DNA of 64,000 bases, taken from positions 20,026,001 through 20,090,000 of the forward strand of contig CM106585.1 in assembly GCA_048013815.1 (NCBI GenBank), read 5' to 3'. Made by a program: the position numbers and the translations under genes. Each line of letters opens with the position of its first letter. The stretch's first letter is position 1. A model generated the notes under the pieces. That model did not search any database and had not been told where the DNA came from. It saw only the letters and a list, made by a program, of their open reading frames with translations. Origin of the DNA: Setoptus koraiensis (lineage: Eukaryota > Animalia > Arthropoda). Of the stretch, positions 1 to 64,000 are shown in pieces.

Positions 1-1012
1 CGTTGAGAACTAACGGTGGCCTGTTTGCTTCTGGGCTGCCATATGACGATGCTAGAATCATTTTTCCTGTTGCTGCAAATTGAACTTTGGATACATTAAC
101 TGGCCTATTGTCACCATTGGCAAACAACAACAGACCATCCTCGTGCACAATACCTTGCCTCGACATACCCTCGACATCTACCAATCTAACAGCTTCTGGT
201 AGTCCGTTTTCAACACGATAAACGGAAGAACCAAAAAGACGAACCTTCTCCGGCTGTCCACCTGGTAGTGATAGGTTGATCCACGCTCCGGGAACTTTGT
301 CCATACCTCTGATGAAATTGTGCACTACTTGAGCAGAGGAATTATCAAATTTCAGCTGACATAACTCATCCTTGTTTCTGAGAATGCCCTCGTACGTGGC
401 AAGAGCCTCTGATTGAGGTATACGCGGTGCTTGGTTTGTGTTGATCAAGCCAACAGCTTCCACAAGTCCATCAATACCGGCTGGATATAGAAATCTAGTA
501 TATAGAGTTTCAACCGTATCGTTGACCTCGATGTAGCACGATTTCTTGAGCAAAATCGGTCCTGTGTCAAGTCCATCGTCCGTCCAGAAGATTGTAAATC
601 CAGCCTCCTCGTCACCCATGATAAGAGTCCAGTTAATAGAGGCACCACCACGATGTCTTGGCAACAGAGACGGGTGATAGTTGATTGATTTGAATTCTGG
701 AGCTTCAATCACTTCAGTTGGAATGAATTGATTGCAATAGGGCAAAACGTTCAAATTGGCTCCGACGGATTTGTATTGCTCGACAACTTCGGGTATTGCC
801 TGTTTCTTTAGTTGCCATCTCTTGAATTTGAACACTTTCAGATTGAATTCCTTGGCTGTTGTTGCCAATATATCCTCGCGACCTGTTCTTTCATCATCCG
901 GAATGGTAAACACACCGGCTATTGTATAACCTTCATTGATGAGCTTTCGCAGAAATTCTGCCGAAAACGCCGACTGGCCTATTACGGCTATACGTAGTGA
1001 GCTAGTGACCAT
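1..1012 (-). CDS. ALDH1L1: 10-formyltetrahydrofolate dehydrogenase (ALDH1L1/ALDH1L2-type), N-terminal formyltransferase/hydrolase domain; 3' end runs off the left edge
   Basis: Manual minus-strand translation from ATG at 1012: MVTSSLRIAVIGQSAFSAEFLRKLINEGYTIAGVFTIPDD...LNVLPYCNQFIPTEVIEAPEFKSINYHPSLLPRHRGGASINWTLIMGD...FWTDDGLDTGPILL...LYTRFLYPAGIDG...RGMDKVPGAW. It matches the ALDH1L N-terminus, including HPSLLP and DDGLDTG, and is open to position 2. A tttcag acceptor just upstream (near 1035) hints at an extra 5' exon, which I could not resolve. Confidence 0.95.
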   Translation of the reverse strand, partial: MVTSSLRIAVIGQSAFSAEFLRKLINEGYTIAGVFTIPDDERTGREDILATTAKEFNLKVFKFKRWQLKKQAIPEVVEQYKSVGANLNVLPYCNQFIPTEVIEAPEFKSINYHPSLLPRHRGGASINWTLIMGDEEAGFTIFWTDDGLDTGPILLKKSCYIEVNDTVETLYTRFLYPAGIDGLVEAVGLINTNQAPRIPQSEALATYEGILRNKDELCQLKFDNSSAQVVHNFIRGMDKVPGAWINLSLPGGQPEKVRLFGSSVYRVENGLPEAVRLVDVEGMSRQGIVHEDGLLLFANGDNRPVNVSKVQFAATGKMILASSYGSPEANRPPLVLN

Positions 1013-1289
1013 TGTTGATGCTCGTAGAACACTGCTGAAATTTAATCAAAATTGTTAAGCTGATGATATTATTTGTTGAAATGACATATAATTTGAAAAA
1101 GAAATAAATTTTGAATCATTCGCTGACCTTGAACTGAGATTCCTGAGTTGTTGACGTAATCACGCTGAATGAAACACTGGAACTTGGAACATCCATGTAG
1201 CGACACGCACATGTTTATATATGTGACTCGAATGTGGTAAGATCATTACGAAGTGTAGGCGTACATGCTAGTTAGCTATGGTAAGTTAG

Positions 1290-1900
1290 ATATTGATCGT
1301 AATCAGATTGCATCCCTCTTCAAGTAGTAACAGACAGACTTGGTTTGCAGACGGCTCACTTTTACTATGTTAGAGTTGCTCAAAGTTGAACGCAGCAAAA
1401 TAATGCTATGGATGGTATCGATATTGTCGAGCTTATTTGCCAGTCCGTATGATTTGTAAATTGGACAAGGTGTCTTTATCGTAATCAGATTGCATCTCGT
1501 TGAGTGGTGGAGGCCGAACTTGAGTGCGGGCGGCACATTTTATTCTATTAATGTTGTGGATGGTGCCAATGTTGTCGAGCTTATTTGCCAGTTTGTATGA
1601 TAGCTTGTGTGGATCGAGCAAGGTGTCTCTGTAGTTATCATGTTGCATCTAGTCAAGTATAGCAGAGGCCGAACTTGATTGGAGGCGTCTAAATCAATCT
1701 GTGCAAGTCAAAACTGCATAATGCTTCAGGATGGTAACCATATTGTCGAGCTTATTTGCCAGTCCTAACAAAGTTGTTGTATAATGGCACTACATAAGAC
1801 GGAGATTGCATAGCTATTATATCAATCTCTTTGTTGTTTATTTTATTTGTTAAGATACTATGATAACTTGGTGTAAATTGTAGATGCTTACACTCAGGAA
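1290..1900. repeat. Degenerate tandem repeat, unit about 150-170 bp, with an invariant 21-nt core TTGTCGAGCTTATTTGCCAGT
   Basis: Core is identical at 1424-1444, 1572-1592 and 1743-1763, and inverted at 6215-6235. Secondary shared motifs are GGCCGAACTTGA, CAAGGTGTCT and TTGCATC. Confidence 0.8.
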
Positions 1901-1949
1901 ATTGCATCAATATCACTAGATAGCCTATCTGACAACATAACAACGTCTA

Positions 1950-2759
1950 TTACACAATAGATAAGTGGTAAAATAAGGTGCCTGCGGACACACGTACAAG
2001 AATAGATTTTTCATCTAGATCGTGTTCCCATTCAATCGAAGACCATTTCTCTGTTTGAAACATTGTTTCCAATCTAGACAACGATACAGCTGGCTCAACA
2101 CGGAGATGTCGTTCAGCTAGACTAGCGGCCAATATAAACGATTTGAGATTTTCTGTCATGAATTTCAATCCAACTAAGGGCCATCTCTTGAGCGTTGCAA
2201 GATGCCTACTGAGATTGTTTCGTGTGATGGCTGGCAGAGGTTCAGGTATGGTGAGACTACCATGTTCAAGAGGGATTGGGCACTTGTAATTTTGTTCGAA
2301 CCAACTAATAACAGGGCTCCATTCTCGGTGTTGCATTTGAGACAATTCCTCGGGTTCGTCCGTACGAAATCTCAACGTATCAAACTGTAAATACTCCAAT
2401 ATAGAATCTATGAGTTCTGATTGTGTCTCATTGAATGGATTATCAATGGCGGTATTGGCGAGTGTGGTGGCGTGCATACATGTCAGGTCTATCTTGTCTT
2501 CAGTTTGGGCCTTCCATTCATTGGCTATAATGTGGGCCAGTGTTTCGTCCGGTACAGCCAACAGATTGCCAAGTGGTGTTTTGACATTTCTATTATTGAA
2601 TTTTATGGTGTAGTGGCGATCATCGTCTGTTTTTCCAATGGATATGTGTCTAGGTTTTTTGAGGACGGCTGCAGCCGTTGTTACAATGGTTCTCGTCGAT
2701 GCTCGCCCTCTTGGCCTCAACAACACGCCTCGTAATAATAATCGTGAGGACAAAGACAT
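1950..2759 (-). CDS. ATPAF2: ATP synthase mitochondrial F1 complex assembly factor 2 (ATP12), copy A, intronless, 269 aa
   Basis: Arg-rich mitochondrial-type leader, then ATP12 motifs VKTPLGNLLAVPDETLAHIIANEW, CMHATTLANTAID, QHREWSPVISWF and LSRLETMFQTEKWSSIEWEHDLD. Confidence 0.93.
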   Translation of the reverse strand: MSLSSRLLLRGVLLRPRGRASTRTIVTTAAAVLKKPRHISIGKTDDDRHYTIKFNNRNVKTPLGNLLAVPDETLAHIIANEWKAQTEDKIDLTCMHATTLANTAIDNPFNETQSELIDSILEYLQFDTLRFRTDEPEELSQMQHREWSPVISWFEQNYKCPIPLEHGSLTIPEPLPAITRNNLSRHLATLKRWPLVGLKFMTENLKSFILAASLAERHLRVEPAVSLSRLETMFQTEKWSSIEWEHDLDEKSILVRVSAGTLFYHLSIV

Positions 2760-3161
2760 GACTAGAGAAGTATAAGTGCTTGCGATGCGATATTTGATCA
2801 GACTCTGGTCTCTGATAGACGTAAATGTGCCAGAGCCTCAGATTCAGAGGATCGCTTCGACTAAAAGAACACATGTAAAAACAATAATTCAATCTGTTAG
2901 TGAGGCGCGCGCAATTCGAACCAAAATAAACGATATTTTCGTTAAACGGTGTCTGGTTACGGTATCGCAGCAATGAGAGAGAAAGACGGAGAAACATTCT
3001 GTGGGTTTTATTTCAGCAAGGCAGTGATGCCTTGAATGACTTTATTTTGGTCATTGTTTATTTGTCATTGTGCGTACATTTAGCTGATAGCTGTTGATAT
3101 AATAGCTGTTGCTGCCAGATGTTGGAGGTGTGAGATGCATCTCGTGAGATCCAGGCTGCAT

Positions 3162-3498
3162 CTAGAGGAAGTAAAAGACAGTCGAGGCTCCGGAGGCGAC
3201 CATGAACCTGTGTGATTACAAGAGTGGGCAAGATTTGGTTAATTAGTTAATTGGTGCTATTCATCGCTAATTGTTGGTTGGTGGTGGGCTCACAGCAAGT
3301 GACTTACCATAAGAGGTTGCTTGCCGTTTCCAAACTGGCTGCACCCGATTTCACCGTAGTACCGGGCATAGATGATGAGTTGGTTGCAGCGGTGACACTA
3401 GCAGCCGGCATAGGAGTAGTGGTATCGGCGGCGGCGACGAAAGTCAGTGCTACCGAGAGCAACAGAGCGACCAAGATGAGCTTGTTGTATTTAGCCAT
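3162..3498 (-). CDS. Secreted Ser/Thr/Pro-rich micro-protein with predicted GPI signal, copy A (78 aa); join(3498..3308,3207..3162)
   Basis: Signal peptide MAKYNKLILVALLLSVALTFVAAA. A 100-bp GTAAGT...CACACAG phase-2 intron restores ...KSGAASLETASNLLW|FMVASGASTVFYFL*, i.e. small residues, a polar spacer and a hydrophobic tail. Contains an N-S-S sequon. Confidence 0.75.
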
Positions 3499-3799
3499 TA
3501 TTTCTGCTATTTTGTGTTGTTAAATTTATTGAATTATATTTATTTTCGATTGGTGTTCGATTGAGGCGATAATGAGTGCGAATTGTCGAGCGATGCGATG
3601 ACGACTGATCGGTTTGGAGTGCCGATCGTCGCCCGGACAGTTGCTGTTGCTGGCTGTTGCCAGCCGTTGCACACACACGAAGTCGCGCGTGCGCTCAATT
3701 GTCGGGCGCCTCAGATTTCGGTCAGTTTAGCAACGCTCTAATTGATACCGTCAATGCGACTTGAGCGACTCAACGCAATGCACATTGCACTCAAAATGC

Positions 3800-4184
3800 T
3801 GAGCGTTGGCGCCTTGATCGGTCGTGACTCGTCGATAGTGCGGCTCAAATCGCGCTCAAATGTCGGCCTTTCCACACACTTCCGGTTGGCAACAGGTCAG
3901 ACGAGTTGCAAGATGCAACAATCACAATAACAATTACACTGACTGCTTGCCCTATAATGCAAACGGCACAGGCGGCGGCGTATTGCAGCGAGCAATCGCA
4001 ACTTTTGTTCCGGTTTGCATACGGGGCAACATGTGCGTTACTAAATGTCACTAGCATGTGACATTTGCAATTGTTAATAATGCGAGCGTGCTCTACAAAA
4101 TGGCGCCCACCATTCGTCTGATCCGTATGCAATTGAGTCGATCCGATCGTTTTTGAGACCTGCGATAGTCGGACGCCAACGCCT
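3800..4184. promoter_or_regulatory. Unique spacer between the divergently oriented arms; probable shared upstream regulatory region
   Basis: Lies between the 5' ends of the two micro-protein genes. Contains a perfect 9-bp inverted repeat AAATGTCAC-tagcat-GTGACATTT (4043-4066) and a CAAAATGGCG YY1/Pho-like motif near 4097. Confidence 0.45.
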
Positions 4185-4499
4185 GCATTTTGAGTGCAAT
4201 GTGCATTGCGTTGAGTCGCTCAAGTCGCATTGACGGTATCAATTAGAGCGTTGCTAAACTGACCGAAATCTGAGGAGCCCGACAATTGAGCGCGCACGCG
4301 CGACTCCGTGTGTGTGCAACGGCTGGCAACAGCCAGCAACAGCAACTGTCCGGGCGACGATCGGCACTCAAGGCCAAACCTATCAGTCGTCATTACATCG
4401 CTCGACAGTTCACACTCATCATCTCTTCAATCGAAAATAAATATCTCCAAATTAATCAACCAAAATTATCAAACTACAACACAAAGTTAAACGGAAATA

Positions 4500-4833
4500 A
4501 TGGCTAGATACAACAAGCTCATCTTGGTCGCACTGTTGCTCGCGGTGGCACTGACTCTCGTCGCTGCCGATACCACTACTCCTATACCGGCTGGTACGTC
4601 TTCAGGAACTCCTGGTACTGCCACACCATCGACACCCAAGCCGAAATCGGGTGCAGCCAGTTTGGAAACGGCAAGCAACCTCTTATGGTAAGTCACGTGC
4701 TGTGAGCCCACCACCAACCAACAATTAGCGATGAATAGCACCAATTAACTAATTAACCAAATCTTGCCCACTCTTGTAATCACACAGGTTCATGGTCGCC
4801 TCCGGAGCCTCGACTGTCTTTTACTTCCTCTAG
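4500..4833 (+). CDS. Secreted Ser/Thr/Pro-rich micro-protein with predicted GPI signal, copy B (77 aa); join(4500..4687,4788..4833)
   Basis: MARYNKLILVALLLAVALTLVAADTTTPIPAGTSSGTPGTATPSTPKPKSGAASLETASNLLW|FMVASGASTVFYFL*. Intron 4688-4787 (GTAAGT...CACACAG), AATAAA near 4949 and 4984. Confidence 0.75.
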
Positions 4834-5229
4834 ATGCAGCCTGGATTTCCCGAGATGGATCTCACACCGCCAACATCTGGCAGCAACAGCTATTATATCA
4901 ACAGCTATCAGCTAAATGTACGCACAATGTCATACAAACAATGAACAAAATAAAGCCAATTCAAGGCATCACTGCCTTGCTGAAATAAAACCCACAGAAT
5001 GTTTCTCCGTCTTTCTCTCTTTTTGCTGCGACACCGTAACCAGTCACCGTTTAACGAAAATATCGTTAATTTTGGTTCGAACTGCGCGCTCCTCACTAAC
5101 AGATCGAATTATTGTTTTTACATGTGTTCTTTTAGACACTGCGGTCCTCTGAATCAGAACCTCTCACACATTTACATCTATCAGAGACCAGAGTCTGATC
5201 AATTATTGCATCGCAGTACTTCTCTAGTC

Positions 5230-6039
5230 ATGTCTTTGTCCTCACGATTATTATTACGAGGCGTGTTGTTGAGGCCAAGAGGGCGAGCATCGACGAGAAC
5301 CATTGTAACAACGGCAGCAGCCGTCCTCAAAAAACCTAGACACATATCCATTGGAAAAACAGACGATGATCGCCACTACACCATAAAATTCAATAATAGA
5401 AATGTCAAAACACCACTTGGCAATCTGTTGGCTGTACCGGACGAGACACTGGCCCACATTATAGCCAATGAATGGAAGGCCCAAACTGAAGACAAGATAG
5501 ACCTGACATGTATGCACACCACCACACTCGCCAATACCGCCATTGATAATCCATTCAATGAGACACAATCAGAACTCATAGATTCTATATTGGAGTATTT
5601 ACAGTTTGATACGTTGAGATTTCGTACGGACGAACCCGAGGAATTGTCTCAAATGCAACACCGAGAATGGAGCCCTGTTATTAGTTGGTTCGAACAAAAT
5701 TACAAGTGCCCAATCCCTCTTGAACATGGTAGTCTCACCATACCTGAACCTCTGCCAGCCATCACACGAAACAATCTCAGTAGGCATCTTGCAACGCTCA
5801 AGAGATGGCCCTTAGTTGGATTGAAATTCATGACAGAAAATCTCAAATCGTTTATATTGGCCGCTAGTCTAGCTGAACGACATCTCCGTGTTGAGCCAGC
5901 TGTATCGTTGTCTAGATTAGAAACATTGTTTCAAACAGAGAAATGGTCTTCGATTGAATGGGAACACGATCTAGATGAAAAATCTATTCTTGTACGTGTG
6001 TCCGCAGGCACCTTATTTTACCACTTATCTATTGTGTAA
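5230..6039 (+). CDS. ATPAF2: ATP synthase mitochondrial F1 complex assembly factor 2 (ATP12), copy B, intronless, 269 aa
   Basis: Same protein as copy A except two residues (HATT/HTTT and ETMF/ETLF). The ATG at 5230 corresponds to copy A's start. Confidence 0.93.
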   Translation: MSLSSRLLLRGVLLRPRGRASTRTIVTTAAAVLKKPRHISIGKTDDDRHYTIKFNNRNVKTPLGNLLAVPDETLAHIIANEWKAQTEDKIDLTCMHTTTLANTAIDNPFNETQSELIDSILEYLQFDTLRFRTDEPEELSQMQHREWSPVISWFEQNYKCPIPLEHGSLTIPEPLPAITRNNLSRHLATLKRWPLVGLKFMTENLKSFILAASLAERHLRVEPAVSLSRLETLFQTEKWSSIEWEHDLDEKSILVRVSAGTLFYHLSIV

Positions 6040-6299
6040 TAGACGTTGTTATGTTGTCAGATAGGCTATCTAGTGATATTGATGCAATTTCCTGAGTGTA
6101 AGCATCTACGATTTATACCAAGATATCATAATATTTCATCACATAAATTAAACAACAGATAGCCATGCATTCTTCGTCTCACTCGTAGTGCCGTCATACA
6201 ATAACATCATTTGGACTGGCAAATAAGCTCGACAATATGGTTACCATCCCAAAGCCATATGTTGTTTTGGCTTCCACAGACTAATTGTGACGCCTCCGA

Positions 6300-6546
6300 T
6301 CATGTCTGGCTGCTGCTAGATGAAGGAAGCCATTTCAGTCATATGCCAGTGTCGGAAAATTGGCTGCATCTGGTCTGGATTCTGTAAGCAGCTTTGCATG
6401 GTGTGCAACCTGTTGCTTTTCGAAGAGCCCGGCACTAATTAACAATTAACGCTAATCAACCAACCTTAAAATCACTACTCTCTACGCTTTCCCCCAAGTT
6501 CATAATCGCCTCCGGATGCTCGAGTGGCTGGCCACTTGATGTGTGA
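6300..6546 (+). pseudogene. Decayed third paralog of the GPI-type micro-protein gene
   Basis: 6357-6402 matches the end of exon 1 at 31/46 nt without gaps (KLAASGLDSVSSFAW vs KSGAASLETASNLLW). A 97-bp intron-like segment has its acceptor AG mutated to AA (6496-6497), followed by exon-2-like FIIASGCSS. There is an in-frame TGA upstream and no signal peptide. Downstream similarity (CAAGGCATCA, GCTGAAATAAAA) extends to about 6710. Confidence 0.65.
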
Positions 6547-9500
6547 ACGCTTCATTCTGGGTCTCGCTAGATGAAATCTGGCATCTCTCACAGTTGGCAA
6601 CACTAGGCCACTACGGCCAGCCTGGCCTGGCGCTAATTTATTTTGTATGCACATTAAACAATAAACTCAATCAAGGCATCAACACCTTGTTATGCTGAAA
6701 TAAAATCCACTTGTCGTGCACCACAACGTTTTTGTTTCTTTTCAGCTTTCTAGCTGGCTGTGATACGGCTGCGTTGTTGTTTACAGTTTGCAGTGTCTAG
6801 CAACACAGACACTGGTCAGTGTTCGGACAAGTGCTAATTTGGCAAAAGGATTGTTGATCTAGAATCACGATCACGCATTAACACGGACACCATTGCGCAA
6901 TTCAACAGCAGCAGCGGCAGCAGCAGCAGCTCGTCAGGTGAGTTTATTGAGTCGTTGATTGGATAATTCCGTGACAGGTTGTGTTTTTTGGCCGTTTGTG
7001 AATGTGCACCGGTAATCACGCCACGGCAATACTGTCCACACACGCTCTGTCCACTTGCATCTATGCATAGATGGATATCCATATATATATATATATATAA
7101 ATATACATCATCATGTATGTATTTGCATGTTTGTGCCGCATCACTTCCACCAGTAATGGCCGGCCGGCCGGCGGGGCAATCTCCACCGATTCGGGCAACC
7201 TCCGCCGATTTGACAGAGAGCCGGCCAAAACCAGAAGCAACAATCTCCGGCGTTCACTCTCATGCGGCCAACTCTCTATTCTAGTCGCACAAGTATGGTT
7301 TTGCACAAGATATTATTAGATAACAACAACGGCGACTGACCACTGCCACGGAGGACAAAAAGGCCAATCGGCCGGACACACACATGGATCATATCTGGGC
7401 TTCATTCACCTGTTGGCCCTCAGCCGCAGCCGCAGCCGCAGCAATTGGCCGGAGAGTTCATGCAAATTTAATCAAAACAGCCCAGCCGGCAGCAGCTGTT
7501 AAGGCCGACAAGTGGAGTGGACAGGAGAATGGACAGGCCGCATGTTGGCGCATTTAGTAGGTTATTCGTGATGCCACAAGTGCATTTGTTTGCCAGCCGA
7601 GACGACACACAATTCGTGCCTGTCATCAACTGGCTGTTGGCCGGCTTTTGTGGCAACAAGTGCACTGTTATGGGATTGTTTATTATTGTTTATTGGACGG
7701 TGGTGGCCGCGTTGTCACTAGCGCCGTGGGCCAGCCAGCCAGCCAGCCAACCACTTGGTCGATGGCTCGCCGGTCCAGATCCAATCTCGCCTATGGTGGC
7801 GAGATTGGCTCGTTGGTGCAAGCGGCCGCTTGTCGCTGTCGTACAAGGCGGTCGGACAAGCGGCCATTATAGATTGGCCAACACGATGACGCAATCTGAC
7901 GCAGGCGAAGGCGAAATGCAAAGTCGAGCTTCCAATTTCCAGTCGATCGACGGGCCGTTCGAGCCGTTCGAGCTGTTCGAGCCGTTCGAGCGGGCGGCGT
8001 TCGAATTCGAAGTGGCCGGCGTTCGAATTCGGAGTGGCCAAAGTGGCCAAAGTGGCCAAAGTGGCCGGAGCGGCCGCAGTGGCCAAAGTGGCCGCAGAAT
8101 TCGAAATGAAATGGCTCTGAATAGCCCACGCCGGCAGCGCCTGAGCCGGCCAAGTGGCGGCCAGCGAGCACTAAATCCAATTGCGAATCTAAATGTGAAT
8201 CAATCGCGCCATAGATCAATAGAAATTGGCTATTAGGTTATTATTAAATATAGCGAGTTATAAGCAGTGATAAGAGTTTAGACTTTCTAGACAAAAGAAC
8301 GGCAACAGCCGCCGGCCGGCCGGCCAGAAAACTAGATCTTGCGCCGCAGCGGCTCGGTTTGCATTGGCCGGCGTCTCGGGCTCGGTTTGCATTGGCCGGC
8401 CGAGCGTGGCCGCATGCGAGGGACATGCCAGCGACAGACAGGCCAGATATACGAGAGATATCGCGGCCGGCGCGGCCAGCATCACTAAACAAATATCGCC
8501 ACCACCTGTAATTATTGTTTGTTTATCTATGGTGGCGAGCGGCGTGGCCGGCCACGGTTGCGGCTTGCGGCCGCGGCCAGTTTGCCATTTGGCGCTGTCA
8601 GTTTGAATCGGCGCGATCGCCTGTTATTGTTCGGTATTGTTGTTACTGTTGCACTCAACTGGCCGCTTGTCGTTGCGTCATCGTCCTTCATTGTTGTTGC
8701 TGTTGCTGTTGCGGTTGTTGCCGCTGTTGTTGTTGCCGTTGCTGTTGATGCGGTTGTTGCTGGTGGTGGCTGCCTTATGGGGGCTGCCTTATGCGCTGGC
8801 GAGACAGATAGAAGAATGGCGAGAATAAGCAGTTGCCAATAACATCAATTATCGGTAACAGCAACGATGAAGACGCACAACCAGCGACACTGCCCGCTCC
8901 CGTCTCGTCTCGCTACACAATCGCTGTACATGCTGCCCGGCCAGTGATATATAATATATTATATAATACACATAAGTGTGTTTGTGGAAGCCTCCACAAA
9001 TACAATGCGCTCGGCCCGGCGCAAGCATTTATTATTATCGCGGCCATTATTGCTGGCGATGTTACCATTGCTGGCATAAATTAGACAACGGCAGCAATAA
9101 TCAATATTTTCTGCACTTGTTCGCCACCGACCGTCGCCACCTCGCCACCTGGCGGGCGCCGCAGCCCGCCGCGGCCCGATTCTGGCGGCGGGCGGCGGGC
9201 AACGGGCGACGGGCAACGGGCGACGGGCGACGAGTGACGGGCGACGAACCAGAGCGCCAGTGGGCAGGGGCGAATGGAGAGCAGGGCGAAAGAGCTCGCG
9301 GAGAGCGAGTCGCAACGAGACGCGCGCTCGCCAACTGACCGCTCGGCCGTCGCGGCTTCTCATTGACGGGTCGCTCGGCCGGCGGCAGTCGCTCGTCGGC
9401 CGTCGCGGCTTCTCGTTCGCGGGTCTCTCGCCAGGCTACTCATTGGCGCGTCTCGCGTCTGGCGGATTCTTCGGGCGGCTTCTTCGAGCGGCCGAAGAAG

Positions 9501-10790
9501 AATCGTCGGGCTTCGCTCGGCTCGGCGCTCTCGACTGGCCATTATTATTATGATTTATCGATTTATTCTCGTCGTTTCCATGCCACATTCATTGTGCGAG
9601 TGGCGAGTGGCCAGTTGTCAGTGGCCACCGACAACAAGCCCGCGATGCTCGCCCAAGTTTCATTTGCGCCGGCTGACTGTTATTATTTGATTTAGTGATT
9701 GCGCTCGCGGGCCGGCCGGCCGACGCGATATGCGATACGCTCGTCATGCCCATTGTGTCAGTTGCGCAGTGGTCAGCGAGCGCCGGACTGAATGGCCGGC
9801 GCTGGCAATTTGTCCGGCCAGTTTATATCATATCATATTATAGGCCGTCTGTTGGCTGTGGATGTGTAGCACTTGTTGAGCTCGTTATGTAAGGCACTCG
9901 AGTTGTGTGCGTTGCGTAACCGGCATCACCCGGCGCAACATCAGCCGGCGCAGCATTAGCCGGCGCAGCATCACCTGGCGCAGTATCACTGTGTTTGCGA
10001 TACTCAAACGCGAGGGGTCGCTCCGCTCGGCGAGGGATGGTCCAATCGCTGACCAGCGTAATCAGTGATTAGTCTAATCAGCAATCAGTGTAATCGGCGA
10101 ACGAGAGCGTGTGCATCGGCGCGCAGCCCAATTCTATCGCCGAAGCGCTAATTGGATCAGTTTAATTGGAACACTGGACGCCGGAGCAATGAGCATGACA
10201 AACAACACTTGTTGCCGACACAATGCGTTGCATAACTCATGTTTCAGTTGCTGATTGGTTGCGTCATTGATGTTATAGTTGCTGATTGGTGTCGCTGATT
10301 GGCGCTGTTTGATTGCAGTCGCTCGATCGCAGTCGCTCGATCGCAGTCGCTCGATTGCCGTGGCAGGCCAGCGACGCCAATCAGCACCACACGGCATCGC
10401 TATCACATTACCTGTACTATTGCGCAATGGTGTGTGTGCATTGCGCAATGGCCCGAAGCGATGCTGGCCGCAAGTTATGCCCGCTTGCCACGCTTGTGCT
10501 CACCGCTTGCGTTGCGTAACTTACTTTGTTAGCGCTGTTGCGAGTTGTCAGTGGTCATATAGTTATACAATAGTAGTATAGTTATATAATGCGCATAGTT
10601 ATGTAATGCGCATAGTTATGTAATACGCACATTGATGGCAGTAGTATAAGTAATAGTGTATTAGTAGTGCGATGGTGTGATGGCGTAATAACGTCAAAAT
10701 ATAAATATAAATAGGCTGTCGGATAGGTGAATAAACGGTGCTGTGTGTCGACCGTCGCCGATCACACAGCTGATCGAGCTGTATGAATCG

Positions 10791-10853
10791 CATGATCATA
10801 TGATGATCATATGATCATACGATCATATGATCGTATGATCGTATGATCGTATG
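10791..10853. repeat. Self-complementary micro-array of GATCATAT/GATCGTAT units
   Basis: catgatcatatgatgatcatatgatcatacgatcatatgatcgtatgatcgtatgatcgtatg; contains perfect GATCATATGATC palindromes. Confidence 0.85.
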
Positions 10854-11180
10854 GTCAGACTGTGATCGAGTTGCCCGCTCATCAGCTGTTGTGAGCGGCC
10901 AGGCAGCGGTCAACGAGCATCGACAGGTAGTCACGACAGTGGCGACACACACACCCGATTGTTGAGAGATTGTTAAGAGTGCAGTGTTGCGTCATCGAGA
11001 TACTTGTGTCGCTCGCAGCAACAGCATCACCACCGGCAACAACAACAACAACAACAACAACAACAGCAACAACAACAGCGACAACAATGGATCGCTCGTC
11101 AAAATATTGTTCGTCTGGCCTGCAGCAGCGGCCCTGCGCACAGCTCACCTCACAGCTGACCAACGCTCTCTCACAACTGG

Positions 11181-11260
11181 CTCACCTGAGCTCACCTGTG
11201 CTCACCTGAGATCACCTGAGATCACCTGAGCTCACCTGAGATCAGCTGAGCTCACCTGTG
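11181..11260. repeat. 8 x 10-bp tandem array, consensus MTCACCTGAG (E-box in every unit)
   Basis: ctcacctgag ctcacctgtg ctcacctgag atcacctgag atcacctgag ctcacctgag atcagctgag ctcacctgtg. Confidence 0.95.
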
Positions 11261-11285
11261 TGCCTCATACAGCACTGTAAAGCAG

Positions 11286-11317
<32 letters not shown>

Positions 11318-14300
11318 CTTGAATTGTTGTTGCGTAATCGCGCCAGAAGCAAGCGATCCTGTGGCAGACACATTAGAGTGGATTAGCCGGATTGAGCACT
11401 GACAATACTTGTGAGTGAGTGGCCATACAATACGCACAATATACAATAATCCCATTTGTTGGTCGCGACACTGTCTCTCTCTCTCTCCGGCCACACACTG
11501 ATAATCGTCGGCTTGACCACTCGAGTTGTCTCTGATATTCTCTCATATTTGCATCTCATCCGCTCGCCACTCGGCTCATGCCGGCCAGCCAACAGCGCCA
11601 TCCATGCAACAAGTGCTGGCTGCCCGGCGATGCCGGCCGACAATTGTCGGCCGGAATTGTGGCGCAATTTTAAAATTCGAGCCAATTGGCTAATGGAAGC
11701 GGGCGGCCCCGTTCTTGCGGCCGCATACCTACAATTGCGATTCGGCGGCGCATAATTCGCATGGGCGCATAATTCCGAGCGCATTTCCACTTTTGGCGAG
11801 CTCTTGCTTGTGCGTTCTCGACTCGAGAATATCGAGCGCTTTCTCGCCGCTCGCTCGCTCGCCCGACCGAGCGGCCGGCAGCGAAAGAGTTGCTGCCGGC
11901 CGCTCGGTTGCTGGTCCAACGGCAGCCCTCATCTTCATTGCTGTGCCGCGGCCGGAGCCGACGAAGCCGACGAAGCCAAAGAATCGCGAAGAATCGCGAA
12001 GCAGCGCACACAAGCCAACGACTCGGAGCCGCTCAAATCGGAGCCGGCTCGACTCGGAGTGGCTCGAATGGAGCCGCTTCGGTCGCGGGCTGCCCCCGCT
12101 CGAAGCGGCGACCCTCGGCAGCGGGCAGCGGACAGCAGCAACAAAGAGAACAACGAGATTTTGAATCTATATCGTTGCCGGACAAGCGCGCCAAACCAGT
12201 TAAGCGCTCTAATGGAGGCAAGCGGGCAACTCGTTTGCCGTTGTTGCAATTGCGCAACAATGGCAACTTGTGGCGAGCCCTTTAGTTTCTAGTTTTGTTG
12301 GCCGCCGGTTATAGTTTAGTTTGGCCGGTTGCGCGGATGTCGCTGTTGGCGTTGTTGTTGGCTGCTTGCGCGGTATAGTTTGGAGTGTTCAAGTGGTTGC
12401 CGTTGTTGCCGACCTGGCGTCAACAACAACAACGGCGGCAGCGACGGCAACAACGGCAACGACGGCAACAACAACGGCAACAACGACGCAACAACAAAAA
12501 CGACGGCAACAACGGCAACAACGACGCAACAACGACAGCAACAACAAAGAGCGCTCGCCATTATGATTATTATGGTCATCTTCGCCGGCATAAAGTATTG
12601 ATGTGATTGAAAATTGGACCTTGCCGGCGCCACTGGCCGCACTAATAAGTAATAGCAGCATACACTAATAAGTAATAGCAGCAGATACCAATGAGTAATA
12701 GTAGGGCACACGGTGCCGAGCGTTCGGACGGCGCCCGAGAGCGGCCAGCGTCGGTCAGTCGGCCGTTCGGACGCTCGGACGCTCGGACGCTCGGACGCTC
12801 GGACAGGTAGAGGGACGGACGCAACAATGAGCAAGACACATTAACATAATCAGATTGGTCATTTAATGAGCATTTTTCAAACGAGAGACCGGTCGCCACG
12901 GTTAGGCCGGCGCGGCTGGCATGCCAGTCGCGCAAATTGGCCCTCTTTGGCTCTTTGGCTCTGTCGCTGTCGCGCTCTCTCGTTATTTCGAGTGGCCAGT
13001 TTACCTGGGCCGCTCGCCCGAGCGTCCGCCGGCGCGGCTCACCTGAGCCGATGCCCGGTCGGCCGCGGCTCAGCTGATGGTGCCACTCCGCTCACTGACA
13101 ATATGCCCCTTGCGTCGCGCTCTTGCGTAACTCGCATACCGTGCGGATATGATTGACCGCTCTCCGCTTTCTGCTCTCTGCTGTCGCTGCGCCACCGCTC
13201 TGGCGCTCTCCGGCGCTCGCTGCCGGTCGCCGCGCTACGGGTCTGCGCCATCCGCCGGGTATGCGCCGTCGGCCGGGTATGCGCCGTCCGACGCGACGGG
13301 CCGGCAGCAACGGCACAAATGGCAACAACGGCAACAACGGCAACAGCGGCAACGACGGCGGCAGCGCAACAATGAGCACACAACCCGGCCAATGATTATC
13401 ATCGCGAGCGGCCATGAGAGTGGACAGAGAGCCGCTGAGAGAGAGACAGACCGATCTAGTCTAGTCACACACTTTTCGTTGCGTAATCGCGGCGGGCAGA
13501 GTGGCGCTCGGCGCGACGGGCCGGGCCGACAAATTGAGGAAGCGCCGACTCGGCGCGCTCGGTCGCTCGCCGAAGGTCTCCTCATTCTAATTTATATATT
13601 CTATTAGAGAGAAAACAATTCAATTTATTAGACCAATTAGACGGTACCGGCCCGGCGCAAGTGACGGCCCGGCGCAAATGACGGCCCGACGCAAGTGACG
13701 GCCGCGCCGGCCGCGACCGTCGCAAATGCCATTGTGGTCGTTTGTCAGTTGTGTCCATTGTGACGCTCACACACTCGCACTGTGTGCTCTTTATCTGGCC
13801 GCCATCTTGTAATTGTTTCAAATTGATTGAATTAGTACACACTCTGTCGGCTGGCCCACAATTTGCGTCGCAATTGGAATCGCATGTCCACTCAAACTTG
13901 GCTGATTGCGCAATGTTGCGCTGTTGCGCAATGTTGCGCTCGGGCCGGCCCGAAGACCACGTTACGCACACACTCACTGCACATCGCATACACAACCGGC
14001 CAAGACGGCGCTAAACAGCAGCATTAGCAGCGCAAACACACCGTTGCGTCACACAGGTGAGTGGTCAGCAGCACAGGCAATCGCGAAACGCGGACAGGTA
14101 AGGCTCAGGTGAGCGACAGGTAAGCGACAGGTACGGCACCGGCCAGCGCCACGCACTCACTGGACAGCGTCTCACTGGACAGTGTCTCACTGGACAGTGT
14201 CCGTGCGCTGGCTGCGGCCGCCGACGGGCCAGTGGGCACTGTCCAGCGCGGCCGATGGACACAGTTCGGCACGGCCAATGGACACTGTCCGGCACTGTTG

Positions 14301-16740
14301 AGCAACCGGTGACGAGAACGCAGCGACAGACGGTAAATAATTTGGCGCAAGTTCTCACATGCGCTCGACGCGCAATTGCACGCCAGTTGGCACTTGCGGC
14401 CGTGAGTTTGCGCGGCGCAGCCGCGCCCGAGCCGCGCCGAGTGCCGCGTCGGGTGACCTTCGCCGCTTCGACCGACCGCCTTCCCGCGAGCACCGTCCAC
14501 TGATCGCCGTCCACTGATCGCTGCCCACCGATCACTGCCCACTCATCACTGTCCACGCGGCGCTCTGGCCACCGTCCGAGCGGTCCGCCGGCCGGCCCGC
14601 CGACTCCCGGCCGGAAGGCCGGAGGTGGGCAGAGCGGGCAGCGGACTCCGCGGCCGGCGGGCAGAGAGCGCGAGCGTAATTAGGCAGGCAACCAATTGGA
14701 CGGTCCAGTTTCGCCAGCCAGTGGCGCGTCCGAGCAACAAGCTGGCCCCCTCGCGGTCGCTCAATGAGCGCTCATTAACTGGCCGGCCTGTCGCTGGGCA
14801 GCGAACGACATAGCAAAGATATGACATAATCTGACATGTGACCGTCGCTTCGCTTGCCTTCACTTTGCGATGATTAAAAATTATGTCGGCCGTTGGGGCT
14901 CCTTCGTCACACGGGCGCGCCGTGAGCGAGCGCAACGACACCGCGGCTCATGTCGCTCGCCGGCCGCCAATGGAGGCAAGGTCAGCGCGTCGCGGCTCAA
15001 GGCCGCCGCGTGCGAACGCACGGGGGGCCGCCGCCTATCAATTAGAGCACTCGGTCTCGCTCTGGCCGCCCTAATCCTGCCCCCATCATGCCGCGTTATA
15101 TCATGACTCGTTACGTCATGACTCGTTATATGTGTGCCGCTCTGACAGCGTGTATGTTACCGGCCCGGCCGGGGGCGCCGCCTCCGTTGGCGCGGCGCGT
15201 TGCGCCTCGCGTGACCGGGCGCGCTCGAACCGAACGCGGACCGAGCCCGGCCAAGCGCGATCCGGCGCAACCGGGCCGGCCGCGCGCTGCCCGATTATTT
15301 CACTCGCCTCGCTGTCTCGTCGAGTTCGCGTCGCGTCGAGTTCGCGTCTCGTCGTTCGCCATCGTCGGGCGTCGGCACGATTTTTGCACGTAGCACGCGC
15401 AAACACGGACACGGCCATTCTCGCCAGCGCTGTCACGTGTTCTGGCGCGCACTTTCAAGTTGAAAGTTGCAAGTTGAAAGTTTCAATTAGAAAGTTTCAA
15501 CGAAAGCGGGCGAGCCGGCGGGTGAGGCCCGCTGCAAATTTGTCCAATCGCACATTGTAATATCTCACCCGATACCGAGCTCGGTGGGCGCGCGCCTGTG
15601 GCACGCGCAGGGGGCAGAGAAAGAGGCGCCAGTTTCAAAGTTTCGCGAGCGACAAAATTCGAGGCTGCGCGAGCGACGAAATTCGAAGCCGCGCGAGTGA
15701 CCAAGATCAATTCTGTGGGAGAATGTCGCCCGTTCCGAGCGCTCGATGGGAGGCGGCTCGTTGCGGCCAGTTGCGGCTGAGGGGCCAGCCGCACGCGGCG
15801 ACGCGCTGGTGACTCACAGGTGAGCTGGTGACTCACAGGTGAGCTGGTGACTTACAGGTGAGCTGGCGAGTGTTGCGCAACGACCTGTGATGTGTCGGCC
15901 GTTGGCAGCCCGAGCACGATATGGCAATTGACGGACGGCGTCTCGCACATTGCGAGCGCTCCATTTGAGAGCGACTCGCCGAGAGCTGGTGTGGCCCGCT
16001 GTCGATAGGGCGCGTCAATGAGCCGAGCGACGGGCGGTCTTGGCAAACCATTGAGTGAGCGTCAGATGCGCATGCTGTGGCCGTATGCATATCGCTTCGT
16101 GTTACACTTGTTGCAAGCGGACTGTTTATGGGCAGCATAGGTGTTACTATTAGCACACTGTTACATAACGAGTCGCACCTGATTCACCTGTCCATTGTGG
16201 CGAGCGATCGCACATTAAATGATGGTGCCAAATCGCTGTAGCAAATAGTGCAAATAGTGACGTAATGGCGCCACAAGCGCCCGTCGTCGCGTCGATGCTG
16301 GCCGCAGAATCGTTCGCTCCAACGATCAAATGGCCGAGTGGTCAAACGGCCAAATGGCGCGTGATTCGTTGATTTGATAACTGCCGGCGACCGCCAGCGG
16401 CCGGCGATCGGCAGCGGCCGGCGACCGGCAACAATGCCCCACCGACAACGCTCACCCAGCGCTGTCACGGACGGCGGCCACTGACGGCCGCACCGACACT
16501 GACCAATAGCTAACAGGGCGCAACAGGTTGACGGCGTCACACGATCTACCTGTTGCCGCGGCGCGCCGCATGCAGCGCCGGACATAGCGCCCCTGGCGCA
16601 GTCGTGTTGCGCTCGGCCAAACTGTTGCCACAGTTTGTTGGCGTCTCGCCAGCGCATATATCACACTCTTACGCAATACATTATATAACAAATGTTGTGT
16701 GTTATGTAACGTGAGCGCAATATTAACAGTGCAAGGCCTA

Positions 16741-16836
16741 TATGCATTGCGATATGTATCACGATATGCATTGCGATATGCATTGCGATATGTATCGCGA
16801 TATGCAGTGCGATATGTATCGCGATGTGTATTGCAG
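16741..16836. repeat. 8 x 12-bp tandem array TATGYATYGCGA
   Basis: Units tatgcattgcga, tatgtatcacga and tatgtatcgcga, in register from 16741. Confidence 0.9.
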
Positions 16837-17360
16837 CGCACGACGCGTGAATTTCAACGCTGGAAACAAAATCAAAGCACCACTGACACTTGTCCGTCAG
16901 CTGACTGACCACACAGGCCAACGAAGCCTGTAAGTAGATCAGCTGGGCTTGCGATCGCTCGCTGGCGCGCACTGACACTGTCGGCCCGCAATTTGCATAT
17001 GCAAATTAGCACCGCATTAGCTCATGCCGCATATTATTGCGTAATACACATTACAACATATTAGGTGCATATATCATTGCGCATTTTATATTGTGTGCCG
17101 AGTGTGTGTGTGTGTGTGTGTGTGCGAGAGCATCACCGAGGCGTGATGCTTCGAACCGAATGCCTCGGCGTCCCAGCGTCTCAATGCCTCAGCGTCTCAA
17201 CGTCCGAATGTCTCAACATCTCAGCGTCAGAATGTCTGAATGGCCGAATGGTAATTGACTGGACTAAATATTCGGCTGAGTGTCGGCCATTTATTGGCCC
17301 GTTCGGCCGTCGGTTTGGCGGGCGCGAACCTGCGCCGGCATCGGCCCAAGTTGGCAGAAA

Positions 17361-17510
17361 TCAGCTGATGCTGGCCGGAGTCAGCTGATGCTGGCCGAAA
17401 TCAGCTGATGTTGGCTGATATCGGCCGAAATCGGCCGATATCAGGCGACCACCTAATATCAGCCGATAGTCGGGCAGGCCAATATCGGCCTGATATCGGC
17501 CAGATATCGG
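17361..17510. repeat. 3 x 20-bp repeat with TCAGCTGA E-box, followed by a perfect 14-bp inverted repeat and GATATCGGCC stutters
   Basis: tcagctgatgctggccg.. at 17361, 17381 and 17401; CTGATATCGGCCGA-aa-TCGGCCGATATCAG at 17415-17444. Confidence 0.9.
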
Positions 17511-20500
17511 CGCAGTCGAACGAATGAATCATGAATGAATTGCGTCGGATCGCGGAATTGATTGGTCGGAATCAATTCATCGAATCGAATTCAATTCAGC
17601 TTTCGATGTGAATCGATCGCGACCGGCGATTAAAACAATGTACAAACATCAGCATTTATTGGGCTGCCCAACAAGCCCAACAAGCCCGACAAGCCCGACA
17701 AGCCCAATGGGTCGGCTTGTATCGGCCCGACAACAATATAAACGATAATAATGCCTCACAATATCCGCCGTTGACTGTTTGTGGCATCGCTTCGACGGGC
17801 CATCTATAATAGATAAATAACTAATAACTATAATAGATAAATAGCAGTAGTTAAGCGTATTATAGTGACGGGCTCGGTCGAATTGCAGCGACTTTTGCCG
17901 GGCGGCCGCGACGCGAGGGCAACAAGTGCAGCGACGCTGCCTAGTGATGATTTAATCACTATTTAATTTAACGACCCGAGCGACCCGAGCGGCTCACAGC
18001 GATGAGCGGCCGAGTGAGCCGCTTATCCCGGCCGGCCGGCGCTTGCGATCGCCCGCACAGTTGGTGGGCTCTCGTTGGCCGTTGGCCGGCGGGCCAGTTA
18101 CACATTCGAATTACACATCTGAATTACACATCTGAATTACACATTTGAATGATATTAAAACAACACTTAGCCAACAACAACCGCGCCAGCGGCAGCCCGA
18201 CACCGAGCTCGCTCACAACAAGCCGGCGACGCGGTTTAATTGTTGCCGCCGTTCAACTGTATCACGGCTCGGCTCGGACGGCCGCTCGACGCTCACCTGA
18301 ATCCTCGCACGGCCGCCAGGTGAGCCGCTCAGGTGAATCGTGGACGCTCGGGTGTTCGCTCAGGTGACCGACGCGGCTAATACGATAGACGATGCCAACA
18401 ATGCGCCGGCGACACAACAAAGAATCGTTCTGTATATATGATATATATTGCGGCGTTCGTGTCGGCCGACGGCGGCCATAAACTATCTCACACACGAATA
18501 TCAAATCAAGCGCCGGACTTAATTAACGACTGGCAACTTGTTGCTCGCATTGTTCTCTAGCCGGCCCGAGCCACGTTTATCCACGAGTTTATCCGCTGGA
18601 ATGTGCGCCGCTACCGGCGCTCAGGCCGCCGACTAACCGCCGGCCGGCCGGCCGGCCGAAAGTCGCTGCAATGGCGGCCTGAGCGCCGCAGGAATTTGAA
18701 TGAATTTTAATGAATTGCGCGCCTGATCCTAATTGACCCGAGCGGCCCGGCGAGCGCAGGCGGACCGCGTCGGGAGCGACCACTGGCCGAGACAGCTCAA
18801 TTACGCACATTGGCACACATACGCACAGTGACAGGCACACTGCGCCGAGCAGCGACACGCAGATCAACTGAAATTGTTGCTGAAATTGTTGTCACAACAA
18901 TTGTGCTCCTCGGACAGGTGCCCTGCTCGCCGCGCCCGGATCTGTCACCCGGCCCGCGCACCCGTCCGCCCAGCGAGCGCCGCCGAGGCGCGCCCGACCC
19001 GTGCCCGGTGCTGTGGCCCCGGCTGCGGGCAGCGTCTCGCCGACGGTCCGACTCTCGAGCCGCTTCCGGTTTCGGACGGGTTGCATCCGGTGTGTGCAGA
19101 TTGTGCCCCCGTTTGCCCGTGTGACTCACAATCTATGAGCACGCAAATTGTTGAGCGCATCTGCACGCTGCTCGCGCAAGTTCATCCCGTCATCGGGTCT
19201 GTCGTCGGCCCGAGAATCTCGGCCAGCGGTTTGTTGTGGCCGCTTTATCAGGGCCCGCTGGTTCGAAATTAGAACGAGACACTAGATGCGCTCAACGGGC
19301 GGGTGCGGCGGTTTGCGTCGGGCGCACTAGCAATCAAACTAATGCAACATCGACGGGACACAGGTAATGGCAGCATCGCGTCGCGGCACCAGTTTCTCTT
19401 GTCGTGCTCGCGACCGTTATCTGTTTGCCGGCCGGCCGGCCGGCGCTTTTCACCTGCGCGCCCCGCGTTGCAACTGCCAGTGCCACCGGACACGCCGCTC
19501 GGCCGTTCGGTCGTTCGGTCTTTTGGCCGAACGGAGGCGAACCGGCCAAACTGGCCGCTAGCCGGCCAAGCGACTGACCCGAGCACCAGCAAAGAGCGGC
19601 CCGAGCACCTGCAATAAGCGGCCCGTGCGACCAGCGAGGAGCGACTTGTGCGCGCCCCGCAAACGAGAGCGCGGCCCAGTTGAGGAAATGGGGCCGTCAG
19701 TCGGGCCTCGGGCCGCCGCCCGCTGCCGGTGGCTGCGAGCGGCCACTTGTGGCCGGCAACCTGCGCGCCGACGCACGCCGACGCACGCCGAAGGAGCCAG
19801 AGCCGATCGAGTGGCCGACTTGATGCGCACGGGATGGCCGCTCGATGCGCCCAAGTCGCCGGATGCGCACAAGTTGCCGTCACAAGTGAGCGCCCATTTT
19901 TCACCTGCGCCCCTCGCTGTTGATTATTATGTGCGCTCCCGTTGGGCCGGCTCGGCCCGCTGTCTGGCGCGTCGTCCCGCAGAGGGCACTGGAACGGCCG
20001 CACGAGAGGCCGGCGAAGTGGCCGCGCGAGAGGCTAAAGCAGCGGCCGCAACGAGGGCACCCGAGCAGCCGTTTCGCGGCGCCCGTTCCGGCGTCGCGCA
20101 ACAATTGCGACCGGATGGCCGGCGAGCCGACGAGATGCCGGCAGAAGCCGGGGCAAGCGACGAGCCGAGAAGCCGAGAAGCCAAGCAAAGAAGCCGCGAG
20201 AAGCGAGCGACTTAATTGAGCGGGCCTAATGGCGCGGCCGGCGAAGACAATGGTGGCGACCATCACGGCCGCAAGCCGAGCAAGGTGAGCAAAGTGAGCG
20301 AAATGAGCGAAGTGAGCGAAATGGCGAGTCCGCGCCGGCCAAAGTCCGATTCGCGGTCCGAGAATCTCGGAGCTTCGGGTTGGCAGTTTAGCGCCGCAGT
20401 TCGGCCAAACTGCCACTTGATTGACATTGTTCGGCCGGGCCGGCGAGCGGCGGCCAAATGCGTGACCGTCATGCGCTCCGCTGGCCGTGCGAGCGAGCGC

Positions 20501-23500
20501 ATAGTCGCAGTTCATAGCATCGCATAATCGGACGGCGCTCGCCGGGCGCGGATAATGAATATTTAATTAATAATTAAGATCAATTGTTGCTGTTATATTT
20601 ACCTTCGGCGCGCCGCAAAGCCCGAGTGGGCCAGCAAAGGTAAACATGAGGCAAATATAAGGTAAATCTGAGCCGATTCGATGTGGCCGCTCGCTACTGT
20701 CAGTGGCTACTGGCCGCGGCACTTGTCGCGCTTTTGCATGCACAGTGCATTTGGGCCGATTTGGCGCGCATTCGGGCCGATTTTCGGCCTGACTCGGGCC
20801 GGCCGATTTGAGCGATTTGAGCGCATCGAACGACCGTTGAGAATCGCATTACCGCCGGCGCTCAGGCGCCGGCGACGAGCTGGCCGCTCGAAGCGCAATA
20901 TTCGGCCGATTTCGGCCGATCGAGTGCGAGGGCGGCCGCTCGGCCGACGCGAAGCGTATCGCCGATTGCGTAACCAGAGTGCACACTCTGTCACGGGCCA
21001 GTCTGTGGCGTTTGCGGCGCCGACGGTCAGCCGACGGCCAGTCGATGCTCAGCCGACGGCCAGCTGATGCGCTCACCTGTTGCCGGCGCATTCGCAGTCT
21101 GCGAATTGCGGAGACGCTCGCCGGCGCATTCGCGGAGACGCTCGCCGGCCAGCGCCGGCAACGACGCAATGATTTGGGCCGAGATTTGTGGCGCGAAACG
21201 CAGCAGTCGACGAGCGGCGCTCGTCGAGCGAGTTGCTCGGCAAGTAAGTGCGCATTTAGGCGTGAATTTCGTCTGGGCGAACGGGCCGACTGCGGCCGTT
21301 TTGTTGTCGGTTTCGCGGCCGTTTTGTCGCGGTTTCGGCGCCGTTTCGCTGTCGGTTTTGCTGCCGTTTTGCCGTCGGTTTTGCTGCCGTTTTGTCGTCG
21401 GTTTTGTCGCGGCCGCTTCGCTGCCCGATCGGCGGCTGTGGGCGCCGCTACAATTATGCGCGCGAAATAATGCAACCGGCGGTCGGGTGTCACCTGGCCG
21501 GTCGGTCACAGTTGGCGGGCGGCCGGCAAGCGACAAACAACAATCGCCGAGCTAGTCTAATTATTCACTGTCACAATTGGCTTTGTGTTTCCTAATTGTG
21601 GCGCACGGCTAAGCTAATTAGCCGAGCGACTCTCACCTGTGCCCGGCTCACCTGTGCCCGGATCATCTGTGCCAGTCTCACCTGTGCCAGTTTCACCTGT
21701 GCCAGTCTTGCGATTGTTAGCTGAGTGAGCGTGCCAAATGAGTTACAGCGCCAGTCGCTCTGTTTGTCTTGCCTTGTTTGGCTGACACAACAGACACAAC
21801 AAAGGGCGAGAACGAGAACGTCGCAACTGGCGCACAGGTGAGTAGACTGGCACAGGCGAGAGTGGCACAGGCGAGAGTGGCACAGGTGAGAGTGGCTCAG
21901 GTGAGACTGGTGGCGCGAGAAAGGGTAGCGCCGGCAGAGGGCAGAGGCAATTTGTGTTGGGATATTTTCTGTTGGGCGCCAAGACCAGCCAAAGAAGGCG
22001 GCTCGCCCATTGGCGAGGCTCTCGCACTCTGTTGGGCTTGCCAACAGAGTGCGCTAAACAGACTGTGTGTCGGCGGGCAGAGTTGATTTCAAGTTCAACA
22101 CGCGCAACGCAGCGCCATGATGATGAATGCCGACTGACAATTCGACTTATTTGAATACAGTGTGAATTAGTTGTTCTCGTTACCTGTTCGAATCGAATGC
22201 GCATGCAACTACTGGTTCCGTTTGACCTTGAGCGCACACTCACTACCTGTTGTTACTTTTAGCTACTCACCTGTTAAACACACACACACACACAGCTTTG
22301 CAACCACTTGTTGTTGTTGTTGTGCTGCTGTCGTTGTTGTCGTTGTTGTTGTTGGTGTTGTTGTTAGTGTTGTCGTTGTTGCTGTCGTTGTTGTTGTTGG
22401 TGTTGTTGTTGTTGTCGAGCCAACTCTTTGCGCTTGCCACTCTCGCCGTGCTTTGTCTTTGTGTTGTCGACTTTGTTCTGTCGTCGTTGGCCCACTCTCG
22501 CACCGCAACCGCACACAATTGCATTGTCTGCCCGCTCAGGCATGTGTTAAATGTGCGCATATTGCACGTCGCGCACATTCAAGCCCCGGCTTATGCAGGC
22601 TGGAAAGCGCGGCGGCGCTGCTCGCTGTGCCGATTTGTCGTTGCGTTGCGAGCGCATTCGCAGAGAACGCCGAATCGCAGAGAACGCCGAATCGCAGAGA
22701 ACGCCGAATCGCCAGTCTTGCAGAGAATTGCGTTGCAGTTTTAGGCGCGATTTAGACGCGATTTTTGGACGCGATTTTCAGACGCGAATCTTGCACCAGA
22801 GAATTGCACTGCCAGACGGAGCCACTTGCCACCCACAACAAACGAGCAACCAACAACTTGCCAACAACTTGCCAACGACGGCCGACAGGTAGCGGCAAGC
22901 GGCAGCTAAAACAATGTGATAGCCGAGTATTTTGCATTATCATTTTGCACTCGACATATCGGTTTGCTCGGCTTTGTTTGCCACCAGTCGCAACAGCAAA
23001 TCGGCGCCGCTTACAATGTCGGCCGAACGCGCAAGCCAAATCAAGCGCGCCACCAGTCGGCGGGTGTGCATGACTGGCCGCCACTCCATTACGGTTACGT
23101 ATGGATCGCATTGTTATGTCGAGCCAACAGCCGCTGTCACCTGTCGCTGTTGTTGCTGTTGCTGTTGTTGCGACAACTACCTGTCGCTAACGGTGCCCGC
23201 TACTGTCAAGTGACTCAAGAATCTTGAGTCAAGATCGGCGCAGCGTGAGCAGCGTGCGCCGACATGGGCGACGTGCGAAACGTGAGCACCGCAGCACTGT
23301 TTGTGTTGCAGGGCGACAACAACAGGTTGGCAATTCGGCCAGTCTGTGCACAGGTGAGTGACCAATTCACAGGTGAGTGGCCAATTCGCAGGTGAGTTTG
23401 CGCCGCGCAAATCGGCGCAGATTTTCATCCGGATTGAGCTGTTGTTTGGGTTGCGCGGCCGAAGCGGGCTGACGGTCGCAGACGGTTCGCTGGCAAGACA

Positions 23501-24368
23501 ATGAGCATTGTTTTTGGCGCCGCAAGTCGCCGCGAATCGCCGCAAGTCGCCGCGAGCAGCCGCTGGTCGCCGATGTGCAGCGACACATGGTAAAAAGAGA
23601 CGCAGTTTTGCATAGTTTACCAAGTGATACACAATGCACGATATATCACAATCGTAATGATGTATGAATCACATAAATGATACAGAAATTCTGCAACAGA
23701 ATTTCTGTAACAGAATGCGCGGCGGCACAGGGCGCGCGGCGCAGCGCACAGCCGGCAGCGGAGCGAGCGGCAGTGGAGCGCGCGTTGGCGTGAGTCAAGC
23801 ACCAATTTACGCAAAAACTGCAAAGTCGACGGGCTAGACGAAATTTCAATAAAAATAGCTAAATAGCTAAAAATACAATACAACAACAACAATATAATGC
23901 AAAATAATGCAAAATATTAGCCCCGATCCAATAACAAAAACGATAATTAAGAGAGCAAAAGCGATCGTAATTGCTAACAAATGTGAATCTAATCAATATT
24001 CATTCGCAAATAGGCGAGGCGCGCGCGCTCAAGTAACTTGAGTCAAGTTGCCGTGGCAAGTTGGCTCGTTTATGTTGTATTGTCGCGCGAGTCGCGAGCG
24101 ATCAGCCCAAAAACAAAGCGAGCGCTGCCATTTTTGTCGGATTTTTGTCGGATTTTTGTCGGATTTTTTGTTGGATTTTTTGTTGGATTTTATCAGATTA
24201 TTCATCAGATTATTGATCAGATTAGCGAGATTGGCAGCAGTCGGATATTCGCCAGTCGGCGGGTTATTCAGACAATAGTCTGACTGATTGCGAGTGAGCT
24301 TGCGCGAGCAGTCGATAGCTCACACGGCGGCGGCTCGGTCGGGCTGGCGGCCCATTATCGGTCTGCTT

Positions 24369-24542
24369 AATACTATTACTATTTTTGATACTATTACTAT
24401 TTTTGATACTATCACTATTTCTGATACTATCACTATTTCTGATACTATCACTGGTTTTAATGCTATCGCCAGCATTGATACCATTGCTGGTTTTAATTCT
24501 ATCACCGATATTAATACTGCTGCCGATATTAATACTGCCAGT
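24369..24542. repeat. About 9.5 x 18-bp AT-rich minisatellite with a divergence gradient
   Basis: GATACTATYACTATTTYT units degrade rightwards into AATACTGCTGCCGATATT; read in frame as (D/N)TITxx. Confidence 0.85.
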
Positions 24543-27500
24543 TGCGCTGTCAGCCGTTGTGGGCGCTGCCGGCGGAGACTGAATTATGGAAAGTGAATTA
24601 TCAAAGAGTCAAAATTATCAAAAAGTCAAAATTATCAAAAAGTCAAAAGTGCTCAAAAGTGTTGCACTTGTTGGCTGCACAACGGCATTGTTGGGCAACT
24701 GGAACTGGTGTGTCGAAACGGGCACAGATCGCTGGCTAATTGGGCGCCAATCGAATCGATCATTGCGACTGACAATTGCGAGTCGCTGGCTTTATAGCGC
24801 GACTTGCACTGGATACCGCGATATCGGCAAATCGGCAGCCGCGATATCGGCAAATCGTAACAAACTATTAGCTTGATACTGTCGAGCTGACGGTGTTGAG
24901 GCATTATTGCATTATTAAATTATGCGCTGGCCCGCGCGCAAAACAATACGCCGAGACGAAATAATGCGGCAACACAACGTAACACGGCAACACAAAATAA
25001 TATGGCGCCGATACGGAATAATACGGCGATACGGCGATACAAAATACAAAATGCAAAACACAAAATGCAAAACACAAAATACAAAATAATGCGGCGGCGG
25101 GCGAGCGCCCCATTGCACGAGCGCGCTGGCTCGCAATCTTGTTCAATCGCGTCGGTTGCACAAGATTGCGGCTTGCCAGGCATTTATGAATCATGTTTGC
25201 GAACGCCGTTGCGAGTGGCACCATTGCGAGTCGACTTGCGACTTGCGACTTGTGATATATCCACGAGCTGCCTTCCATGTGATTTATCCACGAGACAGCC
25301 GCCGATATCCGACAGCCGCTGTTGCCCGACAGGCGCCGATATCCGACAAACAGTGGGTCGGATAACAGAGTCGCGCAATCGCATTTGGAGTGAAAACGCG
25401 ATCGCAATCTGCAAGCGAAAGCTGTAAGTCACCTGTCGCTCGCTTCGCCGGCCCAATCCGACATTGTGAGCGTTGTCATAACTGGCTCTCGTTGCAGTCG
25501 GCGGGCAATTGGAGCCATTAGAGCAGCGCTGGCGTTCGGCTGCCATTAGAACTGGCTTACTTTTTATTTTATACGTTTGTGCGTTTGTGTGTTTTGCATG
25601 TCTTGTGTCTTGAACGTTTTATGTGCCTTATATATCGGCGCTGCATTAACAACAGCAACAGCAATTCTGTGTCGGCGAGATGCTAGCGCTGACAACATTC
25701 AACAACAGCAACAGCAACAACGACAGCAACAGCAACAGCAACAACAACAACGAGCACGTTGTGCTAGAACTCAAAATCTAGTTAAATCTCAAAATCTGGC
25801 GAACGGCTCGACAGCGAGCGCTCGGCACAACGCGCACCAACAGACGAGAGACAAGAATGGAAAGTGGTTCTCGCCGCGCTTGCTCTTGGCTTGATTTACT
25901 TAACTAATAACACTTGTTGCTGCTGCTGTTGCTGCTGTTGGTATCGATGACGACAGCAGCAATCGTGCCGAGAACGCGAAGAATCCGGCGTCGCCAGCGG
26001 CAGCCAGCGCAAGCCAGCGCGAGACAGCGCGAGACAGCGCAAGCGAAAAATGGAGCTGACAGACAGACAAACAAACATTCGCGATTCGAGAATCGCGATT
26101 CGCGAAAATAATGAGAATAGTCGATTGTGAGCAACTCGTCGTCTATTCACAACGGCGGACCCAACGACAGCAACAACAACGACAGCAACAACAACGACAG
26201 CAACAACAACAACAACGACAACAACAACAGCAGCAGCAGCAACAACAACAGCACAACAACGACAGCCAGAAGAATGAGAAATAATAAGAATGGAGGGCAA
26301 TAAATAAACCACTGGCATGGTATTTATAACCACTTGTTGGCGCTGATGACGGCTGCCGCTCTCGCATGCAAACGAAAGTCGCAACAATAAGACGCCGGCC
26401 CGATCAAGTCGGGCGCGCGTGCTCTAATGCGCTCATCCGATCTGATGAATCAATTTGTTTTCGCCTCCATCCGATCCTGTTGTTGCTGTTGTGCTGCTGT
26501 TGTTGTTGCTGTACTGTTGTTGTTGTTGTTGTGCTGCTGTTGTTGTTGTTGTGCTGTTGTTGTTGTTGTTGTGCTGTTGTTGTTGTTGTGCTGTTGTTGT
26601 TGTTGTGCTGTTGTGGCACCGTATGTTGTGCAGAATCACAACAACAGCCAACTACCCGGCCAGCGTTGCGAGACTGCCGAACAGAGCCCACAAAGCTCCA
26701 TTTTACGCTCACCTGTGCCGACAGGTGAGAACACTCATTCCGATTCGGAATTCCCGAATGGCCGCTGTCGGCTTTTGGCCGCTCCGCAACGCTTGCCCGT
26801 GCCGACCGAGCAGCCATTTATTTCCCTGTGAGCGGGCCCACGAACGAGCGGGCCCTCGAACGAGCGGGCCCTCGAACGAGCGGGCCGGTTCCCGAGCTGG
26901 ACCAGCATCCATCTTTCATTTTTAATTGTGGGCACGTCTGGCGGCCCCTCGAAACCCCACGTTCGGCCAAATCGGCTCACGTTGGGCCGATTGGCCCACG
27001 TTCGGCCGGATCGCCTCGCAATTGTCAACTCACAATTGTTAGCCGCATTGAGCGCCCCCTGGCAAAGAGGCTGCCACAATCCTGTCACAAGATTCTTGTG
27101 TCGATGCGGATAAATAAGCAAATAAGGCAGCCGCGATGCGGCCAACAAAGGCAACAACTCCGACGCCACAATGCACAATCCGATCCTACAGGCTGCCGGT
27201 ATCTCCAGTCGACAGCGCGATGTGCGTTTGCTTCAGTTCACCTGTTGTAGACTAAACTAGTAAACTTGTTTTTTTCTTGTTCACTCTCGCTTCTTATTCT
27301 TATTATTATTGTTGTTGTTGTTGTTGTTGTCGTTGCTGCTGTTGTCGTTGCTGCTGTTGCCGATCTCACCAATATCACCAATCTTGTCAGTCGCTATCCC
27401 GACAACGACAACAACAGCAACAGCAACCACACCACTAACAGCAGCAGCAGCAACAGCCGCGCCAGCAACAAGTCAGCGGCTAAATTACTCGAAAATAATC

Positions 27501-27667
27501 CATCTCTCTCTGTTTATATCCATCTTTATATTTATATGCGCTAACAAGTGTTAGCATATGCGTACGCTAACAAGCGCGCGCTCTGTGCAGTTGAATATTT
27601 ATATCTCATTTATAGCTATTCGCTGGCAAGACAGTCGTCGTATTATAAATAATAATAATAATAATAA

Positions 27668-27769
27668 AATGAAACGAGACGAAACGAAACGAAATGAAAC
27701 GAAACGACGAAACGAGACGAAATGAATTAGAATGAAACGAAATGAATTGGAATGAAATGAAGTGAAATA
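27668..27769. repeat. Pentamer array (GAAAC/GAAAT)n
   Basis: aatgaaacgagacgaaacgaaacgaaatgaaacgaaac... Confidence 0.85.
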
Positions 27770-30700
27770 AAAGTGCATTCACAAAAAGTGTAATGATAAT
27801 TGAGCGCGAGCGAACGCGCGCGCGCGCGCTCTTCTCTTCACCGCAACTCTGCTGCTGTCGGTCTAGCCAGATACCTGGCGAATATCTGGCGAATATCTGG
27901 CGAACGTCTGGCAAATATCTGGCAGATATCTGGCAGGCTCACAATGCCGAGTGTGAGTGTCGAGAGCCGGCACCAAATGAATACAAAATGATCCGCCGGA
28001 CTACTACTAGAGGCGCTACTCGATTTGTGTCGAGTCGAGACTCTCGAGACACTCTGCCAGAGTGACTCTGGCATGGCTGTTGCACAGGCTGCAACAGGTT
28101 GGCACATTGAGGTGCCAAAGCTCAAAAAGCTCGCCAAGCCGCCATCCCATAATCTCTATTCATGCAAAGAAGAATTCATTATTTTAACCACTTGTAATCT
28201 ACTGCGCGATACGATAACATAGCAAGACGAGAGCAGACGATACGACGACATGATATGATACGATATGATACGATAAATATATGTGTTCTCGTCGTCGTAT
28301 CATCGTCGTAGTAGCGTGTCAGCGCTGGCGTTTATGATGATAACCAAACAGCAACAGCAACAACTATTAAAATCCATCCATATGTTTGCTTAGCTGGCTG
28401 TGGTGATTATTATAAACTATTAGAGCTATTTAGAAGAGATAAATAAATGTTGTTTTTATTAAAACTATCATGAAACTTGCCCTAATGCTCTTGATGCTCT
28501 TTAATAAACAACAACGGCACCGCGCTCTAATGAACGTTTCAATTCTTTTGTTTCAATTCTCTTGTTTATAATTCTCTCTCTCTCTCTCTCTTTCTAATTA
28601 TCTCGCGCTCTAACACTCGCTCTCACACGTCGCCTGTTCGACAACCTGTCTCATTGTGTCTAACAACAACTTGACTGCCACAATAGGCCTACAACCGCCA
28701 CTGCACCAACAACCACGCCAACGACAACAACCACAACCACAGCAACGACAACAGCAAGACAACAACAACGACAACAACAACGACAACGACAACGACAACG
28801 ACGACAACAACTACAACTACAGCGCCAGCATCAAGTCTGCAAAGTGCACCACAAACGCACAGCTAAATGGCTCACTAAAGCTTGAATTGAATATCACTTT
28901 AGACCTAACATGAACAAGATTGTTTGCGCGAGCTAACCGCCACAACAATGGCACCGGCACCAGCACCAGCAACACTCATCAACGCTAAATGCAACAAATG
29001 CCAGTCAAATACGAATGATGCAAGCCATGCAAATGATGACGATTGCAACAACGGCAACACTGTGTGTTGTCTCGTTGTATGCAAATTAATATGTATTGAC
29101 ACGTAGCGTTGACTTAATTAACACGTGCTCACGCCCATTGACTTGATTGGACCAGCTACTGGCATGAACTTTTTAGGCTGCTGCCAGTGCTCGAGAATAC
29201 TCACAAAAGTCTCTCTCTCTCTCTCTCGGCATTATATCTGGCACTTGCTAAACGGCTAAACGCTGTTGCTGCTGCCTAACGACGATTGGCGCTCAAATCC
29301 TCAAACGAGTGCACTGTTGCTGTTGTTGCTGTCGCTGTTGTGATAAGCTTGCCAAGTAGTACAACAAGTTAGCTAGTTTACAACAACAGCAACGACAGCA
29401 CCCGCCTGCCAGACAGATAATTCAGGTGCAAGGCACGAATGTAAAGCATACCTGTAAAGTGGTTGTTGTAGCAAGCGTTTGTGAGCAAGTGTGTGCAGAA
29501 TAGCAAGATTGAAATAATAATCTTTCTCTCGCTCTCCTCATCAACAATCTTGTTAATAACATGGACGGATAGACGCCAGTGATAGAAACAAGCCTAATTA
29601 TAAGATCGATAGCAATAGGCGCGAGATGATAGTGATAATCAAATTGAAAATTATTGATCCATGCTACCACTACAACAACCACGACGAGCGACACAGCCAG
29701 CAACAGCAACAACTGCAACTACAACTGCAAGAGACACTGGCATTTAAAGACCACGCTCGAGCCTAACACGATATTGAAACAACAACAAAATAGTTATAAT
29801 GTAATGTGATTGACGACATTTCCGACTACCAACATTAAATAGTCTGTCTGTCTATCTGTCTGTCTGCTTATATCTATCTGGCCAGGTTTGTTTGTTTGTT
29901 TGTTTGTCTGCTCTCACTAGCTTCATAATTCGATTAATGGCGCTTGAGACGACTTTCTCCGGCAATACAACTACTACAACTACTTGCCACCAATAATACC
30001 ACACACAACATAAGCTTGCCACACAAGTGGCGCTAGTTGCTTGCCAGTTTTAGACAGGTGAGTTGCATATTCACCTGTATCACACAACACAGGTGAGCTT
30101 GCCAGTGAGCCAGCATCAAGTGGCTGGGATAACAACCCGTTGTGTGAAACTGTGCCTCTGTTATCCTCGCAGGTGAGCTGCTTTACATTGCTGCTATTGC
30201 TGGCAGCAGCAGCACAATGGCAGCGCCCATGTGATTACATTTAGCCGCCATTGGAGCGCTTGCAGGAGAGTTATCTAAAAGTCGCGACAAGCCGACAATA
30301 TGCGGATTAGTGGGGTGCGAAGTAGCGCACGTTTTGATTCATTTCAATGGAAACGTCAGCATCTTGTTCTCTGTTGTTGTCTTGGTCGACTTTCAACAAC
30401 AACAACAACAACAACAGCAGCAACAAGATCAATACAAGATCTTTCTGCGTGCTCTTTATCAACGATCATCGTCGTGTCAGCTGTTGCACGTCGATACAAC
30501 CACAATAATAATAATTACCCCGGCGGTTGCAGTGCTCGGGGCGTGCATTGTGAGACATACTTCACGGCAGTGGAACCGAGCCGACAGAAGTGACTAACAG
30601 ACCCAGTAAACTACTAGACTAGATTGTCTCCAGTTGCTACGTAAGCAGCACACATGACGAGATATAAATCTACTCTCAAATGTATAACTCGATTAATCAA

Positions 30701-30780
30701 CGAGCTCAGGTGAGTCATGCGGCGCGCACCACGACATTTTGTTGCCGCTGTCGCTTGCTGTTGTTGGTGATGGTTCCTGA

Positions 30781-30892
30781 TTCAGTTCGGATCGGCTCGG
30801 CTCGGTTTTGTTCGGTTCTGTTTGGATCGGCTCGGTTCGGATCTGTTCGGTTCTGTTCTGTTCGGATCGGCTCGGCTCGCTTCAGTTCGGGC
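30781..30892. repeat. Pentamer array (TCGGY/TCTGT)n
   Basis: ttcagttcggatcggctcggctcggttttgttcggttctg... Confidence 0.85.
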
Positions 30893-33361
30893 TCGCGTCC
30901 TCATATCGCGGCGACAACCACCAACACGGCAAACTATTCGTTATTATTTAGTAATACTTTAGTATTGATATCACCACTCGCTGCCGCTGAGCGATGGCGG
31001 CCACAGTTTGCGCTGCCTGACAATTTAGTCAGCGCGATCACTTTTGCCTTTTTGCCAAACAAACACTGATATAAATAAATTGACGGCCGCTTTGGGTGTG
31101 GCCAAAGGTCGACGAATCTCGGCTGCCTGTTGCTTGCCTGGCCGGTGCCTGCTGCTGCTGCTGCCGCTGTCCGACACGACAATTCTAACGAGCAATCAAA
31201 GAATTGTATTAAATTTCGTCGCGAATCACGTGAAACGTTGCTGTGTTGTTGTTGTTGTTGTTGCTGTTGTTTCATTTCAATACGCATATTTCTAAATATT
31301 CATAGATATATTTATAAATATATTTGTGCCCAATGAAACGAATTTGAATAAGTATACCGATGCGATGCGCTCATCCCCTTTATATTATCGCCTGTTTATG
31401 TCGCCATGTGTATAATGAGCATTGTGATGGCAGCAAATAGTATTCTCGCATGTGTATTGAATCGATCTGACATGTGATCCATGAACAAGAAGCTAATTAT
31501 GATGATGGTATTGTTGCGACAAGCGTGAAATGGCACTGTTGGACGACAACAATTCAACTTTCACTTCTTTCATCTTATCTCTCCATTATCTCTGGCTTTG
31601 CCCGTCCTGTCCTGTCCTGTCGTGGCTGTCTGCCTCACTACGGCCATGGCTATATCTTGTGTTGTTGTGTGCGTATCGGCACAAACAATTGGCGTTGTTT
31701 GTGTATGCTGGTGCTGCTGCTGACGATGAGGACAGGAATTAGCAAGGAATTAAGAATGGGATTATCGCTCAAACAATAACGGCCCATGAATCATAATTTC
31801 TAGATCTAACCTTATCCTGCCTACCCCCCGGCCGAGTGCTCCTTAGCCTCCGTAGGCACCTGAGCCTAGCCCAAACGGTCACGTAGTTTCAAACGAAAGT
31901 AAGCGGCAACCATCACGTGAGTGGTATGATACTGGCACTACTGACACGACGGTGAGTACCAGGAATTGAATCGCCAAATGTTTAACCTCTCGGCGGCTCT
32001 GCTCAGCTATGCCACGCTTGTGCGAGTGTCCACCTAAATTTGAACCTGAAACTATTTCAAACTAATATAATCCAATCCTACCTATCCCTTTGCTGGTGCT
32101 GGCATGCCTATCCTTCCACTCGTGAACTTGATCTTCTCTCTGTCTCATTTGTCTCATCTCCTTCATTTAGCCTCCATATTTGTTGCAGCTCCACATTATT
32201 TTCGTCGAAGTGAAGATAAATATCTTTTCGGGCTATTCCACTGGCCAACTTGCTGGCGCTTATCTGTTGATCGGATCTGTTCGCGTTGTGGTCGCGACTT
32301 GGCGATAATGAATCGATTGAGCCAAATCGAAAATATGTATGCAAAATGTAAATCAGCACACAACAAACAAACACACACACACACTCACATGTGGCTCATG
32401 GATAATATTAGTAATAAATATCTGAGCTGATTAATATTGTATGCACCGGCAGACAAACAACAAATAGCTCGAGTGCAACGTGTTGCCGGCCAGTCCGATG
32501 ATTTTATTTCAATTTATTTTATTTCAAAGGGGGCACGTGGTGCACCGCAACGCGCCAACGTGTCAACAGTTTCATTACATTTTATCGGCACGACTGGCGC
32601 ACAACGTTACACTTTGTGTCACTGTGCCGGCTCCGCTACTCTAGTTACAGTGGTGTCAGAAGCAACACTGTGCACGCCGGTCCGCCGACGAAGAGGGCCG
32701 CCGGCCAACTCACACCAATGCTGGCCCTCGGTGTGCGTCTCGCACTCAATCATGACTTGGCACAGTTTACACAATTGACCACTACACTGTGCCTGTGTCT
32801 CGATGGTGTTATGATGGTGTTAATACAAAGCCATGCACTGCACGCTTGTGTCAGGTATATCTCGAGCACTCCAATTAGAAAATTAGAATCAATCACGAGT
32901 ATGTGTATCACCTGTGTTGATGTAATGACCAGATCAATCACTATTAGACTTATACTTTATATACAACTGCTCAATCGGAATATTATTTAGAATAATTTTT
33001 CAGCTTTCCAGCAACTCGGCCACATTTAGACACACACTTCTAGACTGATTAAGACAGATGGTGAGATATGATGGTGAGACGGACAGACTGAGACAGAGAA
33101 AGATTACCTAACAACGTCCGGACAAGATAGAGAGGACTAGGGGCGGCTGCGCCCAGCCTTGCTCAGGTGATTTTTCGGCCGCGGTGTTCGGGCGAGCGAT
33201 AGACGACGGCGAATGTCAGTCACGAACGATAGGAGCTGCTTGATGACTTAATCTGAATATATCGAGCATTGGCCATTGAGCACCGCGCATATATATCGGG
33301 GAAATAAATAAAATAGCCAAACAACAAATGGAGCCATTGCCAGCGGCTGCTGCCAGCCAAA

Positions 33362-33470
33362 TGATTCGATTCAATTCAATTCGATTCAATTCACTGCACC
33401 AATTCCATTGATCTATTCCATTCCATTCCATTCCATACCATTCCATTCCATTTCATTCCGTTTCAGTGCT
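33362..33470. repeat. Pentamer array (ATTCC/ATTCA/ATTCG)n
   Basis: attcgattcaattcaattcgattcaattc...tattccattccattccattccataccattccattccatttcattcc. Confidence 0.85.
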
Positions 33471-36182
33471 CGATCCGATTTGAATTATTCGAATAATAAT
33501 TAAGATGAGAGACTGAGACAAGATGAATGATGCGTTCTTTTTTTCTCAACTGCACCACCATTCTCTCTCACTCATCAACTAAGCAATCATCATTATGATC
33601 AATAAGCAAAATAGAGACGTTAAAATAGATAGATAGATAGGAAGGAGTCAAAGGAAGAATAGAAACAGTAAAGTGCATCTAGTCTAGTGTTAATGCCAGT
33701 CTACTGTCTCTGATGAGATTGCAGTTTTATCAAAATTCATGTTCATCGTAACCGGATTCACATCATCATCATAAGCAACAGTGGCAGCAGCGGCAGCGTT
33801 GCAAGCGGCAACACTAACAGCAACACGGGCATCATTATCATCTCGGTCGACTCATCTCGATCGTTTTTCGTCGTCATCCTCAATCCAGCCAGCTAGTGAG
33901 TGAGTCAGTCGGTGAGAAACGTAATAGAGCACATTAGAATCAAAATATATTAGCCGATGCAACGTTTAGCAATGCTTATCTCATATGGTTCCCTCACATC
34001 ACATCTCACCTCATCTGGACCATTTGTTGCTGTTGTTGTTGTTGTTGTTGTCTGAAGTGATGATGCTGATACACACGGCGATTTGGGCAATAATTGAGAT
34101 TACTTTTTTTCTGTTTTCTTCCATTCACATTCTCTTCTGGCTCTCTCACTCATATTCATCAGCGTGCCAGAGCTGGCTAAGGTCTAATTCGACAGCTGAC
34201 ATTATGCCACTATTTCTATGAAGACAATCTCTCTCTCTCTCTCTCTCACTCGCTATTCCTAATAAAGGTCAACTTGTAAAATAGCAATGATGATCTGTAA
34301 GAGCGGCACCGTAGCTTCTTAGCACTGTATATATAATGCAGTTCAGGTAGAAGTCAGCCGATTATCGCTGTCTATGTGTGAACCTTATTGTATCTCTATT
34401 AATAAGACTGGTGGCATGTGCTCTATTAGTATATCAACAATGACGATGATGGTAGGCAAAAAGCGCAAGCTAGCTCGAGGTATAAAACGAGCCAGCAACA
34501 AGGTATAAGCGTAGCTTGCCAATTGTATGGAACGAGTTCTCTTTGTTAGTGCGGGCAGCACCACTTGTTGTTATAAATGTTGTTGTTGTTGTTGTCGCTA
34601 CTTCTCGTTATATCTCTTTTCGGGCTTCAATCATCTTGCCACACTAAATTAGATTCGCGTCGCATCTAATCGGAATTAGTATTAGTAGCAGAATTGGTAT
34701 TAATATCCGAATTGAATCAACAAGAAGAAAATATTACAAGAATCAATTCCTTTCGTGCTAACAAATGGGATTCACACACACACACAGACTTGGCCAAGCC
34801 AAGTCAGCCTGAAGATCGGCGTCTGGATGATCGTGGCATGATATTGCTAATAAGCGCACCACACTCGTTTAACCGGCCTACTAAACTATTTACTGTCAGC
34901 TCTGGCAAGCAGGCAATTGGAAGATGTGAATCAATCTTTGATTTATAGTTGATCTCAGCTACGAATTGAATGATTTACGCCCTCGCTGTTGCTGTTGGCC
35001 TGTCCGAGCCGGTAGTGGCTGTCGGACCGCTGTTCATGACCAATCATGGCTAAGACGTATCGGTTTTCGCATTAGCCGACGAGGCTCACCGGGCTATGGT
35101 CGCACAAGTCGCAGCGAACTGTCCCAACAAGTGAAATGGCCGGCCGATGAATGGGAATACCTACAGACCCAGTGAGACAGATGTACTCCAGATTAGATCC
35201 ATTAAGCCGGGCTGTGTATGCTGCTATTTTCGCCGTCTGTTTGCTTAGCGGGTACACATAGCGGGTATGCATAGCAGGTATACATAGCAGGTTGGTTTGT
35301 GTTGGTTTGTCATGTTGTAAAGTTTCCCTAGGTGCACCGTTATTTGAGTTATGGAGTGGCCACAACTGGCGCGATTGCGATTTGGAGCGCCGATAGCGGT
35401 GGCGCCGCCGCCTCACAGCGCGGTGCCTCCTCATACCTACGTGTGACACCACCACCACCGTCTAATCGATGGCTTTTGCCGGTTCATATTTTCCACCTCT
35501 GGTTCTGGTGCAGGTTCAGGTTCATCCATCTCTCACTGTGTGTCTCGTCATAGTTCATTTAATTAATTTTTGTATCAATATCAACAGGAATTCGCTATAT
35601 TTATTTGGCTATGGTATGAATTTCATATGATATTCATATACGGGCCGTATATGAATACATGTACAGACAGTATAAACAACAACAACAACAAATATCATTT
35701 CATATGCTAAACGCGCTCACTTTGCAAGGAATTGCGTTAGCTTGTTTGCGCGTGTGTCACACACGATGTGTGTCGTTGTGAGTGTGTTTGTGCGTGCTTG
35801 TGCATGCCCTCCCTCCCCCCTCGTTCTCGTGATTCACCTGCCGTTCTTTGCACTTTAATAGCTGCTTGCGCGAGTGAGAGAGGGCGCTGTCACTCAACAA
35901 GTGACAGTGTGCTTGTGCATACAAACGACACACAGCGAGCGCCCTCTCTCTCTGTCGAGTAGTGGTGGTGGCGCATGCGCAATGAATAAAAAAGAATAAT
36001 CTCGGCACGGTGTGTGTGTGTGTGCGTGTGTGTGTGTAAAATCGCTCATTCGTCAACTTGATCTCAAAGCAACAACAACAATATCGTCAATCAATTATCA
36101 TTATTTTTATTATTATTATTTTATATTATTATTACTATTATTATTATTATTAATTATTTACTTAAATTTACATATGATTATT

Positions 36183-37214
36183 ATGAACAACAGTAGTAGT
36201 GAACAACTTTGTAAAGTGTGCGGCGAGCTGGCTGCCGGATTTCACTTTGGCGCATTCACGTGCGAAGGATGCAAGGTAAGTTTGTGTCTCAGCGGCACCT
36301 ATATCGGGGCCCTATAACCCTCATTAGTCACACTCGTCCACACTCACTCACCTTCCTCCTCGCTTGTCTCCCCGACTCTGCAACTCGCCGCTGTCGTCAC
36401 CAATCGTCACCAATCGTCACCAATCGTCACCAATCGTCACCAATCGCCATTAATCGTCGCCAATCGCCACCAATCATCAATTGTGATGTGACCAATATAG
36501 TCATTCTTCGGTAGAACATACAACAACACATCGTCTATAGGCGAATGCAAAAACAATAACGAGTGTGTGATCAACAAGAAGAACAGAACCTCATGCAAGT
36601 CGTGCCGCCTGAAGAAATGCTTCGAGGTAGGCATGGCCAAAGAGCATTCACGTTATGGGCGCCGCTCAAACTGGTTCAAAGTATCCATGGCGATTGAAAA
36701 GAAATTAGAAGTGGCCGCCCGGGCCCCAGCAGCCATACAACAGCAACATCAGCATCAACACCAGCATCAGCAACACCAGCAGCACCAGCAACAACAGCAG
36801 CACCAACAGCAACACAATTCACAATTACCACCACATACCCATTTGCATCCGCATCAGCATGCACATTTACATGCTGCACACGCATTAGCACAACATCCAC
36901 ACCAATTACCGCCACATTTGCCCTATCTACATCCCCATCAGCAACATTCACATCAGCAGCAGCTAAATAACCTAAATCAGCAACAATTAGATCATTTACA
37001 CCAAACAAATAGCAATGATAACAATATTATTGACTTGACAAACTGTTTACCACCCACCAATGACCTAAGCAATGGCCAAACAAATGGCGACGGTGATGGT
37101 AGCAACGGCACAACGAATGGCGATGCCAATAACGTCCAACAGCAACAGCATCTCATCCAATTGTTATCCTTTTACCTTTATTATGCCTCCATCTTGAATC
37201 ATCAACATCAATAA
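36183..37214 (+). CDS. knrl: Knirps/knirps-related/eagle (NR0A) zinc-finger nuclear receptor lacking a ligand-binding domain; join(36183..36275,36501..37214), about 268 aa
   Basis: Spliced DBD reads [22 protein letters not shown]|[60 protein letters not shown]. It includes the knirps box [10 protein letters not shown] and a phase-0 AAG|GTAAGT...ATAG intron after CEGCK, followed by a Q/H/N-rich tail. Exact orthology among kni, knrl and eagle is unresolved; an alternative ATG sits at 36174. Confidence 0.92.
36394..36480. repeat. About 8 x 10-bp intronic tandem repeat CAATCGTCAC
   Basis: Direct reading; occupies the 3' third of the 225-bp knirps-like intron. Confidence 0.9.
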
Positions 37215-40200
37215 ATTTAATCAATTTTCAATCAAGCCAGTGTTGTTGTTGTCGTCGTCGTCGTCGTCCATCTAAGTGTGCCTGTGCCCGTGTCTACCTG
37301 TTGCTCTCTTGTGCCAGATATATGATCACAATGTGTTCGACAATATTTTGACTCACAATTTGTGAGCGCATCATTAAGATGGCGCAAAACCGAGACGACA
37401 AGCTGAGCTTCGGCCCATTGTGCTGTCTGGTGGTGTGTTGTGTTGTGTTGTGTCATAATGTGGCCACCATTAATCACTATTATTTGCTTTTGCGTCGCAT
37501 CAAAACAGTTCAGTGCAGCATTGATCTCGTCCGAGCCCCCAAATAGGTTAGTGGCCGTCGATACGGAGACGCCTGCAGCCCACTGACACCACCATCTCGA
37601 CCACACGATACCAGTCACGCTGACCATTGTGTTGCGCAATCCACTTAATGGTTGCCAAGCGGGCGTTTGTCATGGTCTCGCAGACCAATGACCACCAGCC
37701 ACCACCGTTTACCACATTATAGGCATTGCGGACATTAGACCTATATTGCGCATCGCATTGCATTGCGTAAGCTCGCATGAGCTAGATTTGCAGCGACTAG
37801 CATGAACTGGATCAAACTGTCTATGTGTGAACCATCAACAGCAACCATCATGAGTAACAGCGGCAGCAACAACGCCACCACCACCACCAAGATTGCGGGA
37901 GATATTCAAGCGGCGCCCTCTATGTGTCGAGAAGGGCTACTACAGCGGGCATCGGTAGTTGGTTATTGTGTAAGCTGATTTATTATCAACAGCAGCGGCG
38001 GCAGCTATACATCGGGAGCAGCAGCAGCATCAGAAATGGCGGCGACAGCAGCAGCACGGATTGACTTAATTGTTGTTGTTGTCGTCGTTATGTTGTGTGG
38101 CGCAGCGCGGCGCAATTAACAAACACTTTGCGGAATGTCAACTAATGAACATTGTGTTTAGGCGCAATTAACATTGTTATCATTGTTATCACGCTCTACT
38201 AAAATTACATAAACAACAGCCAGCCAATTAGCCCGACAGCCAGCCCGACAGTCAGCCCGACAGCCAGCCAGCCCGACAGCCAGCCAGCCCGACAGCCAGC
38301 AAGCAAACGCACAGCCAGAGTGAATAGAGGCAGTAATATGGTCAGCGCGAGGTGATGATCATATCAGCAGGCACAAATCTGTCTGGTGGTGATAATAAAT
38401 CAATAATAATAAAGTCAATAACAACTCTGATTTCCTTAAATTGTCTCTGGCTAACTAAACTAAATTGTTAGCAAGTGTCTATTGTGTCATAAGAAGCTGT
38501 CTCTTTGTGTGTGTGTGTGTCGCTGGCGGCAGCCAAGTTGGTCGCAAGTTGCAGCGGATCGATTGGATCGGATTGGATCGTATCGGATAAGAATGTTGCG
38601 AGGTATCTCGTGTCAACAACGGCAGCAGCAGCAATATAATACATAATAGATTGGCAGGCCATGTTTGTGCATGCTGGCAAACACGGCAGACCAACAAGGC
38701 TGGCCTGCGTTGTTATTTGATCCGTTTAGTTGTTGTAGTTTAGTTGTAGTTGTTGCACAATTGTTAGTGGTGCACTGTTTATTAGCTACCACTTGGCCAC
38801 CATCTTATATAGATAGACTAAATCAGGCGACTAAATGAGACCAACGAGATAATAAAACTTGTTGATTGTATTGAATGGTGATTTAGCGCAATAGTGCGAG
38901 AAATCGCTCCAGCAGGCAAGCCAGCAGCAGCAGAGGCAGAGAGAGAGCTTGCATTCCGGCCGAGTGGCCAGACGGGCTGCCATAATAATAAAAAGAATGG
39001 CTAGGCAACAACATTTGATTGTGTACAGTTTATTTATTTATTTGTATTACATAATGATGTTTAAAAGATGAGAAGATTGAAATGGAACCACTTGTTGATC
39101 TCCTTATTCAAGAGTACAAAGTCGACAAAGCCAGACCTCCCATCGGCATCATCATCATATAATCTCTTGTCAAGTTGAGATTTATTCTCCGCTGGCTGTC
39201 TGGCTGGCTGGCTGGCTGGCACTTGTTCTATTGTTGTGTGGCTGTATTTGGGCACAACAATCAATATATAATTATCCTTGTTAAACGCATACGCAACACG
39301 CCGAGTGTGTGTTTGCCAGCGAAGAAGGGAATAAATAAATAAATTCTTATTATTCTGCTCCGTCTTCTTCTTCTTCTTCTCATTCGTATAAAACAAGTGC
39401 ATTGAACACTTGTGCTTCATTCTAGATTACATTATGTAAGCAACAATATTGATTTCGGCGGCGCCGGCAGCCAAGACAGGCAAGCGTCTTCTCACACTAC
39501 AGGCTGGCTTCGGGCCGGGCCTTCAACCTTTCACAAACAATAATCTATATACCGCATTGCGTGTAGTGGCAGTGATATAGTATAGTACACGACAATGACA
39601 AACAACAGCAAATATTGTCGAATAAGAATAATAAGAGGACGACAACATGTTGTAAAACGACTCGCTCCTTACATAACCTTACAACCCGACAGAACAAAAC
39701 GCCGCCGCCGCCGCCGAACGTATGCGTGAAATGCAAATTAAGCATTTCATTGCCTACTTGGCAAGTTGGCAAGTCGGCAAGTCGGCAAGTTGGCAAGTCG
39801 GCAAGTAGAGTTGAGGACACACACTCACAATAACAATAATAATAATACATTAATAATGTTGTATAATATTGTTATGGCACTTTATTACTAGTTATATAAT
39901 AATAACAAGGAAAACTGGAATATATTGCGTTATTGATTTGTTGTGTGTTGTATTATAGATTTGTCTTAGATGGAGTGGATAAACTAGAAGCCGATATGTC
40001 ACAAATGCCAATACACTATTGGCAATAGTGTGCCAGTGTGAGCCAACGCGAGAGACACGCAGTTAGCGAGACATCGTTGGCAAAGCTTGACATGAGATTC
40101 TCAAGATGAGAAGCGGCCCGAGCAACCCAAATACAATCCAGGTTGTTGGCTCGGCCATTGTTTGATCGACAATCGCCGATAATCTCTCCCTCTGTTTGCG

Positions 40201-43200
40201 ACATGTTTCGCCTGTTATAACTTACATAACTTATATAACTTATGTCCGACGTCCCACATCGCACAGCGCATCAAACAGTGTGTGTACAGGTGCCAGCAAG
40301 TTTATGCAATGTCTTGTGAGGCGACAATTGATGCGGATGACATTTTGACAGACACAAAGGCATTATTGCTATTATTATGCGTTCGTTCCTTCGTTTGTTC
40401 TCGCTAATCTAATGTTTCTTTAATTCTCAGCCCTGCCGCAGGCGTTTGACGTTCACACAACCCGCCAGAGCAACTTGCAACAGCGACACCAACAGCGACA
40501 CCAACACCAACGACAGCCAACAACAACGACACCAACAACGGCCAACAACGGCCAACAACGACCAACAACAACAGAGTGACAAATCATCGACAACAGTGCC
40601 CGGCAAACAAACAAACCTGTGGGCAACCTGTGGCTGTTGGCTGGCCGTCGCTGTTGGCCGACAACAGTCGCAGTGGGTCCACTCAATACAGACGACGTCA
40701 TCTCAATAAAGAGTCTCAAAAGAATATTATTTATCCATCTCATGACACCCGCTGCAGGGGCTTGCAGGCCATATAAGGCCACTTGTGAGCATTGTACAGT
40801 GGCCGGTGCACTGGTTGCAATTGTGCCAATTGTGTACCGATCCAACCACGATCGAGCTAACTGACAATGTGAGATTACATTGGCCGGCTATCGGGCGATC
40901 TCGGCAACACCGACTGATACGTTTCTCTCATCTCGTTTCATCTCGTAGTCTCATCGCTTCTCCCTGGGTAGCCCATTGAGATGATGTGAACCGATAAGTG
41001 AACAATAATCCGCCTACGAATTTATTTGTCACCATTTCCTCGTAACACTGTCGTGGTCGTCGTGGTCGTCGCTGTGAATATAGTGTGATATAAGGTCAAT
41101 CACCAATAGTGGATTATGTAATCCGCAAAGGTGTCGCTGCACTGGTCAGAGAGCCCAGAAAGACAGACGCAGATTGCCGATTGTGTTCTCAGGCACACAC
41201 ACACACGCCGGCTGGAGAGATTGACAAAGTTGTAGAAAAGTTAAATAAAAGCGTTTGTTGCCTTTTCTTTTCTCATATGGCAACATTATTATTGCGCCAT
41301 TGTTCTTGACAACAACAACAACAATATTAGTAATCTCGGCTCGGCATCTTTTGCATACTATCGCTACTTGTTGGGCTGGCTAGCGCTTGCCGTCGGCGTC
41401 GCCGTTGCCGTTGCTGTTGCCGTTGCTGTTGTCCGGGGATTTATGGAGTACTATATTTTAGCATATACTTATAACTATACATATTTGTTGTTTTTGTTGA
41501 TTATAATTACCATTGCGCACACTGCAAATCAAGAGGCGGCACAACAGCCGGCAAGGAATGCAAGCCCAACTCATATTTCACCGTCGCCGGCGTCGCCTTA
41601 GCCCCCAATGCGCAACAACGAGCCGCAACAACGAGCCGCAACAACGAGCCGCAAATACACGACAAGCAATGCAAGCAATATAAAATAACCATAACCATTA
41701 TTATTACGCAAAATGTTTCATGCTATCAAGTCATTAGATGGAAACATAACGAGCGCAGATTATAAGCCAAATGTCGGTTTGTCACAAGTATTGTTCAATA
41801 GTGTTGTAAATGTCAAGATTATCCACTTGTTGCCGCTCTATACGATCTCTCGCTCGCTCTGTCGCTCAACGTATGCGCAACTCCTAAACGTATACTCGAC
41901 AATTGGCAAGCCAGGTAAACTGGCCGCTGCGGGCATAACCCAAAAACAACTGAACAACTGACACTACTATACAAATCTACAATCTCTGCAAACGGTGCAA
42001 CTGTTGTCATTTGTCCTCGTTAGCTCTTTATAGGTTAAATGGAATAAATGACAACAACAGCAACCACTTGTTGTTGCCCCGCATAAAGCCAGCCATAAAC
42101 TCTGCCCGCGCTAAGCCCGTTGTGCGCTTATATAGGCTTGATTTAACTAGAGCTAGACAGCCGCATCCAGCGACACCTGTGTGCGCCATCTATAGGACAG
42201 GTGATGCGAACTGGCTGCCGCTGCCATTCAATGCGCTCATTTCGTTTTATTTCATTTTATTATTTATTTCTTCTCGAGTCAATCTCACTGGCAGTGCCCA
42301 CCGTCTAGTCGCTTGTCGGTGCCAACTATTCACTCACGTAGGCAGCCTCTCTTAGAAATGAGTTTACTAATATCATGTTATATTGTTCAGAATGCCTGGC
42401 GCATTGATTACCTTGATGATTTTGCAATAAACACACACACACACACAATCTTTTCAGCAAAGAAATGTAATTAGAGAAAATGGCAAAATTCTAATGGCGA
42501 ATCTCAATGGGTATCGCATCGATAGTTGATAGTGCCATTTCCAGGCCAATCGTTCATGTGAGCGCCGCCATAACTGGCAGTTTTTCAATGTAATTAGCCC
42601 CAAACGGCTTATCAAACGGCGGGTAGCATAGCGAGCAAGCTTTCATTGGTCAACATATTGTGTCAATTGCCCAACGACAACTCACACAAAGTCAGCCAGG
42701 TGCCTATCGAATGGCTCGTCGTCGATATCCAACACTAATAGCTCTAATGTTTCGAGAGAAAAACCAAAAATCCAGCCAGAGAGCTGATACACGACGATGC
42801 TGAAATATTTCACCTGACGAACAGTTGCAGTTTTGAGCTCGATTCCGACGAATTTTGCACACACTGAGCACAATGAGACACAGGCTACACAGGTTCGGCT
42901 TTAATTAACGGTTACATCGGCTTCTTTTAATTCTTGCATAGTGTACTTCAACTATGCAAACATTCGCAGCTCACTCGACTTCGAGCCACAGTCAAACTAT
43001 ATCGACACCTTCAACTTGACCAGCCCTGCAACTGCATGATCTACCGATCGATACTAGACTGTCTGGGCTATCTGGCTCGGACTATCTGGCCCGGACTATC
43101 TGGCAGATTAGAATGTGGAGTAGTTGCCCATTAACTTTCGTTGTTGGATGATCGACTGCCGATTCACTTGTCCAACCACAATCACAAGGTGCATGTACTA

Positions 43201-44902
43201 AGTGTTTGTCACTAAAGACAACTTCAGACAGGATGAGGGCGAGATCCCTGACTTGTGTGTTTGTAAAGTAAGCCCTAAAACGATTATGACAGCCGGAGTG
43301 AATGAAACTATGAAAAATCCAACGACCACTCGTCTCGTCAATTTGGTAGGCAGAATCATTTACAATCATCATTTGTTTTCTGTAAAAGAAAACTCTCTGT
43401 TAGCAACCAAACAGTCAGTCAATTGTTGAAACAATGACTCTAGAAACACCCACCAAACTTCTCTATCATACTCGAAGAATTGCCTTGATCCCTACTACCA
43501 TACTACTCTCTATTAAATAACTACTTCTAGGCTAAGCATGACAATAAGCAATAAAGACATTATTTGCATAATTGATACGAGCCAACCAGTGTTGGTTCAA
43601 AACTATCCGAAGTAATAATGCTAACTGATGTAGGCGTCGGTCATACACACACAAACCAGAGTCAAATATATAGAGGGCGATTTTAACAAATCGAACATTT
43701 GTTGAAAATAGTAATAATGGTCTTAGCGCTCATATAGGACCACTAACTTACTGTATCAGACATGGTCGTTATTTTTGTAAGCCAACAACAGATAGAGAAC
43801 GCTTAATTATAGCAACATCTCAAAGTAATCATTCAACAAACCTCATGCGTGATTGTAATAGATATCCTGTGTCATGAATGTATCGATTGAGCTTACAGAA
43901 TTGCTATATCAGTGGAAGCAAGTCACAATAGTACTCTGGAATTCATTATTTGTACTTTTGTGCTGTTCTCATGTTTCTTGCACATACACTAGATGTGTTT
44001 GCGATAATTATTACTATCTCAGCCGAGTTGGTTAGTTAGTTTAAATAATCATGACTAGCTTGAGAGGGCTGATTGGCTTTCTGATTGTCTGCTTGCTGCT
44101 GCATGCAGCTCCTTCTTTAGCTAATTTATTTATGTTTCCTATTCTAAACAATTGTTTAGGAGTGTTGAAGGCACAAAAGGCATCCCTTCTCTCATGATAC
44201 AAAATAATAGTAATAATCCGCTCGATTGTGAGAGCAGCTAACATCACCTGACAAGTGCTACTTCAACAGTATTTTGTTTGTATTTACAATTGTGAGTCTG
44301 TCTTGATTTGTATGTCAATTGTTCAATTTCTTCAAGAGTTAGTTAAATGCTTGGCGAGCAGGAGGTGGATTATATAAAATTGACAACCGAAAATAGTTGT
44401 TTACAACGCTGTTGTTATTTATAGGGCAAAAAGAATAATAGTTACCATTAAAATTATAGGCAAGCTATCCTTGTTTCGGCACGCACGAGGCGAGATCACC
44501 CCTCGACGGAGAAAACCTTGCTTTGTGTATCAATCGACCGTGCTAAGTCCAGTAGTCTTTTAAAGTGAGTGAGTTTGTAGTTTGTTGACTCCATCTTGAG
44601 CCGTTGCTAAATGCTGATTTGAGAGTCCTTTAAAACATGTTAGCTGTCGATTCGTTCACTATGTTTTTGTCACAATAAATTGAGAGCTCCCGGATAGAAT
44701 ATAAACCGTTGAGTAACTCTTCTTGTACATAAGTTATTGTCATGAGAATAGCCTTACAAAAGTATATTATTCTATTTGAAGATTATGTCCAACAACAACA
44801 ACAGAGTTGCTCTATGGGTTGAGATTAGATTGTTCCGAATTGTTTTCTTCCGCTTGCTTGTAGAAAAACTTAATGCCTTGTCATAATAACCAAACTCGAT
44901 CA

Positions 44903-45811
44903 TCACCATAATTTTATCAAAGTGTCCTGGATATGAAGGAAGGTTAGTGTTAGTTTACCTAAAAAGTTTTGCTTGCTAGCATGACACAACCTATGTGGGT
45001 ATTGTGATGATGATGATGATGAAGATGTGGTCTGATGATGGTATGTTGCATATAATGACGACGTCTGATGAGAATACGACTTTAAATACTCTTTTATCTG
45101 CGAAGGCAGCTTTAGTTGTGAAACGGAATCTGTTTGTGCGACTATGGTCCGACAGCATAAATCTTGCAGGGATAATACTTGATTTTTCCATATGTTATCG
45201 ATTCCATTGCGTATAAGAACCATGCGGCACAATTCAACTAGTGCCTCTCTAATACTATAATCACAAAGATGGGACACCTCGAAAAATGACATTTTATGTT
45301 TCTTGGCATAGTGTTCTGCTACACTTTTTTCTACTTGTCTATTAAAAGCTAAATGTAACCTATTACCTATCAATATTTTGGGTATACCAGGTGCGTGTTC
45401 CTCGATCTCTTTAATCCACCTATCTAAGCCGTTGAAAGACCATTTACGGGTTATATCGTACACTAAAAGTATTCCTTGAGCTCCCCTTGAATAGGATCTA
45501 ATTATAGTTGAGAAGCGTCCTTGACCAGATGTATCCCACAATTGCAATCGAATTCGTTTGCCGTCCAAAAGAACATTTGTTGCTTTATATGCAACAGTTA
45601 TATCTCTCAGTGAAAAGCTTGATGGTGAAGATATGGCCGCTGCTGAGATGGCTTGTGATGATGGCGATGAGCACAATGTAGAAGGGGATGTGATATTGTC
45701 TAGACCAACTGAATCATGCACAGGTGATGCATCCTCATCGGCCATCTGAAGGTGCCGTAATATCTCATCTTTGCCAACGTCCGAGTCTCCTGCGAGCAAG
45801 AATTTCATCAT
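44903..45811 (-). CDS. RAB40: Rab40 GTPase with SOCS box
   Basis: [45 protein letters not shown], Rab40-type GNRLHLAF, and SOCS box [13 protein letters not shown]...[14 protein letters not shown]. The true C-terminus may be spliced (see findings). Confidence 0.93.
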
Positions 45812-46674
45812 TAGCTATCATCTAGTAGACATGTAAATAAATGTCCTTAATCCTTTGATGAAAAATGCAATGGTTAGATAATGGATGTCGGTTTTAATGA
45901 ATATGGTAGGACATCTGACAGTGGTGTATAAATGTATTAAGGCACAGGATAGCTTTGTTAACAAGTAGTGATAATAGTGATGGAAAAAATTGTAACAAGG
46001 TTTATTCGCAACCACAGCTTAACAACATAATCAGCTACAATAACAACAGTAATGTAATTTGATTGCGACTTACCTCTTGCGCATGCTTCGGATTAAATGG
46101 CGCCAAAATTCAAGCAACAATAATTGTTTTTTTTTTCTGTTGCACCAAAAAACGACCAAGCTTTGCGAATTGTTTTGCAATGGGTGGTCCACCAAAAGTG
46201 TGCACCTTTCTTTCGAAACGTGCGCTGGCTTCCATTGTACATTAGTGCTCTAGCGTGCTGCACGTATTTATGTTTTCTACCTGCATGCGCTACTGTGTGC
46301 GCGACAGCCAGCTGATAACAATTAGGCACATGTACCAAAATGTTACATGAATACATCTGGGAATGCACAACTTGTTCCTCTTTAACTGTGCCTGTGCTGA
46401 TTTGTGTGCACCTACCAACAGTTTATAGTTACAAACTTTTCACCTAGAGAGAGAGGTTTTGTGTTTCATTGACGGGTTGCTTGAACAACTGAAGCGACCC
46501 TAGCGGGACGATTTCAAAACTATCACCGACTGTTCAACAGGTTCACAATAACAATAATAATAGAATTTCAAACGCACGAGTCACACTGAGAAACGCTCAT
46601 TATTTTAAGAGATATCCCGCATTTTTTCTATTCTTATATTTTTACCAAGATATAATTATTTATTTTTTGACAAT
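45812..46674. promoter_or_regulatory. Probable bidirectional promoter between RAB40 (-) and PMS2 (+)
   Basis: 863 bp between divergent start codons. TGCGCATGC near 46078 and AAATGGCG near 46096; a GAG|GTAAGT donor on the minus strand near 46073 suggests a RAB40 5' exon. Confidence 0.5.
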
Positions 46675-48915
46675 ATGGAATCTCACAATGATGTCATCAG
46701 ATCTTTGAACGAGGACACATCCAGGTTCATCGCGGCAGGAGAGAAAATTGGCGACATCGAAGCGGCCGTTAGAGAACTCGTGGAAAATTCCATCGATGCA
46801 TTAGCCACGAAAATTGAGATACGTCTACGCGATTTTGGAACAAGTCTGATCGAGGTGGAAGATGATGGCGTTGGCGTCAAAGAATCAGACTTTGACAATC
46901 TAGCATCACGCTATTGCACATCAAAAATTTCAAATTTAGACAGCTTGAAAGCTCTTACAACTTTTGGATTTAGGGGTGAGGCTCTCAGTTGTCTGTGTGC
47001 CTCCGCCGATGTTACAATCGTCACTAGAAACAACGATGCACCTACTGGAACAAAGTTAGAATTTAATGAACGAGGACAGGTAAAAAAGAAAACTGTCACA
47101 GCACGAGATAGAGGTACAACTGTGAGCGTCAAACAACTATTCAAGCTAATGCCAGCCAGACGCAAGGATCTGGAGAAAAACGCCAAAAAACAATACGACA
47201 AAATAGTCAGATTAGTCCATGAGCATATTCTAGCTAGGCCACACATTAGATTTACATTGTGCAAATTAGATGGCATGAGAAAAGAGAAAGACTTTGTGCA
47301 TGGAGGCACAACGCTAGAAACTTGCCTCATTGGGATGTTTGGAATTAAAACTATGAATACACTAGTACCTTTTAAACAATCGATTGTAAAGAATGAAACG
47401 CAAAGTTCTCAGACATTCAAAACTTCTATAGCCAAATTCAAATATGACGACTCGGAGTCTGCCAATAAAAAAACTGCTGTTGATACGCCAATATTCCAAA
47501 TTTCCGGTTACATATCAAAATCCGATCTTTCATCAGGACGAAGCTCAAAAGATGGCCAGTATTTGTTCGTTAACAGAAAACCATGTGATCTACCCAAACT
47601 TAACAAGACTATTAACGAAGTGTACAAGAGTTATAATAAGAGTCAGTTCCCGTTCTTCTGTCTCTTCGTGACAGTGCAAGAATGGGCTGTTGACTTTAAC
47701 GTCCCAAGAAAGAGGGCTATTATACTAGTTAACGATAATGGTTTATGCGACATAGTGAAATCATCTTTAGATGGAATGTATGTAAGACCTAATCTTTCTA
47801 AAATAGGTGACATAGAGTCAAAAGCAAAAATGAGTTGTAGCCTTGTTGGATTAGAAAAGACAGAGGCACAAAAGTTTGTTGCGGAAGAGGATCCATCTGT
47901 AACCGATTGTCGGATCGCGATGGCGGAGGATGAACCATCTGCAACCGACCGTCGGATCGCCACAGCGAAATGTCCAGCTTCTTCAAACCCTGATTTCAAC
48001 GCGATAGCGGAAGAGGTACCAACTGCAACCGACCGCCGAATCGCCAAGGCGAAATGTCCGGCTTCTTCAAACCCTGATCTCAACGCAATAGCGCAGGATG
48101 AACCATCTGCAACCGACTGTCGGATCGCTACAGCGAAATGTCCTCCTTCTTCAAACCCTGATTTCAACGCGATAGCGGAAGAGGAACCACCTGCAACCGA
48201 CCGCCGAATCGCCAAGGCGAAATTTTCGGCTTCTATTAACCCCGACTTCAACGCGATAGCGGAAGATGAACTAAAAGCTAGTTTAAACAAGGATTCTTTT
48301 GAAAAGATGGTAATAATTGGACAATTCAACAAGGGATTCATCATAACTAAACTCGATGATCATTTATTTATCATAGATCAACATGCCAGCGACGAACGAT
48401 ATAATTATGAAGATCAATTATCTAACCCGCCGATTGTGAGGCAACCATTGGTTCACCCTAAACCTCTTTTTCTGAACTCAATGCAAGAGAAAATTCTTGA
48501 GGAGCACAAAGATCTATTTGAAAGAAAAGGATTTTCTTATAAGATTGACATGAACAAGTTGCCTGGAACTCGCGTTTCATTGACCTCCACTTCAATATGC
48601 AAAGGCACCAAGCACGATATTTATTTGGGCAAGGAGGATATTGAAGAATTAATAGGAGTTATATTGGAATCCCCCAATAGGGCAGAGGACTATACCTTAA
48701 CTAAAGTGGAAACATTATCCGCAAGCAGGGCCTGCCGCAAATCTGTAATGATTGGTTCTTCGCTGGATCACAACCAAATGAAGGAGATAGTGGTGAGAAT
48801 GGGCACATTGAAGAACCCTTGGATTTGCGCCCACGGCAGGCCCACTATTCGGCACCTATTTAATTCAAGCTGGCTGATCAAGGACGAAGCCAATCCGGCA
48901 GCACCGAGCGCTTGA
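46675..48915 (+). CDS. PMS2: Mismatch-repair endonuclease PMS2 (MutL-alpha subunit), intronless, 746 aa
   Basis: GHKL ATPase motifs ELVENSIDA and TFGFRGEALS. C-terminal IIGQFNKGFII, DQHASDERYNYE (DQHAx2Ex4E), SRACRKSVMIG and CAHGRPT. Confidence 0.96.
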   Translation: MESHNDVIRSLNEDTSRFIAAGEKIGDIEAAVRELVENSIDALATKIEIRLRDFGTSLIEVEDDGVGVKESDFDNLASRYCTSKISNLDSLKALTTFGFRGEALSCLCASADVTIVTRNNDAPTGTKLEFNERGQVKKKTVTARDRGTTVSVKQLFKLMPARRKDLEKNAKKQYDKIVRLVHEHILARPHIRFTLCKLDGMRKEKDFVHGGTTLETCLIGMFGIKTMNTLVPFKQSIVKNETQSSQTFKTSIAKFKYDDSESANKKTAVDTPIFQISGYISKSDLSSGRSSKDGQYLFVNRKPCDLPKLNKTINEVYKSYNKSQFPFFCLFVTVQEWAVDFNVPRKRAIILVNDNGLCDIVKSSLDGMYVRPNLSKIGDIESKAKMSCSLVGLEKTEAQKFVAEEDPSVTDCRIAMAEDEPSATDRRIATAKCPASSNPDFNAIAEEVPTATDRRIAKAKCPASSNPDLNAIAQDEPSATDCRIATAKCPPSSNPDFNAIAEEEPPATDRRIAKAKFSASINPDFNAIAEDELKASLNKDSFEKMVIIGQFNKGFIITKLDDHLFIIDQHASDERYNYEDQLSNPPIVRQPLVHPKPLFLNSMQEKILEEHKDLFERKGFSYKIDMNKLPGTRVSLTSTSICKGTKHDIYLGKEDIEELIGVILESPNRAEDYTLTKVETLSASRACRKSVMIGSSLDHNQMKEIVVRMGTLKNPWICAHGRPTIRHLFNSSWLIKDEANPAAPSA
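47881..48272 (+). repeat. In-frame 84-bp (28-aa) tandem repeat x4 plus partial units inside the PMS2 linker
   Basis: Units start at 47923, 48007, 48091 and 48175, e.g. AEDEPSATDRRIATAKCPASSNPDFNAI; a half unit at 47881 and AEDEL at 48259. Confidence 0.95.
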
Positions 48916-49991
48916 TGGCGCGTGATCATTTGAGTTGTCGTAGTAAAAAATTAGTGAGAGAAAGAGAGAGGAAGGGTAACTTATAGAAACGGTATATTGA
49001 CGTCATTAATAAAAAATGTGGTGTCTTTTTGAACTGTTGAAATAGTGAGATGAGAATTTTATCCAAACGATGGCGCCACACACCAGTTTGAAAATGTTCG
49101 GCGTCATCGACCGGTGTGCGCATGATCAGTGACAATGAATGGGGGAAAATGAAAATGTTAGCGAATTTTGCCATTTTGGAATGGCAATGCCATTGAATAG
49201 CTGATGCGCAAACGCATAGACGCACGCGGGCAAGGGGGTTGAATTGTCAGTATGGTGGGGGGATGGCGAGGGGAAAACCAGTTCGATGGCTTGTTTGGTG
49301 CATGCAGCGAACTGTAAATTAAAATGTTGGCGTGACAGACGGGCAAGCAGATCGAACGATGGAATAAAGTTGTGTGTTATGCGCGAGAGAACATTTGGCT
49401 AGTGAGCACGGAGCAGCGAACATCGCGGCCGCCTTTACACCACCTAAACGAGAGATATTCGTTCGTTTGTGTATTACGTTCGTCGTCTACCTATCCCTGC
49501 GTTACCTCTTTACACAATCTTTATCCAATCGAATTTCTCTATCATCGCTATCACTATTATTATTATTATTGATACTATTATTAATTATTACTCATTAATT
49601 ATTGTTAAATCGTCATTATTGAATCATTATTACATCATCATCGACATCACAGCACGCACACACACACACATACACATACACAGAATAATTATTACTAGAT
49701 GACTAAACAGACACAAGCCTTTGATTCTCGTGCTCTTACTATGATGACATCTCACACTAACAGATTTTATACTCACACCAAATGTGTGCGGTGAGCACAG
49801 TTTGTTGGAGCAAATTGCAAAAACACACAGTCAGCATGCACTTCAGCACCTCTATTATGCCTCTGCTCACATCACCACGCACCACGCGGTGACTATTTTA
49901 GGATGGAGCCTCAAACAAGCCCCAATTCACAAACCTCATTGGCGCATCCGCCGAAGCTAGTTAACAACAAGCTACCAGTACTGACACAAAC

Positions 49992-50570
49992 CTACAACAA
50001 CATCTGGATGATACAGCAACTATGCAGACACAACCAAACCCAACAACAAATCCAACAACAGTCTACACAAATAATAGATCGCAGCCAACTGGTAATAGAT
50101 ACTCCTGACCACAACCATGCAATAATATTCATGTGACTACCAATCGTTGGAGCGAGTCCACCCAGGCAGTGTGAACGTCGCTCCAACGATTTGGTATTGT
50201 GACAGCATAAATTTATGGCATTGTTGGCGTTATTATTATTATTACCATTGCTGCTATTATTATTTGTGTAGCTGTTGTTGTTGTTGTTGTTGTTTTGTTG
50301 TTGCTGCAAGTTGCTGTATAAATCCTGATTGTTGTTGTTGTTTGTGGTATTACTGTTATTGTTGTTATTATTCGATGGCGCCAATGAGTTGTTGTTGTCT
50401 TGTTGTTGCTCCAATCCTAAAATAGTCACCTGGCTTGGCTGGTGGTGATGGTGAGCAGTGGCATAATAATGGTGCTGATGCTGCTGATGGTTGCCCCCAA
50501 TTTGCTCCAACAAACTGTGCTCACCGGCACTATTTGGTGTGTATAAAATCTGTTGTTGAGATGTCATCAT
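49992..50570 (-). CDS. Hypothetical 192-aa Q/H/N-rich ORF starting in the right palindrome arm and crossing the spacer
   Basis: MMTSQQQILYTPNSAGEHSLLEQIG...; the mirror copy at 49741 begins MMTS but shifts frame while still encoding GEHSLLEQI...VTILG. No known domain recognised. Confidence 0.3.
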   Translation of the reverse strand: MMTSQQQILYTPNSAGEHSLLEQIGGNHQQHQHHYYATAHHHHQPSQVTILGLEQQQDNNNSLAPSNNNNNNSNTTNNNNNQDLYSNLQQQQNNNNNNNSYTNNNSSNGNNNNNANNAINLCCHNTKSLERRSHCLGGLAPTIGSHMNIIAWLWSGVSITSWLRSIICVDCCWICCWVWLCLHSCCIIQMLL

Positions 50571-51390
50571 AGTAAGAGCACGAGATTCATTGGCTTGTGT
50601 TGTTTGTCATCTAGTAATAATTATTCTGTGTATGTGTGTGTGTGTGCGTGCTGTGATGTCGATGATGATGTAATAATGATTCAATAATGACGATTTAACA
50701 ATAATTAATGAGTAATAATTAATAATAGTATCAATAATAATAATAATAATAGTGATAGCGATGATAGAGAAATTCGATTGGATAAAGATTGTGTAAAGAG
50801 GTAACGCAGGGATAGGTAGACGACGAACGTAATACACAAACGAACGAATATCTCTCGTTTAGGTGGTGTAAAGGCGGCCGCGATGTTCGCTGCTCCGTGC
50901 TCACTAGCCAAATGTTCTCTCGCGCATAACACACAACTTTATTCCATCGTTCGATCTGCTTGCCCGTCTGTCACGCCAACATTTTAATTTACAGTTCGCT
51001 GCATGCACCAAACAAGCCATCGAACTGGTTTTCCCCTCGCCATACCCCCACCATACTGACAATTCAACCCCCTTGCCCGCGTGCGTCTATGCGTTTGCGC
51101 ATCAGCTATTCAATGGCATTGCCATTCCAAAATGGCAAAATTCGCTAACATTTTCATTTTCCCCCATTCATTGTCACTGATCATGCGCACACCGGTCGAT
51201 GACGCCGAATATTTTCAAACTGGTGTGTGGCGCCATCGTTTGGATAAAATTCTCATCTCACTATTTCAACAGTTCAAAAAGACACCACATTTTTTATTAA
51301 TGACGTCAATATACCGTTTCTATAAGTTACCCTTCCTCTCTCTTTCTCTCACTAATTTTTTACTACGACAACTCAAATGATCACGCGCCA

Positions 51391-52499
51391 TCAAGCGCTC
51401 GGTGCTGCCGGATTGGCTTCGTCCTTGATCAGCCAGCTTGAATTAAATAGGTGCCGAATAGTGGGCCTGCCGTGGGCGCAAATCCAAGGGTTCTTCAATG
51501 TGCCCATTCTCACCACTATCTCCTTCATTTGGTTGTGATCCAGCGAAGAACCAATCATTACAGATTTGCGGCAGGCCCTGCTTGCGGATAATGTTTCCAC
51601 TTTAGTTAAGGTATAGTCCTCTGCCCTATTGGGGGATTCCAATATAACTCCTATTAATTCTTCAATATCCTCCTTGCCCAAATAAATATCGTGCTTGGTG
51701 CCTTTGCATATTGAAGTGGAGGTCAATGAAACGCGAGTTCCAGGCAACTTGTTCATGTCAATCTTATAAGAAAATCCTTTTCTTTCAAATAGATCTTTGT
51801 GCTCCTCAAGAATTTTCTCTTGCATTGAGTTCAGAAAAAGAGGTTTAGGGTGAACCAATGGTTGCCTCACAATCGGCGGGTTAGATAATTGATCTTCATA
51901 ATTATATCGTTCGTCGCTGGCATGTTGATCTATGATAAATAAATGATCATCGAGTTTAGTTATGATGAATCCCTTGTTGAATTGTCCAATTATTACCATC
52001 TTTTCAAAAGAATCCTTGTTTAAACTAGCTTTTAGTTCATCTTCCGCTATCGCGTTGAAGTCGGGGTTAATAGAAGCCGAAAATTTCGCCTTGGCGATTC
52101 GGCGGTCGGTTGCAGGTGGTTCCTCTTCCGCTATCGCGTTGAAATCAGGGTTTGAAGAAGGAGGACATTTCGCTGTGGCGATCCGACAGTCGGTTGCGAT
52201 GGTTCATCCTGCGCTATCGCGTTGAATTCCGGGTTTTTAGAAGCCGCAAATTTCGCCTTGGCGATTCGGCGGTCGGTTGCAGTTGGTACCTCTTCCGCTA
52301 TCGCGTTGAAATCAGGGTTTGAAGAAGCTGGACATTTCGCTGTGGCGATCCGACGGTCGGTTGCAGATGGTTCATCCTCCGCCATCGCGATCCGACAATC
52401 GGTTACAGATGGATCCTCTTCCGCAACAAACTTTTGTGCCTCTGTTTTTTCTAATCCAACAAGGCTACAACTCATTTTTGCTTTTGACTCTATGTCACC
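51391..52499 (-). pseudogene. PMS2: Second, partial PMS2 copy (3' half) with a 1-bp deletion frameshift; 5' end lost in the assembly gap
   Basis: The C-terminal 202 aa are identical to copy 1. One base is missing between 52197 and 52198 (ccatc-gcaacc vs ccatctgcaacc), giving a stop at 52131. Repeat unit 2 differs (KFAASKNPEF vs KCPASSNPDL). Confidence 0.75.
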
Positions 52500-52999
52500 N
52501 NNNNNNNNNNNNNNNNNNNNNNNNNNNNNNNNNNNNNNNNNNNNNNNNNNNNNNNNNNNNNNNNNNNNNNNNNNNNNNNNNNNNNNNNNNNNNNNNNNNN
52601 NNNNNNNNNNNNNNNNNNNNNNNNNNNNNNNNNNNNNNNNNNNNNNNNNNNNNNNNNNNNNNNNNNNNNNNNNNNNNNNNNNNNNNNNNNNNNNNNNNNN
52701 NNNNNNNNNNNNNNNNNNNNNNNNNNNNNNNNNNNNNNNNNNNNNNNNNNNNNNNNNNNNNNNNNNNNNNNNNNNNNNNNNNNNNNNNNNNNNNNNNNNN
52801 NNNNNNNNNNNNNNNNNNNNNNNNNNNNNNNNNNNNNNNNNNNNNNNNNNNNNNNNNNNNNNNNNNNNNNNNNNNNNNNNNNNNNNNNNNNNNNNNNNNN
52901 NNNNNNNNNNNNNNNNNNNNNNNNNNNNNNNNNNNNNNNNNNNNNNNNNNNNNNNNNNNNNNNNNNNNNNNNNNNNNNNNNNNNNNNNNNNNNNNNNNN
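52500..52999. other. Assembly gap (500 N)
   Basis: Run of N. Confidence 1.
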
Positions 53000-53059
53000 C
53001 GTCACGGCGACGAGCTCGCCTCTATGATGGCCACAATATATTGTTGAACGGGAGCCCCA

Positions 53060-55799
53060 TTATTGCGACGCCTTGCCGTTCATGGGCTCACCAAAGAAGA
53101 GATGATTGTGGTGTGCGTTTTTCGTCGGTTTCTCTTGCTCATTAACCACTTTATCTGCGCTTGTGACTAGTAGGGGCGATGCAAGTAACAAATTGCACAA
53201 CTCAATCATTGGATACTCAAACAAAATATAAGCGAGGCACGCTAATAAAGCACAACCTGCGTATATGAACAATACCTGGCTGACCATCACTGGCCACGAG
53301 AACGCTAGAATGTGTTCAGTGGACATTAGCAGATATAATATAAAATGCCAATTGTATAAGCTGACGCCATAGTTCAATTTGGCCAATGTTGTCCAGATGG
53401 GACGCCGGATAAATTTATCCCATTTTTTGTGCTCGGTTGTGCACATTTCCATCAGAACGGAACCATATACTAGCAAGAGGAGAGTTCGAAAGTGAGTGAA
53501 AATTAAATTTACCAGCAGTTTGAGCCAAGGGCCCAGATATCCATCTGGGCCGTCTAATGTGGAGGCGTAAAAGGTGCATAGATGGACGACGGGATAAAGA
53601 TAGATGCCAACTCTGTTGAAATTAATCATCCATTCGGGCCATCGCTCAATCACTCGCTCGTCGTACAGATATAGAATGTAGCCCAATATTAGGCCACCGA
53701 TACAAATATTCAATCTGTACTGGGGCATATAATAGGCATAGGTGGCGAACTTGAACGAAGTGAACAGTCCGCTGAGCCTAACTTTTGAGGTTTCCATCAG
53801 CGAGCCGCCCAGCTCGTCGTAAACAATATACTGAAAGTGGGTGGCCATCGCAATGACGATCACATACATCACAAGCGCTGTCTTCCGGGCCCTTCGTTGG
53901 TCGTCGAAGACATCGTATAAACAAATGAGATGATATTAATGAATGATCAATTATTGGTGTGCGCTAGGACTGAGTCCAAAACTCTATGTACAACACTCAC
54001 CTGGCCAGGAAATAAATCAGAGGAACGGCCACCAGGCTAAACTGTAAATCTATGGAGCTGGTCCAAAACGGTATGATGCACTGCTTGTTTATGTCTCTGG
54101 TGTTCAATAGCGACGAAAACATGGTCCACCAGGTCTCCTGTTTGCACTCTAGCGACATCAGCCCCTTCGAGGTTCCGTAGTCCCAAAGAGGCCCGCTACC
54201 AACAAACACGTACAGATATTTGACAAACCAAAGAACAAGTATATACAGAGGCAAAAAGCGAGCGTAACGCCGTATAGAGAATTTCGCACTCAATCTGGCA
54301 ACATCCGTCAGGGGCATAGCTCGAATGATCGTGTTGACGCTCTTATTTGCTGCACAATGGCAGCTTTGGTGACCGGAAGCAGATCCTAATTGCATATCAG
54401 GTGATGTTTGGCTGCAAATACATTCGTTCTGAATAGTTGAAGTCCATTTTTTTAAATTTGTAAACGAGATTAATGTGCTGGAGATGAGCAGAAAAGCGTC
54501 TACTGCTGATAGATACACTACTAATGACAATGTTCTTGCATCGCTATCCACTCGCTTAAATGTCTCCAAACGATCCGTCGTGATCACTGTCGAGAACCAC
54601 AAATAGTGTAAAGCCACCTCCACTAGCATAACACACACTTTGATTATGTTGAAAATGTCGAAATTGATCCTTTTGACTAGCTGCTTCTGCTTTTGTTGAG
54701 GCTGCGGAAACAAATTATTGATCGCTCTCCGGATGCTGAGCGCCTTAGATAATTGATGGAATTTCGTCTTTGATAACGACAGTGCGAGCGGCGAACCCCC
54801 ATCCGTTCTATCGTCCAGTGCGAATTTCATTGATTTCATTTGTTTCTCGTACAAAAAATTTGACAATATCATGATTGTTATCCACAGCGCAATGAACGTC
54901 ACAAACACATAAAACGTCCAATCATATTTACGCAGAGGACTCCTCTCATCGGGCAAGCAGTAGATGCTCTCCAAATGTATTCGTCGATGAAAGAATCCCT
55001 CTGGTATGTTGTGCAACATCAACCTATTAAGTTGTTGTAAATAATTGTTACCTAAACTTGTATCACATGTTTCTGGCAGACACAATGCAACATTGACATA
55101 GGGCTCGTTAGTGCGATTGAAACGTGACGGTAATCGCATCTCGGACCACATGTCCAGCTTAGCATTGCCCATACAATATCTCATCTTGATATCGTTGGGC
55201 GCTCTCACTTGTTTATCCTCATCTCGACTAATGGCATCTATTCGACTGTTGATGCACTGACTGTAGGCGCCCAAAAACATGTTGTTGCCATAATTGACGC
55301 CATTGTCCGGCTTGCCGAACGAATCCAAATAGTTGGCCAGCTGAAATTTCCATTTGGGCTCGATGTGAATGTCCTGTCGGCTGAAACTGGCGCCCTCATC
55401 CTTGGAGTACCTGTCAAACAGATCAAAAATTGTGTTGAGGTCCCGACGACAATCGGCATCGTTCGCCACGGGTTGACCGCTGACATTGAGATTATATTGG
55501 TCGAGTTGTAGGTCGCCACTGTTGTATTCGTAGATGCCAGCAAATTCCCAAAATCTCATATAGTTCGCAGTGTACACAGAGCCCAAATATCTGCTCTCTG
55601 GATTGGCATAATGATCAACAAGTCGGCCTCCCGTTTCATCCAACAATTCAACATCGTAATTCTCTTCCATGGTGACCGTAAATGTTAATTGATGGTCTTG
55701 CAACAGATCGGCTCGCACACCGTCTAGACCGACGCTCGATAGTAGCAGCAGTAGTTTCAGGATGACAATTTTCGTTTTTATCCAATCGCACTCACTCAT
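53060..55799 (-). CDS. Nose-resistant-to-fluoxetine-6 (NRF-6)/acyltransferase-3 family membrane protein, copy 1; join(55799..54001,53891..53060), 876 aa
   Basis: Signal peptide, then NRF domain (LDSFGKPDNGVNYGNNMFLGAYSQC...YC...LCLPETC) and AT3 features (KX10H, AVDAFLLIS, RRYARFLPLY, GSGPLW, WTSSIDLQF, LAKLNYG). 109-bp phase-2 intron GTGAGT...CGAAG. Confidence 0.88.
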
Positions 55800-57226
55800 C
55801 TTGTTTTCGCCGCTGGCAACCTGAGTCGATTAATTGTAGCAATCCAAATACTTATCTACTTATTGATTGATTGCGCTTGCTTGCTATATATTTTTGGATG
55901 ATTAACTATTTGGTGACTCTCGCTATTTGTTGTTGCCAGTTTTTGCGAGCGTCAACTTTTTTCGCGCTACGTGTTTCGACAAGTTATCGTGAACTGATGC
56001 GACCAGTTACCGAGGTGCATTACGTTTATAATTGCCTCGTTACTGAATAATTTTCACTCAAAATTCACTGGTTTTGTACCAGTACTAGTACCAGATGTTG
56101 TGTGTGCGTTCATACACCATAGCCATTGCTTCCGGCAGCAGATTCGCTCATTTTACCCCGTTTAGTCACTTTTTGATCGACGGCGAACGAGCCTTTCGTC
56201 GTGCAAAACAAAGTCAACGCAACTATCAGATGAAAGTTGTTCTATTTGACACAAACTTAACTATCATCTTGTGACCCTCACATGACCTGGCAGTAGCAAT
56301 TGATAGTGGCCTTGCAAAAGCATAAACTGGCCTAACAAGTGCTCCGGTATAAACTCATCGGTTTAAACCACTTTCTGCCAGAGTGTTAGCCATTCCCACC
56401 GGAACAACGGAAGCCTAACGAACGAATTGTGGCGTCTTTATCTCTATCATCGATCTATCCATGAAAGAGCGGCATTCTCTTTCCATTCGGCCGATGTTTG
56501 GACTGTCGTTGAGTTCATGTTTTTGTTGCTTAAACTTGTTTGAAAATGAATATTTCCACTCTAGGATTCATCCGAATTATCGAGTATTTAATATTTTTCA
56601 ATCGGTACACTTGCTACAAATACCTGAATTTACTCTCATCTTTCTATATTCCTCATGCAGACATAGTAAACAATTTAGATCTCCATCATTTGAGAAACGA
56701 GTTTGAGCGTGAAGATTTGCATTTCGCTAAGATGACCTCGATTGTCAGATGGAGTGCGGAGAATCGCTTACTTTGTAGTACATAGATTGTACAGCTCACT
56801 GCCTGTTGCTCTCAAGAACGAGTTTCCCAACGATATTGTTACGTCATCGACAGTAAAACTCAATCAACCTGTTCAGCTTTCTAACTCTCTCTTCCTGCCG
56901 CAAAACGAAGTGCAACTGACTGATGAAAGATCAATGATTCCAAGAAGTTTAATGAGGTGACAGAGGTAATGTTCACGTGGTTGAGGTTACGCAAGATTGA
57001 GCTTTGCTTGGACTATTGATTTCTCAAATTTCAATTTCTCGCTCCATATGAAATATTAGACAAACATATTACAGCGCAACTCTGATATAGATTAGTGTTT
57101 ATTTAGCAGTGTATGTTATATGAATGTCTAATACAATCGATGCAAGAGTCTGCTTCGACACCAAATCGTCACGGCGACGAGCTCGCCTCTATGATGGCCA
57201 CAATATATTGTTGAACGGGAGCCCAA

Positions 57227-59954
57227 TTATTGTGACGCCTTGCCGTTTATGGGCTCACCAATGAAGAGATGATTCTGGGGTGCGTTTTTCGTCTGTTTCT
57301 CTTGCTCGATAACTACTTTATCTGCGCTTGTGACTAGTAGGGGTGTTGCGAGGAACAAATTGCACAACTCAATCATCGGATACTCAAACAAAATATAAAC
57401 GAGGCACGCTAATAAAGCACAACCTGCGTATATGAACAATACCTGGCTGACCATCACTGGCCACGAGAACGCTAGAATGTGTTCAGTGGACATTAGCAGA
57501 TACAATATAAAATGCCAATTGTATAAGCTGACGCCATAGTTCAATTTGGCCAATGTTGTCCAGATGGGGCGCCGGATAAATTTGTCCCATTTTTTGTGCT
57601 CGGTTGTGCACATTTCCATCAGAACTGAACCATATACTAGCAAGAGGAGAGTTCGAAAGTGAGTGAAAACGAAATTCACCAACAGTTTGAGCCGAGGGCC
57701 CAGATATCCATCTGGGCCGTCTACTGTGGTGGTGTATAAGGAGAATAGCTGCATGACGGGATAAAGATAGATGCCAACTCTGTTGAAATTAATCATCCAT
57801 TTGGGCCATCGCTCGATCACTCGCTCGTCGTACAGATACAGAATGTAGCCCAATATTAGGCCACCGATACAAATATTCAATCTGTACTGGGGCATATAAT
57901 AGGCATAGGTGGCGTACTTGAACACAGTGATCAGTCCGCTGAGCCTAACTTTTGATGTTTCCATCAGCGAGCCGCCCAGCTCGTCGTAAACAATATACTG
58001 AAAGTGGGTGGCCATCGCGATGACGATCACATAGATCACAAGCGCTGTCTTCCGGGTCCTTCGTTGGGTGATAGTCGAAGAAATAATATCGAATCGTATT
58101 AATTAATGATCAATTATATAGTTATAATACAACATGATACGGTAGACAGACTCACCTGGCCAGGAAATAAATCAGAGGAATGGCCACCAGGCTGAACTGT
58201 AAATCTATGGAGCTGGTCCAAAACGGTATGATGCACTGCTTGTTTATGTCTCTGGTGTTCAATAGCGACGAAAACATGGTCCACCAGGTCTCCTGTTTGC
58301 ACTCTAGCGACATTAGCCCCTTCGAGGTTCCGTAGTCCCAGAGAGGCCCGCTACCAACAAACACGTACAGATATTTGACAAACCAAAGAACAAGTATATA
58401 CAGAGGCAAGAAGCGAGCGTAACGCCTCAGAGAGAATTTCGCGCTCAATCTAACAACATCCGTCAGCGGCATAGCTCGAATGATCGTGTTGACGCTCTTA
58501 TTTCTAGCACACCGGCAGCTTTGGTGACCGGAAGCGGGTCCTAATTGCATATCAGGTGATGTTTGGCTGCAAATACATTCGTTCTGAATAGTTGAAGTCC
58601 ATTTTTTTAAATTTGTAAACGAGATTAATGTGCTGGAGATGAGCAGAAAAGCGTCTACCGCTGATAGATACACTACTAATGACAATGTTCTTGCATCGCT
58701 ATCCACTCGCTTAAATGTCTCCAAACGATCCGTCGTGATCACTGTCGAGAACCACAAATAGTGTAAAGCCACCTCCACTAGCATAACACACACTTTGATT
58801 ATGTTGAAAATGTCGAAATTGATCCTTTTGACTGACCGATTCTGCTTTTGTTGAGGCTGCGGAAACAAATTGTTGATCGCTCTCCGGATGCTGAGCGCCT
58901 TAGATAATTGCTGGAATTTCGTCTTTGATAACGACAGTGCGAGCGGCGAACCCCCATCCGTTCTATTGTCCAGTGCGTATTGCATTGCTTTCATTTGTTT
59001 CTCGTACAAAAAATTTGACAATATCATGATTGTTATCCACAGTGCAATGAACGTCACAAACACGTAAAACGTCCAATCATATTTACGCAGAGGACTCCTC
59101 TCATCGGGCAAGCAGTAGATGCTCTCCAAATGTATTCGTCGATGAAAGAATCCCTCTGGTATGTTGTGCAACATCAACCTATTAAGTTGTTGTAAATAAT
59201 TGTTACCTAAACTTGTATCACATGTTTCTGGCAGACACAATGCAACATTGACATAGGGCTCGTTAGTGCGATTGAAACGTGACGGTAATCGCATCTCGGA
59301 CCACATGTCCAGCTTAGCATTGCCCATACAATATCTCATCTTGATATCGTTGGGCGCTCTCACTTGTTTATCCTCATCTCGACCACTGGCATCTATTCGA
59401 CTGTTGATGCACTGACTGTAGGCGCCCAAAAACATGTTGTTGCCATAATTGACGCCATTGTCCGGCTTGCCGAACGAATCCAAATAGTTGGCCAGCTGAA
59501 ATTTCCATTTGGGCTCGATGTGAATGTCCTGTCGGCTGAAACTGGCGCCCCCATCCCTGGAGTACCTGTCAAACAGATCAAAAATTGTGTTGAGGTCCCG
59601 ACGACAATCGGCATCGTTCGCCACGGGTTGACCGCTGACATTGAGATTGTATTGGTCGAGTTGTGGGTCGCCACTGTTGTATTCGTAGATGCCAATGAAT
59701 TCGAAAAATCTCATATAGTTCGCAGTGTACACAGAGCCCAAGTATCTGCTCTCTGGATTGGCATAATGATCAACAAGTCGGCCGCCTGTTTCATCCAACA
59801 ATTCAACATCGTAATTCTCTTCCAAGTTGATTGTAAATGTTGATTGATCGTCCGGCAACAGATCGGCTCGTACGCCGGCTAGACCGATACCTGACAGCAA
59901 CAGTAGTAGTTTCACGAACACTATTTTCGCTTTTCTCCGAACACACTCTCTCAT
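57227..59954 (-). CDS. NRF-6/acyltransferase-3 family membrane protein, copy 2; join(59954..58156,58058..57227), 876 aa
   Basis: Same architecture and exon lengths (1799+832 nt) as copy 1; 97-bp intron at the same position; both frames intact. Confidence 0.88.
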
Positions 59955-62876
59955 CTTGTTGTCGCTGATTGCGATGTAAGTTAAGTAATTAATTGTATCA
60001 GCCTAGATATTTCACAACTTATTCATTGATTTGAATTGCTTGCTATATAATTGAGGATGATCTCACTGTTCGTTGGATTCGAGTTTTCCAGTTGTGTCAA
60101 TCAAATTGTTTCCGCTCAGTGTATCGACCAGTGATCGTAAGCTGACTCGGCTGACCAGGAATGGCTCGTTACTGAATAATTGTCACTCTAATCTCATCAC
60201 TGATTATCTGTTTGTGGTTCATACACCGTAACCGCTGTTTTCGTCATCAGATTTGTTTGAGTTAACCCGTTCAGCCGCTCATTAGTCGTCGCCAAACGAG
60301 CATTTTGTCATACAAAACTCAGACAACGTAACTATCAAACAAACCTAATTATCACTCTTGTCTGTCTAATGATCACTCCATGACTCGGTAGCATCAACTG
60401 ACATTGTGTCAGCTGTCGAGGGAAGATCTAACACAACGAACGAAATGTCGCGCTTCTACGATGTATAAGTATCATCGCATGGAGCGACATTTCCTTCCAG
60501 TGAGTAGTTACAAAATTGTGAATCAAAAAAAGTAACGAGACACGTAATATACAACATTGGTTTTGCGCCACAGACATGTGATTACGCGTCATGTTGTAGC
60601 TATTCATCCGCTAGATGTTTGGACCGAATGGACATCAACTTATGCATCTATAAACACATTTGATTCTGTAATATATCGCCAAGTAAACCTTGTTTACTTG
60701 GCTACAATTGTTTACTATGTACAACTAAGTATCCGTTGATAGCAATTTCTTTCGCAGCGCAATAAACGAGTTTTTCAACAATGTTGCAACATCTTCAGCA
60801 TTCAGACGCAGTTAATCAAATGAACCTCTCAAGTGATACAATCAGAGTGCAATCCGAGCATAGCTTTTACGAACTCTATTGATCGAGCGGATCACGAAAT
60901 GACCATTCTCTCATACGCATTCTTTTGCAGTTTTTTTTTCTCAACAATACCAATATCATCAATTCTTCACATCCTCGAATATGTACGGGCTATCGATGCT
61001 GAATCGAAATAACACAAGTACAGGTAAAAAAATTTCTACTTTCACTGAATGATTTTTTCTTGTTGACTTGATGGTTTTTATCTATTCTGGTATCGTCTTC
61101 GTGGACCTCGTTAATCTGGCCAGAGTATTCCAAAGTAACCAACGAGGTTCCAATGGAGAGAGCTCGAAAAAAAGGTTTACCTTGTTAGTTGTTGCGATGA
61201 TGAATCACGGCGATCGATCATGATGAACGAAATCGATCACCGACTTGCAGTTTGCCACTTCCTCTTGAGTTTTTGTTGAATAGCGATTTTGTGTGGCTGC
61301 TCAAACGACAGCCAGAACAAGAGAGACATCCCTAAACTAAACGACGCAACTAATTAGTGAGCGAGCAACAATTTATTTTATCACGCATGAGGTATTTGTA
61401 ATGCGCTGGTGCCGACAGTACTAAGTTGCCTCTTGTCCATGCATGTAATCTCACCATCGTCAGTACCGGTGCAGTTGTAATAATGCGCCAACTATCTTGC
61501 GTCATTGCTGTAACTACATGCCGCATGGTTGCAACAGCGACTAGCCGGGTATTTGCAATGATACATGTATAAGTAGCAGCATTTTACAAATTGCAAGCGC
61601 CCTTCTGTCGCCGATTCGGCCGAACACGACAGTCCAATGGCAACCGGTTGGCATCACTCCTGTCTCACGAAGATCACTCGTTCCGCAGCACAATAAACGA
61701 CGCATGCATAAGTCAGATGAGAGTGCATTTGCGTTGGCAAGCCACCGCTACACATTGCTAAAAGATATCGTCTGACGCAACACGTTTCATTCTCGTTGTC
61801 GCGCGATTCCGATGTCGATGTTTAGACAAACGGCAGCCGTCATCATTGTCGCGTGAATTGTTACGGGAATTGTTACAGTGAATTGTTGTTGTAGGAGCTG
61901 ATTTGCAAGATCCGATTTGTGCTCACAAACGTTTGTGTCGGGTCACGAAAACGTGAGCAAAAGGCGACAGCGTCTAGCGAGAAACAAGAAACGGGCGCAA
62001 ACGAGAAGAGGCAGCCTTAAAAATTAGTGTGTATAATTTATTGTGAATTGTTGGAAAAGCATCAATTAATTGAGTTGTTGCTTCTCTCTGTGTGTGTGCC
62101 TCTTTTGATAGGAATTGAGCTTATTGTTCTTGTTCGCTTAAACTTTCGATGTAACAATATAAACCTAACGGTAACAATATAATTAAATAACAATAATCTA
62201 TCTCTCTGACTGGTGATATATTACATGGACTCGGGTTTAAAACGGGCCGGCGCAACAGTGACAATCGATTCAGAGCCAAACGAGATAATTGGCTCCCATC
62301 GAAAGTCATGCTGTCATGATGCGTCATGAACTTGTGTCGTCATGAACTTGTGTCGTCATGAACAGGCCGCGAATTTCGTTGGCAGGGGGCGCTTGGCGTT
62401 TAGAGGCCTGAGATTAGATCGCTGAATGTTTTGGTTTGGTTGTGAAGAAATACGAAGAACGCGAACTCTTGATTGTTGTCGCCTAACGCATTACGATGAC
62501 CGCTTGAGGTTGGATCAATGAGTGGGCGGCATCAGCGAGCTGGCAAGTGTTCGCGCCATGATACTTTGGCTGGACATCAGACATCCTCTAACCGTTCGGG
62601 CGAGTTTGTTCAATGTTTGTCTGTTTGTGTTTGTGGCTTGTTGTGGGTGTCGACGGTCATTTTAAAGTCTGCTAATGGCATGTTGGCATCTAGTGGTCAT
62701 CATTTGATTTAATTGGTGGTTGTTTCATTCGTCGGCCTTCGTTCATTTCAAATGTTGCTGCTTTATCTCGGTAGTTATCTCGACAACAACAACAACAACA
62801 ACAACACTGACCGACGCTGAGATGGTGCGCAATTACGTTTGTATCTCATCGCTAATTAACGCCATATTACGTATAA

Positions 62877-63963
62877 TTAACGCGCGTAACCACCGCTCGA
62901 TGCTCCCTTCGATTTTGTTCCACCGCCGTAACCGCCGGATGAGCCGCCCTGGGAACCGCCGCCGTAGCCGCCAGAGGAGTTTCCACCGCCGCCGCCGCTC
63001 GATCCTCCGTAGCCGCCGCCGCCACCGCTTGGCATGCCGTAGCCTCCGCTGCCGCCTCCGGACGATCCACCGTAGCCGCCGCTACCTGCGCCGCCGCCTC
63101 CTCCCGATGATCCGCCGTATCCGCCACCGGCGCCTCCTCCGCCCGATGACCCGCCGTAGCCTCCGCCGCCACCGGACGATCCGCCGTAGCCGCCACCGGC
63201 TCCTCCGCCGCCCGATGATCCGCCGTAACCTCCGGCTCCACCGCCGCCACCGGAAGATCCGCCATAGCCTCCTCCGCTGCCGCCGGACGATCCGCCTCCG
63301 TAGCCTCCTCCTGAGCCACCCGACGAGCCACCGCCGTAACCACCGGCTCCGCCGCCTCCGCCAGACGATCCGCCGTAGCCTCCTCCGCTGCCGCCGGACG
63401 ATCCGCCGCCGTAGCCTCCTCCGCTACCGCCGCCTCCCGATGATCCGCCGTACCCTCCGGCTCCACCGCCACCACCGGACGATCCGCCGTATCCGCCACC
63501 GGAAGCTCCTCCGCCGCCCGATGATCCGCCGTAACCTCCGCCGCCGGAGCCTCCCTTGCTTCCGCCGCCGTATCCACCGCCGCCGCCTCCGCTGCCGCCG
63601 TGTCCTCCTCCGTTTCCGCCGCCGTATCCACCGGCGTCGTTTCCGTAGTCTCCGTCATCGTCGAAGTTTGGCTCACTGTCGTAACTTTCTGCCTGCGAAT
63701 AGGAACCGGCCGCGGCATTTCCATAGCCGCCCATTCCCCCTCCTCCGCTGGCGCCGCCGCCGTAGCCTCCTCCGCCACCGCCGCTGCTTCCGCCTCCGTA
63801 TCCTCCCATGGATCCGCCGCCGTGGCCTCCCGAAGATCCGCCACCGCCGTATCCTCCTCCTCCGCCGCCACTGCTTCCGCCGTAGCCTCCTCCGCCGCCT
63901 CCGCCGCTTCCGCCGTAGCTTCCACCGCCACCGCCGCCGCCCTTCATTTGATTCTTCATGGGC
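62877..63963 (-). CDS. Glycine-rich structural protein (GGYGGSSGGGG repeats), last exon or 3' part; 5' end probably beyond the window
   Basis: About 360 aa with roughly 22 GYGG motifs, one acidic spacer (SYSQAESYDSEPNFDDDGDY) and a basic C-terminus. A candidate acceptor ATGCAG ends at 63964, the frame is also open to the window edge, and no signal peptide is inside the window. Confidence 0.8.
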
Positions 63964-64000
63964 CTGCATATTATGCGTGCATTGAGTCGGTGATTCGGAC

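What the first reader, a model, noticed from the sequence alone, without database searches (positions are those of the whole stretch)
3162..4833. Unannotated two-exon micro-protein family resembling CD24/CD52-type GPI-anchored glycopeptides
The ORF track ends these genes at a TAA inside the donor site. Splicing out the 100-bp GT-AG intron adds FMVASGASTVFYFL, completing signal peptide + about 27-aa S/T/P-rich core + small-residue omega region (KSGAAS) + hydrophobic tail. After both ends are removed, the mature product would be a roughly 27-residue, probably O-glycosylated surface peptide, the architecture of vertebrate CD24/CD52. I do not recognise a named arthropod equivalent, so this is the best candidate for an undescribed system here.
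Basis: partly seen in the sequence, partly recalled or inferred. Interest (0 to 1): 0.8.

Follow-up and report, generated by a model that had tools for sequence, protein, structure and literature searches.

The report
Paired orphan GPI-type micro-mucin genes
Two mirror-image copies of a tiny two-exon gene in a compact arthropod (probably mite) genome look built to make a sugar-coated, lipid-anchored surface peptide of about 27 residues, like vertebrate CD24, but they have no detectable relatives and their expression could not be tested.

Summary
Copy B (+, 4500-4833) and copy A (-, 3498-3162) each have an exon-1 ORF of 63 or 64 codons whose stop lies inside a GGTAAGT donor. A 100-nt GT-AG intron follows, and a 46-nt exon 2 adds 14 hydrophobic residues and a stop.

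The joined reading gives four parts in order:
- a signal peptide;
- a 27-residue Ser/Thr/Pro-rich core;
- a run of small residues (KSGAAS);
- a 17-residue uncharged tail that ends the protein, which is the textbook layout of a GPI-attachment signal.

The copies lie head-to-head in a 4.6-kb palindrome that also duplicates ATP12. Their DNA is 99-100% identical from the omega region through exon 2. The 17-codon core is no more alike than shuffled sequence, yet it keeps 8/17 Ser+Thr in the coding frame only, which argues for selection on the translated product.

No relatives were found by Pfam, the word search, a full HMMER scan of 1.84 billion proteins, metagenome scans or synteny. A protein language model places both copies nearest CD24 and plant arabinogalactan peptides. 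That is resemblance, not kinship.

Four RNA runs gave zero reads, probably because the organism is absent from them, so splicing and expression are untested.

Verdict: probably a real lineage-specific GPI-type micro-mucin pair, and a new variant of a known kind. The scan had not seen it on other DNA.

The parts
4500..4687 (+). Copy B exon 1: start codon in GAAATAATGG context, signal peptide (codons 1-23), mucin-like core, omega region KSGAAS, spacer, and the first residues of the tail
4688..4787 (+). Copy B intron, 100 nt, GTAAGT...CTAAT...CACAG; the stop codon of the unspliced ORF (TAA 4689-4691) lies inside the donor
4788..4833 (+). Copy B exon 2: completes Trp, adds 14 uncharged hydrophobic residues, then TAG
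3308..3498 (-). Copy A exon 1 (64 codons; one extra Ala codon in the signal peptide)
3208..3307 (-). Copy A intron, 100 nt, 99% identical to copy B's
3162..3207 (-). Copy A exon 2, identical to copy B's
4593..4643 (+). Copy B hypervariable 17-codon core of the mature peptide
3352..3402 (-). Copy A hypervariable 17-codon core (contains an N-S-S sequon)
4185..4369 (+). Conserved upstream block of copy B (97% identical to 3618-3799 of copy A), a candidate promoter; an Inr-like TCAGT follows at 4383
3618..3799 (-). Conserved upstream block of copy A; TCAGT at 3608
4949..4989 (+). Two AATAAA signals downstream of copy B (4949-4954, 4984-4989), before the ATP12 start at 5230
3007..3046 (-). Matching AATAAA signals downstream of copy A (3046-3041, 3012-3007)
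1660..6318 (.). Head-to-head palindrome holding both micro-genes and two intronless ATP12/ATPAF2 genes (1950-2759 minus, 5230-6039 plus), around a poorly matching centre at about 3800-4184

Best explanation
These are two paralogous, lineage-specific protein-coding genes. Each is transcribed outward from the centre of a palindrome and spliced once.

Proposed pathway for the 77/78-residue precursor:
1. It enters the ER through a classic N-terminal signal peptide, cleaved after V/A-A-A.
2. Its C-terminal 25-27 residues are exchanged for a GPI anchor at one of the small residues of KSGAAS.
3. The remaining peptide of about 27 residues is densely O-glycosylated. Copy A may also be N-glycosylated at its N-S-S sequon.

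The product would be a GPI-anchored micro-mucin, a minimal glycan carrier on a cell surface, working like CD24/CD52, plant AG peptides or trypanosome small mucins.

The peptide core seems to matter only for its composition, or is selected to differ between the copies, while gene conversion keeps everything around it identical. Because the unspliced ORF stops inside the donor, intron retention would give a soluble, anchorless form.

Shown: the sequence grammar, the paralogue pattern and the absence of relatives. Inferred: transcription, splicing, GPI transfer, glycosylation and the anchored/soluble switch.
For: Gene signals:
- The ORFs, the phase-2 intron and an identical exon 2 are present in both copies.
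- The full consensus intron pattern is unique to these two loci, with 0 expected by chance.

Protein features:
- n-region MA(R/K)YNK, a 16-residue h-region with mean Kyte-Doolittle 2.9-3.1, and small residues at -3/-1.
- A 27-residue core with 12 Ser+Thr in each copy and 6 (B) or 3 (A) Pro.
- Small omega candidates S-G-A-A-S, a polar spacer of 6-8 residues, and a 17-residue uncharged tail (mean KD 1.69) that ends the protein. The tail is too short and too weakly hydrophobic for a stable membrane helix, and no cytoplasmic residue follows it.

Evidence of translation-level selection:
- The 17-codon cores align no better than shuffles (p = 0.32; 29% ungapped identity).
- Both cores are exactly 51 nt and stay open. 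Both hold 8/17 Ser+Thr and 13-16/17 small or hydroxy residues in frame 0 only (shuffle p about 0.004-0.005 for Ser+Thr and below 0.0005 for the wider set in each copy).
- Codon position 2 matches most often (8/17).
- The only indel in the CDS is one whole codon.

Regulatory context:
- The same GAAATAATGG start context in both copies, an in-frame stop just upstream, a conserved upstream block, and paired AATAAA signals.

Resemblance:
- The nearest Atlas clusters by language-model features are CD24 (0.80 and 0.85) and arabinogalactan peptide 23 (0.81) for both copies, although the hydrophobic tail was not in the query.
Against: - There is no RNA evidence. Four RNA-seq runs gave 0 reads on 3990-5200. 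The tool calls this no test, and the species label is probably that of a host, but it is not support either.
- No homologue exists in any database searched, so there is no cross-species conservation.
- Two relatives carry no such gene next to ATP12.
- Identity of the intron and exon 2 between the copies reflects homogenisation, not constraint.
- No trained GPI or signal-peptide predictor was run, and the joined product was never searched.
- Atlas scores of 0.80-0.85 with 133-143 shared features are leads only.
Confidence: 0.5

Rival explanations
1. A secreted, not anchored, small mucin-like peptide. Either the intron is retained and the product ends at ...NLLW, or the hydrophobic end is only a pro-region. 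This could be a salivary, glue-like or coat peptide of a plant-feeding mite.
For: The unspliced ORF is complete and carries the signal peptide and the S/T/P core. The only Pfam similarity, well below threshold, is to the Drosophila New_glue secreted salivary family. More than half of the predicted secreted proteins of the eriophyoid Aculops lycopersici were absent from orthogroups in other species (PMC7738191).
Against: A consensus donor, branch site and acceptor lead in phase to 14 hydrophobic residues followed immediately by a stop, which is unlikely to arise without function. The omega-like KSGAAS run followed by a spacer has no role in a purely secreted peptide.
Confidence: 0.2
2. A membrane micro-protein held by its C-terminal hydrophobic segment without GPI exchange (a type I single-pass peptide).
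For: A 17-residue uncharged C-terminal stretch follows a signal peptide.
Against: The stretch is short and only moderately hydrophobic (mean KD 1.69, with an S-G-A-S-T run in its middle). It lacks flanking basic residues and any cytoplasmic tail, and small omega-type residues lie 7-11 positions ahead of it. Established GPI-signal rules fit better.
Confidence: 0.1
3. Not a gene: chance ORFs in the duplicated upstream region of ATP12, untranscribed or non-coding.
For: No RNA reads, no homologues and absence at the syntenic place in relatives. Short ORFs are common, and an antisense ORF of 85-90 codons overlaps each copy.
Against: Frame-specific retention of mucin-like composition and length across two unalignable cores. 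Whole-codon indel. Complete signal-peptide grammar, a consensus intron in phase with a GPI-type tail, and conserved start context and poly(A) signals.
Confidence: 0.15
4. A true, very diverged homologue of vertebrate CD24 or of plant AG peptides, by descent or by transfer from the host plant.
For: Nearest Atlas clusters by language-model features. Similar precursor length (from my own knowledge of CD24).
Against: No Pfam CD24 or AGP match even at E <= 1. No such hit in the HMMER scan of 1.84 billion proteins. Shared-feature counts of 133-143 are below the level typical of family members. Low-complexity signal/mucin/GPI grammar converges easily.
Confidence: 0.03

Closest known systems
CD24 (heat-stable antigen) and CD52, vertebrate GPI-anchored glycopeptides
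   Same: Precursor of about 60-80 residues made of a signal peptide, a very short Ser/Thr/Pro-rich glycosylated core and a GPI signal; the mature peptide is only a glycan carrier. Nearest Atlas cluster for copy A (0.85) and second nearest for copy B (0.80).
   Different: No sequence kinship (Pfam PF14984 not matched). Arthropod rather than chordate. Here the intron splits the GPI signal and the donor holds a stop. The two copies sit in a palindrome with a core that cannot be aligned.
Plant arabinogalactan (AG) peptides (AGP23-type, Pfam PF28140)
   Same: Signal peptide, a 10-17-residue Pro/Ala/Ser/Thr core and a GPI signal. Top Atlas cluster for copy B and second for copy A. Copy B is rich in Thr-Pro dipeptides.
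   Different: No Pfam match. AG peptides depend on plant prolyl hydroxylation and arabinogalactan addition, which an animal cell is not known to perform (my own knowledge).
Trypanosoma cruzi small GPI mucins (TcSMUG, TSSA)
   Same: Small polymorphic Thr-rich GPI-anchored surface peptides whose central region varies while the signal and GPI ends are conserved (PMC2193624 and PMC5568413, titles and abstracts).
   Different: Protist multigene families with many members. Here there are two copies in an animal, with no sequence similarity tested or expected.
LuloG, midgut mucin-like glycoprotein of the sand fly Lutzomyia longipalpis
   Same: An arthropod O-glycosylated mucin-like protein that the authors report as GPI-anchored on gut epithelium (PMC4960694). 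It shows that this kind of surface molecule exists in arthropods.
   Different: A predicted 19-kDa protein described as Ser/Thr-rich in its terminal part, so several times larger than a 27-residue peptide. Not compared by sequence here.
Drosophila New glue proteins (Pfam PF21827)
   Same: Small secreted Thr-rich proteins. This is the only Pfam profile with any score (16.2 and 12.8 bits).
   Different: Far below the 31-bit cut-off. The match covers the signal peptide and low-complexity Thr/Pro text. New glue proteins are not known to have a GPI tail (my own knowledge).

Membership tests
GPI-anchored proteins (general class) | N-terminal ER signal peptide | tested here: met
   Basic n-region, 16-residue h-region with mean KD 2.9-3.1, and small residues at -3/-1 before Asp in both copies. 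This is a rule-based check; no trained predictor was run.
GPI-anchored proteins (general class) | Omega site with small residues at omega and omega+2, then a polar spacer of about 5-10 residues | tested here: met
   S-G-A-A-S followed by a spacer of 6-8 residues containing Glu, Thr, Ser and Asn; identical in both copies.
GPI-anchored proteins (general class) | Uncharged hydrophobic stretch of 10-20 residues that ends the protein | tested here: inconclusive
   17 residues with mean KD 1.69 and nothing after them. This holds only if the 100-nt intron is spliced, and splicing could not be observed.
GPI-anchored proteins (general class) | Experimental anchor: PI-PLC release or detergent partitioning | not testable with these tools
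   Bench experiment.
Mucin-type O-glycoproteins | Ser/Thr/Pro-rich region that is actually O-glycosylated | tested here: inconclusive
   Composition is met: 12 of 27 residues are Ser+Thr in each copy, with 6 (B) or 3 (A) Pro, and the frame-specific enrichment has p about 0.005. Glycosylation itself cannot be tested here.
CD24 family (Pfam PF14984) | Match to the family profile | tested here: not met
   No hit at E <= 1 for either exon-1 product. Atlas feature scores of 0.80/0.85 with 135/143 shared features are below the level typical of members.
Arabinogalactan peptides (Pfam PF28140 / PF27998) | Match to the family profile | tested here: not met
   No hit at E <= 1, assuming this Pfam copy holds those models. 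Atlas scores of 0.78-0.81 are leads only.
New glue family (Pfam PF21827) | Score at or above the gathering cut-off of 31 bits | tested here: not met
   16.2 bits (copy B) and 12.8 bits (copy A).

The most novel reading that the evidence does not exclude
An arthropod has independently invented a CD24-like GPI glycopeptide and keeps it as a two-gene palindrome. In this reading, gene conversion homogenises the signal peptide, GPI signal, intron and UTRs, while a 17-codon cassette encoding the exposed peptide is kept different by diversifying selection or cassette replacement. The stop-in-donor intron, retained in an otherwise intron-poor genome, switches the product between a lipid-anchored and a secreted form. 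Such a molecule would probably act at a recognition interface such as mite-plant, mite-microbe or gamete.
Probability: 0.15. Interest if true: 0.65.

Novelty: new variant of a known kind. Interest (0 to 1): 0.4.

Why it matters
Very small GPI-anchored glycopeptides are known from vertebrates (CD24, CD52), plants (AG peptides) and trypanosomes, and I found no arthropod counterpart of this size. Homology-based annotation of streamlined mite genomes would miss such a gene. If it is real, it adds an independent origin of this minimal glycan-carrier design. It would also be a compact case for studying how a palindrome keeps the ends of a gene identical while its exposed core diverges completely. 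It would be a candidate surface or secreted molecule in a plant-manipulating mite lineage whose effectors are unknown. If it is not expressed, it is merely a well-formed orphan ORF pair.

Tried and rejected
RNA evidence:
- Four poly(A)/oligo-dT raw-read runs carrying the species label of several DNA holders gave 0 reads over 3990-5200. I treat this as no test, because the organism is probably not in those runs.

Exact look-ups:
- Copy A's ATP12 protein and copy B's exon-1 product are not on record.

Homology searches:
- Pfam gave only sub-threshold New_glue.
- The word search on exon 1 of copy B found nothing.
- A full HMMER profile search gave 7 hits. All are proteins of 373-691 residues. The two I inspected carry many copies of an ADTSTPIPGG-like repeat and look bacterial, so I rejected the hits as motif and low-complexity matches.
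- A back-translated scan of metagenome contigs and a degenerate exon-2 pattern scan found nothing.

Synteny:
- ATP12 relatives at 71%, 75% and 54% identity (L001-L003) carry no similar ORF. The neighbours annotated in L001 and L003 (L002 has none) are absent from this window.

Other negatives:
- Rfam found no RNA family in the window.
- Earlier notes of the scan showed no look-alike elsewhere.

Ideas rejected:
- An assembly fold-back artefact, because the arms differ in patches and enclose a centre that matches poorly.
- The core as a small inversion of its partner, because the reverse-complement alignment is worse than shuffles.
- A donor for either core elsewhere in the window: none found.
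- The ORF as a first exon of ATP12, because ATP12 has its own start and the same length as its relatives.

Full report
**What is in the sequence**

The region 3162-4833 holds two mirror-image copies of a very small gene.

| Feature | Copy B (+ strand) | Copy A (- strand) |
|---|---|---|
| Start codon | 4500 | 3498 |
| Exon 1 | 4500-4687 | 3498-3308 |
| Intron (100 nt) | 4688-4787 | 3307-3208 |
| Exon 2 (46 nt) | 4788-4833 | 3207-3162 |

- Copy B's unspliced ORF of 63 codons ends at TAA 4689-4691, which is part of the donor G|GTAAGT.
- The intron has a CTAAT branch-like site about 35 nt before the acceptor and ends in CACAG.
- Exon 2 starts in phase 2, completes a Trp codon and reads FMVASGASTVFYFL followed by TAG. 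The other two frames after the acceptor give unrelated hydrophilic text.
- The combined pattern GGTAAGT / CTAAY / YAG|G occurs only at these two places in the 64-kb window, and in none of 100 shuffles.
- The start codons share the context GAAATAATGG, each preceded by an in-frame stop.
- An Inr-like TCAGT lies about 110-117 nt upstream of each start.
- Two AATAAA signals follow each gene before the next gene starts.

There are only two copies in the window, so 'family' means a pair.

**The predicted product**

I analysed the two exon pieces separately and never submitted them joined.

- **Signal peptide.** The precursor begins with a basic n-region (MA-R/K-YNK) and a 16-residue hydrophobic core (mean Kyte-Doolittle 2.9-3.1). 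Small residues sit at -3 and -1 before an Asp.
- **Core.** 27 residues follow, 12 of them Ser or Thr in each copy. Copy B has 6 Pro and copy A has 3.
- **Omega region.** The run K-S-G-A-A-S comes next, then a polar spacer of 6-8 residues containing Glu, Thr, Ser and Asn.
- **Tail.** 17 uncharged residues (mean KD 1.69) are the last residues of the protein.

By the established rules for GPI attachment signals, this is a complete signal. The rules require small residues at omega and omega+2, a spacer of 5-10 residues, and a moderately hydrophobic tail with nothing after it. The tail is too short, too weakly hydrophobic and too bare of flanking charges to look like a stop-transfer membrane anchor. 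The mature peptide would be 27-29 residues long. Copy A's core also carries an N-S-S sequon.

This is a rule-based reading. No trained predictor was available.

**Evidence that the ORF is translated**

The two genes are the inner part of a head-to-head palindrome, about 1660-6318. It also duplicates an intronless ATP12/ATPAF2 gene (Pfam ATP12, E about 6e-31).

| Segment (copy B coordinates) | Identity to copy A |
|---|---|
| Upstream block 4185-4369 | 0.97 |
| 5'UTR-like stretch | 0.71 |
| Signal-peptide codons | 0.88 |
| Omega region and spacer | 1.00 |
| Intron | 0.99 |
| Exon 2 | 1.00 |
| 3'UTR | 0.94 |
| ATP12 | 0.99 |
| 17 codons at 4593-4643 vs 3402-3352 | 0.49 with gaps, 0.29 ungapped |

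- The alignment score of the two 17-codon cores lies inside the distribution for shuffled sequence (p = 0.32).
- Both cores are nevertheless exactly 51 nt and open.
- Both contain 8/17 Ser+Thr and 13-16/17 Ser/Thr/Pro/Gly/Ala in the coding frame, and not in the five other frames.
- Mononucleotide shuffles reach the Ser+Thr count in about 0.4-0.5% of trials for each copy, and the wider count in fewer than 0.05%.
- Matches are most frequent at codon position 2, as expected if NCN codons are selected.
- The only length difference in the CDS is one whole Ala codon.

Two sequences that have lost all nucleotide similarity but keep length, frame and a frame-specific mucin-like composition are best explained by selection on the translated peptide. 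Identity of the intron and exon 2 says nothing either way, because these parts are simply homogenised.

**Search for relatives**

- Pfam gives only a sub-threshold New_glue match (16.2 and 12.8 bits against a cut-off of 31). There is no CD24 or arabinogalactan-peptide hit at E <= 1.
- The word-indexed search of 5.8 billion proteins found nothing.
- A full HMMER search with a profile of both copies against 1.84 billion representatives returned seven hits. All are proteins of 373-691 residues. The two I inspected repeat an ADTSTPIPGG-type motif many times and look bacterial, so I treat the hits as spurious.
- Two scans of metagenome contigs found nothing.
- The nearest ATP12 proteins (75%, 71% and 54% identity, all on unnamed Logan contigs) were fetched with their flanks. 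No similar ORF is present. ATP12 there sits next to a CDP-alcohol phosphatidyltransferase gene that is absent from this window.

As far as these collections reach, the gene is restricted to this lineage. Short, fast-evolving two-exon genes are also easily missed by gene callers.

**Resemblance to known systems**

With only the exon-1 products as queries, the nearest Atlas clusters by language-model features are:
- copy B: arabinogalactan protein 23 (0.81) and CD24 (0.80);
- copy A: CD24 (0.85) and arabinogalactan peptides (0.79-0.81).

By the tool's own calibration these scores and shared-feature counts (133-143) are leads, not evidence of kinship. They do show that an independent method groups both diverged copies with the two classic classes of signal + tiny glyco-core + GPI-signal micro-proteins.

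In the literature, an arthropod GPI-anchored mucin-like protein exists (LuloG of a sand fly midgut, PMC4960694), but it is much larger, a predicted 19-kDa protein. Trypanosome small mucins such as TSSA share the conserved-ends, variable-centre pattern (PMC2193624 and PMC5568413). A search for invertebrate CD24/CD52 counterparts returned only vertebrate work.

**Expression**

This is the main gap.
- The look-up of sequencing runs listed DNA-type holders in five studies, and RNA raw-read runs that share only a species label with some holders.
- Laying four of those RNA runs from four studies on 3990-5200 gave zero reads in all bins. The tool marks this as no test.
- My stretch stopped just short of the ATP12 coding sequence, so I have no internal control.

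**Organism**

- Earlier notes of the scan call this a compact, intron-poor, mite-like genome in two pieces.
- Several long intronless animal ORFs in the window fit that: a MutL homologue, Rab40-like, NRF-domain and nuclear-receptor genes.
- A published two-chromosome, 34-Mb eriophyoid assembly was recovered as contamination of a tree genome and annotated only by homology (PMC11879100). It would fit the 'two pieces', the lack of annotation and the empty RNA runs.
- I did not verify that identity.
- In eriophyoids more than 80% of genes are intronless (PMC7738191, as cited in PMC11879100). A retained intron inside a 77-codon gene is therefore noteworthy. It suggests, without showing, that the splice/no-splice choice (anchored versus soluble) is used.

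**Verdict**

| Reading | Estimate |
|---|---|
| Real lineage-specific gene pair encoding GPI-anchored, O-glycosylated micro-mucins, with function carried by the glycan coat rather than the peptide sequence | about 0.5 |
| Secreted-only peptide | 0.2 |
| Chance ORF | 0.15 |
| Membrane-held, no GPI exchange | 0.1 |
| True CD24/AGP homology | 0.03 |

It works like CD24/CD52 and AG peptides, but it fails the sequence test of membership in each of those families.

All searches used the exon-1 pieces by reference, and exon 2 is too short for any protein tool.

Noticed in passing
window 1660-6318: Head-to-head palindrome duplicating ATP12/ATPAF2 (99% identical) together with the micro-gene. Arm identity is patchy, from 0.49 to 1.00, around a poorly matching centre at about 3800-4184. 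This looks like gene conversion with local escape.
   Followed up: partly
window 47806-49606 and 50700-52499: A second palindrome (arms about 1.8 kb, 97-99% identical, 1.09-kb spacer). It copies the 3' part of a MutL-family mismatch-repair gene (46675-48915) and leaves a stand-alone MutL_C ORF at 51391-51999 on the other strand.
   Followed up: no
window 53000-55799 and 57167-59954: Tandem duplication of about 4.16 kb (95-97% identical) carrying two 600-codon NRF-domain (nose-resistant-to-fluoxetine type) genes, each followed by a 270-codon ORF.
   Followed up: no
window 12000-22000: A GC-rich block (0.52-0.64) in a window that is otherwise 0.35-0.49 GC over most of its length. Overlapping ORFs on both strands around 19269-21493 gave no Pfam match for the one tested.
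   Followed up: no
L001 and L003 (relatives' ATP12 loci): In two relatives of different distance, ATP12 lies near a CDP-alcohol phosphatidyltransferase gene on the opposite strand (directly adjacent in L001). That neighbour is missing from this 64-kb window, so ATP12 has moved or its neighbourhood was rearranged in this lineage.
   Followed up: partly
window 4487-4744 (-) and 3251-3523 (+): Open antisense ORFs of 85 and 90 codons overlap each micro-gene. This is most simply a by-product of the NCN-rich sense codons.
   Followed up: no
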